64,000 nucleotides of DNA from Chloroflexota bacterium (GTDB lineage Bacteria > Chloroflexota > UBA11872 > VXOZ01), in NCBI GenBank assembly GCA_964291655.2, contig OZ219801.1:320001-384000 (forward strand), given 5' to 3'. The position numbers and the translations under genes were made by a program. Below, one piece after another: positions 1 to 64,000 of this stretch. The notes beneath the pieces are model-generated. The model saw nothing but the letters and a program-made list of their open reading frames with translations, did not search any database and was not told the origin of the DNA. The first letter of the stretch is position 1; each line of letters begins with the position of its first letter.

Positions 1-521
1 AGTGCGCGATTGGAGCCTTAAATTCTGCCATGTAGAACCGCCGCGGCAAGAATCCTGTTGCAGACAGAGAAACAAAGGAGAGGATTAACCTCTCCTACTC
101 GCAGTGCGCACTTCCTTGGGAGAGTACGCGGATGTTCAATAGAGTAAAGCTCATAGGTTCCATTGTGAAGCGCACACGCGCCATCTGCCAACCCGTAGCC
201 GCCACTGGCCATCGTAGCCGCTCATCTTTACGAGTGCTCTTGCACTTCACTCCTACCGGGCACTCTGCGTCTACACCTCGATCAACATAATTGACGCTTG
301 CGGTTTCGGTATGCCGTCCTTTCACGTGCCTACCAGGTAGGAGGCGATCGCCTGATGTATGTTCTGCGTAATTTCCTCTTGTGCCTCGCCGGTAGCCACG
401 CACCTGGGAAGAATCGGGTCAAACGCCAAAGAATTCTGCGACTCCCACTCAATCACGACCGCGTGCTTCATCGGTCACTTCGCCTGCTCAATCCTGCACG
501 CTTCAAATTCCATCCCCTGGA

Positions 522-1013
522 CTAGATTGCCTCGTACGCTTTGCGGCTGCCTTTGCCACTCGAGCGCAGGCGCCGCTGTCTGACCAGGGAGTCTATGGCG
601 GCTTTCACGGCGGGTTCGCCGCGGCGGCGAAACTTGCCGGTAATCTTGCTGAGGGTGCGTGGGCGTTCGCAGTAGGCATACACCTCTTCAGCGAGCAGTT
701 CGTGGGCCTCAGGGAGGGGTGCGATCGGCCGCACCACGGTGTGACCGAGGTTAGAGTCTACATACTCGCCCGGAGTGAATTCCAAGCGCCCCTTACTCGC
801 CTGCTGTGCCAAGAACTGTTGCAACCGCTTGCGCAGCACGCCGCCGGATCCGGCCGAACCGTAGCCGTGAATAACGTCCACGGCAGCGGCTGGGCCACCT
901 GCAGAGCCTTGGAGCCATTCATTATAGAACCCGATAAAGTCTTGCAGAGCTTCTTGCCAGGTTAGCTCGTGTAGGTCCAATTCATGAGGAGACCCAACGT
1001 CATGGATAGTCAT
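522..1013 (-). CDS. Smr/MutS2 C-terminal domain protein
   Basis: 163 aa ORF with ELDLH and VIHGYGS..G.G.LR motifs of Smr domains, ending in the SNLGHTVV segment. Confidence 0.85.
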   Translation of the reverse strand: MTIHDVGSPHELDLHELTWQEALQDFIGFYNEWLQGSAGGPAAAVDVIHGYGSAGSGGVLRKRLQQFLAQQASKGRLEFTPGEYVDSNLGHTVVRPIAPLPEAHELLAEEVYAYCERPRTLSKITGKFRRRGEPAVKAAIDSLVRQRRLRSSGKGSRKAYEAI

Positions 1014-1078
1014 TGCAGATCAAGTATTCAGATGAACATTCAGGTTGCGCCCGCGCAATCTCACCGAGATTCAAAAAT

Positions 1079-1198
1079 CCTTGGGCAACGGCCTATTTTC
1101 CCACACAGTCGCCCGTGAAGTATCGTCGGTGCTGAGGGGCTTAACTACCGTGTTCGGGATGGGAACGGGTGTACCTCCCTCGCCTTGTCACCCAAGGA
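1079..1198 (-). rRNA. rrf: 5S rRNA
   Basis: Reverse complement contains conserved 5S motifs (ACACCCGTTCCCATCCCGAACACGG, GTTAAGC); terminal stem TCCTTGGG/CCCAAGGA. Confidence 0.95.
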
Positions 1199-1435
1199 AT
1201 TCTTGACTGGAATATGGAAACGTGTCGTAGATGCACTGCCACGCAATGTGCTGCGGCAAGCGCACATCAAGAAACGACGCGTTATGTCAATGTGCAGTCG
1301 TGAACAATGCGCAAGTCTTGATTGAGTGTGTTTGGCGTGCTTGCACGCCAAAGATAGCTGACCAAGGTGAGAGCATTCCCGCGCTTAGAGAATGACTCAC
1401 AGATTGCAGAACTCCAAATTTGCCAATTAGAAGCG

Positions 1436-4525
<3,090 letters not shown>

Positions 4526-4608
4526 TGCTTCTAATCGGCAAAATTGAAGTTCTGCTTGCGCAATATTCACTTGTTAATGTACCGCCCCATCTCTAGGGCG
4601 CATCCCCT

Positions 4609-4638
4609 AATGTACCAAACATCGTGCCACGGTGTCAA
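4609..4638 (-). promoter_or_regulatory. sigma70-type promoter for the 23S-5S unit
   Basis: Minus strand TTGACA-18nt-TACATT with extended -10 TG, ~85 nt upstream of the 23S; boxA-like GTACATTAACAAGTGAA at ~4566-4582. Confidence 0.7.
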
Positions 4639-4850
4639 GAAACACGAGCCGGTCGTGATGACCTCTTGCAACCCGTTGCCTTGCGCATATTGCGACCCAT
4701 CGTCCGTGTTCACGGCCTGCCGCTTCGCCCGTTCGTGCTGAGGATGCTACGCCAAGCCCCTTTCGAAGCATAATCAGACGCCATCGTGACACACGCAGCA
4801 GGATGTCTCACAATTAGAAATCCTTCATTTCCGCGGACGCCGGGAATCCA

Positions 4851-4893
4851 TTCACCCCCTGGAAACCGCTAACGTCGGTTTCCAGGGGGTGAA
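4851..4893 (-). terminator. strong hairpin downstream of the VWA gene
   Basis: Perfect 18-bp inverted repeat TTCACCCCCTGGAAACCG...CGGTTTCCAGGGGGTGAA. Confidence 0.6.
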
Positions 4894-4945
4894 GTTCGCC
4901 GCGCTCAAACTGAGAATAAGCGCGTTGGACTACCTAAAGCCTGAA

Positions 4946-6667
4946 CTACCGGCTGTAGCCGGAGTCCGGCCGCTCCTTTTGCGCGGTCTGCGTCAGGTAA
5001 TCCAGCAGGAAGCTGAAGTCCTTATACGACGTCAGATCGCCCAGCTGCCGGTCCAGCGACCAGAGTTCATCCAGCAAAATTGCCAGATCGCGGTCCACTG
5101 GGGACTCGGCAAAGTCGAGATTGCTGTAGCGGTCTGCTGCCAGAGCAACAATAGAACCGAATTGCAGGAATGCCGCAGCGCGGGCATTCTCCAGCGCGTC
5201 GCTCGTGCTCAGCAGTGTCGCGTGCTGGCGGTTGGACTCGCCGGTAGAAGGCGTCACCCAGCGTATCTCCACCTCACCGAGCCTGGCGGTATCCCGCCGG
5301 CCTGTGTCGGTGAGTTGCAGTTCAAAGAATACCGTAGTTGCGGCCCCCGCCGGAATCTCCGCGAACTCCTTGCGGGCCTCTGTGAAGGACTCGTCAGAAG
5401 TAGCGCGGTTCTCGTAGCCAACAATCCGCCACACCGCGACCATGTCCGGGTCCCAGGTCACCTGGGCGCGGGTCTGATCGGCAAAGGGTATAGAGAGTGC
5501 CAGCCAATTTTCGCGGCTGAAGGTCGCCCGCGCCTGCTCTACCGTGCTGAGATAGCGGTACCAGCCGTTGCCGTGCTGCGCCAATTGCTCCAGCAGGTAG
5601 TCGTTATAGTTCTCTATGCCGACGCCAATGGTGATGAGGCGCAACGGATTGGTGTCGTCACGGTCGTCCGCCGACTCCAAAATGGAGAACGGGTCGGTGG
5701 CGTCCACGTTCGCTACACCGTCCGACATGAGAATGATGTAGTTGTACGCATCGGGACGCTCCCGGCGAATGCGGTCGGCAAGCTGCACACCGAGGTCCAA
5801 CCCGGCTTGCACGTTCGTGGAACCATGCGGCTCCAACAGGTCGATTGACCGCCTGACGGCACGGTCATCCGGGTCCCGGTGATCAACCGTCAGGTTATCA
5901 AGCACGCGGGTGGTGAAGTGGACCACGGCAATTCGGTCCTGGCCGCGCAAGCTGCGCCGGATGCTCTCGGCTGCCTCGCGAGCTATAGCTACGCGATCTC
6001 CCTCACGCATCGAACCCGAAGCATCGAGCACCAGGGTTACGTTGAGCGGGGTGTCGTCGTACGCCAGGTCCGCGGCCTGGAAGGCAATGCGCGCCAGGTG
6101 CAGACCGCTATCCAAGGGGTGCTGGATGACGTCCGTGGCGATGGCAAAACTATCATCGCGCAGCGGCAGCGCGTAATCATAATTAAACGCGTTGATCCAC
6201 TCCTCAGCCCGCACAGAGTCCGGCTCTACGCGGTACGCCGCGTGCGCCCAATTCAGCGCCAGGTGGAACGACGTGCGGTCGGTATCCAAACTAAAGGTAG
6301 CGATCGCATCGCGTGCCGTAGTTACAAACGTGGCGCGCGGATAGTCCCTAAACGTAGTCGCACCTGCGGTCTGCTGCGGCGGCCGCACTGCCGGTTGGCT
6401 TGACGTAGATTGGGATGATTGACTTCGGGATGCTGGAGCTTCCTTGGCTTCTGCTTCGGCCTTTGGGAGGGGAACTAGCGTGGGTACTGACCGTGCGGAT
6501 TCCGCCGCCTTGGCTTCCTCTTTGGGCCTCTCCACTATGGCTTCAGACTCTTCTGCCGCCGGGGCTTCCATATCCGCGGCAGTTGACATCGCTGGCGCCG
6601 CCCCGCAGGCCGCGAGCAGGAGCACACCCACTAGCAACAAAAAAATTGTCCCGCAATACCTTTTCAT
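4946..6667 (-). CDS. YfbK-like von Willebrand factor A domain lipoprotein
   Basis: Lipobox LAAC, TFSLDTD motif, VRAEEWIN, MIDAS DASGSM, SDG.AN, C-terminal GYENR; RBS GGAGG before ATG 6667. Confidence 0.9.
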   Translation of the reverse strand: MKRYCGTIFLLLVGVLLLAACGAAPAMSTAADMEAPAAEESEAIVERPKEEAKAAESARSVPTLVPLPKAEAEAKEAPASRSQSSQSTSSQPAVRPPQQTAGATTFRDYPRATFVTTARDAIATFSLDTDRTSFHLALNWAHAAYRVEPDSVRAEEWINAFNYDYALPLRDDSFAIATDVIQHPLDSGLHLARIAFQAADLAYDDTPLNVTLVLDASGSMREGDRVAIAREAAESIRRSLRGQDRIAVVHFTTRVLDNLTVDHRDPDDRAVRRSIDLLEPHGSTNVQAGLDLGVQLADRIRRERPDAYNYIILMSDGVANVDATDPFSILESADDRDDTNPLRLITIGVGIENYNDYLLEQLAQHGNGWYRYLSTVEQARATFSRENWLALSIPFADQTRAQVTWDPDMVAVWRIVGYENRATSDESFTEARKEFAEIPAGAATTVFFELQLTDTGRRDTARLGEVEIRWVTPSTGESNRQHATLLSTSDALENARAAAFLQFGSIVALAADRYSNLDFAESPVDRDLAILLDELWSLDRQLGDLTSYKDFSFLLDYLTQTAQKERPDSGYSR

Positions 6668-7035
6668 GACACTATCCTCCGTGTTGAATGCCCATCGGTG
6701 GAGCCAAGCAAGTGTTCTGCCAGGCAAGAGATGTTCATCTCGTTAGTTGGGCCAACCACCTGTCAACTAAGTCTACTTCAATTCCGGCTAGCTCCTCCTT
6801 TGTGAACTTGCTAACGCCATTCGCTGGTTTCTCTACGTACCATAAGCCAATACAATCAATGCCAGCCTAAACACCACCACGGTCCTATTTCACTACCCAT
6901 GAGATGCTCGCGACTAAAACCCCTGCTGGCGCAGCGCTGCCCTATCCACCCCCGGACACCGATTGCTCTCGGCATCCAGGAGGTGACAACAGGCACCCAA
7001 GCACGGGCGGCCTTTGCAGAACACGCCGACGCTGG

Positions 7036-8657
7036 TTAGCGGCTATAGCCGGAAGACGGGTTTTCCTTCTCAGCTGTGCCTGCGAGGTAGTTCAACAAGA
7101 ACGAGAAGTCCTGGTACGAGGTGAGATCGCCCAACTGGCCGTCAAGCGCCTGCAACTCATCCTGCAGGACCAACAGATCACGGTGCACCGGGGATTCAGC
7201 AAAATCGAGATTGCTATAGCGGTCTGCCGCCAGCGCCACGATGGCGCCGAACCGCAGCAGCGCATCAGATTGGGCTTCCAGACTCGCATCGCTTGTACTC
7301 AGTAGCGTGGCGTGCTGGCGATTGGATTCGCCGGTGGCAGGAGTGACCCAGCGGATTTCCACCTGGCCAAGCTGGGAGGTATCCTCTCGCCCTGCTTCCG
7401 TGAGCTGTAACTCAAAGAAGACCGTGGTAGCGGTGCCAGCCGGAATCTCCGCAAACTCCTTGCGGGCCTCCGTGAACGACTCATCGGACGTTACGCGGTT
7501 CTCATAGCCCACGATGCGCCACACCTGCACCATCTCCGGGTCCCAGGTCACCTGGGCGCGGGTCTGGTCAGCGAACGGAATCGAGAGCGCCAGCCAGTTC
7601 TGCCGGCTGAAGGTCGCCCGAGCCTGCTCGACGGTACTGAGATAGCGGTACCAACCGTTACCGTTTTGCGCCAGTTGTTCCAGCAGGTAGTCGTTGAAAT
7701 TCTCAATGCCGACACAATGGTGATGAGGCGCAGCGGATTTGACGAATCGTAGTCTTCCGCCGTTTCCAAAATCGCGAATGGGTCGGTAGCATTTACGTTG
7801 GCAACGCCATCCGACATCAAGATCACGTAGTTGTACGAATCTGGACGTTCATCGCGGATGCGGTCGGCAAGCCGCACGCCGAGATTGAGACCGGCCTGCA
7901 CATTTGTAGACTGATGCGGGGCCAGCCGGCCGATAGACCAAGCGACGTTACTGTCGTTTGGCTCACTATGTTCAACGGTGTACTGGCTGATCACAAAGTC
8001 GGTGAAGTGCACTACAGCGATGCGGTCCTGGGCGCGCAGGCTGCGCCGGATGCTCTCGGCGGCCTCACGAGCGATTGCTACACGGTTGCCGCTGCTCATC
8101 GAACCCGATGCATCGAGCACGAGAGTCACGTTGACCGGCGTATCATCATGAACCAAATCTGCCGCCTGAAACGAGATGCGCGCAATGTGCAACTCGCTAT
8201 CCAATGGATGGGCCACCACGTCGCTCGTAATGGCAAAGCTATCTTCCCGCAGCGGAAAAGCGTAGTCGTAGTTGAACGTGTTGACCCACTCTTCAGCACG
8301 CACCGAATCCGGTTCCACTCGATAGTTCGATCTCGCCCAATTCAAGGCAAGGTGGAACGACGTGCGGTCGGTATCCAAGCTAAAGGTAGAGATTGCATCG
8401 CGGGCTGTGCTAACAAACGTGGCGCGCGGGTAGTCCTTGAACGTGGTCGCGCCCGCGATCTGCGGTCGGGGCTGGGCGGGCTGGGCGGTCGAAGGCCGCT
8501 CAGGTGCGGGCCGGGAAGGGGGCGCCTGCGCCCGCGGCGCTTCACTCTTTGCCTCCATGGCGGGGGCCGAACTTGAGGCGGTAGACATAGAACCGCATGC
8601 CCCAAGTAGGAGGATGCCCACAATCAGCAATGAAATAGTCCTAAGAGATCTCTTCAT
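7036..8657 (-). pseudogene. second YfbK-like VWA lipoprotein paralog with a 1-bp deletion frameshift near 7713
   Basis: ORFs 7548..8660 and 7036..7551 match the N- and C-terminal parts of the neighbouring paralog; GACACAATGG here versus GACGCCAATGG in the intact copy (could be a sequencing error). Confidence 0.8.
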
Positions 8658-9236
8658 CACACTTTCTCCTCGTTATCTTTCACCCCACGGCACTGTACCC
8701 ACAATACGTTAGAGACAAGTTACAACTGGGGACAATCTGTGGAGACTAGCTTCAGCACGAACGGTTCCCGCGAAAGGTGACGAGAGTGGATGATAAACGC
8801 CAATAAAGCCGGACACAGCCAGCTTTCACCGAGCATAGCCATCAATCCCGGACGGCATCTCCGCCCAAGACGCGGACTACATTTTGCTTCTCGGCATTCA
8901 CACTAGATGGATGGATCAACTTTCCATGAACAAGCGGGATATCACATCGTGCTTTAGGTAAGAAAAACGCGGTAATCTTCTGTGTTCAGGTCGCTAGGCC
9001 CTCCTCCTTCCATGCGTTGCATGGACACCATACGCGAGCACCACCCCTGGCTCGCACGCGCCCGCCAATTGCCTTTCAGGTACATCCTTACCCCAAAGAC
9101 GATCGTTACCGATTGGGGTGTACTGATAGACCTATTAGGCGTTTGGGGGATCGTAGTAACTATGGTAAGCGAAGTTCCGAGACTTGTCTAGACCTTTAAG
9201 GCCCTGGAATGCCTTGACAAGCCAAGAGTTGGGAGG

Positions 9237-10280
9237 TCAAAAGGCTGCGTGGTCGCCACCCAGCCAGCGGTATGGACGGGGGTAAAGCGTCAGTGAGCGG
9301 TCTTCCAACGGCAGCGAGAGGGGTACCGACCCCCAGAGTGCCGAAAACTTCGCGGCGATCGCCGCCTCGAGGGACTGGCGCAGGTCGTGGCCTGATACGG
9401 CTATCTCGGTGCCGTTTTCAACGGCCGAGATGAATGACAAGATCGAGCTGGCGAGGTAGCTGTACTGCGGCCAGGCAGAGGGCGTGAACGCCCGGTTGGA
9501 CTTGACCCGCGCGCCACTTGCATTGAACCCCTGGTAGATGTCCATCTCGTCGTCCCAGTCCCAGCGCAGGAGCGCATCCTCAGTCCAGACGTCGACGCCG
9601 CGATACGGAGTTGGCTCGCCGAATATTGGCGCCTCGATGCCGGTGCTCAGGGTGAACCGGCCGTTGATGATAAGGCCGGTGTCCTCGTCCGCTTCCAGGG
9701 CTTCCTGCGGCTTGCCCCACGCAATCACCTCGGTGATCTCGGCCTGTGTGAGCAGCCTGAGCACGGCGATGTGCTGGCAGCCACCACCGGAAATCTCGCC
9801 ACCCCACGCATGCACGGTAGCGCCCCGTATCTCGCCAAAGTCGCCGCGCCACAGCCAGCTCGCGGCCTCTTGAATATCTGTACGGGCGCTTTGCAGATTG
9901 CCACCGTGAAAAACAACGCCGCGCTCCGCGCAGGTGTCAATCATCTCGTCCACGTCGGAGAGCCGGGCGCCAATGGGCTTATCGGTGGATACGCCGCGCA
10001 CACCCGCCTGGGCCGAGGCAATCACGGCATCCTTGATGAACTTGCCGGGGAGAGCAGTGACCGCGAGATCGGGGACTTCGCCTAGCTGCCCATACATCTC
10101 CTCGGCGTCCTTGTACAGCGCCTTAACGCCGAACTGCTCACCGACGGCCTGCCGCCGCTCGTCATTGTATTCGGCAATAGCAACGATCTCGGTGTTCTTG
10201 AGAACGCCATAGAACTTGGCATACTCCTGGCCCATCCGACCGCAGCCGATGATTGCTACCCGTAACATCTCGTCTGTCAT
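9237..10280 (-). CDS. Gfo/Idh/MocA family oxidoreductase
   Basis: N-terminal RVAIIGCGRMG Rossmann motif and DKP motif. Confidence 0.9.
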   Translation of the reverse strand: MTDEMLRVAIIGCGRMGQEYAKFYGVLKNTEIVAIAEYNDERRQAVGEQFGVKALYKDAEEMYGQLGEVPDLAVTALPGKFIKDAVIASAQAGVRGVSTDKPIGARLSDVDEMIDTCAERGVVFHGGNLQSARTDIQEAASWLWRGDFGEIRGATVHAWGGEISGGGCQHIAVLRLLTQAEITEVIAWGKPQEALEADEDTGLIINGRFTLSTGIEAPIFGEPTPYRGVDVWTEDALLRWDWDDEMDIYQGFNASGARVKSNRAFTPSAWPQYSYLASSILSFISAVENGTEIAVSGHDLRQSLEAAIAAKFSALWGSVPLSLPLEDRSLTLYPRPYRWLGGDHAAF

Positions 10281-10389
10281 GATTCCCTCAATCCCATTTC
10301 GGTAATCTGACACCTATACGCTTGAGGCAGATGGTAAGCTACGAGAAATGGCGGGGCTTCCGTAGCAGAGCCGAACAGTGGATGCAGTG

Positions 10390-11424
10390 TTAGGTTGCTG
10401 GGAAACGAACTTGGTAAATTTCATCGGCGATTTTTTTCAGACTATCTACTACGCCATCCAGAATTTCTGGATACTCAACGTCCCTCTTCAAGGCGACCGG
10501 TGCCCATCGAGAGTCCTGCATTCCCAATGCGTCCCGTATCTCGGATGGCATATCTTGCTGAAAGTCGTAACAATCAACCCACAAAGGAGTTTCACCAGTT
10601 CTGTCGAACTGTTCGAGATTGATGCCGAACCACACAATCGTCCCACGAAGTCCGACATATCGACCGTAGCCGTACTCACGAGGTGTTGCCCTTAAGCCCT
10701 TCCGTCTGGCCCATTCCTGCTCAACTCCTCGTTAGGTAGATGCCTCAATGAGCCGCTTGTACTGGCGTTGGCGCATTTCCGAATCCAAGCCGGCTTTCTC
10801 GTCCCGGCGTATAGGCTTGAATGCTCCGGCATCGGCGTACTTGGCTAGGCTGCGCAGTTGGCGAATTTCAGTTTCGACACCAGACTCAGCATAGTCTCTG
10901 GTCCTGGCCGCCATGCTATCGAGAAGACTTCCCCAACTCACGATCATCACGTGCTTCTGCGTATCCCCTACACGCACACATCTGCGCTCTGATTCGACCT
11001 CCACTAGACAGCTGAACTCCTGGCTAATCCGTCCCTGCAACTGCGGCCAAAGCGACTGAACTCGCTCCTCCGGTACCAGGAACATCAGGAGCGCCGGACC
11101 ATCATCCGGGAGCACTCCAACGTATCCGTTGGGCTGATTTTCTGTGAGGCCTGCCCAGAACTTCACTTCGATGAGCACTCGTTCCACGCCAGTTTCGTCG
11201 AATCCCACTAAGTCCGGACGCGCTCCATCCTCTTGAGTCACCTGCGTCTTTACAGTTGTGACCGCGTTTACACCCCGGACACCGGACTGAATGACGTCGT
11301 TCAAAGCCACCCCGCAGGCGTCTGAGTGATCGAAGATGTGGCGCAAAGCTTCTGTAGCGATGTTCTCCGTGTTTCCAGGGAAGCTGGAAACCAGATACGC
11401 GAGCAGTGTATCGTTGTCGGGCAT
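10390..11424 (-). pseudogene. PD-(D/E)XK nuclease-family protein with an in-frame TAA at 10732-10734
   Basis: RPDL...IEVKFWAGLT.NQP motif; the same frame stays open after the stop (RGVEQEWARRKGLRATPREYGYGRY) into ORF 10390..10635. Confidence 0.7.
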
Positions 11425-11435
11425 CGAACTCTCCC

Positions 11436-11804
11436 TCAGCTCTGATGGGCCGGATTCGCTGGATAGTCCTCCGGCTTGCCCGTGTCGCCGGGTTGGATGA
11501 CGAAGTCACGGCGGTCCCGGTAGAGACGTGCACGGTTCAGGACGTAGTTCTCCCCAGGTTTCAGGTCATCCCAATGGGTCATCAGCCAGTATTTGTGGTC
11601 GCCGATGAAGAGATAGGTGATGTACATGCGAAAGAAGCGGCAAGCCACGCCCTCTCCAGCGCGGAAACGCTCGCAGACGGCCTCCAGCAACTCCTGCTGA
11701 CCGTCCGTCTCAATCAGTACGTACTCGTGGGGCCACGTATCCCGGAAGGTAACCGCCTCCCGCCAGAGCGCGCGGGCTATCAACTCCGTAAGCGCTAATG
11801 CCAT
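11436..11804 (-). CDS. hypothetical protein
   Basis: 122 aa ORF (TFRDTWPHEY...YWLM...LNRA), 11 nt upstream of the nuclease gene. Confidence 0.65.
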   Translation of the reverse strand: MALALTELIARALWREAVTFRDTWPHEYVLIETDGQQELLEAVCERFRAGEGVACRFFRMYITYLFIGDHKYWLMTHWDDLKPGENYVLNRARLYRDRRDFVIQPGDTGKPEDYPANPAHQS

Positions 11805-12127
11805 CTTCTATTGGCTCCCTCATTCTTCATGGCGAAGCCGCGCAGTTGGGCCGCAGGAAACTCCGTTTGCCGGAATTGACCAATGCAAACGCAACGTCAT
11901 TGAACGCCGCGCACGAAACTCCTCTCGCCACAGCTTGGTGGTACTTTACTCAAGCTGGCTATGATGGGCAACAAGCAGGTCTGCGCGTGAAGGGGTGTCC
12001 GGAGTTCTTCTCGCCTGGAGGAAACTTTGCGAAACACCTTCCCCTTAATGGAAGAGGGCCGGGATAGGGGCGGAAAGAATTGACGAATAGCTCTGCACGG
12101 GCAATGCCGACGCCGAATGCCAATGCC

Positions 12128-12157
12128 TCTGGATTCCGGCTTTCGCCGGAATGACGG
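12128..12157. repeat. REP-like palindrome GGATTCCGGC-TTTC-GCCGGAATGAC
   Basis: Related copies at ~4824-4849, 19933-19960 and 20003-20056. Confidence 0.7.
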
Positions 12158-12269
12158 GTAATGCAAGGGTATCCGTCGAAATCCCTGAGAAACGGGGTGT
12201 CGGGGGCGTTTTCCTGACGGCTTAACACCAGAAGCCGCCTATACCGCCAACCGGAACCTCAGCGCGAAG

Positions 12270-12319
12270 GTTCTCGGCTTACTCAAGCTTGGTGGGCCTA
12301 TTTTGACGATAGACAGAAC
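12270..12319 (+). other. left attachment site (attL) of the ICE, crossover GG at 12294-12295
   Basis: Right arm TTGACGATAGACAGAAC (12303-12319) is the inverted repeat (15/17) of GTTCTGCCTACCGTCAA at attR (56887-56903); shared core TGGTGG. Confidence 0.85.
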
Positions 12320-12524
12320 CGTTTTCGAGTTGTGGCTGGGCGGCCGTTAGGCTTACCCAGCAGCGCCGTCCCGGGCTATGGCAACATATCCTGGGACGGC
12401 TGACTGCAATCGGAAACAAGAAGCCCAAGTCAAGCCCTTAACCTTGGCTGGAGGTGCCCGTTGATTTTATCCCGGGATGCGTTGTCATACCGGGACTGAT
12501 TTGTTCATGAGTCCCACACGTCAT

Positions 12525-12564
12525 AAATCCAGCCGCGAGCCGTTAGGCGGGTCACGGCTGGATT
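12525..12564 (-). terminator. hairpin after the MMPL gene
   Basis: AAATCCAGCCG...CGGCTGGATTT inverted repeat. Confidence 0.55.
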
Positions 12565-12597
12565 TGGTCCCATCCGTTGATACCTGACCAAGTGCAG

Positions 12598-15042
12598 CTA
12601 TTCGTCAAGCATCTCGGATGCGCGTTCGACGGCGCCACGAAGTCGGTAGTTCTGGTACGCCGCCCAGAGGATCATCGCCGGTGGCACGACCACGATGGCG
12701 GCGATCAGAGCATAGGCGATGGTAATTGCCGTCACGATTCCGAATTGCTGGAAAGGTGTCAGTGTGGAGAACACAAGCACGCCAAACCCCAGTGCCGTGG
12801 TGAGCGCCGAGCCGAGCAGCGCTGATCCGGTCGTACCGAGCGTGCGGCGCGCCGCACGCTCCGGATCGTGGGAGTGCGCGAACTCCTCCTCATAGCGATG
12901 AATGATGTGGATTGTATAGTCCACGCCGATGCCGATGGACAGCGCCGTGATGAGCGCCGTGATAACGTTGTAGGGAATGCCGACCAAAGACATGGTGCCG
13001 AGCACGCAGAACAGCACCATGACGATCGGAGCGACCGCTATGACACCAAGTTCCGCCCGCCTCTCGGTGATCCAGAAGAACATGGAGAGGATGATCAGGG
13101 CTGCGAGCACGGTGGTGGCTATGGCGGCCGTCTGGCTGCTGGTCATGGCATCCACCACCTCGAGACCAACGATCTCGCCGGACGTCGCGACGATCTCCTC
13201 ATCGCGTCCGAACCACAGCCCTTCAATGTCCGCCACCATACGCCCGGCCCGCTCCTGGTCGCGCGTCAGCGCGTCGAAGCGCAGGAGTATAGTGTCCGGG
13301 CCGTTGGGGTTGTCCACGGCCACACGTGCGAAGCCAGGGGGGTCCAGCTCCTCCAGCCGGTCGATGATCGCCTGCAACTGATGCGGGTCGAGCCGGAACT
13401 GGTCGGCCTCGGCGACCATGGCCTGCAACTGGGCATCGTAGGCGTCGCCCTGTGTGCCATCCTCGGTCATCCAGTCGAGCAGCAGCAGACCCAGGGAGGA
13501 TTGTATGCCGCCGACCACGCCTTCGGGCCGGCGCAGGTCATCGTTGAAAGCGTCGGTAAAGTCGAGCACGTTGCGGACCGTTCGATCACTGGTCACCTCG
13601 GACTCGATCAACACCTGTACCACGTCGGTCGACCCGCCGAAAGCCGCGTCAAGCGTGTTGATGTCTCGGATGGCATCGCCGCCTCTGGGCAGGAAGTCGC
13701 GCGAATCGAAGACCGTATCGATGTTGGTGGAGGCGACGCCCAGCACGACAGTGATGATGCCGATTGCCAGCAGGAACGGTGCAGGGCGACGGGCGAGTTG
13801 GCCGCCCAGCGCCTCTACGGCAGCACCCACGCCGGGGATCGCACCGGAGATCGGTCGCGCCGGAGGCAGGGAGCCGCGCTTTTCGCGCCAGCGATCGAGC
13901 AGCGTACGAGCGGAGGTGAGCAGCACCAGCATTACGACGAGCCCCGCGACCACACCGACTCCTGCAACGACCCCAAAGTCGCCGTTGGCTGGAATCGGCG
14001 ACGAGAGGTTCGTCAGGAAGGAGACGACTGTCGTAACCGCGGCGAGAGAGAGGGGGATGAGCACCGACCGCAGTCCCAACCGCGCGGCAACCCGGACCTC
14101 ATGGCCTTCACCACGCTGCTCCCGATACAGACCCACCGTCTGGATCGCGTAATCGACCACCAGGCCGATCAGCATGATCGGCACCATCGTCGTCAGCGTG
14201 TTTGGAGCGCCTATCAGCCCGACACCGTTGGGTCCCAGCCATCCCTGGGCGCCTATCACCCAGATGATCGTGAGCACAAGGCCCAGCAGCGAGAGCAGCA
14301 GGTCAACGAGCGAGCGCGTGAACAGCAACAGCAGTCCACCTATCACGGCCAGGGCTATAACCATTAACACGACCATGTCCGAACCGGTCGCTTGCTCGGT
14401 CTCTTCAGCCGTGGTGGCCTGAGAAATGCTTCCGCCATCGAGCGGACCAGAACTCGCCTCAACGATTTCGCGGATCGCCAACTCGGCCTCGTTAAGGAAC
14501 TCCTCGTCATCCTTCGAGTCCCCGTCTCCATCCCCGTCCTCTAGCAGTCGCACATTAGCGATCGCAACTCCAGTGCCGTCGGCGTCGGTGCCGACCAGCC
14601 GCCCAATGGGCAGTTGCGCAGCCGCCTGGTCAATCTCCTGTTGAGAGAGCAAAACAAAGTCGTCGGCGCCTAGGGCTCTCCCAATCAATAGCGTTGGCGC
14701 AATGACCGGGTCGGGCTGGGCCAGAAAGGGAACAACACGCGGTTCGGTCATCACCCCATCCAGAACGCTGTCGATCTGGGCCAGACCTTGAGGTGTTAGC
14801 GCATCGCCCCGAAAGATCAACGTCACCGAGACTGTGTCCAGGGAGCTTCCGAACAGCTCGTCGATCGTTTCCGTGGCGGCGGCCACCCTGCTGTCCTCGG
14901 GCAGAAACACGGAGTTGTCTGCCTGGGGAGCCAGCCTGGTGATGCCAACTCCCAACGCAACCGTGAGGGCCAACAGCACCAACAGCGTCACAATCGGCCG
15001 GGCGGTGACAAGCCCGCTGAGTACGTCAAGAGTCTTAGTCAT
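12598..15042 (-). CDS. MMPL/RND family transporter
   Basis: 814 aa with two repeats of a soluble loop plus TM bundle; GLVVDYAI and GIGVDYTIH motifs. Confidence 0.9.
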   Translation of the reverse strand: MTKTLDVLSGLVTARPIVTLLVLLALTVALGVGITRLAPQADNSVFLPEDSRVAAATETIDELFGSSLDTVSVTLIFRGDALTPQGLAQIDSVLDGVMTEPRVVPFLAQPDPVIAPTLLIGRALGADDFVLLSQQEIDQAAAQLPIGRLVGTDADGTGVAIANVRLLEDGDGDGDSKDDEEFLNEAELAIREIVEASSGPLDGGSISQATTAEETEQATGSDMVVLMVIALAVIGGLLLLFTRSLVDLLLSLLGLVLTIIWVIGAQGWLGPNGVGLIGAPNTLTTMVPIMLIGLVVDYAIQTVGLYREQRGEGHEVRVAARLGLRSVLIPLSLAAVTTVVSFLTNLSSPIPANGDFGVVAGVGVVAGLVVMLVLLTSARTLLDRWREKRGSLPPARPISGAIPGVGAAVEALGGQLARRPAPFLLAIGIITVVLGVASTNIDTVFDSRDFLPRGGDAIRDINTLDAAFGGSTDVVQVLIESEVTSDRTVRNVLDFTDAFNDDLRRPEGVVGGIQSSLGLLLLDWMTEDGTQGDAYDAQLQAMVAEADQFRLDPHQLQAIIDRLEELDPPGFARVAVDNPNGPDTILLRFDALTRDQERAGRMVADIEGLWFGRDEEIVATSGEIVGLEVVDAMTSSQTAAIATTVLAALIILSMFFWITERRAELGVIAVAPIVMVLFCVLGTMSLVGIPYNVITALITALSIGIGVDYTIHIIHRYEEEFAHSHDPERAARRTLGTTGSALLGSALTTALGFGVLVFSTLTPFQQFGIVTAITIAYALIAAIVVVPPAMILWAAYQNYRLRGAVERASEMLDE

Positions 15043-15339
15043 ATACGATGTCTTGTACCTCGTCCTGTTTATGAGTGGCTCAATGATACCCCATTCACCG
15101 GTTAGTTCAAAATCTCTGAGTCTGGTATTCTCTTCCTTATTTAATCATAAAACCAGCGCAGCTAGTGGATATGATTCGAAGAATTGCCCATCGTCGATGC
15201 GAGTTGCCGAAGAGTGGGATATCTTCCGTCCACTTCCCGCATAGACCAACGTCTTCGACTTGATGACTTGCACTCCATTGGAGTGAGGTCTGAAGGGTCC
15301 CTGTGTCGAGCGCCGCCGAGCATGATTCTATGAGGAGAG

Positions 15340-16083
15340 ATGAACGTGAATAGGACAGAAAATCTCATGCAAACCGACACTTTGGATCGAGAGGCCATGC
15401 TGGACAGGATCGAACGAAGTACTGATCTGCCGTTGATGATCCTCTCCACCGCGATGATCCCAATGCTCGCAGGGTTGCTGTTCTGGGAGCCGGGTCCCGT
15501 ACCGCGGGGCGCGGTCCTTGCCCTCTACCTGTTCATCTGGGCCATCTTCGCGGTAGAACTGGCGGCAAGGGTAATAGTCGCTCCCCAGCGTGCACGATTC
15601 ATACGGCGTAACTGGTTCGATGTGCTCGTTGTGCTGCTCCCGGCCGCTCGTCCGCTGAGGATTCCCCTGATCGTCCTCTATGGCTCGCACGCCTATGGCC
15701 GGGCGTTGCGGTTCGCTCACGTCGATTACTTGGCAGGTTACGCCATCAGCCTCGTACTGCTAATCTCCACTATCGTCACCTCGGTCGAGCGCGGGCACGA
15801 CTCACCGGTCGATTCCTTCCCGGATGCCCTTTGGTGGTCTATTGCCACTGTGACGACGGTTGGCTACGGCGACGTCGTCCCCGTGACAACGGCTGGGCGC
15901 GCGTTTGCGTATGTCCTGATGGTGGGAGGCATAGGACTCTTCGGCGCGTTCACGGCCAATCTAGCATCGATCCTGGCGAGACGCAAAGACCCGGTCCCGG
16001 CTGGCCTCGCATCGCTTGCCGACGAGATTCGTGAACTGCGCGAGGAAATCAAACAGTTTCGGGAGCAGGATGTGTCACGCTAG
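15340..16083 (+). CDS. potassium channel family protein
   Basis: Selectivity filter TTVGYGD preceded by the DALWW pore helix; N-terminal TM segments including RPLR. Confidence 0.92.
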   Translation: MNVNRTENLMQTDTLDREAMLDRIERSTDLPLMILSTAMIPMLAGLLFWEPGPVPRGAVLALYLFIWAIFAVELAARVIVAPQRARFIRRNWFDVLVVLLPAARPLRIPLIVLYGSHAYGRALRFAHVDYLAGYAISLVLLISTIVTSVERGHDSPVDSFPDALWWSIATVTTVGYGDVVPVTTAGRAFAYVLMVGGIGLFGAFTANLASILARRKDPVPAGLASLADEIRELREEIKQFREQDVSR

Positions 16084-16227
16084 CTGCCAGGTCGCCGGGG
16101 CGCACGCTGCCTGGCGCAGTCGCTCCGGTTCAAGAGGGCTCCGGGAATACTGTTCTTGCGGCACGGCAGACCCACCGTAGTGAGACTGATGTTGCTGACC
16201 ATAGTGCTGGCATTTGCAAGCTAATCG

Positions 16228-16770
16228 TTACTTGTAGTAGACAGCGATGTATACATGAAACAGACCCAGCACCACCGTGACCGCCGCCAGCGAGACGTGG
16301 GCAAGCCCCCACGATACAGTGTAGTATCGATTGTTGAATCGGATGCCCAGAGGGCTCGCGGCGCCAACAAGCATATTGCCCAGGAAGACCCAACTGAGCG
16401 CAGCCAGGTAGCCGTAGCCTACCTCCACGCTGTGCACGTAGAAGAGGAGCGGAACGAGGGATCCGGTCCGCTGGTGCCATGACAGCAGTCTCCGCAGATT
16501 CCGTCGCTTGAGGCGTGAGTAGAAGAGCCACCACTGCCATCCCACGTAGGAAATCAGCCCGGCGCCGGTTACTTACTTGAACACGTCAACCGACTGGAGA
16601 TTGGCGAGCCACTCCCATCGCAGCCCCCCCCCCCCCCCGACATCCTGCGCCACGTAGAGGAGCACACCCACGACGCCCGCCGCTCGCCACCTCCAGACAG
16701 CCACCGGCAACACGAGGGGGCGGCTCGTACGGCCACGCGCGCGGGACCCGCTTCGTCCGGCAGCTTCCAT
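16228..16770 (-). pseudogene. small multi-TM membrane protein with an in-frame TAA at 16573-16575 and a G15 tract
   Basis: ORFs 16573..16770 and 16228..16545 share one frame separated by a single stop; C15 on the plus strand at 16624-16638. Confidence 0.55.
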
Positions 16771-16801
16771 TAGCGCCTCACTCCGTCTATAGGCTCAACC
16801 G

Positions 16802-17380
16802 TCACTTCACCTCCTCGCCACTTTGCGCCTCCAGCAGCAGGCGAAGGGTTTCGGCTGATGGAAGGAAATAACCGTCGCCGGGCCACTTCTCCCCCACAAG
16901 CGGAGGGTCGGCAAAGGTGGCAACCTTATTCAAGTAGTGCTCATAGGCTTCTCGGACGCTCCGGCGCAGGGCCTGCACCAGAGCCAACGCTTCGGCCATG
17001 CCTATTTCGCTCTCAGGGTATGACCACGTGGTTGCGCCCATCACGTCGCCCACTTGCCAGTCCGTCTTGGGCGAGTCCGGGTCGCTGTTGTGGCAGATCA
17101 CACAAGCCTCGGTCGGGGCGATGTCCGAGAACATGGCGGTCTGGAATCCGAGCTCCCTGTCCAGGAAGAACTGCGGCTCACCCGTGCGTCTGATTTCTTC
17201 GAAGTGCTCGGTCTGCTGGCCGGTGAACCTGTTGGCGTCATTGATCTGGAAGTCCGAGCCCAGGAAGAGATACAGGGGTACTGAACTACGTCGGAGACCC
17301 TCGGCCGTCTCCCGCAGGAAAAGGGCTGGCAGTGGCCCGGCGTCGAGTCCCTGGTCATGCCAATCCTCGTCAAATCGAAT
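16802..17380 (-). pseudogene. 5'-truncated DUF3365/Tll0287-like c-type heme protein
   Basis: Frame reads FDEDW..GPLPALFLRE...LFLGSDF...CVICH...DVMGA and begins abruptly at the att-like site at 17381. Confidence 0.75.
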
Positions 17381-17779
17381 CCACCAAACTGGACAAAATC
17401 AAGAACTTTCTCCATCACCTTTACTTTGGTAGTGTGACCGCCGGGCGGAGTCGGAGCCAAGAGCGCCGGAAAAGAGCGGCCATCGGCCTGGCAAGAAATG
17501 AGAAAGCTCCTGCCAGGACGCGGGGGCTTTTCTTTTGTGCTGAACCCTCCTAGTGAAAGGCCGTAGCAACAGGGCGCGAGGTTCCCAACGGGTATACTCA
17601 CTGGTATTGGGGTGGGGTTTCGTAATTTGCCGCCATGTCGTGTTAGTCGGCTGCGCCCACAGAGGGTCGTTTTGTGCGTGGTGTTGCAAGGCCAATCACA
17701 ACTTTCGCGTAGGATGTTATCGCGCCAATATTAAAGAGGGGTAGCCATTACAGTGCCTCAAGAAGGATTGACTACTACC

Positions 17780-18003
17780 CAGGGTCTTTCGATTATTGCT
17801 GAGAAACGCAAAGCGAGAGAATTTGGGGAATATAGGGGAATAGGAGTAAGATGGGGAGAGTGAGGAAGTGGGTGTGTGAAATGAGGGGTGAAAGAGAGTA
17901 AAGTGAGGGAACTGTCGATACTTGAGGTAATGTGGAAGTTGCCCGACCCACGCAGTGGACACGGCCGGCGGCATCCCTTGGGGGCGATTCTGGGGTTGTT
18001 GGG
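17780..18003 (+). mobile_element. ISAs1-family left-end remnant
   Basis: Starts CAGGGTC; encodes LPDPRSGHGRRHPLGAILGL, the N-terminal motif of ISAs1 transposases; fused in frame to the next gene. Confidence 0.6.
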
Positions 18004-18028
18004 CGGCTGGCGCATCCCCAGAGGCTCG

Positions 18029-19255
18029 ATGCGGGGCGTGCTGCTGGTCGTGATTGCCGCCCTGGCCGTCGGCGCCGGGACCCTCGCGGCCTGCGGCGAC
18101 GAAGAGAGGGCGCCCCTCAAGATCGGCGCGCTGCTGGTGAACAGTGAGGCGCAAACGGAGACGGCCCTCGACCGCCTGCGCTCCTTCAAACTGGCCATCA
18201 AGCACGTCAACCAGGCCGGCGGCGTGTTCGGACAACAGGTGGAAATCGCGGAAGGCGACACCCTCAACCCTGCCGAGGAGGCTCGACGCCTCATTGAGGA
18301 TGAGGGCGTTCATGCCATCGTCGGACCCAACTCCAGCGCTCACTCGCTCATGGTGATTGAGGTCGCGGCGCCGGCGGGGGTGCTGGTGATCAGTTCTTCG
18401 GCCTCTTCCCCGCTGCTCACCGCCAACGAGGATCGCGACCTTTTCTTCCGCACGGTCCTCTCCGACGCCGCCCAGGGGCCGGCGCTGGCGCAGCTCACGC
18501 GCGAACGGGGCTTCGAGAACGTGGGAGTCATCTACCGGGACGACGCCTGGGGACAGGGTCTGGTGGAGGCCTTCCGGCAGGCGTGGACAGGCGGCATCGT
18601 GGCCGTGAGATCCTCGACCGAGCTTCGTGAGAGCTACCTCGACCTCATCGAGGAGAGCGCGCGCGACGAAGCCAAGGCCCTCGTCCTGCTCACCTTCGGG
18701 GCCGAGGCCGAGATCATCCTCCAGGAGGCGCTCGACAGCGGCCTCTACGAACAGTTCCTCTTCGGCGACGCGCTCAGGCGGGCCAGCCTGGCGGAGGCCG
18801 TGGGCGGGGGAAGGCTGGCCGGCATGTACGGCACCGTCAGCGGCCCATCCCATGAGAACGCCCCCACCCGGATGTGGGACGAGGCGTTCCATAACGAGTA
18901 CGGGAGGGGCACGGAGGCTACCTACGTGAGGGAGACCTACGACGCTGCCATCGCCATCGCCTTGGCGGCGGAGGCGGCAGGCGACGCCGAAGGGGTGGTC
19001 ATTCGCGACGCGCTGCGGCGTATCGGCTCGGCGCCCGGCGAACAAGTTCTGCCCGGCGCGGAGGGTATCTCCCGCGCCCTGAGCACCATCCGTGACGGCG
19101 GAGATGTGGACTACGAAGGCGGCTCCGTCTCCATGGACTGGGACGAGTACGGCGACCTTCGGCGAGGCTACATCGGCATCTGGCGGTTCACGGCCGACGG
19201 CGACATTGAGGACGTAGACGTCATCGCCTACGAGGCTGAACCGCAGCGGAAGTAA
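18029..19255 (+). CDS. branched-chain amino acid-type ABC transporter substrate-binding lipoprotein
   Basis: Lipobox LAAC, KIGAL, AIVGP.SS, FFRT..SD..QG, YDAA motifs (LivJ-like). Confidence 0.88.
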   Translation: MRGVLLVVIAALAVGAGTLAACGDEERAPLKIGALLVNSEAQTETALDRLRSFKLAIKHVNQAGGVFGQQVEIAEGDTLNPAEEARRLIEDEGVHAIVGPNSSAHSLMVIEVAAPAGVLVISSSASSPLLTANEDRDLFFRTVLSDAAQGPALAQLTRERGFENVGVIYRDDAWGQGLVEAFRQAWTGGIVAVRSSTELRESYLDLIEESARDEAKALVLLTFGAEAEIILQEALDSGLYEQFLFGDALRRASLAEAVGGGRLAGMYGTVSGPSHENAPTRMWDEAFHNEYGRGTEATYVRETYDAAIAIALAAEAAGDAEGVVIRDALRRIGSAPGEQVLPGAEGISRALSTIRDGGDVDYEGGSVSMDWDEYGDLRRGYIGIWRFTADGDIEDVDVIAYEAEPQRK

Positions 19256-19364
19256 TCGACGACCGGAGTCCGATAATGGGGATCCTCAACTGAAGCCCAC
19301 CACAGCCGGGCGCGACGAGCCGCCCGGCTCCTTCCCAAGGTTCATTTAGAGCCAATTTCAGCCG

Positions 19365-19834
19365 TTACATACCCCTTTCAGGGGGTCCCCCTGGCGGGTT
19401 GTGATAGCCAGGCTTGATGCGCTTCAGACGGGCGGCTTTGCTGGAGCGTACCGGCTCCAATCCCTCCAGGACACTTTCGTCCCATAGGGCCAAAGGAGTT
19501 TCCCCAGCCTGTTTCAGTTCATCCAGGGCCTCATCGGACCGGTACCAGAGGAACCGCTCCAACAGGGTGTGAGACCATTGGGGAGAGCGCAATAAATTGC
19601 TCAGCCGCTTGGTGCCCGCCGGAGCTCTATCAGGAGATAGAATGTGGGCCCTCGGCTCCCTCACGAGCAGTCCTGACCGGCTGTGGCGCAGGCGGACCAT
19701 GGCGGTCAGGGCCAGGAAAAAGGTGCGCACCAGACGCCGGTCCAGCTGATCATCCAGCCACCCCTCCAGCGGCCCGATGAACATTTCCAACAAATTCGCT
19801 ACCGGTTGGGCTTGCCTCCGCCCCTCACCAGGCC
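19365..19834 (-). pseudogene. IS4-like transposase fragment (N-terminal half)
   Basis: LDRRLVRTF...APAGTKRLSNLL...LWDESV; truncated at both ends; probable 5' end displaced to 25126-25185. Confidence 0.65.
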
Positions 19835-20084
19835 CCACCACATTTGACGAAATCAAGAACTTTCACCATTTGCTTCCGGTTGGAGCCAGGGTAGTCGCGG
19901 GGCAAGGGACTGGTTGATAGGCCAAGGGGGTCCGTCATTCCGGCCTTGAGCCGGAATCCAGAGTCTCCCGACAGGCCAGATTTCCAAGAGCAAGGGATTA
20001 TGTGGATTCCGGCCCCGTATTGGGGTACGGGGTGACGTTCTTTCGCCGGAATGACGAGGCGGACGCTCTCCCCCATCCTAAAGC

Positions 20085-20158
20085 CGCGGGGGCCCGGACG
20101 ACTTCGCCCGGGCCCCCGCCCTCTGCTCCGTCCGGCTCGCTTGGGGGCGAGCCGGACG
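20085..20158 (-). terminator. two GC-rich hairpins after the adhesin gene
   Basis: GCGGGGGCCCGG...CCGGGCCCCCGC and GTCCGGCTCGC...GCGAGCCGGAC. Confidence 0.5.
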
Positions 20159-20173
20159 TAATGTTTCAGCGCG

Positions 20174-23100
20174 TCAGCCGCACTTGACGAGGACGTACTC
20201 GCCCTTGCGGTCGTCGTTCTTGTCTACGGCATCACGGCCGTCGTTGTGGTCGAGGAATTCCTCCACACCGCTGTGCTGACCAACGAGGATGCTGCCCCAG
20301 ACCCTGATGTCGCTGGTGCCGCCATCGCAGCCCTGATCGATGATCCTGGAGCCGGACCGGTCCAGGTCATTGGGGGCTTCGGCGTCAAACACGACTGCCC
20401 AGTTGTTCCATGCGCTGGACCTAGAATCTGTGTCCAGTTGGAGGGTGACGTCGGTCCACACCTTCTTGGCGAGGTGGACCCTCACCCGGCCGTTCTCCTG
20501 TTGCGAATACACGGTGAAGACGACGGCATCGTCCTCGACGACCTTGAGGATCGGGTTCGGCTTGGTCGACTCCGTGTCCTTGACCCGGAACTGGTAGTAG
20601 CGCTCGGGGTGGTACACGAAGTTGTCGTCGTGGGAGTTGAACGTCAACGGCATCCGCTTCCCGGTAGCATGATCCTTCCACGCGTCGCCTCCGAAACAGT
20701 TGTATCCGCCAGGCGTAAAGCATTCGGCGAAATTGCCCGTGTAGAGGTGCCACTCGGACTCTTCCCGGATCGCCAGCGCGCGGTGGCCGACCTCCTGATC
20801 CAGATTTTGCCAGGCCGACCATTGGGTGCCGTCGTCATTGGTCGCCGTGCGCACCTGGAGCGCGACCCGATTATTGCCGCCCCTCGTGCCGCTGTTCAGG
20901 ATCAGGTCGAACTGGTCACCTTCCTTGATCGTGGTGACACGGCCGATAGGGGTGTCGGCAGTGTTCTGACCGTGCACAACCGTCAACCAGACATCGGCGG
21001 TGATTGTGGTATTAGTCGCCCGCCAGCCATTCGTGTTCCTGGTGGCGTGGTACATGCCGGTGTCTGTCATTGTGATCGTACTGACTTCGGTGGTATGCAC
21101 ATCCGGAGCGTCCCAGCCGGCGCCGTCGGTCTCGTGCCAGACCAGCTTGACCGTGCCGTTGCTCCCGTTGGAGCCGTCTGATAGCCAGTCCCACGAGACC
21201 TCACAGGTGGCCGTCCGGTTAGCTGTGTTTCCGCCCGCGTTTGCACCCTTGTTGAAGGCGCAGACGCTGGGCTGCCAGTAGACGGCATGCCCGTGCTCCA
21301 GGTACATGCGCGCCGCCGAGGCTCTGCCGCCCTTGCGGATGTCCTCCTCCCGCGGGGCGAGATAGCCCCTCAGATGCTCACCCGACAGGGTGATGGTCTG
21401 CGTGCCGCTGGTGCCCTCCTTGATGGTGAACGTCGATCCGTCGCCATCGCCGTCCGCGTCGTCACCGAGTTTGCCGGTATTCCCGGTGACGGTGACGGTG
21501 GCGATGCTGTCCCGGAAGTTGATATTCAGGAGGTCGTAGGTGCCGACCACGGAGGTGCCGCTGTCGCCCACGTCGTGGTAGACCAGCTTGGCGCCGTTGA
21601 GGGTCGTGCCGGGAGTCCCGTCGTCGGTCAGGTTGTATGTGATCTGGGCCCGACGGTAATTCCTGTTGTTGAACGTCAGGTAGGGGTTAGAGCAGTTGTT
21701 GTCCAACCAGCCCTGGTAGGTGCCATGCGGACTGCTGGTGTTGCCCCAGGTGTTCGTGGCCACCCTGGTGGGGATGGTTTGGCCACCGGTCTGCGGCTCG
21801 ATGGTGATGTAGCCGCGCATCCGGCAATTGCCAGTGCCGACCTGGGGCTTGTTGACCCAGACGCGCACCTCGATCGTGCCCGATGTGCCTTCCTTCAGCC
21901 TGACATCGGCGATGAAGGCATCGGTCGGACCATTCGGACTGATCGGGTGGGGGACTACGGTGCCATTGTAGGAGAGCGCCGACTGCGCGCCGACGCAGAA
22001 GGTGCCATCGGACGACAGGCGCGTGCCCGGGTTGCACTGTGCTTCGACGCTGGCGGTGGCGGTGACGCTGTTCGTGCCGTCGCTGGCCGTGACGGTCATC
22101 GTCGCCGTCCCGGTGCTGGTGTTCTTGATCGAAATGAGCTCGTCCCACTGGCTAATCGTCGCGATGGGGTTGTCGAGCGTCACCGTAAAGGTCAGCTCGG
22201 CATCCGTCTCGTGGCCGAAGTAATCGGTCAGCGTGAGCTGCGTCGGCGAGAGGCTGGTGGAAAGGTTGATGGACGTGGGCAACGGGTTGTCCAGCGTCGG
22301 CATTGGCGCGGGCGGCGGGCCGTTGTGGAATATATCGGTCAGCGCCGGCGCGATTTCGTCCCAGATGTCGGTCCAGCTCCGCGCCGCCAAAGCTCGCGCT
22401 CTCCACGCGGGGTACGGCTCAATCGACTCCTTCTCTACGTCCTGCCCGAGCGCGAGCAGGACGCTGTCGTAGAGGTCGGTATGCGAGGAGAATTGGCCAA
22501 AGAGGGGATGGTTGCGCTCGGCCTCCACCTTGGCGATCAGGTCCTGGTAGGGAGCCCAGAACTCGGTGTAGGTCGGGGTAGCGCCCGAACCCGGCGCGTC
22601 ATCGTCCGTCACGATGACCGTCGCCGCGCCCTGCGTCGCCGAGACGGTGAAGCGCGGGTTGTCGCGCGGGTCCGGCTGCAGCGTCAGTGTCAGAGAGCCA
22701 TCGGACTCGTCGCGGTCGTCGTCCAGCGTGGACACGGTGATCGTGTTGCTTCCGGACGTCCCAATCACCTCCACGATCTGCCCGTCGCCGGAGGTGAAGC
22801 GGCCGTCCTGCGTCACCATGGCGACGAAGGTGATGGCCATAGTGCCGGTCGGCGCGGGGTTGGCGGTCACGGTGAAGGTGGCAGAGCCGCCCTCGGTGAC
22901 CGCTCCGCCGCCCACAACGCTGATCTCAGGCTTCGCAGCGGGAGCCGGCGGGTCATCATCGTCCGCCACGGTTACGGTGGCCGCACCGCCCGACGTGGAC
23001 ACGGTGTAGCCGGTTCCGGTATTCAGGGTGGCGGTTACCGACCCGTCGGCCTCGTCCACGCTGTCGTCACTGGTGGCGACGGTCAGCGTGTAGCTGCCGG

Positions 23101-24637
23101 AGGTCGGGATGCTCACCGTCTGCGCCCCGGTGGTTGCGCCGTAGTCCCCGCTCTGCGAGACCGCGACGGTCACGTCCAGAGAGGCCGACGGCGCCGGGCT
23201 GGCGCTGACGGTGAAGGTGGCGTCGCCGCCCTCGGTGACCGCGCTGCCGCCCACAACGCTGATCACAGGCTTCGCAGGGGGAGCCGGTGTCGGCGTGGGT
23301 GTCGGTGTCGGTGTGGGTGTCGGTGTCGGCTGCTGCGAGTCGCCGTCGGTGGAGCCTTCGCACTGCTCCAGGGCTTCCAGAGTGCGCGCCGTGCGGTCCC
23401 AGCGGGTGTTTCCAAGCCAGTTGGCGATCTCCCACGCCAGACTTGCTGGCATCGGAGTAAGACCTGTGCTGGTATCGACACCGAGCGCTTCCAGCACCCG
23501 GTTCCAGCGTTTGACGCCCGCCGCCGCCCTGGTGGGGTCGAGAGCGTCCCGCCAGCCGGTTACCTCGTCCGCCGTTACGGCGTCGTCTGGCAGGTTGCAG
23601 ACTTGCTCCGTCTGCTGAGCCGGCGGGTCGTCATCATCGGACACCGCCGCCGTGGCCGCGCCGTTGCTCGACGACACGGTGTAGCCCGTTCCGCCGTTGA
23701 CCGTGGCCGTCACCGACCCGTCGGCCTCGTCGTCGCTGTCACCGGTGGTCGCAACGGTCAGCGTGTAACTCCCGCCGGTCGGGATGCTCACCGTCCGCGC
23801 CCCGGTGGTAACACCGAAGTCCCCGCTCTGGGTAATGCTCACGCTCACCGACAGGGCCGCGTGAGGTGCCGGGCTGGCGGTGATGGTGAAGCTGGCGTTA
23901 CTACCCTCGGTTATATCGCCATCGCTGGCGATGCTGATTTCCGGCACGTCGTCATCCGACACTGCCACCGTGGCCGTCCCGTTGGACGTGGACACGGTGT
24001 AGCCTGTTCCGGTATTCAGGGTGGCGGTTACCGACCCGTCGGCCTCGTCGGCGTTGTCGTTCGTGGTAGAAACGGTCAGCGTGTAGCTGCCGGAAGTCGG
24101 GATGCTCACCGTCTGCGCCCCGGTGGTTGCGCCGTAGTCCCCGCTCTGCGAGACCGCGACGGTCACGTCTAGAGAGGCCGCCGGCGCCGGGCTGGCGCTG
24201 ACGGTGAAGGTGGCGTCGCTGCCCTCGGTTATATCGCCAGAGCTGGCGATACTGATTTCCGGGGCGGTCAGGCACTTCTCCAGGGCTTCCAGGGTTCGGG
24301 CGGTGCGGTCCCAGCGGGTGTTTCCAAGCCAGTTGGCGACCTCCCACGCCAGGCTTGCTGGCATCGGAGTAAGACCTGTGCCGGTGTCAACGCCTAACGC
24401 TTCAAGTACGCGGTTCCAGCGCTTGACGCCCGCGGCGGCTCTGATGGGGTCGAGAGCGTCGCGCCAGCCGGTTACCTCGTCCGCCGTGATGGCGTCGTCC
24501 GGCAGATAAGAGGCGCAAGCGGTCTCATCGCCCTGGGCGTTGGCGACGGATTCATTGTTCAGGAGCAGTAGCGAAATTGCCACGAAGGACAAGACCGCCA
24601 GACCGTAGAGGGGGAGCTGCCACCGTGAAATCTTCAT
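20174..24637 (-). CDS. large secreted Calx-beta repeat protein (putative adhesin)
   Basis: 1487 aa; signal peptide; four Calx-beta-like repeats (TEG..ATFTV...DEADGSVT...DDD); two copies of a Trp-rich ~75 aa domain; PT linker. Confidence 0.85.
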   Translation of the reverse strand: MKISRWQLPLYGLAVLSFVAISLLLLNNESVANAQGDETACASYLPDDAITADEVTGWRDALDPIRAAAGVKRWNRVLEALGVDTGTGLTPMPASLAWEVANWLGNTRWDRTARTLEALEKCLTAPEISIASSGDITEGSDATFTVSASPAPAASLDVTVAVSQSGDYGATTGAQTVSIPTSGSYTLTVSTTNDNADEADGSVTATLNTGTGYTVSTSNGTATVAVSDDDVPEISIASDGDITEGSNASFTITASPAPHAALSVSVSITQSGDFGVTTGARTVSIPTGGSYTLTVATTGDSDDEADGSVTATVNGGTGYTVSSSNGAATAAVSDDDDPPAQQTEQVCNLPDDAVTADEVTGWRDALDPTRAAAGVKRWNRVLEALGVDTSTGLTPMPASLAWEIANWLGNTRWDRTARTLEALEQCEGSTDGDSQQPTPTPTPTPTPTPTPAPPAKPVISVVGGSAVTEGGDATFTVSASPAPSASLDVTVAVSQSGDYGATTGAQTVSIPTSGSYTLTVATSDDSVDEADGSVTATLNTGTGYTVSTSGGAATVTVADDDDPPAPAAKPEISVVGGGAVTEGGSATFTVTANPAPTGTMAITFVAMVTQDGRFTSGDGQIVEVIGTSGSNTITVSTLDDDRDESDGSLTLTLQPDPRDNPRFTVSATQGAATVIVTDDDAPGSGATPTYTEFWAPYQDLIAKVEAERNHPLFGQFSSHTDLYDSVLLALGQDVEKESIEPYPAWRARALAARSWTDIWDEIAPALTDIFHNGPPPAPMPTLDNPLPTSINLSTSLSPTQLTLTDYFGHETDAELTFTVTLDNPIATISQWDELISIKNTSTGTATMTVTASDGTNSVTATASVEAQCNPGTRLSSDGTFCVGAQSALSYNGTVVPHPISPNGPTDAFIADVRLKEGTSGTIEVRVWVNKPQVGTGNCRMRGYITIEPQTGGQTIPTRVATNTWGNTSSPHGTYQGWLDNNCSNPYLTFNNRNYRRAQITYNLTDDGTPGTTLNGAKLVYHDVGDSGTSVVGTYDLLNINFRDSIATVTVTGNTGKLGDDADGDGDGSTFTIKEGTSGTQTITLSGEHLRGYLAPREEDIRKGGRASAARMYLEHGHAVYWQPSVCAFNKGANAGGNTANRTATCEVSWDWLSDGSNGSNGTVKLVWHETDGAGWDAPDVHTTEVSTITMTDTGMYHATRNTNGWRATNTTITADVWLTVVHGQNTADTPIGRVTTIKEGDQFDLILNSGTRGGNNRVALQVRTATNDDGTQWSAWQNLDQEVGHRALAIREESEWHLYTGNFAECFTPGGYNCFGGDAWKDHATGKRMPLTFNSHDDNFVYHPERYYQFRVKDTESTKPNPILKVVEDDAVVFTVYSQQENGRVRVHLAKKVWTDVTLQLDTDSRSSAWNNWAVVFDAEAPNDLDRSGSRIIDQGCDGGTSDIRVWGSILVGQHSGVEEFLDHNDGRDAVDKNDDRKGEYVLVKCG

Positions 24638-25296
24638 GACGCACCTCCCTCAGCGTCGCGGTCCGGGCGTGGGGTAAGTCTAGGTGTATGCAGGTTCATA
24701 GTAAGCCACCTCCGGTTCAGGTTTGAGTTCCTGTCGCAGCCAACCCTGGCTCTCCATCGGGTCATCAACGTCCTCCTTATCGAATAGCATTCTAATCAAG
24801 CGCCACGGGGATCCCCTGGCATCCGGTCGCCTCGTCGCGCGACCATTAGAGTATAGCAGGTTTCCAGCGCACTGACCAAACTGCGCGCCGATTCGGGGAG
24901 TAGTTTGGGCAGTGTATCATTGGTCAGAATCTTGCACTCTCCAGATTAGGATACGATCAATACATAACCAATGTCAATACAACGCAATATCATATAGATG
25001 GAGTCTTTGCTTACGCTCAGGGGGGCAGCCACGCCTGTGATATCGACCCAGCCTTCTTCAGACGTCATGTCCTGCTAACTCCTTACAAGCATAGGCTTGC
25101 GGGCTTCTACCGTCAATCTACAGCCATTCGGAAACTCTAGACATGAGTTCAGTTTTTCGGGCAACAAAAAAGGCTTGCACACATGGCCGCGAGCGGCAGC
25201 GCGCCCAAGCCCTAAACGCAAAAGGGGCCGCATACATGACCGACCAGAGAGAGGGCATCGCTCCATAGGCGATGCCCTCTCCCCTTGTGTGTTTGC

Positions 25297-27681
25297 CTAG
25301 CGTCCAGCGCCGACCGGCTCGGCCTCCCGCTCCCGTTCCATCGCCCACTCGAACAAGGACAGCGACGGGGTCTGGGTCTTCCGTCCCTTCGGCTTGACCG
25401 GCTCCTCGGCCATGAACTCGGCCCAGGAGAACAGCGTCTGCTGCGGCTCCTCGGCCTCCTCGTGGTGGTCGTTCCCGTTGCCATTGCTGTTGGCGGGCGC
25501 GTGCCCGTTAACCGGAACCAGCTCGACCGTCGGCCCGATGCCGATGGGGTCGCGGTGACCGTTGCCATTGGCGTGGTGACCGTTGCCCCAGTATCCAGTA
25601 CGGGGCAGGCTGTTGACAGCGACCGTCTCCGGCTCGGCCTCCACCAGCTTCCAGCCGTCGTCCACCAGCAGTTCCTCGGCGGTGGCCTCGGCGTTCCGCG
25701 CCTGGGCGAAGACCTCCTCCACCGTCTCTGCTTCGTCGTTCTCCTCGCCACTGACGATCTTGCGGGCCAGGGCCATCATCAGGTCGTCGCCGTCGTCACC
25801 GAAGGCGGCTAGCCCGTCCTCCGGCAGCTCGCCCTCGACGGCCAGGGAGCTTTGCAGCTTCTTCGCCACCAGCTTGAGGGCGTCGGCCTGTAGGGTGTTG
25901 CGGTAGGACATGAACACCACTTTCACCGGGCGGGTCTGCCCGATGCGCCAGGACCGTCGGGAAGCCTGACGCATAACGTACACGCTATAATCCGTTTCCC
26001 CCCAGCAGATGGTTGGGAAGTCGATGAGGTCGAGTCCGGTTTGTACCAGCCTGGGGTGGCATATCAGGACATCGATGCCCTGCTTCACCCTGTCGGCGAC
26101 CCACTTCTCCCGCTTGTCGGGAGCCACGGCGTCGGCCTTCATCACCGCCACCCTGAAGCCGTGCCGGGTGAGGATGTCGTCCATCCGCTCCGTCACGTCC
26201 CTGGTCCCCGTGTGGGTCACGTAGACCAGCACCCGGCGGCCCTCCAAACGTTCCGTCGCCACCAGGTCGATGAGGGCCTTCTCCTTGGGGTAGAGTTTGT
26301 CCTCGGAGAGGGGCGGTACCTGGACTATGACGTCGCCGCTCCTGGGGTCGAAGACCGTCTCGCCCCTGGTGCAGCCGTCAGGGTAGGCGAGCAAGGTTTG
26401 CAAGTACGTAGCCAGCAGTCTCTTCGAGCCGGACTTGAGGGCCTCGGCCAGCTCCTTCCTCAGCTCTTCGAACACGGTGTCGTAGGCTGAGCGCTGGGAA
26501 TACCCCGTCGCGTCCTCCTCCGTGTCCATCGAGGACAGGAGTATCTGCTCCTCGTAGGGAGGCAGCCCCGACGCCACGTCGGAGAGGCGCAGGAAGACGG
26601 TGTTGCCGATCAGGTGGAAGAGCGCCGATGGCACGAGTCCGGGCCGCTCCCTGGTCACCTTGCGGTACTTGCGGCGCCTGCTGCTTCTGCCGTCCTCCAC
26701 CGCATCGTCGTCGGGCTTGCCGATGGAGTGCTCCTCGAAGCCGTAGCGCTGTATCCAGCGGTGCTCGTCCGACCTCTCGAACTCCATCCTGATCTCCGGC
26801 GAGAAGCGGTAGAGCAGGTGGAAGATGGTCGAAGCATAGCCGCCCAAAAGGGTTCCCGTTAGCGAGAGGGACTTGCCGCAGGCGTCGGCGAGGACACCGG
26901 CGGCGATGCCCTGAGCTGAGCCGCGAGACTTAAACTCGTGCACCTCGTCGCCGATCAGCAGGTCGAAGAAGCCCCGCATGTGATGTTTCACGTAATCGGC
27001 CAATGGGTATCTCTTGGGGCCGGACTTGTCGGCCTGCCAGAGGGGAGCGCCGCAGTCGGCGCAGGTGCGCTTCCTGCGGTTGAGGTCGGCGTCGGTCAGG
27101 GGAACGCCGTCCTTGTCCACCACCTGGGTCGTGCAGTCGGGGCAGCAGGGCACCCGGAAGGGCTCCCCCGTCTCCTCGTCCCTGACGAGCCTGCCCCTGG
27201 ACGTGGCCCACATATAGATGACGGCGGCCTTCCAGCGGTAGGAGAGCTTTGCTCTTTCCCTGCTCATCACGGCGAAGAGGGGGCCTGAGCCGATGGAGAG
27301 CTTGAGCTTCTCCAGGTCGGTGATGGAGGTGACGACGGCGGCCCGTGCCAGGGGAACCGTCTGCTCCACCTCCCGCTTCCACTTGCCGGTCAGGTGAGGC
27401 GGGCAGATGATGAGCACCCGCTCGAAGCCCGCCATGTACGCGGCTGCGGCTCCAATGAAAGTCTTTCCTGTGCCCATTTCGCCCACCACACTCGTGCCAC
27501 GGTGGATTCCGAGGGAGAGGGCTGCGCCCCTGATGGCATCGGCCTGCGCCCCCAGGGGAGTCCTGAGGAGGCGGGGCAGCTCGCCGCCGTTCTCCGAGGG
27601 GCGGTACAGCGGCGGGTAGGACGCCACCACCCGCTGGGCGATGGCGTCCTTGTACGTGTCTATGAAGTCTCCGAGGTTCAT
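25297..27681 (-). CDS. SF2 (SNF2-like) helicase
   Basis: GEMGTGKT Walker A, DEVH Walker B, LTGT, QASRRSWRIGQ motif VI, CxxC pairs; start MNLGDF after RBS AGGAG. Confidence 0.9.
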   Translation of the reverse strand: MNLGDFIDTYKDAIAQRVVASYPPLYRPSENGGELPRLLRTPLGAQADAIRGAALSLGIHRGTSVVGEMGTGKTFIGAAAAYMAGFERVLIICPPHLTGKWKREVEQTVPLARAAVVTSITDLEKLKLSIGSGPLFAVMSRERAKLSYRWKAAVIYMWATSRGRLVRDEETGEPFRVPCCPDCTTQVVDKDGVPLTDADLNRRKRTCADCGAPLWQADKSGPKRYPLADYVKHHMRGFFDLLIGDEVHEFKSRGSAQGIAAGVLADACGKSLSLTGTLLGGYASTIFHLLYRFSPEIRMEFERSDEHRWIQRYGFEEHSIGKPDDDAVEDGRSSRRRKYRKVTRERPGLVPSALFHLIGNTVFLRLSDVASGLPPYEEQILLSSMDTEEDATGYSQRSAYDTVFEELRKELAEALKSGSKRLLATYLQTLLAYPDGCTRGETVFDPRSGDVIVQVPPLSEDKLYPKEKALIDLVATERLEGRRVLVYVTHTGTRDVTERMDDILTRHGFRVAVMKADAVAPDKREKWVADRVKQGIDVLICHPRLVQTGLDLIDFPTICWGETDYSVYVMRQASRRSWRIGQTRPVKVVFMSYRNTLQADALKLVAKKLQSSLAVEGELPEDGLAAFGDDGDDLMMALARKIVSGEENDEAETVEEVFAQARNAEATAEELLVDDGWKLVEAEPETVAVNSLPRTGYWGNGHHANGNGHRDPIGIGPTVELVPVNGHAPANSNGNGNDHHEEAEEPQQTLFSWAEFMAEEPVKPKGRKTQTPSLSLFEWAMEREREAEPVGAGR

Positions 27682-27842
27682 GGTGTCTTTCTCCTGTGCG
27701 TAGTGGCCGGAGGACGACGCCGGGACGCAAGAGCCGCCCCGTGGGGGCGCTCGTGTCCCGGCAACGCCCCCAGGCGTCTGCTTGGATGTGCGAGGCACCG
27801 TCCTGTGGCGGGCCTCGTTGTGTGCGGCTCTGCGAGAGCCGT

Positions 27843-28040
27843 CTATGTGGCGGCGGGAATGGGCGGTCTTGCTCTGGCGTCCTCGCAACACCTTCCCGTC
27901 AGGTGGTACGCCCTCATAGGCGAGGAGACGGCCCTGCCGTGGTCGTCGATGTCCACCGATGCGGTATACATGGCCGGTTCGCCGGGTGCGATGGGCTGCC
28001 CGCACCGGCAGCAGGTTTCCAGTGCCATGGTCGCTTGCAT
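27843..28040 (-). CDS. small Cys-rich hypothetical protein
   Basis: 65 aa with strong RBS AAGGAGG; co-oriented with the block. Confidence 0.55.
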   Translation of the reverse strand: MQATMALETCCRCGQPIAPGEPAMYTASVDIDDHGRAVSSPMRAYHLTGRCCEDARARPPIPAAT

Positions 28041-28149
28041 TGTTTCCCTCCTTATATAGGGCTGTGTTGCGGCCTAAACAAAGCGAGGCCCGCCGGTTCC
28101 CGGTAGAGGGAGTGACGGGGCCTCGTGGGTGCGACTCGGTGTGAGCCGT

Positions 28150-29187
28150 CTATGCTGCGATGTCGGTGATCTCGCCGTCCTCCAGGTCGAGGGCCACCAC
28201 CGTGGTCTTGAGCCGCTCCCTGTGTACCTCCTTCTCCGGGGAGTCCTCGACCATCACCATCTCCTTCGAGGTGCGCCCCTTCACCAGGATGCGTCTGCCC
28301 TCGGATTCGAGGACGAGGTTGTCGAGGAAGCCCGCAGCCACCAGCATGGCCATGTGGCCGCGACGCAGGGGCATGAGCGGCCTGGTGCGGTTGTCCTTCG
28401 CAGGCCAGAGGGAGTCCGTTATCTCCGTGCTGGCCCACAGACCCGACCGCCTGGCCTCGGCAGCAGCCGCGACGGGATCGACGGTCCGGGTGGCGAAGAG
28501 GATGTCCCCGCTGGGCGAAGTGGCAGGGGTGTACTCCGGGTAAGGATAGGAGCGCAGGGGCTCCGGCTCCCCCAATGACCACTCCATCACCATGCTCTCG
28601 GCGGCAGCGTCGGGCACGGGGTCGGCCTTCCGATAGCCCATCAACACCACCTGGTCGAACATCTCCCGTTCGGGCACTGGGAACGACCAACACCGCATCC
28701 TGCCGTAGTGGGTGGACAGGTAGCGGGCGGAGTAGGAGAGGCGCTGCCTTGGCACGATGAACACCAGCAGGCCGTTCTCTGCCAGGTAGCGGGTGCAATG
28801 GGTGAGGAAGCTGTGCTCCACCCGCTTGTCTTCCGCATCCCAATCATAGGGCGGATTCAAGACCAGCAGGCCGAAGGCCCCGTTCGCTATCGAGGTGGCG
28901 AACAGGTCGGAGGCCAGGGTGCGGTGGAGCCGCTTCTCGGCCTCCTCCGCCCGGTCCCGGTGCAACTCGACGCCGTAGGTCTCGATGGGTATGGCGTTGG
29001 GCCGGTCGAGGCGTTCGGCCAGCCTCTGGAGAGCATCCCCGGCCCCGCAGCAGGGGTCGAGGATGCGCAGGGTCTCCCTGTCCCTGTAGTAGTAGCCGGT
29101 GGGGGTGTGGATCAGGTCGGCTATCAGGTCCACCACCCTCTCGGGCGTCGGGTAGTAGCCCCCTTTGGCGAGTGCAGCTAGTCTCAT
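28150..29187 (-). CDS. DNA methyltransferase-like protein (DUF6094 type)
   Basis: GYYPTP, LDPCCG.G SAM-binding motif, NPPY catalytic motif. Confidence 0.88.
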   Translation of the reverse strand: MRLAALAKGGYYPTPERVVDLIADLIHTPTGYYYRDRETLRILDPCCGAGDALQRLAERLDRPNAIPIETYGVELHRDRAEEAEKRLHRTLASDLFATSIANGAFGLLVLNPPYDWDAEDKRVEHSFLTHCTRYLAENGLLVFIVPRQRLSYSARYLSTHYGRMRCWSFPVPEREMFDQVVLMGYRKADPVPDAAAESMVMEWSLGEPEPLRSYPYPEYTPATSPSGDILFATRTVDPVAAAAEARRSGLWASTEITDSLWPAKDNRTRPLMPLRRGHMAMLVAAGFLDNLVLESEGRRILVKGRTSKEMVMVEDSPEKEVHRERLKTTVVALDLEDGEITDIAA

Positions 29188-29216
29188 GTCATGACTCCTT
29201 TCCTTTGTTGCCGCTT

Positions 29217-29624
29217 TCAGGCGGCGATTCCGATGTCCTTGTGTGTTGGTTTCAGGCCAAGCATCTCGCCGATTGCCCGGTTCCTCTGGTAGCAGAGGAC
29301 TTGGTGTGTGCCGATGCTCTCGGCGCAAGGCACGCAGTAGGCGGTTATCAGCTCGGCGCGGTTGGCGACGGTGATGCGTCGCACCAGCACCGAGCCTCCC
29401 TCAGGGAGCGTGTGGCGGTAGAGCATGACCAAGGGGTCGCGCCGTTCGGTCTCCGTTGCGGGTCTGAAGAAGTGGGGCTGGCCTGAAGAGACCAGGTGCT
29501 GCGAACCGTCGTGACCGCAGTACCGGCACGTCTTTCCGTCGGAGCAGAACCGCTCCCAGGCCCCGTGGTTGCGCTGTCCGCGCCGTTTGCTGCTGCGCTT
29601 GGCCTTCCTAAGCGTCCTGTCCAT
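29217..29624 (-). CDS. hypothetical protein, possible Zn binder
   Basis: CRYCGH and CVPC motifs; tightly coupled to neighbours. Confidence 0.6.
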   Translation of the reverse strand: MDRTLRKAKRSSKRRGQRNHGAWERFCSDGKTCRYCGHDGSQHLVSSGQPHFFRPATETERRDPLVMLYRHTLPEGGSVLVRRITVANRAELITAYCVPCAESIGTHQVLCYQRNRAIGEMLGLKPTHKDIGIAA

Positions 29625-29628
29625 CTCT

Positions 29629-30246
29629 CTACTCTCCCTCCGGCAGGACGAGCCTTCCCGACGACACCGCCTCGGACAGGTCATCCCTGAGCTTGTCGGC
29701 CTTGGGGGAGCACCTGTAGGCCGAGACTCCGACGGACTGGAGCGGGAGAATCTCCCCCTCGGCAAGGCCCCGCTCCCAGATCCAGTCGGCCCAGGAGCCG
29801 TGCAGGGGGAGCGGGCTGCGACGGTCCAGGAAGCGGTGATGGAGCGCAGGGGCCTCTTCTTCGCTCTGCGTCAGCAGCAGGAAGGAGTCCCGCTCGAAGC
29901 CGTACTCGGCCATCTTCGAATACACCAAGGCGTGCCAGCCGCCGGAACCGGGGAGCCGGGCGATCTTGGTCGTCCAGGTGCCGACGCTCTCGTATGGGAT
30001 TACGCAGCGTTCGTAGCCGCCGGTCAAAGCCATCCCATCCGCGCCCCTGATGAGGTGGGCCGTGTCCGGGGGCTGCTTGAGGAGGGAGGCCCAGATGGCC
30101 TTGAGCGCGGTCTGGGAGCCGACCATCGAGACGAACCAGAGGCCGTCGGTGCGGTCGTCGCGGGCGAAGGCGTCGGCGGTGGCCGAGAACCCTCCGGCAC
30201 TGATGGTGAACAGGTCTTCGGGGTCTATGACGTTAGTTGCGAGCAT
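29629..30246 (-). CDS. hypothetical ICE protein
   Basis: 205 aa ORF with RBS AAGGAG; precedes the MTase-helicase pair. Confidence 0.7.
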   Translation of the reverse strand: MLATNVIDPEDLFTISAGGFSATADAFARDDRTDGLWFVSMVGSQTALKAIWASLLKQPPDTAHLIRGADGMALTGGYERCVIPYESVGTWTTKIARLPGSGGWHALVYSKMAEYGFERDSFLLLTQSEEEAPALHHRFLDRRSPLPLHGSWADWIWERGLAEGEILPLQSVGVSAYRCSPKADKLRDDLSEAVSSGRLVLPEGE

Positions 30247-30343
30247 GTTGAGTCTCCTTTGTCGTGTGGGATGGGAACGATGCGCGGGGGAGCGTGTCCT
30301 CGCGTGAGAAGCCGGAGGGCGTGGGCCGCCCGGTCGTCGAGCT

Positions 30344-30874
30344 TCAGCGCATCAGCCCCCGCTCCTTGAGGCTGACGAACCGCTTGCCGCCTATGACCAC
30401 GTGGTCGAGAAGCTCGATGCCCAGGAGCTTGCCCGCCTTGGCCAGGTCCTTGGTGATGCGCACGTCCTCAGGACTGGGCGTGGGGTCATGGGAAGGATGG
30501 TTGTGAGCAACAACCACGGCAGGCATGGACTCGACCACGGCGGCCCGGAACACCTCGGCTGGCCTGACCACCGAGGAAAATACGTTCCCTTGATACACCG
30601 TGCGCTGGCCCAGCACCCGGTTCCTGCGGTCTAAGAGCAGCACCCTGAGCTGTTCCTGGGCCAAGGCGGACATCTCCTTCCCCAGCAAGTCGTACACATC
30701 GTGAGGGGTGTTGATGGAGGGCAGGTCTTCCGTGGAGCGCTCCGGCAGGGTCTCGACCTCGTAGCGCATCGCCAACTCTCCCAAGAGGCTCAGGTTGCTG
30801 CGCAGGGCTTCGAGTACCAGAACCTGCTCGGAGCTTGCGGAAAGGTCCTCGGTGGCGTTCTTCTTCCTGGTCAT
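30344..30874 (-). CDS. radC: RadC-like JAB domain protein
   Basis: QEQLRVLLLD, HNHPS.DPTPS.ED and LLDHVVIG motifs. Confidence 0.92.
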   Translation of the reverse strand: MTRKKNATEDLSASSEQVLVLEALRSNLSLLGELAMRYEVETLPERSTEDLPSINTPHDVYDLLGKEMSALAQEQLRVLLLDRRNRVLGQRTVYQGNVFSSVVRPAEVFRAAVVESMPAVVVAHNHPSHDPTPSPEDVRITKDLAKAGKLLGIELLDHVVIGGKRFVSLKERGLMR

Positions 30875-31000
30875 GTGGGCCTCCTTCTGCCTTAGGTTGG
30901 AACAAAGAGCGGGGCCGTCCTCCGGTAGATGGAGAACGGCCCCGTGTTTGGTGCGCCCGGCTGAGAAGGGCGTCTCGCTGTGCGGTTGTGAGGCTACGGG

Positions 31001-31375
31001 CTAGGCGAAGGGAGAGTCCTCCTCGGAGTGACCCGTGTCGCCGCTCCCGTTGCCGTTAGAGTCGAGGAAGACGACCTCGGAGGCGTGGACCTCGGTGCGG
31101 TGGCGGTTCTGGCCGTCCTCGTTCTGCCACGAGTTCTGGACGAGCCGCCCCGCCACGTAGACCCGGTTGCCCTTGCTCACGTACTCGTTCACCGCTTCGG
31201 CGGTCTTGCTCCAGCAGACGACGTCGTGCCAGTCGGCCTCGACCTGCCCATCCTGGCGGCGGCGGTCCGTGGCCAACCGCAGCTTCGTGATAGCGGTGCC
31301 ATTCGGCGTGTAGCTCATCTCTGGGTCCGTTCCCACCCTGCCCAACAGTTCGACCTTGTTAATCGTGCGTGCCAT
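31001..31375 (-). CDS. ssb: single-stranded DNA-binding protein
   Basis: NKVELLGR.G.DPE, WH.VV.W, acidic C-terminal tail DSPF. Confidence 0.95.
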   Translation of the reverse strand: MARTINKVELLGRVGTDPEMSYTPNGTAITKLRLATDRRRQDGQVEADWHDVVCWSKTAEAVNEYVSKGNRVYVAGRLVQNSWQNEDGQNRHRTEVHASEVVFLDSNGNGSGDTGHSEEDSPFA

Positions 31376-31517
31376 TTCGATTTCCTCCTGTGTGTGTAGT
31401 AGCGCGAGTCTTCCCGCGCCCGTTTGAAATGAAGCGGGGCCGCTTTCCCGTAGAAGGGAACACCGGCCCCGTCCTGCGCTTTCCGTCAGGGGAGCGTCGT
31501 TCTGGCTGAATCCGCCT

Positions 31518-31892
31518 TCAGCGAGACCGGCTCCTGATCTCGCCGATGGTCTTCGGTTGCCAGTACAGGTCGCGCTCCACGGCAGGAACGCCGCCGAACA
31601 CGGTCGCCTCCGCTAGCTCGTCGAGAGAGAAGTAACCGATTTCGCTCTCGAACCCTTCGCCGAGGCCGAAGCAGGTTCCGGTTTCCGGGTCCCACTCCGT
31701 TACGTACCAGGTCCAGTTGCTGAATGGGCTGAATAGCTTGGCGACGGCGAGCACGTAGTCGTAGTCCCTGACGTTCTCGTTTGCGTAGAGGGCGGGGATG
31801 GTTTCCCCCTGCTCCCTCGTCATCAATTCGTGTCCGCGCAGTCCGCTGTTCGCGTCCTGCCAGACCATCGTGGTTCCAGTCGCGTTGGACAT
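31518..31892 (-). CDS. DUF2958-like protein
   Basis: KLFSP..NWTWY..E.D...FGL...E.GYFSL.EL...ERDLYW. Confidence 0.8.
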   Translation of the reverse strand: MSNATGTTMVWQDANSGLRGHELMTREQGETIPALYANENVRDYDYVLAVAKLFSPFSNWTWYVTEWDPETGTCFGLGEGFESEIGYFSLDELAEATVFGGVPAVERDLYWQPKTIGEIRSRSR

Positions 31893-31984
31893 GGTTTCTC
31901 CTTTCATGCTGTTAGATTGGGACTCTGCGGGGCCGTCCCGATGAGGGGAGACAGGCCCCGTGTGCGCTTCCGCAAGGGGAGCGT

Positions 31985-33088
31985 CTAGGAGACCCGCACG
32001 TACTCCGACTCGCTCGCCGTCACGACCTCCGCCCTGATCTCAGGGTCGAGAAGCTCGTTCAAGCGGCGGTAGTTGGTTGAGTAGCGTGTCGATTGCACCA
32101 GGCTGACCGTTCGTCCGTTCACTGTGGCCTTGGCGTCGCCCTTCCGGCGTATCCACGCCTTCAGGGTGTCCAGCGCGGTGCGCTTGGCCTTCTCAGGCTC
32201 CCGAATTGCGTCCTGAGCCTCTGTGTAGGCCGCCACCGCGTCATTTGCCTCTTCGTCTGTCACCTCATCCGCTTCAATCTCCGGTTCGTCCTGCTCTCCC
32301 TCCTGCGCCATGCCTGGCAGGCAGACCGCCAGGAAGGGGCAGCTTCGGCATTGCCAGGAGTTGGCGGAGAAGTCGCGCTCCGGTAGCACGTCGGGGTCAG
32401 GCCCGTTCTGGACGTGGTGGGCGGCGAGTTCGCCGAGCCACTCGCAGGCGTCCTGGAGGGCCTTCTCCAACCGGTCGGCGGGGATGACCTCGTAGTCCCA
32501 GGTTCGGCTGCCGGTGTCCATCGTGGCGATCACGACGTCCCGCATCTGACCGTAAGTTCCCAGCGTGTAGAAGGCGGCCTGGGCCACTGACGCCGGATGG
32601 CTGCGTTCCGCGCCCAGCGTCCGCCACCTCTTGAACGCCTCTGGCCCCCTGGTCTTAACCTCGACCACCATCTCGTCGCCGTATGCCGGAGCTGCGTCCC
32701 CGAACAGCAGCGTCTGGACTTCGGCAGCCGCCTCGTCTTCGGGGAGGGGCATCCGCACCACGCCGTCCGGGTGTCCCGTCACCAGAAGGCCGGGGCCGAT
32801 GCGCACCGTCACGTGCTGCGGGTCGTGGGAGTCGGCGGGGTCCACCTTCCAGCCCGCCCGCTCCATCGCCCGCACCACCACCGGCTCCAGGGCGTTGCCA
32901 GCCTCCATCGCCGTCAGCGATTCGTCGCTGGGGGAATTCGTCGGCGTGTAGTTCGTTGCGGCGTACCACAGGGCGCGGCGGCAGCCCAGGGCAGCCGAGG
33001 CCCGGACCACAAGCTCGCCTTCCTCGTTGATCTGTGCCGCAGGACGGGAGAAGACCTCCGCCCTGTCTGTGTCCGTTGTCGTTGTCAT
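31985..33088 (-). CDS. PD-(D/E)XK exonuclease (YqaJ/Cas4-like)
   Basis: RAS..GC.R..WY, GHPDG, VEVKT, Q...Y and C-terminal CxxC...C. Confidence 0.75.
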   Translation of the reverse strand: MTTTTDTDRAEVFSRPAAQINEEGELVVRASAALGCRRALWYAATNYTPTNSPSDESLTAMEAGNALEPVVVRAMERAGWKVDPADSHDPQHVTVRIGPGLLVTGHPDGVVRMPLPEDEAAAEVQTLLFGDAAPAYGDEMVVEVKTRGPEAFKRWRTLGAERSHPASVAQAAFYTLGTYGQMRDVVIATMDTGSRTWDYEVIPADRLEKALQDACEWLGELAAHHVQNGPDPDVLPERDFSANSWQCRSCPFLAVCLPGMAQEGEQDEPEIEADEVTDEEANDAVAAYTEAQDAIREPEKAKRTALDTLKAWIRRKGDAKATVNGRTVSLVQSTRYSTNYRRLNELLDPEIRAEVVTASESEYVRVS

Positions 33089-33298
33089 AGCTTTCGCCTC
33101 CTTGATTCCTGTAGATGAAGAGTTGTCCGGACCGCTCATGCGGCCGCCTTTGCTTCAGCGTTCGTTACTTTCGTCTCATCCCCGGCCTTCGCGTAATTAG
33201 GTAGGGACGGCGCCGCCAATGGCCGAATTGCTCCGGCTGGTTTGCGCCATCCCTCCTACCGAACCGGACGTGCCACTTTCGCGGCATCCGGCTCTCCG

Positions 33299-35008
33299 CT
33301 AGACGGTTTGTTGTTGGCTAGCACGGTGTGCAGCTATATGGCACGTCCGGCAGAGCGTGACCAGGTTACGGAGTGCGTGAGACTTCATGCCTTTGGTGTG
33401 ATGCACGTGCAGATTTGCCCGTGTGCCACACTGTCGGCATTTCATGCCATCACGCACTTGTGCCCGGAGTTTCCTTTCGACGATTTCTAGGGGTTCGCCG
33501 CGATTGCCGCTAGTCCTAGTGGTCGCCGTGTAGATACGCTCGTCTGGGCCGGTTTCTCCCTGTGGAAAGTCGCTTTCTGCCTCTGCGTGGCCGGACAGGT
33601 AGGGGTGCGGGAAGCCCGCCTTGCCCTTCTGCCGGTAGCGGTGGCGATCAAGCTCCTGTCTGGTGGGGAGCCATTGGTACGCTTCCAGCGTGTTACCGCT
33701 TTCGCGCACCTCTGCGTGCCAGCAGGTTCTGCCGTGGAGCACACTGGACTTGGCGCGGACGAGTTGTCCCTTGTGGCTACCCTTGTGCTTGTTCCGTAAC
33801 CAGTAGAGGTAGCGGAACCACACGAAGTTGGTAATCTCTTCGACGTCCTTGACGAAGCTGAGGTACCGATAGTATTCGGCCCAGCCCCGCACGATAGCGT
33901 TCAGGGTTGTCAGTCGGGTGTACTCGTCCATCCAAGTCCAGTTCTTGGAAGTCAGGTCTTTGAGCTTCCGTTTCACTCGCTCCTTGGCCTTGGCCGTCGG
34001 TCGAAGGTGGACTGCCCACCTGCCGTTGACCTGCTTGCGCTGGATGTAGAAACCCAGAAAGTCGAAGCCGTCGTTGACGTGGGTGACGACTGTCTTTTCT
34101 TCCGATAGCGTCAGGTGGAGTTCGTTCTCCAGAAACTGCTGTATGGCCGTTTTGGTGGCCTTGACCTCGGCCTTGGTGCCGTTGCTGACGACCACGAAGT
34201 CGTCGGCGTAGCGCACCATCTTGTAGTTGCCGAGATCCGCCTTTCTTCGCCGTTGTCGAGCGTGGGGAGTCAAGTCCCACTGTGCCGCCGCCCACTGGTC
34301 AAACTCGTTGAGGTAGACGTTGGCGAGCAGCGGGGAGATAACCCCTCCCTGTGGCACACCGGAGTCGGTGCGCCGGAAGAGGCCTGCTTCCATCACGCCC
34401 GATTTCAGGAACTTCCAGATCAAGTCCAGTAGCGCCCTGTCCTTCAGCCGCCTCCGTAGCAGCTTCATGAGCGTCCGATGGTGGACGGTGTCGAAGTAGC
34501 TTTGGAGGTCTCCTTCAATCACGTAGTAGTGTTTGACGCTGCTGTTGAACAAGGGCATGAGGACTGCGATTGCGTCCATCGTGCGCCGACCCTTGCGGAA
34601 GCCGTAAGAGTGCGGGTGGAAGTCCGACTCGTAAATCGGGTCTAGGATGGCCCGAAGTGCTTCCTGCACGATGCGGTCTCGCAGGGCGGGGATGCCCAGC
34701 GGGCGCTTCTTGCCATCGTGCTTGGGTATGTAAACTCGCCGGACGGGTTGCGGCTTGTACGTCTTGCGCTTCAGTTGGTCTATGAGCGTCGTCATCTGAT
34801 GCTCGTAGTCCTCCTTGAACGCAGTCCGCGTCACGCTATCCACGCCGTCGGTCTGGCTACCCGGTCGCGCCAGTACCCTTTCAGCCGATATGTGCATCCA
34901 GTAGTCCCAGTGCAACAGGTCGTACAGGTTGGAGAACCTGTAGTCTGGATGCTCACTGGCCGTCTTTGCCAAGAAACTTTGCTTTTCTGCCATCTTCGTT
35001 GGGTGCAT
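33299..35008 (-). CDS. ltrA: group II intron reverse transcriptase/maturase with HNH endonuclease
   Basis: RPLGIP..RDR, SYGFR, GVPQGG.ISPLLAN, YADD, GFDFLG, maturase GWAEYY, C-terminal CxxC..HVHH..N..LCxxCH. Confidence 0.95.
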   Translation of the reverse strand: MHPTKMAEKQSFLAKTASEHPDYRFSNLYDLLHWDYWMHISAERVLARPGSQTDGVDSVTRTAFKEDYEHQMTTLIDQLKRKTYKPQPVRRVYIPKHDGKKRPLGIPALRDRIVQEALRAILDPIYESDFHPHSYGFRKGRRTMDAIAVLMPLFNSSVKHYYVIEGDLQSYFDTVHHRTLMKLLRRRLKDRALLDLIWKFLKSGVMEAGLFRRTDSGVPQGGVISPLLANVYLNEFDQWAAAQWDLTPHARQRRRKADLGNYKMVRYADDFVVVSNGTKAEVKATKTAIQQFLENELHLTLSEEKTVVTHVNDGFDFLGFYIQRKQVNGRWAVHLRPTAKAKERVKRKLKDLTSKNWTWMDEYTRLTTLNAIVRGWAEYYRYLSFVKDVEEITNFVWFRYLYWLRNKHKGSHKGQLVRAKSSVLHGRTCWHAEVRESGNTLEAYQWLPTRQELDRHRYRQKGKAGFPHPYLSGHAEAESDFPQGETGPDERIYTATTRTSGNRGEPLEIVERKLRAQVRDGMKCRQCGTRANLHVHHTKGMKSHALRNLVTLCRTCHIAAHRASQQQTV

Positions 35009-35198
35009 ACATCCCTCCTCTGGCTTAGTTCGCATGTGTTCTGCACTCGTCTAACTGCCCTCCTTCGCCATGTGGCCGGCTTTCCCGACCTCGGACTACT
35101 ACGAGGGCTCTGCCCCACGCCCGGCATTGGCCGCAAGCTGGCCTACCCCGGCTTGGCTCCTTGTTGACCCGCAAGGTCTGGTGTGCCACCATCCCGAT

Positions 35199-35429
35199 AT
35201 GTCTACCGTTCGCCGATGGTTCAGAGAACATCGACTCTTGGGCAGGGTCATGGTCGGAATACCCTTTGCTGTCGGGGTGTTCTTCATCGGTAGGTTCCTG
35301 ACCAAGTTCATTGGCGGAACACTTGGTATTGAGTCGAACTATCCCGCCCCCATAGCCACAGGCGTCCTCATCCTCGGATTATTCGTCGGACTTGGGTACC
35401 TGATGAATCGCTATGCGGGGAAGCTTTAG
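35199..35429 (+). CDS. small two-TM membrane protein inside the intron, antisense
   Basis: 76 aa with two clear hydrophobic helices and basic termini; possible leaderless promoter TTGACC-17-CACCAT 6 nt upstream. Confidence 0.55.
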   Translation: MSTVRRWFREHRLLGRVMVGIPFAVGVFFIGRFLTKFIGGTLGIESNYPAPIATGVLILGLFVGLGYLMNRYAGKL

Positions 35430-35851
35430 GGGTGGTATTTCTCGTCACTCGCGGGCTGTTCTTGGAGTTGTTCCATTACCGGGGAGCCGAACGTGGTTCC
35501 CAAGTTCACGTAGGTTGCGTCTGCGTGTCGTGGTAGGTTCTGCCTCTACGCCTGGCACGGCTCGTTGCCGCGCTCGTCACCGGGGGATGCCGTTCGAAGG
35601 GAGTACGGCATCCCTACCCTCACGGGGCTATCTCTGCTAAGACCAGTCAGAGACTCCGGTGACTCCACCCTCGCCCTACCGTGAGCGGGTGGTTCATCCT
35701 GCGACGCTTCAATCAGCAGTTTCTTGTGTAACCGTAACGACACTCTGGCTAGCGGCGCGCGGTGCAGTAGGGTGGCCGCCGCCACATTGTCGGGAAGGCT
35801 TCAGACACGGTTCCGCCTCTGGTCCCCATGCCTGCTTCCCTAGCCACCGGC

Positions 35852-36250
35852 CTACTCCTGGCCGGGTTCCCCATCGGGAACTTTCAACCTACGCGCTTCT
35901 TGGCGCACGGCCTTGAGGATGTGGGCGATGCCGTCGCCAAGTCCCAGGACGGGAACGCTCCTCCCGTCGCCCAACGTGTTCCAGAAGGGCTGCATCTCGG
36001 CGATGCCCTGGCACTGGTCGACGATCTCCTCCACCGGCGTGCCCCTGCGCAGGTGCAGGGAGACGAGCCGGCAGGCCAGCTCGGTGACTCCGTGCTGAAA
36101 GCTGCCGCCCTTCCCCAAGTGGCCGAAGACCTCGAAGGGCTCGCCGTCCTCGTCCACGGAGACGGTCACGTACAGGTTCCCATACTCCGTTTGCAGCTTG
36201 GTGGTCGTGCTGGGAAGGCTGCGAGGTCTGTCCCGCGTCTTCGGGGTCAT
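35852..36250 (-). CDS. TSCPD-domain protein (class II ribonucleotide reductase C-terminal-like)
   Basis: RP..L...T....T.YGNLYVTV....GEPFEVF..LGK.G...RLVSL.LR.G. Confidence 0.75.
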   Translation of the reverse strand: MTPKTRDRPRSLPSTTTKLQTEYGNLYVTVSVDEDGEPFEVFGHLGKGGSFQHGVTELACRLVSLHLRRGTPVEEIVDQCQGIAEMQPFWNTLGDGRSVPVLGLGDGIAHILKAVRQEARRLKVPDGEPGQE

Positions 36251-36750
36251 GGCTTCACCCCGGCTGTCCGGTGGAGGGGGTGCGTCCTGCTGCACTCAGC
36301 GATCTCCATCCGCCCGAACCTGCTCACCGTGTCCGGGTCGTTGACGAAGGACTCAGCCTCGACGCAGCTGTCGAAGTCACCGAAGGACTCTGTCCCGTGT
36401 CCGTTCCGATAGCAGGTGGCGTGGTAGTGGATTTCCGGCGAGCAGTTGCGAATGGAGGGCAGCGCCGGGGAGTAGCGGTCGAAGTAGCCCGCCACCGTGA
36501 GCGCCATCTCCCGGTCCCTGTCGTCGCCGAGACCCAAGAGCGTCCTAACGATGGGCTCCTCGCAGTCCTCCTCTGCAAAGGTGGGGGTGAGCATCGCGTC
36601 CCGGACTTCGACGGGAAGGGACTCCCACCGCTCGCGGCTGAGCTTCAGCCCGCCATGTGAGGGCGTCGTGACCCTCCAGACACCCTCGCCCAACTCTTCG
36701 ATGTCCTGGGTCCAGCCCCAGGGCGTGTATATCAAGGTCGTCGTTGTCAT
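36247..36750 (-). CDS. hypothetical mobile-element protein (DUF7007-like)
   Basis: TPWG...V.TPSHGG.KLS...EEDCE motif. Confidence 0.65.
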   Translation of the reverse strand: MTTTTLIYTPWGWTQDIEELGEGVWRVTTPSHGGLKLSRERWESLPVEVRDAMLTPTFAEEDCEEPIVRTLLGLGDDRDREMALTVAGYFDRYSPALPSIRNCSPEIHYHATCYRNGHGTESFGDFDSCVEAESFVNDPDTVSRFGRMEIAECSRTHPLHRTAGVKP

Positions 36751-36833
36751 GTCGTTCTCCTTCGTGTAGGAGAGAGTGAGACCGCCCCGTGGAGCGGCCC
36801 CACTCTCTCCCGAATCCTCAATCCACCGGCGAA

Positions 36834-37670
36834 CTAGGCAGCCTGGGCCTGTCGCATCTGCCGGAGCTTGTTGGCGGCGGCTTCGACCAGCGGCCCGAGC
36901 TCCTCCGCAGTCAGGTCGTCCATGCTCTTGCCCATCCGGTTGACGACGGCGGTACGCAGCCCGTCCTCGTCGAAGCCCTGCTCCAGGGCGATCTCGACGA
37001 GCCGCTTGCGCAGGGTCTGCGCCTGGGCGTCGGCGCGGCCCTTGGGCTGAGCCTGAGCAGGCTTGCCGTTGACCTTTACCTGGGCGGGGACGCGCTGCGG
37101 CTTGGCCGGGATGTTGGCCGACGACTGGTCGCCGTAGAAGTCATTCCCAAACTGGCTTCCGAAGCTGCGGAACGCCCGCTTCATGCCGTCCGTGACGCAG
37201 CCCTTTGTTGCGGTATCGTGTCCGTCTGGGGTGTCTTCAGCGACCGGATGGACGCCGATGTCGGTGCGGGGCAGCGCGCCCGCCACCGTGACCCGGACGG
37301 GAGCGCTGTAGGCTAGGGAGACCTTGACCTCGCCGGTCTGGGCATCGACGGTCTCGATCCGGCGCAGGGTCACGTCGGCCACAAGCTCCATTCCCCAGCC
37401 GCCAAACCCGAATATCCTGTTGGCCTGGTCGATGACGGCGTGGCCTTCGAGGTAGTCGAAGACCCTGCCGCCCCGGCCCTTGCGCTGGGAGACCAGCGAG
37501 GGGTCGATGGGCTGCGAGAGGGCGTTGGTGACGGCGGGCGCGAGCCCGTCCCAGAGCAGCTCGTGCTCGGTTACGATTGCGGCTTCGAGCTTGTGCCCGT
37601 TGCCGTTGGCTGAGACGAGTCCGTTGCTCGCCCCGTTGGAATGATGTCCGTTGTTATTGCCGTTAGTCAT
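36834..37670 (-). CDS. Rad52/Rad22 family single-strand annealing protein
   Basis: YLEGH.VI.QAN.IFGFGGW and K...TDGMKRA.R.FG.QFGN motifs. Confidence 0.9.
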   Translation of the reverse strand: MTNGNNNGHHSNGASNGLVSANGNGHKLEAAIVTEHELLWDGLAPAVTNALSQPIDPSLVSQRKGRGGRVFDYLEGHAVIDQANRIFGFGGWGMELVADVTLRRIETVDAQTGEVKVSLAYSAPVRVTVAGALPRTDIGVHPVAEDTPDGHDTATKGCVTDGMKRAFRSFGSQFGNDFYGDQSSANIPAKPQRVPAQVKVNGKPAQAQPKGRADAQAQTLRKRLVEIALEQGFDEDGLRTAVVNRMGKSMDDLTAEELGPLVEAAANKLRQMRQAQAA

Positions 37671-37910
37671 GGTGTTTCTCCTTGTGGGTGTTGTTCCTGT
37701 AGCGAATGAGCGATGCGGGTTGCCCGTGGGAACCCGTGAGCGGGCAAAAGGCCCCCGTATCAGGTACGGGGCAGGCTCGTCGTGAATTGGGCATAGGTCC
37801 TCCTCGGTGGGTGAGAGTGGGAATGGGGATGAAGCGGAAGCGAGTTCCGCAAGCAAGCGGAGCGGAGAAGCTCCGTCAGGGGGAATGCGGGAGGAGAGAG
37901 TGGCGGGGAG

Positions 37911-38960
37911 CTAGCGGGCGGAGCGGGCGGCCTGCGAGAGCAGCCGGAGGAAGGCGGCGCGTCCCTGGGGGTGAGTCGCAAGCTCGGCCACGTCCCCGAC
38001 GCCCTGGGGAAGGGTGACGGCGGCGGCCCTGCGACTGAGCAGGGATGAGAGCCGCTCCATCGCCTCACGGCCCGCGTCGTCGTTGTCGAAGGCGAGGAAG
38101 ACCCTGGGACAGCCCCGGAGGGCGGAGGCGATGCGCTCAACGCCCTGGGTGCCCAGGGCGGCGCAAGCAGGGATGCCCCATCCGGCAAGGGCGAGCCAGT
38201 CGAACACGCCTTCGGTTACGACGATCCAAGGTGGAGTGGGGCCGAGCCTGCCGAGTCCAAGCGCCGGCTTGGGGCCGGGGAGAGCCTGGAATCTGGGAGT
38301 CCGGTCGGGATCGACGGCCCGACCCACAAGCCATCGGGCGAGCCCGCCGGAGGCGTCGGGGACGACGACCATTCCAGCGAACCGCTCCGAACCCCGCTCG
38401 GTGAACAGCCCGGAGTCCCTGAGACGCTTCTCCGAGAAGCCGAGGGACTCAAGGGCCTGCCGCAGCCCGCCGCCCGGCGCGTAGCCGAGAGAGAGGCGGG
38501 CTGCGACGACCGGGCCGACGCCCCGCAAGGCCAGGTACTCCCGCGCTTCTGAAGAACGCCGGAGCCATCCGGCGTAGAAGCGCGCCGCCGCCGTCAGCAG
38601 GGCGGGGTCCCGGGGAGCTAGCGCGGCGGACGCAGGACGCCGAGTTCGGGCTGGACGATTGGCGGCCCCGGAAACGGGCCAGTGGCCCCCGTCCAGCCGG
38701 GCGATGGCTTCCGGCAGCGTTAGGCTCTCCATGCGCTGGATGAAGTCCAGCACGTCGCCTCCGCTTCCACAGCCGAAGCACCAGAACCGCTGCGAGTCTT
38801 CGTACACCGTGAAGGAGCCTTCCGACTCGTCGTGGAAGGGGCAGACGCCCTGACGGACGCGACCCCTTCCCCTGAGCCGGATGCCCGACGCCTCCACCAT
38901 GTCACCCAGGGGGTGACGGGCCTTCAGCGCAGTGATGTCCACGCTGGCCGTAACCATCAC
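37911..38960 (-). CDS. DnaG-like primase (CHC2 zinc finger plus TOPRIM)
   Basis: CPFH.E..GSF, CFGC..GGD, TEG.FD and FDND.AG motifs. Confidence 0.92.
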   Translation of the reverse strand: MMVTASVDITALKARHPLGDMVEASGIRLRGRGRVRQGVCPFHDESEGSFTVYEDSQRFWCFGCGSGGDVLDFIQRMESLTLPEAIARLDGGHWPVSGAANRPARTRRPASAALAPRDPALLTAAARFYAGWLRRSSEAREYLALRGVGPVVAARLSLGYAPGGGLRQALESLGFSEKRLRDSGLFTERGSERFAGMVVVPDASGGLARWLVGRAVDPDRTPRFQALPGPKPALGLGRLGPTPPWIVVTEGVFDWLALAGWGIPACAALGTQGVERIASALRGCPRVFLAFDNDDAGREAMERLSSLLSRRAAAVTLPQGVGDVAELATHPQGRAAFLRLLSQAARSAR

Positions 38961-39430
38961 GCACCCCCGTTCAGGGGCCGCAGCCCCCGGAGGCTGCGCT
39001 CCGAGACCAGCTTGCCGGGCCGCCAGCGCATCCCAATGACCGCCGCGACCTCCAGCGTCCCGTCGCCGTGGCGAGTGAGAGCGGAGGCCCTTCCGACGCC
39101 CTGGGTGTAGAGCATCGTCCCCCGGTCCCCGAACCGCCGCTTCACCAGTTGCTTCCACTCCGAGAAGGCCCAGCGAGCCTCCCTAGGTGTCGCCGCCGTC
39201 ACGTTCACGCCGGCGAGGATTGCCAACCCGCCGTCCACGTCCCCCGCCTTCCTCAGCCGCCGGGCCTCGTGGATGGAGCGCGTCGCGCTGGGCTCCGCAG
39301 TCTCCTGCTCTTCTCCGAGTCCCATCGCAGCGAAGAGCCGGTCCACCAGCTCCTCCAGGCTCCGCCGGGGCCGAGCCGTCTCGATCTGCATCGTCCGAAT
39401 TCCGGTTGCCAATGTCGCCGTTGTCATCAT
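38957..39430 (-). CDS. hypothetical protein
   Basis: RBS AGGAGG; stop overlaps the primase start. Confidence 0.65.
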   Translation of the reverse strand: MMTTATLATGIRTMQIETARPRRSLEELVDRLFAAMGLGEEQETAEPSATRSIHEARRLRKAGDVDGGLAILAGVNVTAATPREARWAFSEWKQLVKRRFGDRGTMLYTQGVGRASALTRHGDGTLEVAAVIGMRWRPGKLVSERSLRGLRPLNGGA

Positions 39431-39566
39431 GCACCTCCTAGTGCTTCAGCTTGTTTGTTGCCTTGAATCCGCGCCCGCTTGCGGGCAAAGAAGAAGGGGC
39501 CGCTCCCGGAATGAGAGCGACCCCTGAGTGTTGTGATGGGTTGCGAGAAGGCCTAAGGCCTCGTGG

Positions 39567-40058
39567 TCAGCGTCGGAACCTGCCGCGCACCGTGCGCCGT
39601 GGCATGAACCGCCTGAGCAGCAGCCAGCCGATGCCCAGGCCGACCAGGTTCAGGAAGAAGAGCTCCAGGTCGAGGGTCAGCAAGGGCGCCGCAACGACCA
39701 GGGCGACGACTCCGACCACCACGACCTTTCTACGCCTCCACCAGGGCGGCTTATCCAGAGCCGTGACCGGGGTGTCATACACCTGCGCGTAAGCCGTCCA
39801 GATCGGAAGCCCGATGAGCGCCTCCATCTCGGTGACAATCACGCCGCGACCGCAGCCCCGGGTGTGGCAGCGCACGTCGATGCCGTTGCCGTCCGGCCTC
39901 TGCCGAAACGCCAGCCCGTCGGACTTGCCGCCGTGACAGACAGCCGTCGTCGTCCAGAACCAGCCCCGTTCGAAGCTGACCCGGTGAGGGAGCAGGTCGG
40001 CGATCCGCCTCGCGCTGGGTCCCGTGTACCGTTCCGTCCTTATCCGTGTGTCGTCCAT
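39567..40058 (-). CDS. hypothetical membrane protein with an N-terminal Zn-finger-like motif
   Basis: CH...CH..GC followed by two TM helices; RBS AAGGAGG. Confidence 0.6.
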   Translation of the reverse strand: MDDTRIRTERYTGPSARRIADLLPHRVSFERGWFWTTTAVCHGGKSDGLAFRQRPDGNGIDVRCHTRGCGRGVIVTEMEALIGLPIWTAYAQVYDTPVTALDKPPWWRRRKVVVVGVVALVVAAPLLTLDLELFFLNLVGLGIGWLLLRRFMPRRTVRGRFRR

Positions 40059-40359
40059 GTGCGTTTCCTCCTTGCGTGTTTGTGGCTTGGACTCCGTTCC
40101 GAAGACGCACCCGGCCCGCCAGCGATGCGAACGCAGGGGAGACCGGGGTGAATGAGACGCAGCTCGCCCAGGGCGCAAATCGTCCGTGGGGGTAAGCTGT
40201 GTAACGTGAAGCGGCCAGCCTTCGCAGACCGGCGCGTGTCGAAGCTGCGGTACGGCTGCGTGCCAGCCATCCCGCAGACGTCTTGAGTCAGCCGGAGCGA
40301 CAGACGCACTTCGGCTGACCGGGTGAGGACTAGGCGCACAACGCGCTGCGTCCCCTGGG

Positions 40360-40565
40360 TCCAACGGATGAGGCGATCAACCTCAGCCGTCAGACCGGTG
40401 TCCAGCGACCGAAGCGATCAACTCCGAATCGCCGGACGTGTGCCCTGCGGGTGAAGGACCAACGTCAAACTTCAACCGCCGGACTGAGCCGAGGACGGAG
40501 GCCCTTGCGTCAACTCCGTCGAATCGGCCCGCGCTGGTTGCGAAGGACCAACGTCAAACTCCGCA
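40360..40565. repeat. direct-repeat cluster (iteron/operator-like)
   Basis: GAAGGACCAACGTCAAACT exact at 40453-40471 and 40542-40560; partial copies GCGATCAAC and TCAACTCCG nearby. Confidence 0.6.
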
Positions 40566-40750
40566 TTGCCAGCATTCCCTCTTGGACAAAGCCCGTGCAA
40601 CAGGGATCACGCACCCAGGTTTCTATGGTCGGAAACCTTGGAGAAAGCCTAACAGTGAGGTCATTATCGGCGATCCGGGAGGCTCAAAAGACCCCCTGCG
40701 TGCCACCACCCCGCAAATTGCTTCAGCTTTCACCCTGGCAGCGCGAGTCA

Positions 40751-41608
40751 TCACCGCGAGGGCAGCCACCACCGCAACGTGAGCGCCCTCCACACCTTGG
40801 ACACTAGCTCACTCCTGGCCAGTGCTCTCCGCGTGTCGAAGAGCGCCGTCCTGCGCCAGCTGACCTGGCCGCTGCGGTCGAGGCCGTGCAGAGGCTGCTT
40901 CTCCGGAGGAAGCGTCATCCCGTGCTCTTCAAGCAGCGCAAGCTCCACCTCCAGCAGGCGCTCCCGCTGGACGAGCCACTCAAGGCCCTTCCCGTCATTG
41001 GGGTGAGATTCCTTCAGCTCCCGCCACTGGACGACCAGAGGCCAGGCTTCGCCGAAGACCTCCTTGTCGTCATCGGCAGGCTCAAGGGTCACCAGGTCTG
41101 GGTGCTCGCGCCGCATCGGGGACTTTGGCGGAGGACTTCCGTCCCGCCGTGACGCCCCGCCTTCCGAACTCCCCGAACCCATCGGCGTTGGACCGGCGCC
41201 GGCATGACCGGCCCCGGTCGTCTTCGCCCTCACGGTGTCGTCCCGCCCCAGCGCCTCGACACTGCCTTCGACCTTGGACAGACGCCTGCGCGCCTCCTTG
41301 CCCAGGGACTCCACCTCGCTCTCCAACTGCTGCAACCGTTCTTCCAGCCTGTCGTTGCGCTCCCGCTGACGGGCGGCAGCCGAGCCGACCCCCTCCTGCA
41401 ACGCCCGCTCCAGCGCCTCTTGCACCCGCCGCGACAGCCTTCCCGTCCTGGCGCACTCGGCCACGGTGCGCTGGTCGATCTCCAGCACCCGCGCAGCTCC
41501 CTTGTGGCCCCGCTCCCGCACCAGCTCTTGCAGGAGGGTCATGAGCCGCATGTGGTACATGTTCTCCACGTCCCTGCTCTCCTCGATGCCGTGCTCTGTG
41601 GTCTTCAT
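40751..41608 (-). CDS. hypothetical protein with HTH-like segment and coiled coil
   Basis: KGAARVLEIDQRTVAEC segment followed by a heptad-rich region; RBS GGAGG. Confidence 0.6.
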   Translation of the reverse strand: MKTTEHGIEESRDVENMYHMRLMTLLQELVRERGHKGAARVLEIDQRTVAECARTGRLSRRVQEALERALQEGVGSAAARQRERNDRLEERLQQLESEVESLGKEARRRLSKVEGSVEALGRDDTVRAKTTGAGHAGAGPTPMGSGSSEGGASRRDGSPPPKSPMRREHPDLVTLEPADDDKEVFGEAWPLVVQWRELKESHPNDGKGLEWLVQRERLLEVELALLEEHGMTLPPEKQPLHGLDRSGQVSWRRTALFDTRRALARSELVSKVWRALTLRWWLPSR

Positions 41609-42066
41609 GGCAATTTCCTCCTTTTCCAAAAACTCCTCTCAGCTATGAATTTCCGACATCTCCGGTCTCTTCAGAGTTCCCCTCCGGCGTAACGCACCCC
41701 CACCTCAAGCGACTTTTCGGGGGAGTTTTGTCATCGGGCCGTCGATCTTCTCCGGTGTAGACACCCCCGCCTCAAGCCCGTTCTTGTCATTGCCAACCGA
41801 ACTGGGGACTTTCAACAGATTGCTCACTGTTTACGTCCAATAGGGGCCGATTTATCCCCGTTTTAGCTACGAAATCACGACTTCGGACCCTTCGTCACCA
41901 AACTCCATTTCCTGTACACCCCCAATACTGCACGAGACGGGCCTCCGATAAGAGACCCTGCAAGGTGCCACCCTGCGAGGGGTCTTTTTTCTCATTTGAT
42001 TTGTTCACACTCTCTGCAATCGCTGCGATCTCGTGATTTGCAGCAAACCGCAGGGAGGTGAACAAC

Positions 42067-42672
42067 ATGGCGCTGAAGTTGAAACTCAAGTCAGTTGGAC
42101 GGCTCATTCCGCTGGCAATCGCACTGCTGTTGGCGGCGCTGGTGGCCATCCCCACCAGCGGGATAGCCCAGGCCCAATCTCCGCCCGGCAGCGAGATCAC
42201 CCTGGTCAACGCAGACCGGGAGTTCGTCGAGCGAAAGAAGGGCGGCGAGTTCGTCGCAAGACCAATCTTCGACCGCGAGCTCAAGGACCTCTTCTATGCC
42301 GTCCGCGACGCCGACACCGGCGACTGGATATCCGCCATGTACCGGGTCAGGGGCGGCGAGAAGAAGCGCTCAGACGGCTGGGAGTACTCGTGGGAGTACC
42401 CCAAGCTCGACGAGCAGCCCGATCTCGACCCCGACCGGGCCTACCTGCTGGTCATGCTGGCGGAGGCGGAGGACGGCAAGCGGGGCGACTTCTACACCGT
42501 CGTCCCCATCCACCAGCCTGGCCGCATCTGGGACAAGATTCTTTCGGCTCTGAACCCTGCGAGATGGGCGAGGGCCTTCGCCGGTTGGATGATCGAGGGA
42601 GTCCACGGGACGCTGTGCGGGGTGGTGGAGCGGGCCTCGGGCGAGGACGCCGACAACTGCGGGGGCGGGTAG
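42067..42672 (+). CDS. secreted protein, first gene of the transfer operon
   Basis: Signal peptide ending AQA; RBS GGAGG; coupled to the VirB6-like gene. Confidence 0.75.
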   Translation: MALKLKLKSVGRLIPLAIALLLAALVAIPTSGIAQAQSPPGSEITLVNADREFVERKKGGEFVARPIFDRELKDLFYAVRDADTGDWISAMYRVRGGEKKRSDGWEYSWEYPKLDEQPDLDPDRAYLLVMLAEAEDGKRGDFYTVVPIHQPGRIWDKILSALNPARWARAFAGWMIEGVHGTLCGVVERASGEDADNCGGG

Positions 42673-42675
42673 CCG

Positions 42676-43656
42676 ATGAGCGACATCCTCACCGGGACTC
42701 CCCCTGACCTCACCTACGCCCACGACCTGGTGCAGCAGGCGTGGATGGTCGTCTGGGCCATCACGTCGGGCGCACTGGTGGTCATCCTGGGCTGGATGGG
42801 CCTCTCGCTCATCGTGAGTGAGCACCTGGGCCGACAGCAGGCCGGATGGCGGGAGATGGTTCCCCGCCTCGTGCTGGGCCTTGTGGCCGCCGCGTCTTCC
42901 CTGTGGTGGTGCGCCCTGGTCATCGACGTGGCCGACGCCGTCTCGGGCTTCGTTGCCGCGTCCCTCGACGTCACCGCAGGCGACATGCTCCGCTCCACAC
43001 TGAAGACCCTCTTGACTGCTGTTCAGGCCGGGAGCGTGGGCATGGCCCTGCTGCTGGCACTTCTCTATCTCGTCTACGGCTTCTTCGTGCTCTACGTGAT
43101 CGTGCAGATGGTGCTGCGCCTGGCCCTCATCGACATCCTGCTGGCGTTGGCCCCCATCGCGTTGGGGCTGTGGATTCTGCCGCATACCGCAGGATGGGGA
43201 AGGCACTGGCTCCGGCTCTTCATGACGACGGTGTTCCAGCAGGCCATCCAGCTCATCGCCCTTGCCTTGGGCTTCGGGTTCCTGAACGAGGTGGCGGCGA
43301 TAGCAGCCTTCGAGCCGGTGCAGGACCTGATCTGGAAGCTGTTGATGTCGCTGGCCTTCGTCTACATGGCGACCCGGGTCCCGTCCCTGCTGGGCAACGC
43401 GGGGACCTTCGACTCCTGGCTTTCGATGCTCTATTTCGGGATGAACCTGCCCGCGTCGATGGTGCGCTCCGCGAAGACCATCGGGCTGTTGGCAGGCGGA
43501 GCCGCCGGAGGGCCGGGAGGCGTTGCGGTGGGAGCGGTCGCCGCCAGCGCGGGGTTGTCGGCTGCGTCAAGCGGTCTCAACTCCGCTGCTTCCATGGCGA
43601 CCCCATCGGGCGGTGGAGACATGGGCGGCGATGCCCCAAGGAGCGCCAACGAGTGA
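42676..43656 (+). CDS. VirB6/TrbL-like polytopic T4SS membrane protein
   Basis: Multiple TM segments, LAP.A...W.LP motif, Gly/Ala-rich tail, position in the operon. Confidence 0.8.
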   Translation: MSDILTGTPPDLTYAHDLVQQAWMVVWAITSGALVVILGWMGLSLIVSEHLGRQQAGWREMVPRLVLGLVAAASSLWWCALVIDVADAVSGFVAASLDVTAGDMLRSTLKTLLTAVQAGSVGMALLLALLYLVYGFFVLYVIVQMVLRLALIDILLALAPIALGLWILPHTAGWGRHWLRLFMTTVFQQAIQLIALALGFGFLNEVAAIAAFEPVQDLIWKLLMSLAFVYMATRVPSLLGNAGTFDSWLSMLYFGMNLPASMVRSAKTIGLLAGGAAGGPGGVAVGAVAASAGLSAASSGLNSAASMATPSGGGDMGGDAPRSANE

Positions 43657-43812
43657 CCCCAACAACAACGAACAGGAAATCAACTGAGGCGCGGCTCAGT
43701 CCACGCCGCTAAACACGACGACCGAGGGAGAGAGATGTGCAGCTAGACGGGCGAAGAGAACGAGACCGATAGAGACGAGCGCAAGACTCGAAACACGAGA
43801 GGAGAAAAGCAA

Positions 43813-44112
43813 ATGGAAGACCTTACACAGACCATCTCGAACCTGGTGGGCATCCTGCTGGGAATCGTGGGAGCGGTTGGCGTGGGCTTCTTCATCTACG
43901 GGGCCTACCTGTACCTGACGGCATCGGGAGCGCCCCACCAGATGGAGCGGGGCAAGAGCGCCATGATGACCGCCCTGGCGGGCATCGTCCTTGCCCTGGT
44001 CGCCTATGGCGTCGTGGAGCTGGTGATGAACGCGGTGGTGGACCCTGGCGTGGACATCGAAGACGCCCTGCCCAAACCCAACACGACACCCGAAGCAAGC
44101 GACGGCAGCTAG
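43813..44112 (+). CDS. TrbC/VirB2-like pilin
   Basis: Two TM segments flanking GAYLYLTASG.P...ERGK. Confidence 0.8.
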   Translation: MEDLTQTISNLVGILLGIVGAVGVGFFIYGAYLYLTASGAPHQMERGKSAMMTALAGIVLALVAYGVVELVMNAVVDPGVDIEDALPKPNTTPEASDGS

Positions 44113-44137
44113 CCGGGACGTGAGGAAGGAAAGAGAC

Positions 44138-45820
44138 ATGAGAGAACACGAGGTACCGACCCACGTGCAGGCCGAGGACAGGGTGCTGCTGTGGTTCACG
44201 TTTCCGCAGATCGTGGCGGTCGTGGCAGTGTGTGCCCTGTCCTATGGCGCATACCGCTACGCCCCTGTGGGGCCGTCCGAGGTGCGGATGGGACTCGCCG
44301 TCCTGTTCGGGCTGATGGGCATCGCCGTTGTCGTGGGAAAGATAGGGGGTCGGCGGCTGCCGTTGGTGGCCGCCGACCTGCTGAAGTACCGGCTGGGGGC
44401 GCGGGTCTACGCCGGGGCGGTGTCCCAGCTGGTGCGCCCTGAGCCGCTCGCGCCGGTTCAGCCGGTGAAGAGTGGCCCAGGACCCCTGAGCCTGATGGTG
44501 AAGAAGTCGAAGCGCGTCCTCCGCAGGCTCCGCAAGCTGCGGAACAGGCGGAAGGACCGCCGCAACGGTCGGATGCCGTTTCGTCCCCATGGCTGGTTCG
44601 GCAAGCGCCGCCGGAAGGCGGGCAGGGACAGCCAGAGTCAAGGTCCGAAGGGTTGGATGGCGGTGGTGGCCGTTGTTGCAATGGCGGCGGTCAGCACCGT
44701 CCCCCAGTCGGCCCTTGCCGACGGCCACGAACCCTGGCGAGACGAGATCGACTTCGAACTGACGGAGCCGGTGGAGGGACGGCGGATATTCGTCGAGGGA
44801 CTTTTTGTAAACGGCGACCGCGCCGCAGTGACGCTGAGGGCGGCAACGGACCTGGACATCCGGGTGCGGGCCTTCGGGGGCAACCAGGGCACGGCCCTGC
44901 GTTTCTGGGGATCGGCTTCCCTGGACGAGGGGGAGAGTATCGACTACTCCCTGCCCCTCAACGGCCCAATGCCGTCCTTCACCGTCTCGTGGGAGGACAC
45001 GCTGGGACAGGCCGGGGCGCTCACCGTAACCCCCGACCAGATTCCTTACCCGCTCCCCGAAATCGAAGGCGAGTTGTGCAAACTGAGCACGACCTCCCTC
45101 GGCTGGACGCCGGGAGCAGTCACCGGCGTCGTCGAGTCCGAGTGCGTTGCCGCCATCGAGGAGCCGGTGGAGCTTCAGACGGTGGCCGGGCACCAAAGCG
45201 TCACCGAGACGGCCCTCATGGACGCCGAGGTGACGACCATCACCGGAACCGTCACCGCAGCAACCGGCGCATCGACCATCAGCGTCCCCTTCATCTCCGA
45301 CGGGGAGACCAGCTTCAGGCTCGATGTGCCGACGGGTCAGGCCCTTCACGCCGTGAGCGTGGACGTAAACCTTGAGGCGACTCTCAGTATCCCCATCCCT
45401 CCGCTGACAACGCTCACCCACCACCCGGAGCGGACGGAGAAGCGCACCGAGACGGTGAGTCTGTGGAGGCCGGGTGTGAGCCAGACCGTCAGCGAGACGG
45501 TCACCGTGACCAACGGCGACGGCACGACGACGGAGCACACCATCTCCGCCACGCTGTCGGTGCCCGGTGAGACCGTCCAGAAGGACGTGACCCTCACCAT
45601 CGTCCATCCCGAGCACGTGAAGGCCGAGACGACGGACCGAGCGCCCAACGTCAAGACGAGGAGCGCGTCTCTGGGCCTGGCTTCCGATATTGGGAGTGAC
45701 GACACCTTTTTCGCTCTGGTAGTGCCGGAGCCTGAGCCGATCGATCCGCCCGCCGAGCAGACGCCCGGCGGAGATCTGACCGAGTGGTTCCGCAAAATCG
45801 GATGGGAGTGGCCGTGGTGA
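44138..45820 (+). CDS. PrgI family protein with a large extracellular C-terminal extension
   Basis: HEVPTHVQAEDRVL..FTF.Q N-terminus, two TM segments, long Thr-rich beta region. Confidence 0.75.
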   Translation: MREHEVPTHVQAEDRVLLWFTFPQIVAVVAVCALSYGAYRYAPVGPSEVRMGLAVLFGLMGIAVVVGKIGGRRLPLVAADLLKYRLGARVYAGAVSQLVRPEPLAPVQPVKSGPGPLSLMVKKSKRVLRRLRKLRNRRKDRRNGRMPFRPHGWFGKRRRKAGRDSQSQGPKGWMAVVAVVAMAAVSTVPQSALADGHEPWRDEIDFELTEPVEGRRIFVEGLFVNGDRAAVTLRAATDLDIRVRAFGGNQGTALRFWGSASLDEGESIDYSLPLNGPMPSFTVSWEDTLGQAGALTVTPDQIPYPLPEIEGELCKLSTTSLGWTPGAVTGVVESECVAAIEEPVELQTVAGHQSVTETALMDAEVTTITGTVTAATGASTISVPFISDGETSFRLDVPTGQALHAVSVDVNLEATLSIPIPPLTTLTHHPERTEKRTETVSLWRPGVSQTVSETVTVTNGDGTTTEHTISATLSVPGETVQKDVTLTIVHPEHVKAETTDRAPNVKTRSASLGLASDIGSDDTFFALVVPEPEPIDPPAEQTPGGDLTEWFRKIGWEWPW

Positions 45821-45834
45821 GGAGGGTAGCGGCA

Positions 45835-46134
45835 ATGACGCTTCTGGCCGGAACTGCGCAGGCGACCACCGGCGCGGCCCCGGCGGAGGAGCAGGCAATG
45901 TTGGACGCCTTCGATGCGGTGTTGACCGCGATGACCTACGCCGCATCGGGTCTATGCCTCTTTGCCATCGTCTGGGCGGGCTTCGTCCTGATGGCCGAGG
46001 GAGGCGAGGAGCGCGGCGGAGGCAAGGCCAGGACCGCCGTGGTAATGGCTGTTGTGGGCCTGGTTCTGGTGCTGTCGGCCAAGGGCGTCGCGGCCCTGCT
46101 GAGCAGCGGACTGGTGGACTTCCCAACACCCTAG
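45835..46134 (+). CDS. second TrbC/VirB2-like pilin
   Basis: Two TM segments around WAGF.LM..GG...GKA; RBS GGAGG. Confidence 0.7.
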   Translation: MTLLAGTAQATTGAAPAEEQAMLDAFDAVLTAMTYAASGLCLFAIVWAGFVLMAEGGEERGGGKARTAVVMAVVGLVLVLSAKGVAALLSSGLVDFPTP

Positions 46135-46154
46135 AGGAAAAGGAACCTATCGAA

Positions 46155-48398
46155 TTGAAGAAGCTTATTGACCGAATCAGAGGACGAGAACCGGAGCCTT
46201 CACACGAGGGCGCTCCAAAGCTTCCGCCCGACCTTTCCCTGTTCTTCATGCTGTCGCACCTGAACGACGACGGCCCCGTGCGTTTGGACGGGGTGAAGCT
46301 CGGCGTGTGCGAGGTGATGGGGCTGGAGCTCGACGAGCCGAAGCTGGGAGCCTTTGCCGGGGCGCTCAACGCCCTCGATTTCCCCGTCCAGCTTCTCGTC
46401 AGGCAGCACCCGCCGCGTCTTGGCGGACTGCGTCAGAAGCTGCAAGAGGCCCAACCCGAGAACCTTCCCCCGCAGACGAGGGCGGCGTCGAAGTCTCTCC
46501 AGCGTCTATTGACCGAACTAGAGGCGCGCGACGGCATCCTCGACCGTCGCTTCTATGCCGTGTGCGTGTTCCCCCGCATCGACGAGCTGCGGGGCCTGCT
46601 GGCGCGGGCCTGGCTGTCCGTCCACCCGCTGAGGGGACGCCAGCTTCAGATGTTCATGGTAGCGGCCGTCCTGGGCGGCTCGCCAACCGACGTGGACGAG
46701 AACGAGGGGGTTGAGGTTCAGGTCAACCGCAGGGACATGCGCGTCGGCGACCGCCTGGTGCGCTCCCTGCATCTGGGCAAGTGGCCGAGGTCGTTGGCCC
46801 CCGGCTTCCTGCAAGGGCTGATGGCGGCGGGAGCGCCGATGGACCTGTCCATCCACCTGGGGCCGATACCCGCGGAGCAGGCGGCGAGGACGCTGGAGTG
46901 GCAGAAGGTGCGCTTCGAGTCGGCCCAGTCGCTGTCCTTCAAGCGGGGACGCACCATGTCCCCCGAGGCGGAGATCGCCCTGGAGGACGTGACCCGCCTG
47001 CGGGACGAGGTGCAGCGCGGACGAGAACGGCTCTTCCATTCCTCTCTTTCCGTGACCCTTCATGCCAAAGGCGAGGCGTCGCTGAAGGAGATGACCCAGC
47101 GGGCCAAGGCCCACTTCGCTGCCACCCTCGGCAAACTGGACAACCTCGCCTTCCGGCAGAGGGATGGGCTGCTTTCGACCCTGCCCCTTGCACTGAACGC
47201 CGTGGCCGAGTGGCGCACGCTGGACACGTCGTCTTTGGCGAGATTGTTCCCCTTCTCTCCTCCAGACCTGGACACGCGGAGCGGCACCCTCTACGGAATC
47301 GACATGCGGGCCTGCTCCCCGGTGGTCTACGACCCCTGGGACGGAACCCACCTCAACGCCAACACCGCCGTCCTCGCAAGGTCGGGATCAGGGAAATCAT
47401 TTGCCACCAAGCTGGGTGTACTCAGGGGATTGACGCGAGGCGTGACGGCCTACGTCATCGATCCGGAGGGTGAGTACGCCGACATGGCGAGGGCTGCGGG
47501 TGGGCGCGTCCTCTCACCGGGAGTCCCCGGCCAGGGCATGAACCCCTTCGTCATCGACCGGGGCGACGACGAGGAACTGCTCCAGCGCATCGGCAGCCTA
47601 AGACGGCTCATCGAGGTGATGGTGGGAGAGAGCCTCGGCGCGGAGCGCAGGGCATCCCTCGACCACGCACTGGCGGGCTACTACGCCCAGACCCGCGAGC
47701 GCACCGGCTTCCGAGATTTCTACGCCTACCTGGAAGGGCAAGCCGAGGACATAGCGCATCTGCTGCGTCCCTTCGCCACCGGCAGCCTGCGCAACCTGCT
47801 CTCCGACGAAGGGGACGACCTTCTCGGGAGCGAAGCTCTCGTAACGGTCTTCGACCTGCACCTGCTGGAGCCGGAGCTTAGGCCCGCAGCAGCAATGGTC
47901 TGCACCGAGACGGTGTGGGCGGCTGCGGCGCAGAACCCCAAGCCGAGGCTTCTGGTCGTGGACGAGGTGTGGTCGATCATGCAGCACCCCGAAGGGGCCG
48001 CGTTCATGGTCAGCATGGCAAAGAGAGCAAGAAAACACCGGCTGGGGTTGCAGTTCATCACCCAGGACGTGCAGGACCTCCTCTCCGAGGACTCTTCGAG
48101 AACCATCACCGGCCACAGCGGGAGGGCGCTGCTTCAGAACGCCGCCTTTAAGCTGCTGCTTCAGCAGGACGCGGCGGCCATCTCAACCGTGGGCGACGCC
48201 TTCGACCTGCCCGAAGACCTTCAAAGGTGGCTGCTGTCCTGCCCTCGCGGGGACGGGCTGCTGCTGGCGAGAGGACAGCGATTCCCCGTACGCATCGAGG
48301 CCACCCCTGAGGAGACAGCAGTAATTGAGTGGAGACCGGGCAGCCACGGGCGACAGCCCTCTCCACCGCCGGACGAGGACGAAGAGACGGACACATAG
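46155..48398 (+). CDS. VirB4-like conjugation ATPase
   Basis: ARSGSGKS Walker A, VIDPEGEY, VVDEVW, KRARK...ITQ. Confidence 0.92.
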   Translation: MKKLIDRIRGREPEPSHEGAPKLPPDLSLFFMLSHLNDDGPVRLDGVKLGVCEVMGLELDEPKLGAFAGALNALDFPVQLLVRQHPPRLGGLRQKLQEAQPENLPPQTRAASKSLQRLLTELEARDGILDRRFYAVCVFPRIDELRGLLARAWLSVHPLRGRQLQMFMVAAVLGGSPTDVDENEGVEVQVNRRDMRVGDRLVRSLHLGKWPRSLAPGFLQGLMAAGAPMDLSIHLGPIPAEQAARTLEWQKVRFESAQSLSFKRGRTMSPEAEIALEDVTRLRDEVQRGRERLFHSSLSVTLHAKGEASLKEMTQRAKAHFAATLGKLDNLAFRQRDGLLSTLPLALNAVAEWRTLDTSSLARLFPFSPPDLDTRSGTLYGIDMRACSPVVYDPWDGTHLNANTAVLARSGSGKSFATKLGVLRGLTRGVTAYVIDPEGEYADMARAAGGRVLSPGVPGQGMNPFVIDRGDDEELLQRIGSLRRLIEVMVGESLGAERRASLDHALAGYYAQTRERTGFRDFYAYLEGQAEDIAHLLRPFATGSLRNLLSDEGDDLLGSEALVTVFDLHLLEPELRPAAAMVCTETVWAAAAQNPKPRLLVVDEVWSIMQHPEGAAFMVSMAKRARKHRLGLQFITQDVQDLLSEDSSRTITGHSGRALLQNAAFKLLLQQDAAAISTVGDAFDLPEDLQRWLLSCPRGDGLLLARGQRFPVRIEATPEETAVIEWRPGSHGRQPSPPPDEDEETDT

Positions 48399-48423
48399 AG
48401 ATTCCTTAAAGAGGAGAAGAAAA

Positions 48424-50946
48424 GTGAAACTGAACCCTAAAGACATCCTGTTTGGCGACGACAAGGAGAAGAAGCCTGTACTACTTGCGGTGACGCCGCC
48501 GAGGACGGGAGAGCGCACGCTGCTCGGCGTGGAGAACCTGCTCCAGTCCATCGCGGTGCCGGAGCCCTTCTCCCTGGAGCTTGCCGGGGACATGGACGGC
48601 GTGACGCTGATGGCACGCTGCTTCGACGACCGGGTGGTGAGGGGTCAGATAGCCGCCCACTACCCACAGGCACGGATAGAGGAGGTGCACCCCGGAGAAG
48701 ACCCGCTGTGGCTCAGGGAGGGAGAGCAGGCGTGGTCGATGACGCTCAGGGCCGACGGCCCCGAGTACGTCCCGTTGCGCACCTTCCGCGATGACGACTT
48801 CCTCGACCCCGGCTCGGACCCCCTCATCGCCCTCATGGGAGCGCTGTCCTCCCTCTACGAGGGCGAACGGGTGGTGGCTCGCCTGATGCTGCGCTCCCTC
48901 GGCCCCGACTGGTCGCAACATCACCTCGAAAAGGCCCACAAACGGCCCGGCATGGAGCAGCGGGAGCCCTCCTACACCTACCAGACCAAGCCCCTACAGA
49001 TGGACGGGGTGACCATGGCCGTCCTCGGCATCGGTGCTCTGGCCGCCCTCCAGGGATACCTGTGGGTGCAGGACGGAGAGACATGGAAGACGGTGCTACT
49101 CGGCGTCGGCACGGCTCTCGGTCTGGGAGTCGGAGGCTGGGCCTGGCACCGCTTCAAGAAGTCCAGGAACCGGGTCGAAGACCCCTTGCTCATACGCGAA
49201 AAAGTCTCCCGCATCGCGTTCGACGCCGAGATACAGGTCACGGCGCTCATGCCTGCCGACACAGGGCATGAGCGAGCGGAGGAGCTCCTGAAGAGGGTGG
49301 CCGCCGCCTACCGCCACTTCGACAACCCCGCCGGAGCACGGTTCAAGGTCGGCAAGGTCCAGGCTGCGGTCCCAGAGCCCTCGCTGCTTCACCCTTCAGG
49401 CCCCGGCCTGTTCGGCAGGCGCAGTGTGCTGGGCGTCCGCGAGGCGGCCTGCCTGTGGCACCCGCCGGGAGCCGGTGACGAAACGCCCATGGTGGAGCGC
49501 TCCGGCGCACGAGCGCTCAGTCCATCTGCTAAGGGTGTCAGGGGCGGCGCGCTGGTGGGGGACACCACCGCAGGGACTAAGAGGGAGATCAGATTCCCCG
49601 AGGACTTGCTTCGCCGGCACCACCTCTACGTGGCGAGAACCCGCATGGGCAAGTCAACGCTGATGCACCACATCGTCACCCACAAGATGCGGGAGAAGGC
49701 GGCGGGCAGGGACCCCGACGCCATCGTCGTCATCGACCCCCACACCGACTTGGTGGCGGGCATCCTCGAACACGTCCCCGAATCCCTCGCCGACAAAGTG
49801 AAGCTCATCGATCTGTCCGACGAGACCCGCTCCCCTGGCATCAACCTGCTGGACACCCGCGTCTTCGCCGACCGGGACCGCACCGCCGACTCGGTGGTCA
49901 GGGTGGCGAAGGGCCTGTGGGACCAGTGGGGGCCGAGGATGCAGTCCATCCTGGAGCAGACCGTCAAGACGCTGCACGAGGCCAACGAGCAGATGGAGGC
50001 GGAGCAGCAGTACACCATCCTGGACGGCCTGAAGCTGCTGTCGGACGAGGCGTTCGGCAAGGAGGTGCGCAAGAGGGTCTCGGACCCCTATCTGTTGGAG
50101 TGGTGGGCCAGGGACTTCGGCAAGTGGGGTCATCAGTACAAGGCCGAGGCGCTCGCTCCCGTGCAGACCCGCCTCTCCTACTACGCGTCTTCAAAGCGGG
50201 CGCGGGCCATCCTGGGCCAGCGCCGCTCCACCATCGACCTGCGCCGCACCATCCACGACGGCGGCGTACTGCTCGTCTCCACCTCCCAGGGCACCGTCGG
50301 CAGGGACGTGGCCGCACTGGTGGGCGCTTCCCTCCTCAACCTGGTGGACGCCGTGATACGGGAGCAGGGAAGCCTGCCCTTGCACCAGCGCCGAGGCGCG
50401 CTGGTTGTGGTGGACGAGATGCAGTCCATGCCCGGCGTGGACTACGAGTCGATGCTCAGCGAGCTGGGGAAGTTCGGAGCGTCGTTCATCCTCGCCACCC
50501 AGAGCCTGGCCAAGCTGGACGACCTCTCCCTCACCATGCGGGACACCATCCTCGCCAACGTGGGCTGCCTGGCCATCTTCCAGGTGGCGGGCAACGACGC
50601 CAGGACCCTGGTGTGGGAGCTGGGCAAGGACCGGGTGACCGAGGACGACATCGTGTCGCTCCCCGTCCACCACTGCTACGTCCGCGCAACCGTGGGAACG
50701 GAACGGATGCCGGCCTTCTCAATGGAGGTGCGCAAGCCCGAGGAGGGAGACCCCGCCGTGGCAAACGGCATCCGCGAGGCGGCAACCGCGTACACGGTCT
50801 CTTCCCGGCAGGCGGACTACACCGACGCCGAGGGTAACAGGAAGGTGGATGACTACCACAAGGGCGTCGAAGAGTTAGAGAAGGCCGAACAGGGGGGACA
50901 GCAGGAGGCGAAGCAGGCGGAGCAACAAGAGGAGGCCGAAGGATGA
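48424..50946 (+). CDS. VirD4/TraD-like type IV coupling protein
   Basis: Two TM segments, ARTRMGKST Walker A, VIDPH.DL, VVDEMQ, LATQ.L..L. Confidence 0.88.
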   Translation: MKLNPKDILFGDDKEKKPVLLAVTPPRTGERTLLGVENLLQSIAVPEPFSLELAGDMDGVTLMARCFDDRVVRGQIAAHYPQARIEEVHPGEDPLWLREGEQAWSMTLRADGPEYVPLRTFRDDDFLDPGSDPLIALMGALSSLYEGERVVARLMLRSLGPDWSQHHLEKAHKRPGMEQREPSYTYQTKPLQMDGVTMAVLGIGALAALQGYLWVQDGETWKTVLLGVGTALGLGVGGWAWHRFKKSRNRVEDPLLIREKVSRIAFDAEIQVTALMPADTGHERAEELLKRVAAAYRHFDNPAGARFKVGKVQAAVPEPSLLHPSGPGLFGRRSVLGVREAACLWHPPGAGDETPMVERSGARALSPSAKGVRGGALVGDTTAGTKREIRFPEDLLRRHHLYVARTRMGKSTLMHHIVTHKMREKAAGRDPDAIVVIDPHTDLVAGILEHVPESLADKVKLIDLSDETRSPGINLLDTRVFADRDRTADSVVRVAKGLWDQWGPRMQSILEQTVKTLHEANEQMEAEQQYTILDGLKLLSDEAFGKEVRKRVSDPYLLEWWARDFGKWGHQYKAEALAPVQTRLSYYASSKRARAILGQRRSTIDLRRTIHDGGVLLVSTSQGTVGRDVAALVGASLLNLVDAVIREQGSLPLHQRRGALVVVDEMQSMPGVDYESMLSELGKFGASFILATQSLAKLDDLSLTMRDTILANVGCLAIFQVAGNDARTLVWELGKDRVTEDDIVSLPVHHCYVRATVGTERMPAFSMEVRKPEEGDPAVANGIREAATAYTVSSRQADYTDAEGNRKVDDYHKGVEELEKAEQGGQQEAKQAEQQEEAEG

Positions 50947-52604
50947 GGTCCGAAAAACTCGACGGCCAGATCCTCCGAGTCCTGGCCGACATGCCCTTCC
51001 TCAACCGCCCGGAGATGGTCGCAGTTACAGGCCGGTCGAAGGGCGCGGTCCACGAGGCCGTCGATGGGCTTCAGGAAGGCGGAATCTGCGCCTCCGTGCT
51101 CCACGCCGTGGACTCTTTTCCCCCTACGCGGAGGTTCCACCTCACGGCTGCGGGGCTGCGCAGGCTCGCCCGCGAGAAGCGCATGACTCCCGACGAACTG
51201 GTGCGCACGCACCCCGTCTCTGCCCAGTGGCGGCGCAATCTGATGGAACGCATGGACGCCCTAGCGGTTATCTACCGACTGGCCTCCCACCTCTCCGACT
51301 ACGCATACCCCATGCGCTTTCGCTGGTACCGCTCCTCGAAGCTGGACGCCGCCGTTGAGCTTCCGGATGGGAAGACAATCGGCATCGTCAGGCAGGGACT
51401 CACCGCCGACCGAGCGGTCTTCGCCCAGCGTCTCTGGCGGCTGAAGGACGAGCCCATGCCGGGGATCGTCCTCATCCTCACGACGGACGGGGTGCGACTC
51501 AGGCACGCCCGCAGGATGCTCTCGACCATCGACGTCCCGGCCCTATTCGCCCTGGAGCGTGAGGCGGTCGCGGCCGGAGCCGACGACCCGATATGGACTC
51601 CGGCCCAGGTCAGCGCCGCCGTGAGCCTACGTTATGCCCTCGACAGGATGGAGCCCGGCGGCGCGTTGCCACAGGAGCCGCAACCCGCTCTGGCGTCGGT
51701 CCCCGCCGACCTGCCCGTCACGGGGACGGCATCGGACATGGCCGACCACATGCTGCCCCTGATGCTCAAATCTGCCGAGAAGTGCGCCCTCGACCTGGTA
51801 TTCGACTGGCCCTGGATCGCCCTCTCGGAGCTGGCCGGGCTGATGGGCGTCTCGCCCCAACGGGCGTCCCAGCTGATCAACCCGCTAGAGGGCTTCAGGC
51901 TCGTCGTCCGGCCCCGCGAGGTGGGAGGACGGTTGGCCCTCACCGACCGGGGACTGACTCTCCTCGCCCGCAGGGACAGGACCTCCGTCACTGTCGCCAG
52001 GAGGAGGTTGAGCGTCGACCGGGAGGACGCCACCGCCCCCTACGGCTGGCGCAATCTCTCCGGCAGCCGGAGCAGGCAGCTTCTCAGGAACATCGAGCAC
52101 ACCGCCGCCGTTCACGGCTTCCTCGCCGCGCTCACGGGCCAGGCCCGGCACCTGGGCTGGGAGGGCGTGCATCTCGACCCGCCCAGGATGGCGTCCCGTC
52201 ACTTCCGCCACGACGACCGGATGCGGGCCGTCTATCCCGACGCTTTCGGCGTCCTGCAAAAGGGCGAGACGACCTGGCACTTCTTCCTGGAGTGGGAGCG
52301 CCGCGCCGTGCGCCCATCGACCATGGCGGCCCGTCTCGCCCCATATCTGCGCTACTACTCATCTCACAGGCCCATCGACGACCACGGCGCGAAACCCGAT
52401 GTTCTCATCGTCTTCGACGACGACATCGCCGCCACCCACTTCCTGCGCGTGGCGCGGGAGCGGATGCAGGCCAGCGGGGTCGCGGTCCCCCTGTGGGTCT
52501 CCCACAAAGAGGCAATCGACGCCCTGGGGCCGTTGGGACGCGCCTGGCGCACCCCGGCCACCGCCTGGGAACCACCCCAGGCACTACTGACAGAAAAGCA
52601 ATGA
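50943..52604 (+). CDS. replication-relaxation (Replic_Relax) family protein, putative relaxase
   Basis: Duplicated wHTH/nuclease architecture; C-terminal HT...PDAFG...FFLEWER motif; overlaps the coupling-protein stop. Confidence 0.75.
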   Translation: MRSEKLDGQILRVLADMPFLNRPEMVAVTGRSKGAVHEAVDGLQEGGICASVLHAVDSFPPTRRFHLTAAGLRRLAREKRMTPDELVRTHPVSAQWRRNLMERMDALAVIYRLASHLSDYAYPMRFRWYRSSKLDAAVELPDGKTIGIVRQGLTADRAVFAQRLWRLKDEPMPGIVLILTTDGVRLRHARRMLSTIDVPALFALEREAVAAGADDPIWTPAQVSAAVSLRYALDRMEPGGALPQEPQPALASVPADLPVTGTASDMADHMLPLMLKSAEKCALDLVFDWPWIALSELAGLMGVSPQRASQLINPLEGFRLVVRPREVGGRLALTDRGLTLLARRDRTSVTVARRRLSVDREDATAPYGWRNLSGSRSRQLLRNIEHTAAVHGFLAALTGQARHLGWEGVHLDPPRMASRHFRHDDRMRAVYPDAFGVLQKGETTWHFFLEWERRAVRPSTMAARLAPYLRYYSSHRPIDDHGAKPDVLIVFDDDIAATHFLRVARERMQASGVAVPLWVSHKEAIDALGPLGRAWRTPATAWEPPQALLTEKQ

Positions 52605-52927
52605 GCGGCGCAGGGAGCGTCGCGAAAGTCCCCCGTTCAATCCCCGATAGAGGATGGAAAGCCGATGTGCTCACGGAATAACGATATACGGAGAGGCCCC
52701 CGGAGGAGCGGAGGACGGACCGTCGTCCGGCTCGACGCGGCGGCCCTGGGAGACGGCTCGCTCCGCTGAGCCCCTCCCGGAACCGGCCCGCCGGGGTCGA
52801 TACAGACAGACCCGGACCCATGTCGATGCAGGACAGCGGGGAGCGACCGCCCTCCGGTCGCATCCGCCGCCGGATGCACAAGGCCTTGGAACCAAACGCC
52901 AAGAGCTTTGCGACATGGAGGTATGCA

Positions 52928-53218
52928 ATGAACAACACCGACCACATCTACGAATTGAGCGGGATGGAGCCCCTTCAGGGCGCCGTTCTGCCCGAGGATT
53001 TCCCTCTGAGGCTGGAGCTCCTCAAGGAGGCCAGCGGCTTCAGCTGGCGCGGCATGGCCAGGGCCATCGGCATCGACCACAAGCTGCTGCTCAGGTGGCG
53101 CAGGGGAGCGGCGCCGAGCGGGGGCTCGATGCTCTCCCTGTTCCTGTTCGCCAACCGCATCGGATGCCTTCACATCCTCCTGGGGGAGGGGCTACAGATG
53201 ACCTTCTTCAGGAACTAG
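52928..53218 (+). CDS. XRE-family HTH regulator
   Basis: L..LKEASGFSWRGMARAIGID...L.RWRRG..P. Confidence 0.75.
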   Translation: MNNTDHIYELSGMEPLQGAVLPEDFPLRLELLKEASGFSWRGMARAIGIDHKLLLRWRRGAAPSGGSMLSLFLFANRIGCLHILLGEGLQMTFFRN

Positions 53219-53387
53219 CGGACACACCCCGCCGGCGTCGGCATCGGCGCATCGGCGGCAAGGCGGGGTAGGAAACAAAAACGCCGCCGGGCGCTCGTAC
53301 CGATCCGTCCGTGCCCGGCGGCCCAGCCAAAAGATCTGTAACGAGAGGCCAGCGGCATCACCCGAACCGCCGCTGCGACTGTGCAAC

Positions 53388-53654
53388 ATGAAAGACACCA
53401 GTAGACAGAATGCAAGGAACAGGCAGAGGAAGAGGAGACCACAGCGGGACGCTCCCGAGTCATACGCCGACTCGCCGATGGAGTCCTACACCCCGGCCCA
53501 GCAGAGGATGGTCCGCAACGGGCTGCGCATCCTGGCCAAGGTCGCCATACGAGCACACCTGCGAAGGAGTGCAGGCCGCCTCGATTCGGAGGGGGACTGC
53601 GACGGACGGCGAGGCGGCTTAGCAGACGACTCCGAGGGACGACGTGGCGTCTGA
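53388..53654 (+). CDS. small hypothetical protein
   Basis: 88 aa ORF with basic amphipathic helix GLRILAKVAIRAHLRR. Confidence 0.5.
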   Translation: MKDTSRQNARNRQRKRRPQRDAPESYADSPMESYTPAQQRMVRNGLRILAKVAIRAHLRRSAGRLDSEGDCDGRRGGLADDSEGRRGV

Positions 53655-53700
53655 GCCTAACGACCGGCGCAGGAGTGCGCGAATCGGGAGCTTAGACCGA

Positions 53701-54441
53701 TTAGAAGGTCGAGGCGTCCTCGCCCACCCACTTGCGGATGAGGTCGTTCAAAGTACCGTCGGACTTCATCTCGGCCAGGGCAGAGTTCAGCTTCGCCAGC
53801 AGGTCGTTGTCCTTGCGCACGCCCATGCCTATGCCCCGGCCCAGCAGCACCGAGGGGCCGACGACGGTCAGTCGTCCCTTGTACTCCGAGAGCTTGTCCG
53901 TGGCGTAGGCATGGTCCACCAGCATCGCGTCGATGTCGCCGTTCAACAGCGGGGCCAACCGGTCGTCCTCGTCGCTGAACTCTATGTAAGCGATGCCTCG
54001 TTCCGTGAAATAGTCCGAGTAGATGGTGTTGGCGTAAGCCCCCAACCGACCCTCAACGGCCTCGTCGCCCGCGCCCGCCACGGCGAGGTAGACGGACGGA
54101 GTGGGAGGGTAGTATGGCTCGGTGAAGTCGATGGTCTGCTCGCGCTTGTCAGTGATGCTCATGCCGGCGATGATGGCGTCGAACTCCCCCGCCACCAGGT
54201 CCGGGATCATGCTCCCCCAGTCGTTCAGCACCCACTCGCACTCAAGATCGGCCCTGCGGCAGAGTTCGTCGCCGAGCTCGCGCTCAAACCCGTCGATCTC
54301 GCCGTCGTCGTTGATGAAGTTGAAGGGGTGGTAGTCGCCCTCGGTGGCCAACAGCACGGGCTCCGTGTTGTCACTGCACGCGAGCGCCAGTCCACCGACC
54401 GCAACGATCATGATCGCCAGGAGCAGCTTCCAGAGAGACAA
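53701..54441 (-). CDS. polar amino acid ABC transporter substrate-binding lipoprotein
   Basis: Lipobox ALAC, TEG.Y.PFN, GFE, FDAIIAGMSIT..R...IDFT.PY. Confidence 0.9.
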   Translation of the reverse strand: MSLWKLLLAIMIVAVGGLALACSDNTEPVLLATEGDYHPFNFINDDGEIDGFERELGDELCRRADLECEWVLNDWGSMIPDLVAGEFDAIIAGMSITDKREQTIDFTEPYYPPTPSVYLAVAGAGDEAVEGRLGAYANTIYSDYFTERGIAYIEFSDEDDRLAPLLNGDIDAMLVDHAYATDKLSEYKGRLTVVGPSVLLGRGIGMGVRKDNDLLAKLNSALAEMKSDGTLNDLIRKWVGEDASTF

Positions 54442-54450
54442 CTTAGATCA

Positions 54451-54891
54451 CTAGCTCTGCGAGCCGTCGCCCACATTCCACATGCGTTTTCCAACGATAA
54501 GCGCCAAGACCGTGAACAGTGAGTCCACCAACGGGAAGTAGACCACGTGCGACGTGACAGCTTCACCCGTCTCGCTGTCTGGGTTCAGCGTCCAGAACCA
54601 CTCCCAGAAGAACAGCATGGCCAGGACGACTCCCCCGTAGAACACGAAGCTGCCCCGGACGTGGTCGAGTGTGCTCGCGCCCTCTTCGCCCGCGCTGTCG
54701 AGGATGCGCTTACGCAGGGATCCCACGACCAGGATGATGAGCACGGCGACGGCCATGAACCAGTTCAGTATCTTCCACGTGGGGTAATCAGGCGATCCGT
54801 CGTGATACAGCGGGGTGGCGATCAGGTTGAGAAACACCGCAAGGCCAACGATCACGAGATATGCAGCAACGATCTTCGCAAGCAACTGCAT
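54451..54891 (-). CDS. four-TM membrane protein
   Basis: Four hydrophobic helices; RBS GGAGG. Confidence 0.75.
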   Translation of the reverse strand: MQLLAKIVAAYLVIVGLAVFLNLIATPLYHDGSPDYPTWKILNWFMAVAVLIILVVGSLRKRILDSAGEEGASTLDHVRGSFVFYGGVVLAMLFFWEWFWTLNPDSETGEAVTSHVVYFPLVDSLFTVLALIVGKRMWNVGDGSQS

Positions 54892-55112
54892 GGTCCTTGA
54901 CCTCCTGAGGGATCTAGCAGTGAACCCGATATGTACTGATCTTGAGAGTCCTCAACAGAATGAACCTCGCCATAGTAATGTCTCGCCCCTATTTTACTCT
55001 GTTTAGACTGCGCGCAACAGGGGCGAGTAGCTTGACGGAGACACCCCGATTCGTTCATGATAAGAGTAAGACTGAGCGCTACCTCAACAGGCAAAAAGGG
55101 GACATTCCCACC

Positions 55113-55310
55113 ATGCCAAGGACAACCGACACCATCACCTTCTCACTGCCACCGGAGTTGGCCCAACAGGTCCGGCAGGTGGTAGAGGAGGAGCAGCGCA
55201 CCGTGAGCGAACTGCTCCGGGAGGCCATCCGTCTCTACATGGAGGAGCGTGAGTGGCGCATCAAGGAACGGACGGAGCGGCGGCTTTCGGGCCGGACCAA
55301 AAAGCATTGA
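55113..55310 (+). CDS. CopG/ribbon-helix-helix regulator
   Basis: ITFSLPPEL...VSELLREAIR.Y; TTGACG promoter-like element at 55032; directly upstream of the integrase. Confidence 0.85.
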   Translation: MPRTTDTITFSLPPELAQQVRQVVEEEQRTVSELLREAIRLYMEEREWRIKERTERRLSGRTKKH

Positions 55311-55329
55311 ACAGGAGGAGTAAGCGCAG

Positions 55330-57024
55330 ATGAACAATATAACCGACTACACCCCAGTGGCCCTCTACGCCAGGGTCTCCAGCGACCGCCAGGACGTGGA
55401 CCTGTCCGTCGCCGCACAGCTGCGGGCGCTCAGGGACTACGCCGCCAAGAACGACTACTCCGTCGCCCGCGAGTACGTGGACGAAGCCGAGAGCGGCCGT
55501 GTCGCCGACAGACCCGAGTTCCGCAAGATGATCGAAGAGGCCGCCAAGCCCCAGGCGCCTTTTAGGGAGATTCTCGTCTGGAAATTTAGTAGATTCACCC
55601 GCAAGCGGGAGCACGCCGTGGCCTTCAAGTCCATGCTCCGGCGCAAGGGCGTCCGCGTCGTCTCCATCACAGAGCAGGCTGAGGACACCGCCACCGGCAG
55701 GCTCCTTGAGGGAATCATCGAGAGCGTGGACGAATTCTACTCGGAAAATCTTGCCGAGGAGGTTCGACGGGGGATGCGCGAGGCGGCCTCCAGAGGCTTC
55801 TGGGTCGCCAGCAGGACGCCCTACGGCTACAACCGCGTCATGGTGCAGGATGGGGCCAAGAAGAGACCCACACTCGAAATCGACCCGGACACATCACCCG
55901 TCGTCAAGCGCATCTTCGACATGGCCGAGGCAGCCACGGGTATGACCGAGATCACTCGAACGCTCAACAGCGAGGGCATCGCCAGCGCCACCGGAAAACT
56001 CTGGTCCAAGAACGGCGTCCACTTCATCCTCAAGAACGAGGTCTACACGGGGACCCTTCTCTGGGGCGCTACCGGCAAGGGCAAGGCCGACCCGGTGAGG
56101 ATCGAGAAGGCTTTCCCGTCCATCGTCTCAAAGGCCCAGTTCAAGCGTGTCAACAGGCTGATGCGCTCCCGCGCCCCGAAGAGGACGCACCCCCGCAGGG
56201 TGGGAAGCACCTACCTGCTCAGCGGCCTGGTCCGCTGCAAGTCCTGCAACAGGGCGCTCTCCGGCCAGGACGCCAAGAGCGGCCAGTTCGCCTACTACGT
56301 CTGCCAGTCCATCATGAAGCGGGGCAAGGGCGCCTGCGACACCCCCAGGCTCAACGCACGACGCTTCGAGGAGATGGTGGTGGGGAAGATAAGGGAGAGT
56401 GTGCTTACCGAGTCCAACATCACCGAGCTGGTCAAGATCGTGGACGAGGAGATGGACGGCGTGGCGAGTGAGCAGCGCCAGAAGCTTGAGACCATCGAGA
56501 CGGAGCTTGAGGAGGTCAAGCGCAAGCTGGGCCGCGTCTGGCACCTGGTGGAGAACACCGACCTCGACATGGCCGACGCCTCGGACCGCATCAGGGAGCA
56601 CCGGGAGCGGCAGCAGCGTCTTGAGGATGCAGCGGCAGAGGCCAGGGCCATCCTCTCCCAGCGCAGGGAGGTGCTGGACGACGTGGAGACCATCGCGGCC
56701 TACGCCCAGGACATGAGCCAGTTCCTCAACGAGAGCGAACTGACCGAGCGCAGGGCCTTCATCGAGAGCTTCGTCAAGGAGATCGTCGTGATGCCCGATA
56801 ACGCCCTCCTGCGGTACACCATCCCCATGCCTCAGGATGGTCCCGTAGGAGGGAAGGACGCCCAAGAGATGGCCCTGGACGGCTCAGTTCTGCCTACCGT
56901 CAAAAATGGTGGACCCGATCGGGGTCGAACCGACGACCTCGTGAATGCCATTCACGCGCTCTCCCAACTGAGCTACGGGCCCGCATTCGACTATAATTGT
57001 AGCATCGAACGAGGAGTCGCGTAA
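55330..57024 (+). CDS. large serine recombinase (integrase)
   Basis: YARVSS catalytic motif, SRFTR, PYGY recombinase domain, LSGLVRC..C zinc ribbon, coiled coil; ORF runs through attR and antisense across the tRNA. Confidence 0.96.
   Translation: MNNITDYTPVALYARVSSDRQDVDLSVAAQLRALRDYAAKNDYSVAREYVDEAESGRVADRPEFRKMIEEAAKPQAPFREILVWKFSRFTRKREHAVAFKSMLRRKGVRVVSITEQAEDTATGRLLEGIIESVDEFYSENLAEEVRRGMREAASRGFWVASRTPYGYNRVMVQDGAKKRPTLEIDPDTSPVVKRIFDMAEAATGMTEITRTLNSEGIASATGKLWSKNGVHFILKNEVYTGTLLWGATGKGKADPVRIEKAFPSIVSKAQFKRVNRLMRSRAPKRTHPRRVGSTYLLSGLVRCKSCNRALSGQDAKSGQFAYYVCQSIMKRGKGACDTPRLNARRFEEMVVGKIRESVLTESNITELVKIVDEEMDGVASEQRQKLETIETELEEVKRKLGRVWHLVENTDLDMADASDRIREHRERQQRLEDAAAEARAILSQRREVLDDVETIAAYAQDMSQFLNESELTERRAFIESFVKEIVVMPDNALLRYTIPMPQDGPVGGKDAQEMALDGSVLPTVKNGGPDRGRTDDLVNAIHALSQLSYGPAFDYNCSIERGVA
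56887..56912 (+). other. right attachment site (attR), crossover GG at 56911-56912
   Basis: GTTCT-N7-GTCAA-N7-GG overlapping the tRNA CCACCA 3' end. Confidence 0.85.
56907..56982 (-). tRNA. tRNA-Ala (GGC)
   Basis: 76-nt cloverleaf GGGCCCG...GGTTCGA...CGGGTCCACCA, anticodon GGC, G3:U70 pair. Confidence 0.97.
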
Positions 57025-57063
57025 ACGTAAGCCAGCGGGCTAATGACTATAAGGAGTCCACTG

Positions 57064-58116
57064 ATGGCTACCTACCGCGTTGGTATCGTCGGCTGCACCG
57101 GCATTGCCAGTCAACCGGCTCGATCGCTGTCTCATCCCATTTACGGCGCTGCCGCGCCGCATTCGCATGCCGCGGGCTACAACTGCGTGCCCGCGACGGA
57201 GGTCGTCGCGGTGTGCGACCTGCTGCCCGACCGCACGCAGGATTTTGTTTCCAAGTGGCAGCACCGCTGGCCGGGCATCACCCAGTATCAGGACTATCGC
57301 GAGATGTTGGCACGCGAGAACCTCGACATCGTCAGCGTGGTGACCGGGGACGACCGCCACGCCGACATTACGGTGGCCGCGGCGGAAGCCGGTGCGCGCG
57401 CCATTTTCTGCGAAAAGCCGCTTGCCACCAACCTCGCCGACGCCGACCGCATGATCGCGGCCATCGAGAAACACGGTGTCTTCCTGTCCGTGGATCACAG
57501 CCGCCGCTGGCAACCCCAGTTTTACGAGGCGCGTGCAGCCATCCGCAACGGCGCCATCGGACCGGTACGAACAGTCGTGGGGAACATTGGCGGCCCGCGC
57601 GCCATGCTCTTTCGCAACGGCACGCACATGACGGATGCGATTTGCTTTTTCGCCGACGGAGAGCCGGCGTGGCTGACAGCCCGCTATGACGACCGCTTTG
57701 CGGACTACGGCCCGCGCTACGCCGGCGACGGCGGACACGATCCCAGCACCGACCCGGGCGTTTGCGCCTTCTATCTCTTTTCAAACGGTGTACGTGCCTT
57801 CTACAGCGGCTCGCAAGGGGTCGCCACTGGTTTCGAAATCGAGGTCTTGGGAGAGACCGGCCGAATCCGCTTGGGCAATGCCGTTGCCGCCACAATCGAG
57901 ACCGCCGACGGCGTGCAGGCGCTGGAGCCGGCTACAGCCGCGGTGTCCGGTAGTGCCGCCGCAATCGAAGAACTCATCGCGCTGGTTGAGGGACGTGGTA
58001 CGCTGCCTCAGATTTCCGGGCCTTACGACGGACGTCGCGTGACAGAAATCCTCGTCGCTGCAGTGCAGTCTGCCGCCCAGGGCGGGGCACCGGTCACATT
58101 CCCAGTCAAAGAATAA
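57064..58116 (+). CDS. Gfo/Idh/MocA family oxidoreductase
   Basis: RVGIVGC.GI, CEKPLA and GTH..D motifs. Confidence 0.92.
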   Translation: MATYRVGIVGCTGIASQPARSLSHPIYGAAAPHSHAAGYNCVPATEVVAVCDLLPDRTQDFVSKWQHRWPGITQYQDYREMLARENLDIVSVVTGDDRHADITVAAAEAGARAIFCEKPLATNLADADRMIAAIEKHGVFLSVDHSRRWQPQFYEARAAIRNGAIGPVRTVVGNIGGPRAMLFRNGTHMTDAICFFADGEPAWLTARYDDRFADYGPRYAGDGGHDPSTDPGVCAFYLFSNGVRAFYSGSQGVATGFEIEVLGETGRIRLGNAVAATIETADGVQALEPATAAVSGSAAAIEELIALVEGRGTLPQISGPYDGRRVTEILVAAVQSAAQGGAPVTFPVKE

Positions 58117-58266
58117 GAAAACTCTCCTAACCGGTGAGCTTGCCGGAGGCTGGAGGTCAAATCGCGGCAGTTTTGACCTTGAAGTACTGTCACCGTACAA
58201 TGCAGAACGTGTAATCACTGCTTGGTAAAGTAGACGAATGTTCTTGTGTCTAAGGAAAGGAACACA

Positions 58267-58737
58267 ATGTCACCGGAAGAGAAACTCAAAGAGCTGGGAC
58301 TCGAACTCCGAGCGCCAAATGCACCCATCGCTAACTATGTACCGTGGGTGCGCACTGGTAATCTGATCTACCTGTCGGGCCAAGGCCCCAATCGCGCGGG
58401 CGACGCTGAAGCCACCGTATACGACGGCAAATTGGGCGAGCGCTACGGCATCGAGGAGGGCTACGAAGCGGCCCGTCAAACCGCCTACAATCTCCTCTGC
58501 GCGCTTCAGGCCGCGACCGGCGACCTCAGCAAAGTATCGCGCATTGTGAAGGTTCTCGGCATGGTAAACAGCGCGCCCGACTTTGCCGATCAGCCGAAAG
58601 TGATCAATGGCTGCTCAGACCTCTTGGTAGAAGTCTTTGGCGACAAGGGTAAGCACGCCCGTTCCGCGGTGGGCATGGGCGCACTGCCGAACAACATCCC
58701 TGTCGAGATCGAGTTTATTGCAGAAGTAGAAGACTAA
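58267..58737 (+). CDS. RidA/YjgF family protein
   Basis: ANYVP....GNL.YLSGQGP, NG.SDLL..VFG..GKHARSAVG...LP...PVEIE. Confidence 0.92.
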   Translation: MSPEEKLKELGLELRAPNAPIANYVPWVRTGNLIYLSGQGPNRAGDAEATVYDGKLGERYGIEEGYEAARQTAYNLLCALQAATGDLSKVSRIVKVLGMVNSAPDFADQPKVINGCSDLLVEVFGDKGKHARSAVGMGALPNNIPVEIEFIAEVED

Positions 58738-59012
58738 CAGCACTGCAAGAGGACCGACATCTCCGTGACGGAGACCTTTGCATAAACCTTGCCGGGAGGG
58801 GAATGTCCCCTCTTCCGCCGGAGACCCTTGCAATACCCATGTGGAAGGAAGATTGTCCCCTCTCCCCTGACGGGAGAGGGTTAGGGTGAGAGCGAAAGTG
58901 CTCTGAGCACGAGCATAGTCTTGCCCGGATTGGTTCTACAATGATTGACTGTACAAGTTTTACGATTAGCGAAGCAGATAAGACCCCTCACCCCGGCCCT
59001 CTCCCCAAGGAG

Positions 59013-59300
59013 TGTACAGACCGGGGACATAGGTAACAGTTGTTCGGGGACATGGGTTACACATTTTACTGATTGACACCTACGAGAGCTTTGGGTTGGT
59101 CCGGGTTTGAAAAGAGACTGGCGACACAGTGCACTCACTTTCAGCCTGTCAGCTTGTGCCAGAGAAACAAACAGTGTGCATAAGGATATTGAGTGGATCT
59201 AACTTTCAAGGCAAGGACATCGCATACTACGAAAATCCCCTCGTTCTATGGTGTTACCTATGAGCCCGAACATGTGTAACCCATGTACCCGGTCTATACA
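59013..59300. mobile_element. 288-bp MITE with IS481-type ends (copy 1)
   Basis: TGTACAGACCGGGGACAT...ATGTACCCGGTCTATACA; 5-bp target duplication AGGAG. Confidence 0.9.
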
Positions 59301-59524
59301 AGGAGAGGGCGTAAGTCTTGCTCCTCCGGCCGGGGATATGCTAAGGTCTCCCGGAGGGAGAATACGGCACAGATCGGGTCCCCTCTCCTGGGGGAGAGGG
59401 TTAGGGTGAGGGGGAAAGTCCCCGCAGTCTAGGAGTCTTTCCCCGTTATCGCTCTCATGCGTATCGGTCTTGCTATTAAAGAGGATGGGTTGAGCAGAAG
59501 TCCCCTCACCCCGGCCCTCTCCCC

Positions 59525-60789
59525 TGTACAGACCGGGGACATAGGTAACAGATGTTCGGGTAGATAGGTTACACATTTTGTGCTCTGAGGTCTATGGTTT
59601 TTACTCTTTGGATCGAGAAGTACACGTCCCAGACACCGTCCGTTCGGGTGGGTCGCAGGGCGACTTGCTTGTGCGTGAAGGCCCTGCCCACACGGAGCCG
59701 TCTGCCTTGGAAGGAGATGCGGCCGGAGACATCGACGCTGCGTACGCGGTCGTCGGGAGCGTAGGCGAGGGCAGGCAAGGTCTCTGGGAAAGGGCGAGGA
59801 CTAGGCGTGTATCTGGTAATGGGAGTGTCGAGATCGAGGGCATGGTGTGGGCGTTCCAAGTTGTAGAAGTGGCGCCAGGTGTCAAAGGCGCGCTGGCAAT
59901 GGTCCAGGTCGGTAAAGGTGGTCCCTGCCAGCAGTTCGCTCTTGAGGGAGCGGTGGAAGCGTTCCAGCTTGCCGAGTGTCTGGGGATGGTAGGGTCGGCT
60001 GTGCAGGACGTTGATGCCCAGCTGCATGAGCCAGACGGTGAGGGGCGTGAAGGGCTGGGCACTGTCGTTACCCCAGGGAGAGCCGTTGTCCATGAGCATG
60101 GCCTGGGGCAAGCCGTAGCGGCGAAAGACAGCGGTGAGGCGGTCTTGGACCGTCTCTCCCCGCTCGTTGGCACAGGCCTGTAACCCGAGGTTGAAGCGGG
60201 AGTGATCGTCTAGGAGGGTGAGAGGATGACAGCGGTTCTGCTGCATGACGAAATGTCCCTTGAAGTCCATCTGCCACAGCTCGTTGGGCTGGGGTCGTTC
60301 GAAGCGCACATGGGGCGTGTGCTTGGCGCTCTGGGCTGGATCGATGAGCCCATGGCGTTTGAGAATGGCATTGATGGTGCTCTTGGCCGGCACGTCGGTA
60401 TGCCCCTGGTCCTGCAGCATTCTGCGCAGCACATGGGCGCCCTTCGTAGGATGCGCCAGACGCAGCGCGATGATGCGTTCCTCCAGCGCCGGGCGCGTGC
60501 GGTGCGGACACGTGTGCGGCCGCCGCGACCGGTCGTGCAAACCGTCTTCGCCAGCTTTCGCATACCGCTCCAGCGTCTTGTACGCCGTCTTGCGACTGAT
60601 CTCCAGACGGCGACACAGCTCGCTGATGTTGGCCCCTTCCATCAGTGCCAGTGCAATGAACTCCTTGCGTTCAGACACAACCGTACTCTCCTTCCAAGGC
60701 ATGGCGCTCCTCCATCTGTAAGAATCTCCATGCCTTAAGGTGTAACCTATGTGCCCGAACATGTGTAACCCATGTACCCGGTCTATACA
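59525..60789 (-). mobile_element. IS481-family insertion sequence
   Basis: TGT...ACA terminal inverted repeats; 6-bp target duplication CTCCCC. Confidence 0.93.
59569..60702 (-). CDS. IS481 family transposase
   Basis: MPW start, WQMDFKG, DDHSRF, DNG.PW, HPQT.GK.ERFH. Confidence 0.95.
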   Translation of the reverse strand: MPWKESTVVSERKEFIALALMEGANISELCRRLEISRKTAYKTLERYAKAGEDGLHDRSRRPHTCPHRTRPALEERIIALRLAHPTKGAHVLRRMLQDQGHTDVPAKSTINAILKRHGLIDPAQSAKHTPHVRFERPQPNELWQMDFKGHFVMQQNRCHPLTLLDDHSRFNLGLQACANERGETVQDRLTAVFRRYGLPQAMLMDNGSPWGNDSAQPFTPLTVWLMQLGINVLHSRPYHPQTLGKLERFHRSLKSELLAGTTFTDLDHCQRAFDTWRHFYNLERPHHALDLDTPITRYTPSPRPFPETLPALAYAPDDRVRSVDVSGRISFQGRRLRVGRAFTHKQVALRPTRTDGVWDVYFSIQRVKTIDLRAQNV

Positions 60790-60892
60790 CTCCCCAAGGA
60801 GAGGGAGTAAGTCTTGCTCCTCCGGCCAGAATTATGCAGAGGTCTCCCGGAGGAAGAATACGGCACAGATCGGGTCCCCTCTCCTGGGGGAG

Positions 60893-61180
60893 TGTACAGA
60901 CCGGGGACATAGGTAACAGTTGTTCGGGGACATGGGTAACACATTTTACTGATTGACACCTACGAGAGCATTGGGTTGGTCCGGGTTTGATAAGAGACTG
61001 GCGACACAGTGCACTCACTTTCCGCCTGTCAGCTTGTGCCAGAGAAACAAACAGTGTGCATAAGGATATTGAGTGGATCTAACTTTCAAGGCAAGGACAT
61101 CGCATACTACGAAAACCCCCTCGTTCTATGGTGTTACCTATGAGCCCGAACAACTGTTACCCATGTCCCCGGTCTATACA
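60893..61180. mobile_element. 288-bp MITE with IS481-type ends (copy 2)
   Basis: Near-identical to copy 1; 5-bp target duplication GGGAG. Confidence 0.9.
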
Positions 61181-61543
61181 GGGAGAGGGTTAGGGTGAGG
61201 GGGGGAGAGTCCCCGCAATCTGGGAGTCTTCTTCTCGTATTTGCACTCTTGCGTATCGGTCTTGCTGTTTAGGAGGATGGGTTAAGCAGAAGTCCCCTCA
61301 CTCCGGCTCTGTCCCCAAGGAGAGGGAGTAAGTCTTGCTCCTCCGGCCAGGGATATGCAAAGGTCTCCCGTAGGGAGAATACGGCACGGATCGGGTCCCC
61401 TCTCCTGGGGGAGAGGGTTAGGGTGAGGGGGAAAGTCCCCGCAGTCTAGGAGTCTTTCCCCGTTATCGCACTCATGCGTTTCGGTCTTGCCATTAAAGAG
61501 GATGGGTTGAGCAGAAGTCCCCTCACCCCGGCCCTCTCCCCAA

Positions 61544-63187
61544 GAGGGTGTCTCAAAAATAGATCTACTGGATATATACTGGTGTGAAGAGAAGCAAGGT
61601 GAGGTGGTGGGATAGTTTGTAGAGAGGTAGTGACGATGCCGTTGAGACCGTTTAGTCGTGAACAGGCCTGGCTGTTGCCGCCGACGCTGGACGAACTGAT
61701 CCCGGACGACCATCCTGTCAGGTTTGCGGCAGCGTTCGTGGACAGCCTCGATGCTGCGGCCTGGGAGGCGATGGAGATTGACCTGCAAGGCGATCCGCGT
61801 GGCGCCGGGGCCTACCATCCGCGCGCGCTGCTGGGCGTATGGGTCTACGGCTTCATGACCGGCGTGCGCTCGAGCCGCAAGCTGGAGGCAGCCTGCCGGG
61901 ATCAGGTACCGTACCTGTGGCTGGTGGGGATGCAGCAGCCGGACCACAACACGCTGTGGCGCTTCTACAAGGCGCACCGCGACCGGATGCGGACGCTGCT
62001 CAAGCGCACGGTGCGCACGGCGGTGCGAGCCGGCCTGGTGGAGTTGGCAATCCAGGCGGTGGACGGCACCAGGATCGCGGCCAACGCCGGGACGCGGCAT
62101 ACCCACGACGCGCAGGGGCTGCAGCGGCTGTTGTCCCGCACCGAGCAAGCGATCGCGGACCTGGAGGCGCAGAACGCCACGGGGGGCGACGCGCCGCCAG
62201 CGACTTTGCCGCAGGAACTTGCCGATGCCCAGGCCCTGCGGCGGCGGGTGGACGACGCGCTCGCCCGCGTCGCGGCTGAGGACGGGCCGCGCTACACGAA
62301 CCTGACTGATGCGGACGCGGCCCTGCTCAAGACTGGCATGGGTGGCTTCATCACCGGCTACAACGCCCAGGCGCTGGTCTCCCCTCTTGCGTCCCCGGAC
62401 GAGGGCGCAGGGGGGAGGTTGATCACAGCCGTGGACGTGAGCGCCAGTGCCGACGACCATCCCCACCTGGCGCCGCTGATCGAGGCGGCGCAGGAGAACA
62501 TCGACGCCGCGCGGGACGTGGTGACCGTTGCGGACGCCGGCTACCATTCGGGGGCCAACCTCGCCACGTGCCACGCCGGCGGCCACACGGTATTGATGCC
62601 CACGACCCACGAGCGCAGACGCCGCAACCCCTACCATAAAGACCACTTCACCTACCGTCCAGAGACCGACACCTACCTGTGTCCCCAGCAAAAGGTGCTC
62701 ACCTACACGCACCGCTTGACCCACAGCAACGGCTACCGGGTCAAGCGGTACCAAGCCAACGGCCGGGACTGCAGAACCTGTCCGGCCTTCGGCGTCTGCA
62801 CCTCCTCCCAGAGGGGCCGCTCCATAAAGATCAGCGCCTACGAGCCAATACTGCAACGGCACAGGCAGTTGATGGCCACCGCGCCTGCCAAGCAGGTGTA
62901 CCGCCGCCGGAGTACCATCGTCGAGCCGGTCTTTGGCCTGCTCAAGGAGTGGCACAGTGCCAGGCGCTTCCTGCTCAGAGGCCGCAGCCACGTGACGTCC
63001 GAATGGCACCTGCTGGCCACCGCGTTCAATCTCAAGAGCCTCCACGCCCTGTGGCGGTCTGGGTGTAGTCCAGCGTCGCCCCGGGGACGAGTCTCTCACT
63101 GGCACCGTCTTGTTCATACCACCCGCCATCTGTCTGTCCTTCTCACCCCATTCACCGTGCCCCGCACCAAAATATTGAGACAGCCTC
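61544..63187 (+). mobile_element. IS1182-family insertion sequence
   Basis: Inverted repeats GAGGGTGTCTCAA / TTGAGACAGCCTC; 4-bp target duplication CCAA. Confidence 0.9.
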
Positions 63188-63204
63188 CCAAGGAGAGGGA
63201 GTAA
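61636..63204 (+). CDS. IS1182 family transposase
   Basis: LLPP.LDELIP.DH, SSRKLE, PDH.TL..F, VDGT.I.ANA, ADAGY, VEPVFG. Confidence 0.93.
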   Translation: MPLRPFSREQAWLLPPTLDELIPDDHPVRFAAAFVDSLDAAAWEAMEIDLQGDPRGAGAYHPRALLGVWVYGFMTGVRSSRKLEAACRDQVPYLWLVGMQQPDHNTLWRFYKAHRDRMRTLLKRTVRTAVRAGLVELAIQAVDGTRIAANAGTRHTHDAQGLQRLLSRTEQAIADLEAQNATGGDAPPATLPQELADAQALRRRVDDALARVAAEDGPRYTNLTDADAALLKTGMGGFITGYNAQALVSPLASPDEGAGGRLITAVDVSASADDHPHLAPLIEAAQENIDAARDVVTVADAGYHSGANLATCHAGGHTVLMPTTHERRRRNPYHKDHFTYRPETDTYLCPQQKVLTYTHRLTHSNGYRVKRYQANGRDCRTCPAFGVCTSSQRGRSIKISAYEPILQRHRQLMATAPAKQVYRRRSTIVEPVFGLLKEWHSARRFLLRGRSHVTSEWHLLATAFNLKSLHALWRSGCSPASPRGRVSHWHRLVHTTRHLSVLLTPFTVPRTKILRQPPKERE

Positions 63205-63725
63205 GTCTTGCTCCTCCGGCCAAGGGATACGCATAGGTCTCCCGGAGGGAGAGTACGGCTCAGTTCCGGTCCCCTCTCCTGGGGGAGAGGGAGGTTTGTT
63301 CGCCTGCAGATGAGTTACGCAAGGGTCTCGTGACGGTAGTGTGGAATCTCCCGGAAACGCGGGCTTAGAGCCTGTGCTTGGCTTTCCATTGCGACGCAAA
63401 CCGCTATTTCACCACTGTTCTTAGCTGGTACGCTCCCTGAGAGGAAGTTGCCAGAGTCAGCAAGAACCGTTCGTGCTAAGGGCTGCGCGGGGCCTCTGTC
63501 GCAGTACAAACGGCTATGGATAGAGGGTCACTATCATCCGATCACCCTTTGACACGCGCAGGGCGAACGGATGGCAAGTGCACGACAGCACCTTTGCAAA
63601 CACCCACTTAGGCGTTCAATACAACAGGGGTCAGAGTTGGCAAGTGCCCGATTTGTCCTGCTCGCTAGGGAAGCCGGTAGTAGCAGAGACCGCATTCAGG
63701 CCACCCTTAAAATGTGAGCGCGGGC

Positions 63726-64000
63726 ATGGCTGAACCACAGAAGCGCACCACAGCGACTATGCGATTAGACCGTCTCCTCGTCGAAAAGACTTTCTTCCCA
63801 AGCCGCGAAAAGGCCGCCTATGCCATTCGCGCCGGCGGCGTGCAGGTAAATGGCCGGACAGTAACCAAACCGGCTGCTCCGGTAAACTCCGACGCCCAAA
63901 TCTTCGTTGATACGCTGAGCACACTCCGCATTGGACGCGGCGAACACAAACTTGCAGGGGTGCTGGAAGAGTTTGGCATAGACTGCGCCGGGAAGATAGC
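63726..64000 (+). CDS. tlyA: TlyA family rRNA methyltransferase (partial, runs off the window)
   Basis: Translates MAEPQK...MRLDRLLV....SREKA...I.AG.V.VNG..VTKP (S4 domain), then GRGEHKL..VLEEF. Confidence 0.8.
   Translation, partial: MAEPQKRTTATMRLDRLLVEKTFFPSREKAAYAIRAGGVQVNGRTVTKPAAPVNSDAQIFVDTLSTLRIGRGEHKLAGVLEEFGIDCAGKI

Follow-up and report, generated by a model that had tools for sequence, protein, structure and literature searches.

Organisation of the locus

A single integrative conjugative element of ~44.6 kb is inserted next to tRNA-Ala(GGC) in the window, by which we mean the whole 64,000-nt stretch of Chloroflexota DNA that was analysed (Table 1). Its extent is given by two of the nine same-genus loci (G003 and G004), where the site is empty and the equivalent of 12185/12199–12298 is joined directly to 56907 onward; 12296–56912 is therefore one insertion. 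Comparison with these two loci also shows that the crossover is 2 bp and that the two junctions of the island have only TGGTGG in common; a long direct repeat is absent. The right flank is common to all nine loci; the DNA adjoining the tRNA is unrelated in five of them, so the ancestral state of the site is based on four genomes.

The island encodes a VirB4/TraC-like ATPase, a coupling protein, a Replic_Relax relaxase, TrbL, a primase, Rad52, RadC, a methyltransferase and a helicase. The secretion ATPase, coupling protein and relaxase that define an integrative conjugative element are thus all present, some of them with scores barely over the cut-offs. The cassette array without integrases that an earlier, sequence-only reading had proposed corresponds to the cargo end of this single 44.6-kb conjugative island. 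The left end of the island is kept, at 83–95%, in four other genomes (G073, G041, G048 and G063). A backbone common to the elements with the same left end was considered and rejected, as those in G041, G048, G073 and G020 have little in common with the island except the recombinase.

Table 1. Positions of the island, its att sites, its genes and the proposed arms within the window.
Feature	Position	Strand	Remarks
Integrative conjugative element	12296–56912	+	~44.6 kb
Chromosomal left half (B arm)	12237–12295	+	ends TGGTGG; crossover GG at 12294–12295
Right-type arm (P') of island	12296–12319	+	N7-TTGAC-N7-AGAAC; exact match to full right-arm pattern
Cargo arm of island	~12.3–25.2 kb
MMPL/RND-type transporter gene (cargo)	12598–15042	-	Pfam MMPL, E 3e-32
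Tll0287-like gene	16823–17380	-	5'-truncated, cut at GG
Internal motif copy B, lone left-type half-site	17381–17443	-	profile E 2.4e-12; exact match to class pattern
Periplasmic solute-binding protein gene	17888–19255	+	between internal motif copies; Pfam Peripla_BP_6, E 2e-37
Claimed right-type arm	19285–19298	-	matrix rank 46, 0.3 bits (tested as 19273–19298)
IS transposase fragment (DDE_Tnp_1 family)	19381–19840	-	residues ~1–156 of 443; 8-residue internal gap
Internal motif copy C, lone left-type half-site	19835–19897	-	profile E 3e-11; one mismatch to class pattern
1487-aa repetitive protein gene (cargo)	20174–24637	-	without family match
Claimed right-type arm	25107–25125	-	matrix rank 801, -9.2 bits (tested as 25100–25125)
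Conjugation/replication backbone of island	~25.3–55 kb		LSR at right end
TrbL	42676–43656		within inserted DNA
TraC/VirB4-like	45954–48398		within inserted DNA
TrwB/TraG-like (coupling protein)	48325–50946		within inserted DNA
Replic_Relax (relaxase)	50943–52604		within inserted DNA
LSR frame	55330–57024	+	Resolvase, Recombinase and zinc-ribbon domains; runs on into tRNA gene
Left-type arm (P) of island with crossover GG	56887–56912	+	GG at 56911–56912; exact pattern match
tRNA-Ala(GGC)	56907–56982	-	ARAGORN, Rfam, sequence

The att sites, the tRNA and the recombinase

attL is formed by the B arm and the P' arm, and attR by the P arm (56887–56910) and the tRNA. The B arm, part of which (at 12270) had been called an orphan arm, is native DNA and supplies the chromosomal half of attL for the island as a whole: in the empty sites of G003 and G004 it is kept as the DNA downstream of tRNA-Ala(GGC), directly adjoining the tRNA, and it is also found in G005 and G007 (motif profile match, E 2.4e-6; see below). 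A matrix built from nine right arms of other genomes gives one strong match, at 12294–12319 (24.9 bits; runner-up 10.1). The left half of attR and the right half of attL, when put together, reproduce exactly the palindromic attP skeleton, with its GG crossover, that had been reconstructed from the sequence. The two attP arms are imperfect inverted repeats, with 56887–56910 identical to the reverse complement of 12296–12319 at 19 of 24 positions, both 5-nt boxes included.

The P arm sits inside the last codons of the serine recombinase (LSR) gene at the right end of the island, and its junction with the tRNA was read from the sequence. The last four bases of the tRNA (ACCA) derive from the island arm, the GG corresponding to tRNA positions 71–72. 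All three Pfam domains of the LSR (PF00239, PF07508 and PF13408) score above their cut-offs, and it is the sole full-length copy in the genome; relatives of it adjoin tRNA-Ile, tRNA-Ala(CGC), tRNA-Asn, tRNA-Glu and tRNA-Val. Its own left arm differs from the motif described below, and at E values up to 10 the motif profile does not detect it. A single contig (X4, record 26) departs from the left end of the island at ~12291 into 568 bases of unlike sequence, which is a hint only.

With these results the ends of a conjugative island are established together with its attL and attR, and the sequence of the junctions indicates that its serine recombinase uses a tRNA gene as target, at the 3' end, and would rebuild the ACCA there. 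In a review, gene ends are given as the usual targets of tyrosine recombinases, and sites within genes as usual for serine recombinases (PMC5704250, Figure 1 legend). A limited literature search found no report of serine recombinases targeting tRNA 3' ends, which is weak evidence of absence.

A left-arm motif shared across the class

The left-arm skeleton GTTCT-N7-GTCAA-N7-GG (with at most one mismatch) occurs five times in the window against 0.28 expected, a count reached by none of 100 shuffles. Among its 24 matches genome-wide, only those at 12270(+), 17381(-), 19835(-) and 56887(+) end in TGGTGG; the fifth match in the window, at 41780, looks like chance. When a motif profile made from 17 copies, all from other genomes, was scanned against the 3.47-Mb genome, it matched at three places only, 17381–17443 (E 2e-12), 19835–19897 (E 3e-11) and 12237–12295 (E 2e-6), the next best match having an E of 1.7. 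The left arms seen at 17381 and 19835, and the longer pattern that they were said to have in common with 12270, are thereby confirmed by copies taken from elsewhere.

The motif is present in 43 of 98 class genomes, with no matches in the controls. Most often it is found immediately 3' of a tRNA gene, and the tRNAs concerned are of nine species or more. In 30 sampled loci it was followed by a called tRNA in 18, a tRNA-like sequence in two, a right-type arm in four and other sequence in six. The left-arm sequence is a class-shared motif of ~30–66 nt, which makes up the tRNA-distal half of such target sites and, in small insertions without an integrase, the right end. It can serve as a marker by which islands of this kind, and what is left of older ones, are traced in related genomes, and might explain how one recombinase family uses many tRNA genes.

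The origin of the motif could lie in an old recombinase 3' end or in a true target half. Its translation has a protein-like pattern, yet the sampled loci have no recombinase gene upstream; the candidate origin in which the motif closes a recombinase gene that is still intact was rejected, none being found upstream in 19 sampled loci and the open frames being short. A second recombinase type (C-terminus ..VLDFVQSG) is the only one to have the 19-nt core of the motif. It is highly improbable that the matches to the arms arose by chance or represent ordinary coding sequence, such as a conserved peptide (KVLDFV..GG) of paralogous genes. All copies can indeed be read in one frame, as K-V-L-D-F-V-x-x-G-G, with variation partly at third codon positions; however, the open frames upstream are short and unrelated (median 35.5 codons in 24 copies), conservation ends at the GG, most copies adjoin tRNA genes, and the 98 genomes gave no control matches. 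A related candidate, in which the arms encode winged-helix-like N-termini, was rejected since TGGTGG is the reverse complement of the tRNA 3' end.

Internal motif copies and their junctions

Copies B and C run in the same direction, 2,454 nt apart, with one intact gene between them, and are on the minus strand, whereas attL and attR are on the plus strand. The claim that the neighbouring genes are cut at the GG, and that the internal arms are recombination junctions, is borne out: each copy runs into a gene that has lost its 5' end, the junction falling no more than 2 nt from the crossover GG. At copy B, the Tll0287-like gene is 81% identical at the amino acid level to residues 105–303 of the open frame of its G064 homolog; a tblastn search with that homolog found the first ~104 codons nowhere in the genome, nor a reciprocal junction for this copy. 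TTGAC stands at the correct spacing to the right of copy B but is part of the native sequence of the truncated gene, as expected of a look-alike site.

At copy C, the terminal TGGTGG falls on the start-codon region of the transposase fragment of the IS, which is 88% identical to P0002 and begins at the start codon without the IS left end. The missing end amounts to ~125 nt, full copies carrying ~124 nt before the ATG, and blastn of the full IS against the genome matched at 19381–19840 only. We considered 19837–25124 as a unit inserted into the IS, in which case the flank from 25126 onward should be the absent IS 5' end; this was rejected, as that flank aligned locally with a score of 16 against a mean of 15.9 for 300 random windows. 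Neither the B nor the C junction was found in the 97 other class genomes searched.

That the two junctions arose without a site-specific recombinase, by short-repeat or random deletions that happened to end at the motif, we consider unlikely. At 19835 the end of the motif and the start of the IS share TGGTGG(GG), 6–8 identical bases, which is enough for slippage or microhomology-mediated deletion. At 17381, by contrast, at most two bases are shared and TTGAC stands at half-site spacing on the right side; moreover, there are two independent junctions, both 0–2 nt from the crossover dinucleotide of attL and attR.

Contigs of four sequencing runs from one study were also compared with the window. 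The short-read contigs break at the 30-mer 17381–17410 in all four runs, leaving linkage across copy B unconfirmed by them. Joints at the proposed arm pairs were absent among the 15 of 32 contig joints listed, although contigs cannot show absence. One contig joint connects 12157 to 20003; its shorter side is 27 letters and lies within palindromic repeats.

The proposed right-type arms

The arm spacing was said to recur where no integrase gene is present. This holds for the left-type arms, as counted above, and fails for the right-type ones, GG-N7-TTGAS being observed 19 times against 18.6 expected. Profiles made from copies in other genomes gave the three left matches already listed and, on the right, only 12294–12319. 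Ranked by the right-arm matrix over 11,823 GG positions, the arms claimed at 19285–19298 and 25107–25125 come 46th and 801st, and the right sides of copies B and C 1071st and 2745th. The first of the claimed arms lies beside an apparent terminator-like hairpin after the binding-protein gene. The second has an 11-nt string in common with right arms of G041 but is missing the outer box, and its flank is not the missing IS end. Since both are at chance level, there is no cassette in the window bounded on both sides.

Integrase-less units in relatives

Units without a recombinase gene do lie between such arms in relatives. The tRNA-Ala(GGC) site of the window is occupied in G012 by a 4.3-kb P450/acyltransferase unit, which fills precisely the interval from the native arm to the tRNA; its genes are other than those of the window, and its borders are a right-type arm on one side and a motif copy on the other. 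Beside tRNA-Ala(CGC) of G021, three motif copies in direct orientation enclose two single-gene modules, and G044 carries recombinase elements in tandem. The G021 modules were found nowhere else in the other genomes of the 98-genome class set at E 1e-20, and their mobility was rejected as a conclusion with no other copy found. The earlier proposal of integrase-less units bounded by arms is in this way upheld in G012 and G021 and not here, where no two-sided cassette exists.

In the cargo arm, the MMPL/RND transporter gene is 73% identical in DNA to a G077 gene ~1.6 kb from a motif–GG–right-arm junction, the unit 17407–19834 has only distant gene-level relatives, and for its Peripla_BP_6 gene class relatives reach only 64–69% DNA identity. 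No unit of the window was seen in a second context, or as a presence/absence difference, in 98 class genomes.

Origin of the cargo arm

We favour, with a probability of roughly two in three, a single LSR-inserted island in which a class-wide half-site motif recurs and the internal copies are lone half-site scars of earlier events. In this history the one LSR of the island would insert the element into the 3' end of tRNA-Ala(GGC), with crossover at the GG. In the ancestry of the cargo, units bearing the motif may first have accreted, and deletions from a true site to a look-alike one may then have left copies B and C as scars; these deletions could be the work of a serine recombinase or, for 19835, of recombination between the two TGGTGG copies. 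Such an origin is the most likely one for the internal copies, which, having neither right half nor partner, would presumably no longer be substrates. Serine integrases are reported not to recombine pairings other than attP × attB without a factor (PMC3783163), and a recombinase-made deletion at a look-alike site is accordingly an assumption. Simple tandem accretion predicts direct orientation; copies B and C point the opposite way from attL and attR.

That the cargo arm is instead an array of integrase-less, two-armed cassettes, still excisable or movable in trans after CIME- or SCC-like accretion, seems very doubtful. The two internal motif copies are real, direct to each other and enclose one intact gene, and the G012 unit, the G021 modules, the tandem elements of G044 and the Dehalococcoides precedent (PMC3146451) all speak for it. 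Against this, the right arms fail in both count and matrix, each internal site is a half-site that runs into a truncated gene and is inverted relative to the island's own sites, no reciprocal junction is seen, and the left arm of the single LSR is a different one. The G021 modules, in addition, have no further copy among the 98 class genomes at E 1e-20, and the relatives of 17407–19834 are distant. The claim that the cargo arm was built from cassettes moved in trans is not supported in the window.

A broader version, which we regard as quite unlikely, would make the class motif and the tRNA-targeting serine recombinases a gene-accretion platform, with recombinase-less units of one to a few genes, such as the G012 P450 unit and the G021 modules, inserted and moved in trans at many tRNA genes; the internal arms of the window would mark such units captured in a conjugative element and hence transmissible between cells. 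For the new serine-recombinase gene-capture system that had been claimed, there is no positive evidence in the window.

Comparison with known systems

The concept of integrase-less units is not new, having precedents in the ssrA islands of Dehalococcoides and in cis-mobilizable elements (CIMEs). In the former, a CcrB-like LSR (DsiB) inserts at the 3' end of a tRNA-like gene, reading CCACCA; the islands are in tandem, and about half have no integration genes, accretion having been proposed to make these mobilizable in cis (McMurdie et al. 2011, PMC3146451). Those islands use a single tmRNA gene as target and repeat a 20-bp copy of the gene end, whereas here the targets are ordinary tRNA genes of many identities and the repeat is the flank outside the tRNA. 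Unlike them, the present element also has its own conjugation genes, and its recombinase gene adjoins the tRNA, with the reading frame continuing into it.

In CIME/ICE accretion of the ICESt1/ICESt3 type in streptococci (PMC5704250), an element integrates and decays to an integrase-less one that keeps its att sites, and a new element enters the att site by the target gene, giving composite islands able to move together. The best-studied cases involve tyrosine recombinases and longer direct repeats, in contrast to the serine recombinase here. The units of a CIME array each retain a complete attL and a complete attR, oriented the same way as the att sites of the element that mobilizes them; in the window the only right arm is 12294–12319, copies B and C are truncated-gene fusions, and 17381 and 19835 are on the opposite strand to attL and attR. 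With its internal sites one-halved and inverted, the window falls outside the definition of a CIME.

Integrons, with their tyrosine IntI integrase, attI, attC hairpins and Pc promoter, resemble the island only in the broad principle that genes are gained where recombination takes place: the arms here are serine-recombinase half-sites rather than attC hairpins, no attI or common promoter was seen, and the units are not uniformly oriented. In SCCmec composites, CcrAB or CcrC serine recombinases insert at the 3' end of a conserved gene (rlmH/orfX), and the arrays include recombinase-less pseudo-SCC units bounded by repeated site sequences. The target here is a tRNA gene instead of rlmH/orfX, and conjugation genes, which SCC elements are without, are present. 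The LSR matches the CcrB profile with an E of 9e-41, a score far below the family cut-off, which places it outside the Ccr families by the curated cut-offs.

Island boundaries and the tRNA target

The window contains a single island with its own attL (at ~12.3 kb) and attR (at ~56.9 kb), and its crossover lies inside the acceptor end of a tRNA-Ala(GGC) gene, with the ACCA supplied by the island. GG 56911-56912, the proposed crossover dinucleotide, corresponds to tRNA acceptor positions 71-72, and TGGTGG is the reverse complement of the tRNA CC-A-CCA end. The frame of the large serine recombinase (LSR), the sole full-length copy in the genome, passes through the arm and continues into the tRNA. 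We compared 30 kb around this tRNA in nine same-genus genomes, all of which have the right flank in common. In two (G003 and G004), window 12185/12199-12298 joins directly to 56907 onward, so 12296-56912 is one insertion; these empty-site joins also place the left-type arm (GTTCT-N7-GTCAA-N7-GG) at 12270-12295, which the sequence-only reading had taken for an orphan, in the native chromosome. Two others (G005 and G007; loci L027-L030) carry two copies of tRNA-Ala(GGC) separated by 1.7 kb, the first of which follows the native arm and the second of which has the normal right flank; in the remaining five, the 0.8-2 kb adjoining the tRNA is unrelated.

The 24 nt after the GG of the 12270 arm (12296-12319) form a perfect right-type arm (N7-TTGAC-N7-AGAAC), which had not been listed. 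The palindromic attP skeleton proposed earlier was reproduced exactly by the left half of attR and the right half of attL, and the two island arms, one reverse-complemented, agree at 19 of 24 positions.

The inserted DNA carries VirB4/TraC-like, coupling-protein, Replic_Relax and TrbL genes, together with primase, Rad52, RadC, methyltransferase and helicase genes. The insertion 12296-56912 is an integrative conjugative element, a variation on an already known kind, whose serine recombinase targets a tRNA and which retains two half-sites as relics; 12270-25125, previously read as an array of integrase-less cassettes moved in trans, is its cargo end. A 1487-aa protein with internal repeats is encoded there (20174-24637, minus strand), for which no match was found in Pfam or NCBIfam; contig depth over this gene is far above that of the organism, and relatives of it are therefore abundant in the samples.

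Features of the window and scores of its arms (right-arm matrix ranks are among 11,823 GG positions)
Feature	Position	Strand	Evidence or score
5S and 23S rRNA genes	1080-4525	-	~8 kb left of island
Left-arm profile match	12237-12295	+	E 2e-6
attL right arm	12294-12319		24.9 bits, top match
Second-best right-arm matrix position			10.1 bits
Left-arm profile match	17381-17443	-	E 2e-12
Right side of site 17381			1071st
Claimed right arm	19273-19298		46th, 0.3 bits
Left-arm profile match	19835-19897	-	E 3e-11
Right side of site 19835			2745th
Claimed right arm	25100-25125		801st, -9.2 bits
Group II intron, island backbone	33196-35035	-	reverse transcriptase/maturase and Rfam domain match
LSR frame	55330-57024	+	Resolvase, Recombinase, zinc-ribbon domains
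tRNA-Ala(GGC)	56907-56982	-	ARAGORN and Rfam

Left- and right-type arms

The left-type arms at 12270, 17381 and 19835 are present with the letters first reported. The skeleton, allowing up to one mismatch, matches five times in the window against 0.28 expected (reached by 0 of 100 shuffles) and 24 times in the whole 3.47-Mb genome, the 19 matches outside the window being close to the background rate. The ending TGGTGG is confined to four of the 24, namely 12270 (+), 17381 (-), 19835 (-) and 56887 (+); the fifth window match, at 41780, has no further likeness to the other arms. The proposed genome scan, performed with a profile made from 17 motif copies, all from other genomes, returned the three left arms as its three matches, the next best having an E of 1.7.

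The right-type arms claimed at 19285-19298 and 25107-25125 were not supported. Their positions rank 46th and 801st with a matrix made from nine right arms of other genomes and scored at all 11,823 GG positions, and the 19 occurrences of GG-N7-TTGAS compare with 18.6 expected. The claimed arm at 25107 has 11 nt in common with right arms of relatives.

A class-wide motif

Queries of 121 nt around 17381 and 19835 gave matches in 40 and 27, respectively, of 98 genomes of the class (this one included), stopping at GG. A 26-nt pattern with up to two mismatches was found in 43 of the 98 (102 copies, summed per-genome counts), and a reversed control pattern in none of them. Among 30 sampled loci, one per genome, GG is followed by a called tRNA gene in 18 (Ala-CGC, Ala-GGC, Val-CAC, Val-GAC, Ile, Glu, Leu, Met, Tyr), tRNA-like sequence in two, a right-type arm in four and other or truncated sequence in six. 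Relatives of the LSR adjoin tRNA-Ile, tRNA-Ala(CGC), tRNA-Asn, tRNA-Glu and tRNA-Val, and in two genomes (G020 and G041) a related element has an attL made up of the consensus motif, then GG, then a right arm resembling that of the window; the motif is therefore the tRNA-distal half of the target for this recombinase family.

In translation, the motif reads ..Y-x4-N-x3-K-V-L-D-F-V-x-x-G-G, and the variation in it is partly synonymous; its 19-nt core codes the C-terminus (..VLDFVQSG) of a second recombinase type. No recombinase was found upstream of the motif in 19 sampled loci. At two loci (L003 in G038; L084 in G064:C8), two LSR genes converge on one palindromic att site, the last codons of each forming one arm; the C-terminal ..VLDFVQSG of the second type is encoded by the core of the class-wide motif.

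Internal half-sites and their possible origin

Sites 17381 and 19835 are left-type half-sites that stand alone, each joined to a truncated gene. The observation that the neighbouring genes are cut at the GG was borne out, each cut being a junction with one side only, at the crossover dinucleotide; the 97 other class genomes searched contain neither of them. At 17381, the window copy of a Tll0287-like gene starts directly after GG, at residue 105 of the frame in G064 (81% identity), where the gene continues uninterrupted across the matching point; the missing 5′ part was found nowhere in this genome. At 19835, the frame after GG comprises the first 156 of 443 residues of a DDE transposase (88% identical to the IS transposase homologue P0002), its M-V-G start overlapping TGGTGG. 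In public Dehalococcoidia genomes, the ATG of full IS copies is preceded by ~124 nt of IS end, and blastn with a full copy matched this genome only at 19381-19840. Insertion of 19837-25124 into the IS was rejected, the flank from 25126 onward not being the missing IS end.

The half-sites may have arrived with cargo that had been built up elsewhere as motif-bearing units accreted, and a deletion running from a true site to a look-alike would then have trimmed each of them; the native Tll0287-like gene has TTGAC at half-site spacing. For 19835, ordinary microhomology deletion is an alternative, which its 6-8 shared bases would allow. Both half-sites are inverted relative to attL/attR, which counts against a simple accretion history; inversion of the entire cargo arm is unlikely, because in G077 the MMPL gene has the same position beside a right arm.

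Arrangements in relatives lend support to the gene-capture idea outside the window. In G012 (same genus), a 4.3-kb stretch coding a P450 fusion and an acyltransferase fills the exact interval from the native arm to tRNA-Ala(GGC). Its bounds are a motif copy and a right arm formed by the final 21 codons of a second-type recombinase that has decayed. In G021, two single-gene modules, in no other genome of the 98 searched, lie between three direct motif copies beside tRNA-Ala(CGC). In G044 (L118-L120, G044:C11), tRNA-Val(GAC) is the site of a tandem pair of recombinase-bearing elements; between the inner recombinase and the start of the next element lies a 48-nt copy of the 3′ portion of the tRNA. 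These match the patterns described for cis-mobilizable elements (CIMEs) and accretion (PMC5704250) and for the ssrA islands of Dehalococcoides, whose serine recombinase is DsiB (PMC3146451); the latter work proposes that islands lacking integration modules are cis-mobilizable. Overall, the sequence-only observation was confirmed in part, and the capture interpretation is partly supported in spirit, but not for this window.

Sequencing contigs and flanking repeats

The stretch is present, as contigs only, in four runs of one study (X1-X4). Contigs span attL in X1-X3 and site 19835 in X1 and X2. At the 30-mer 17381-17410, which is the motif, contigs of all four runs stop or start exactly, so a second context for it exists in the samples, in another organism or another arrangement; the breaks show only that. 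One X4 contig (3,875 nt) fits 15597 down to 12291 and continues with 568 bases unlike the window, which could mark either the junction of an excised circle or a further insertion site of this island.

Immediately outside the attL and 19835 arms are palindromic repeat elements (11897-12228 and 19900-20076; translations of the VIPAK.. / ..ESRNPE.. kind), which recur many times on contig C2 and account for a contig joint from 12157 to 20003. Right of the tRNA, 58870-61545 holds dense direct and inverted repeats (50-300 nt, 85-98% identity) suggestive of a small mobile element present in several copies. Adjacent paralogous genes at 4946-6727 and 7036-8660, 2.09 kb apart with 71-76% DNA identity, differ in arrangement and copy number among same-genus genomes.
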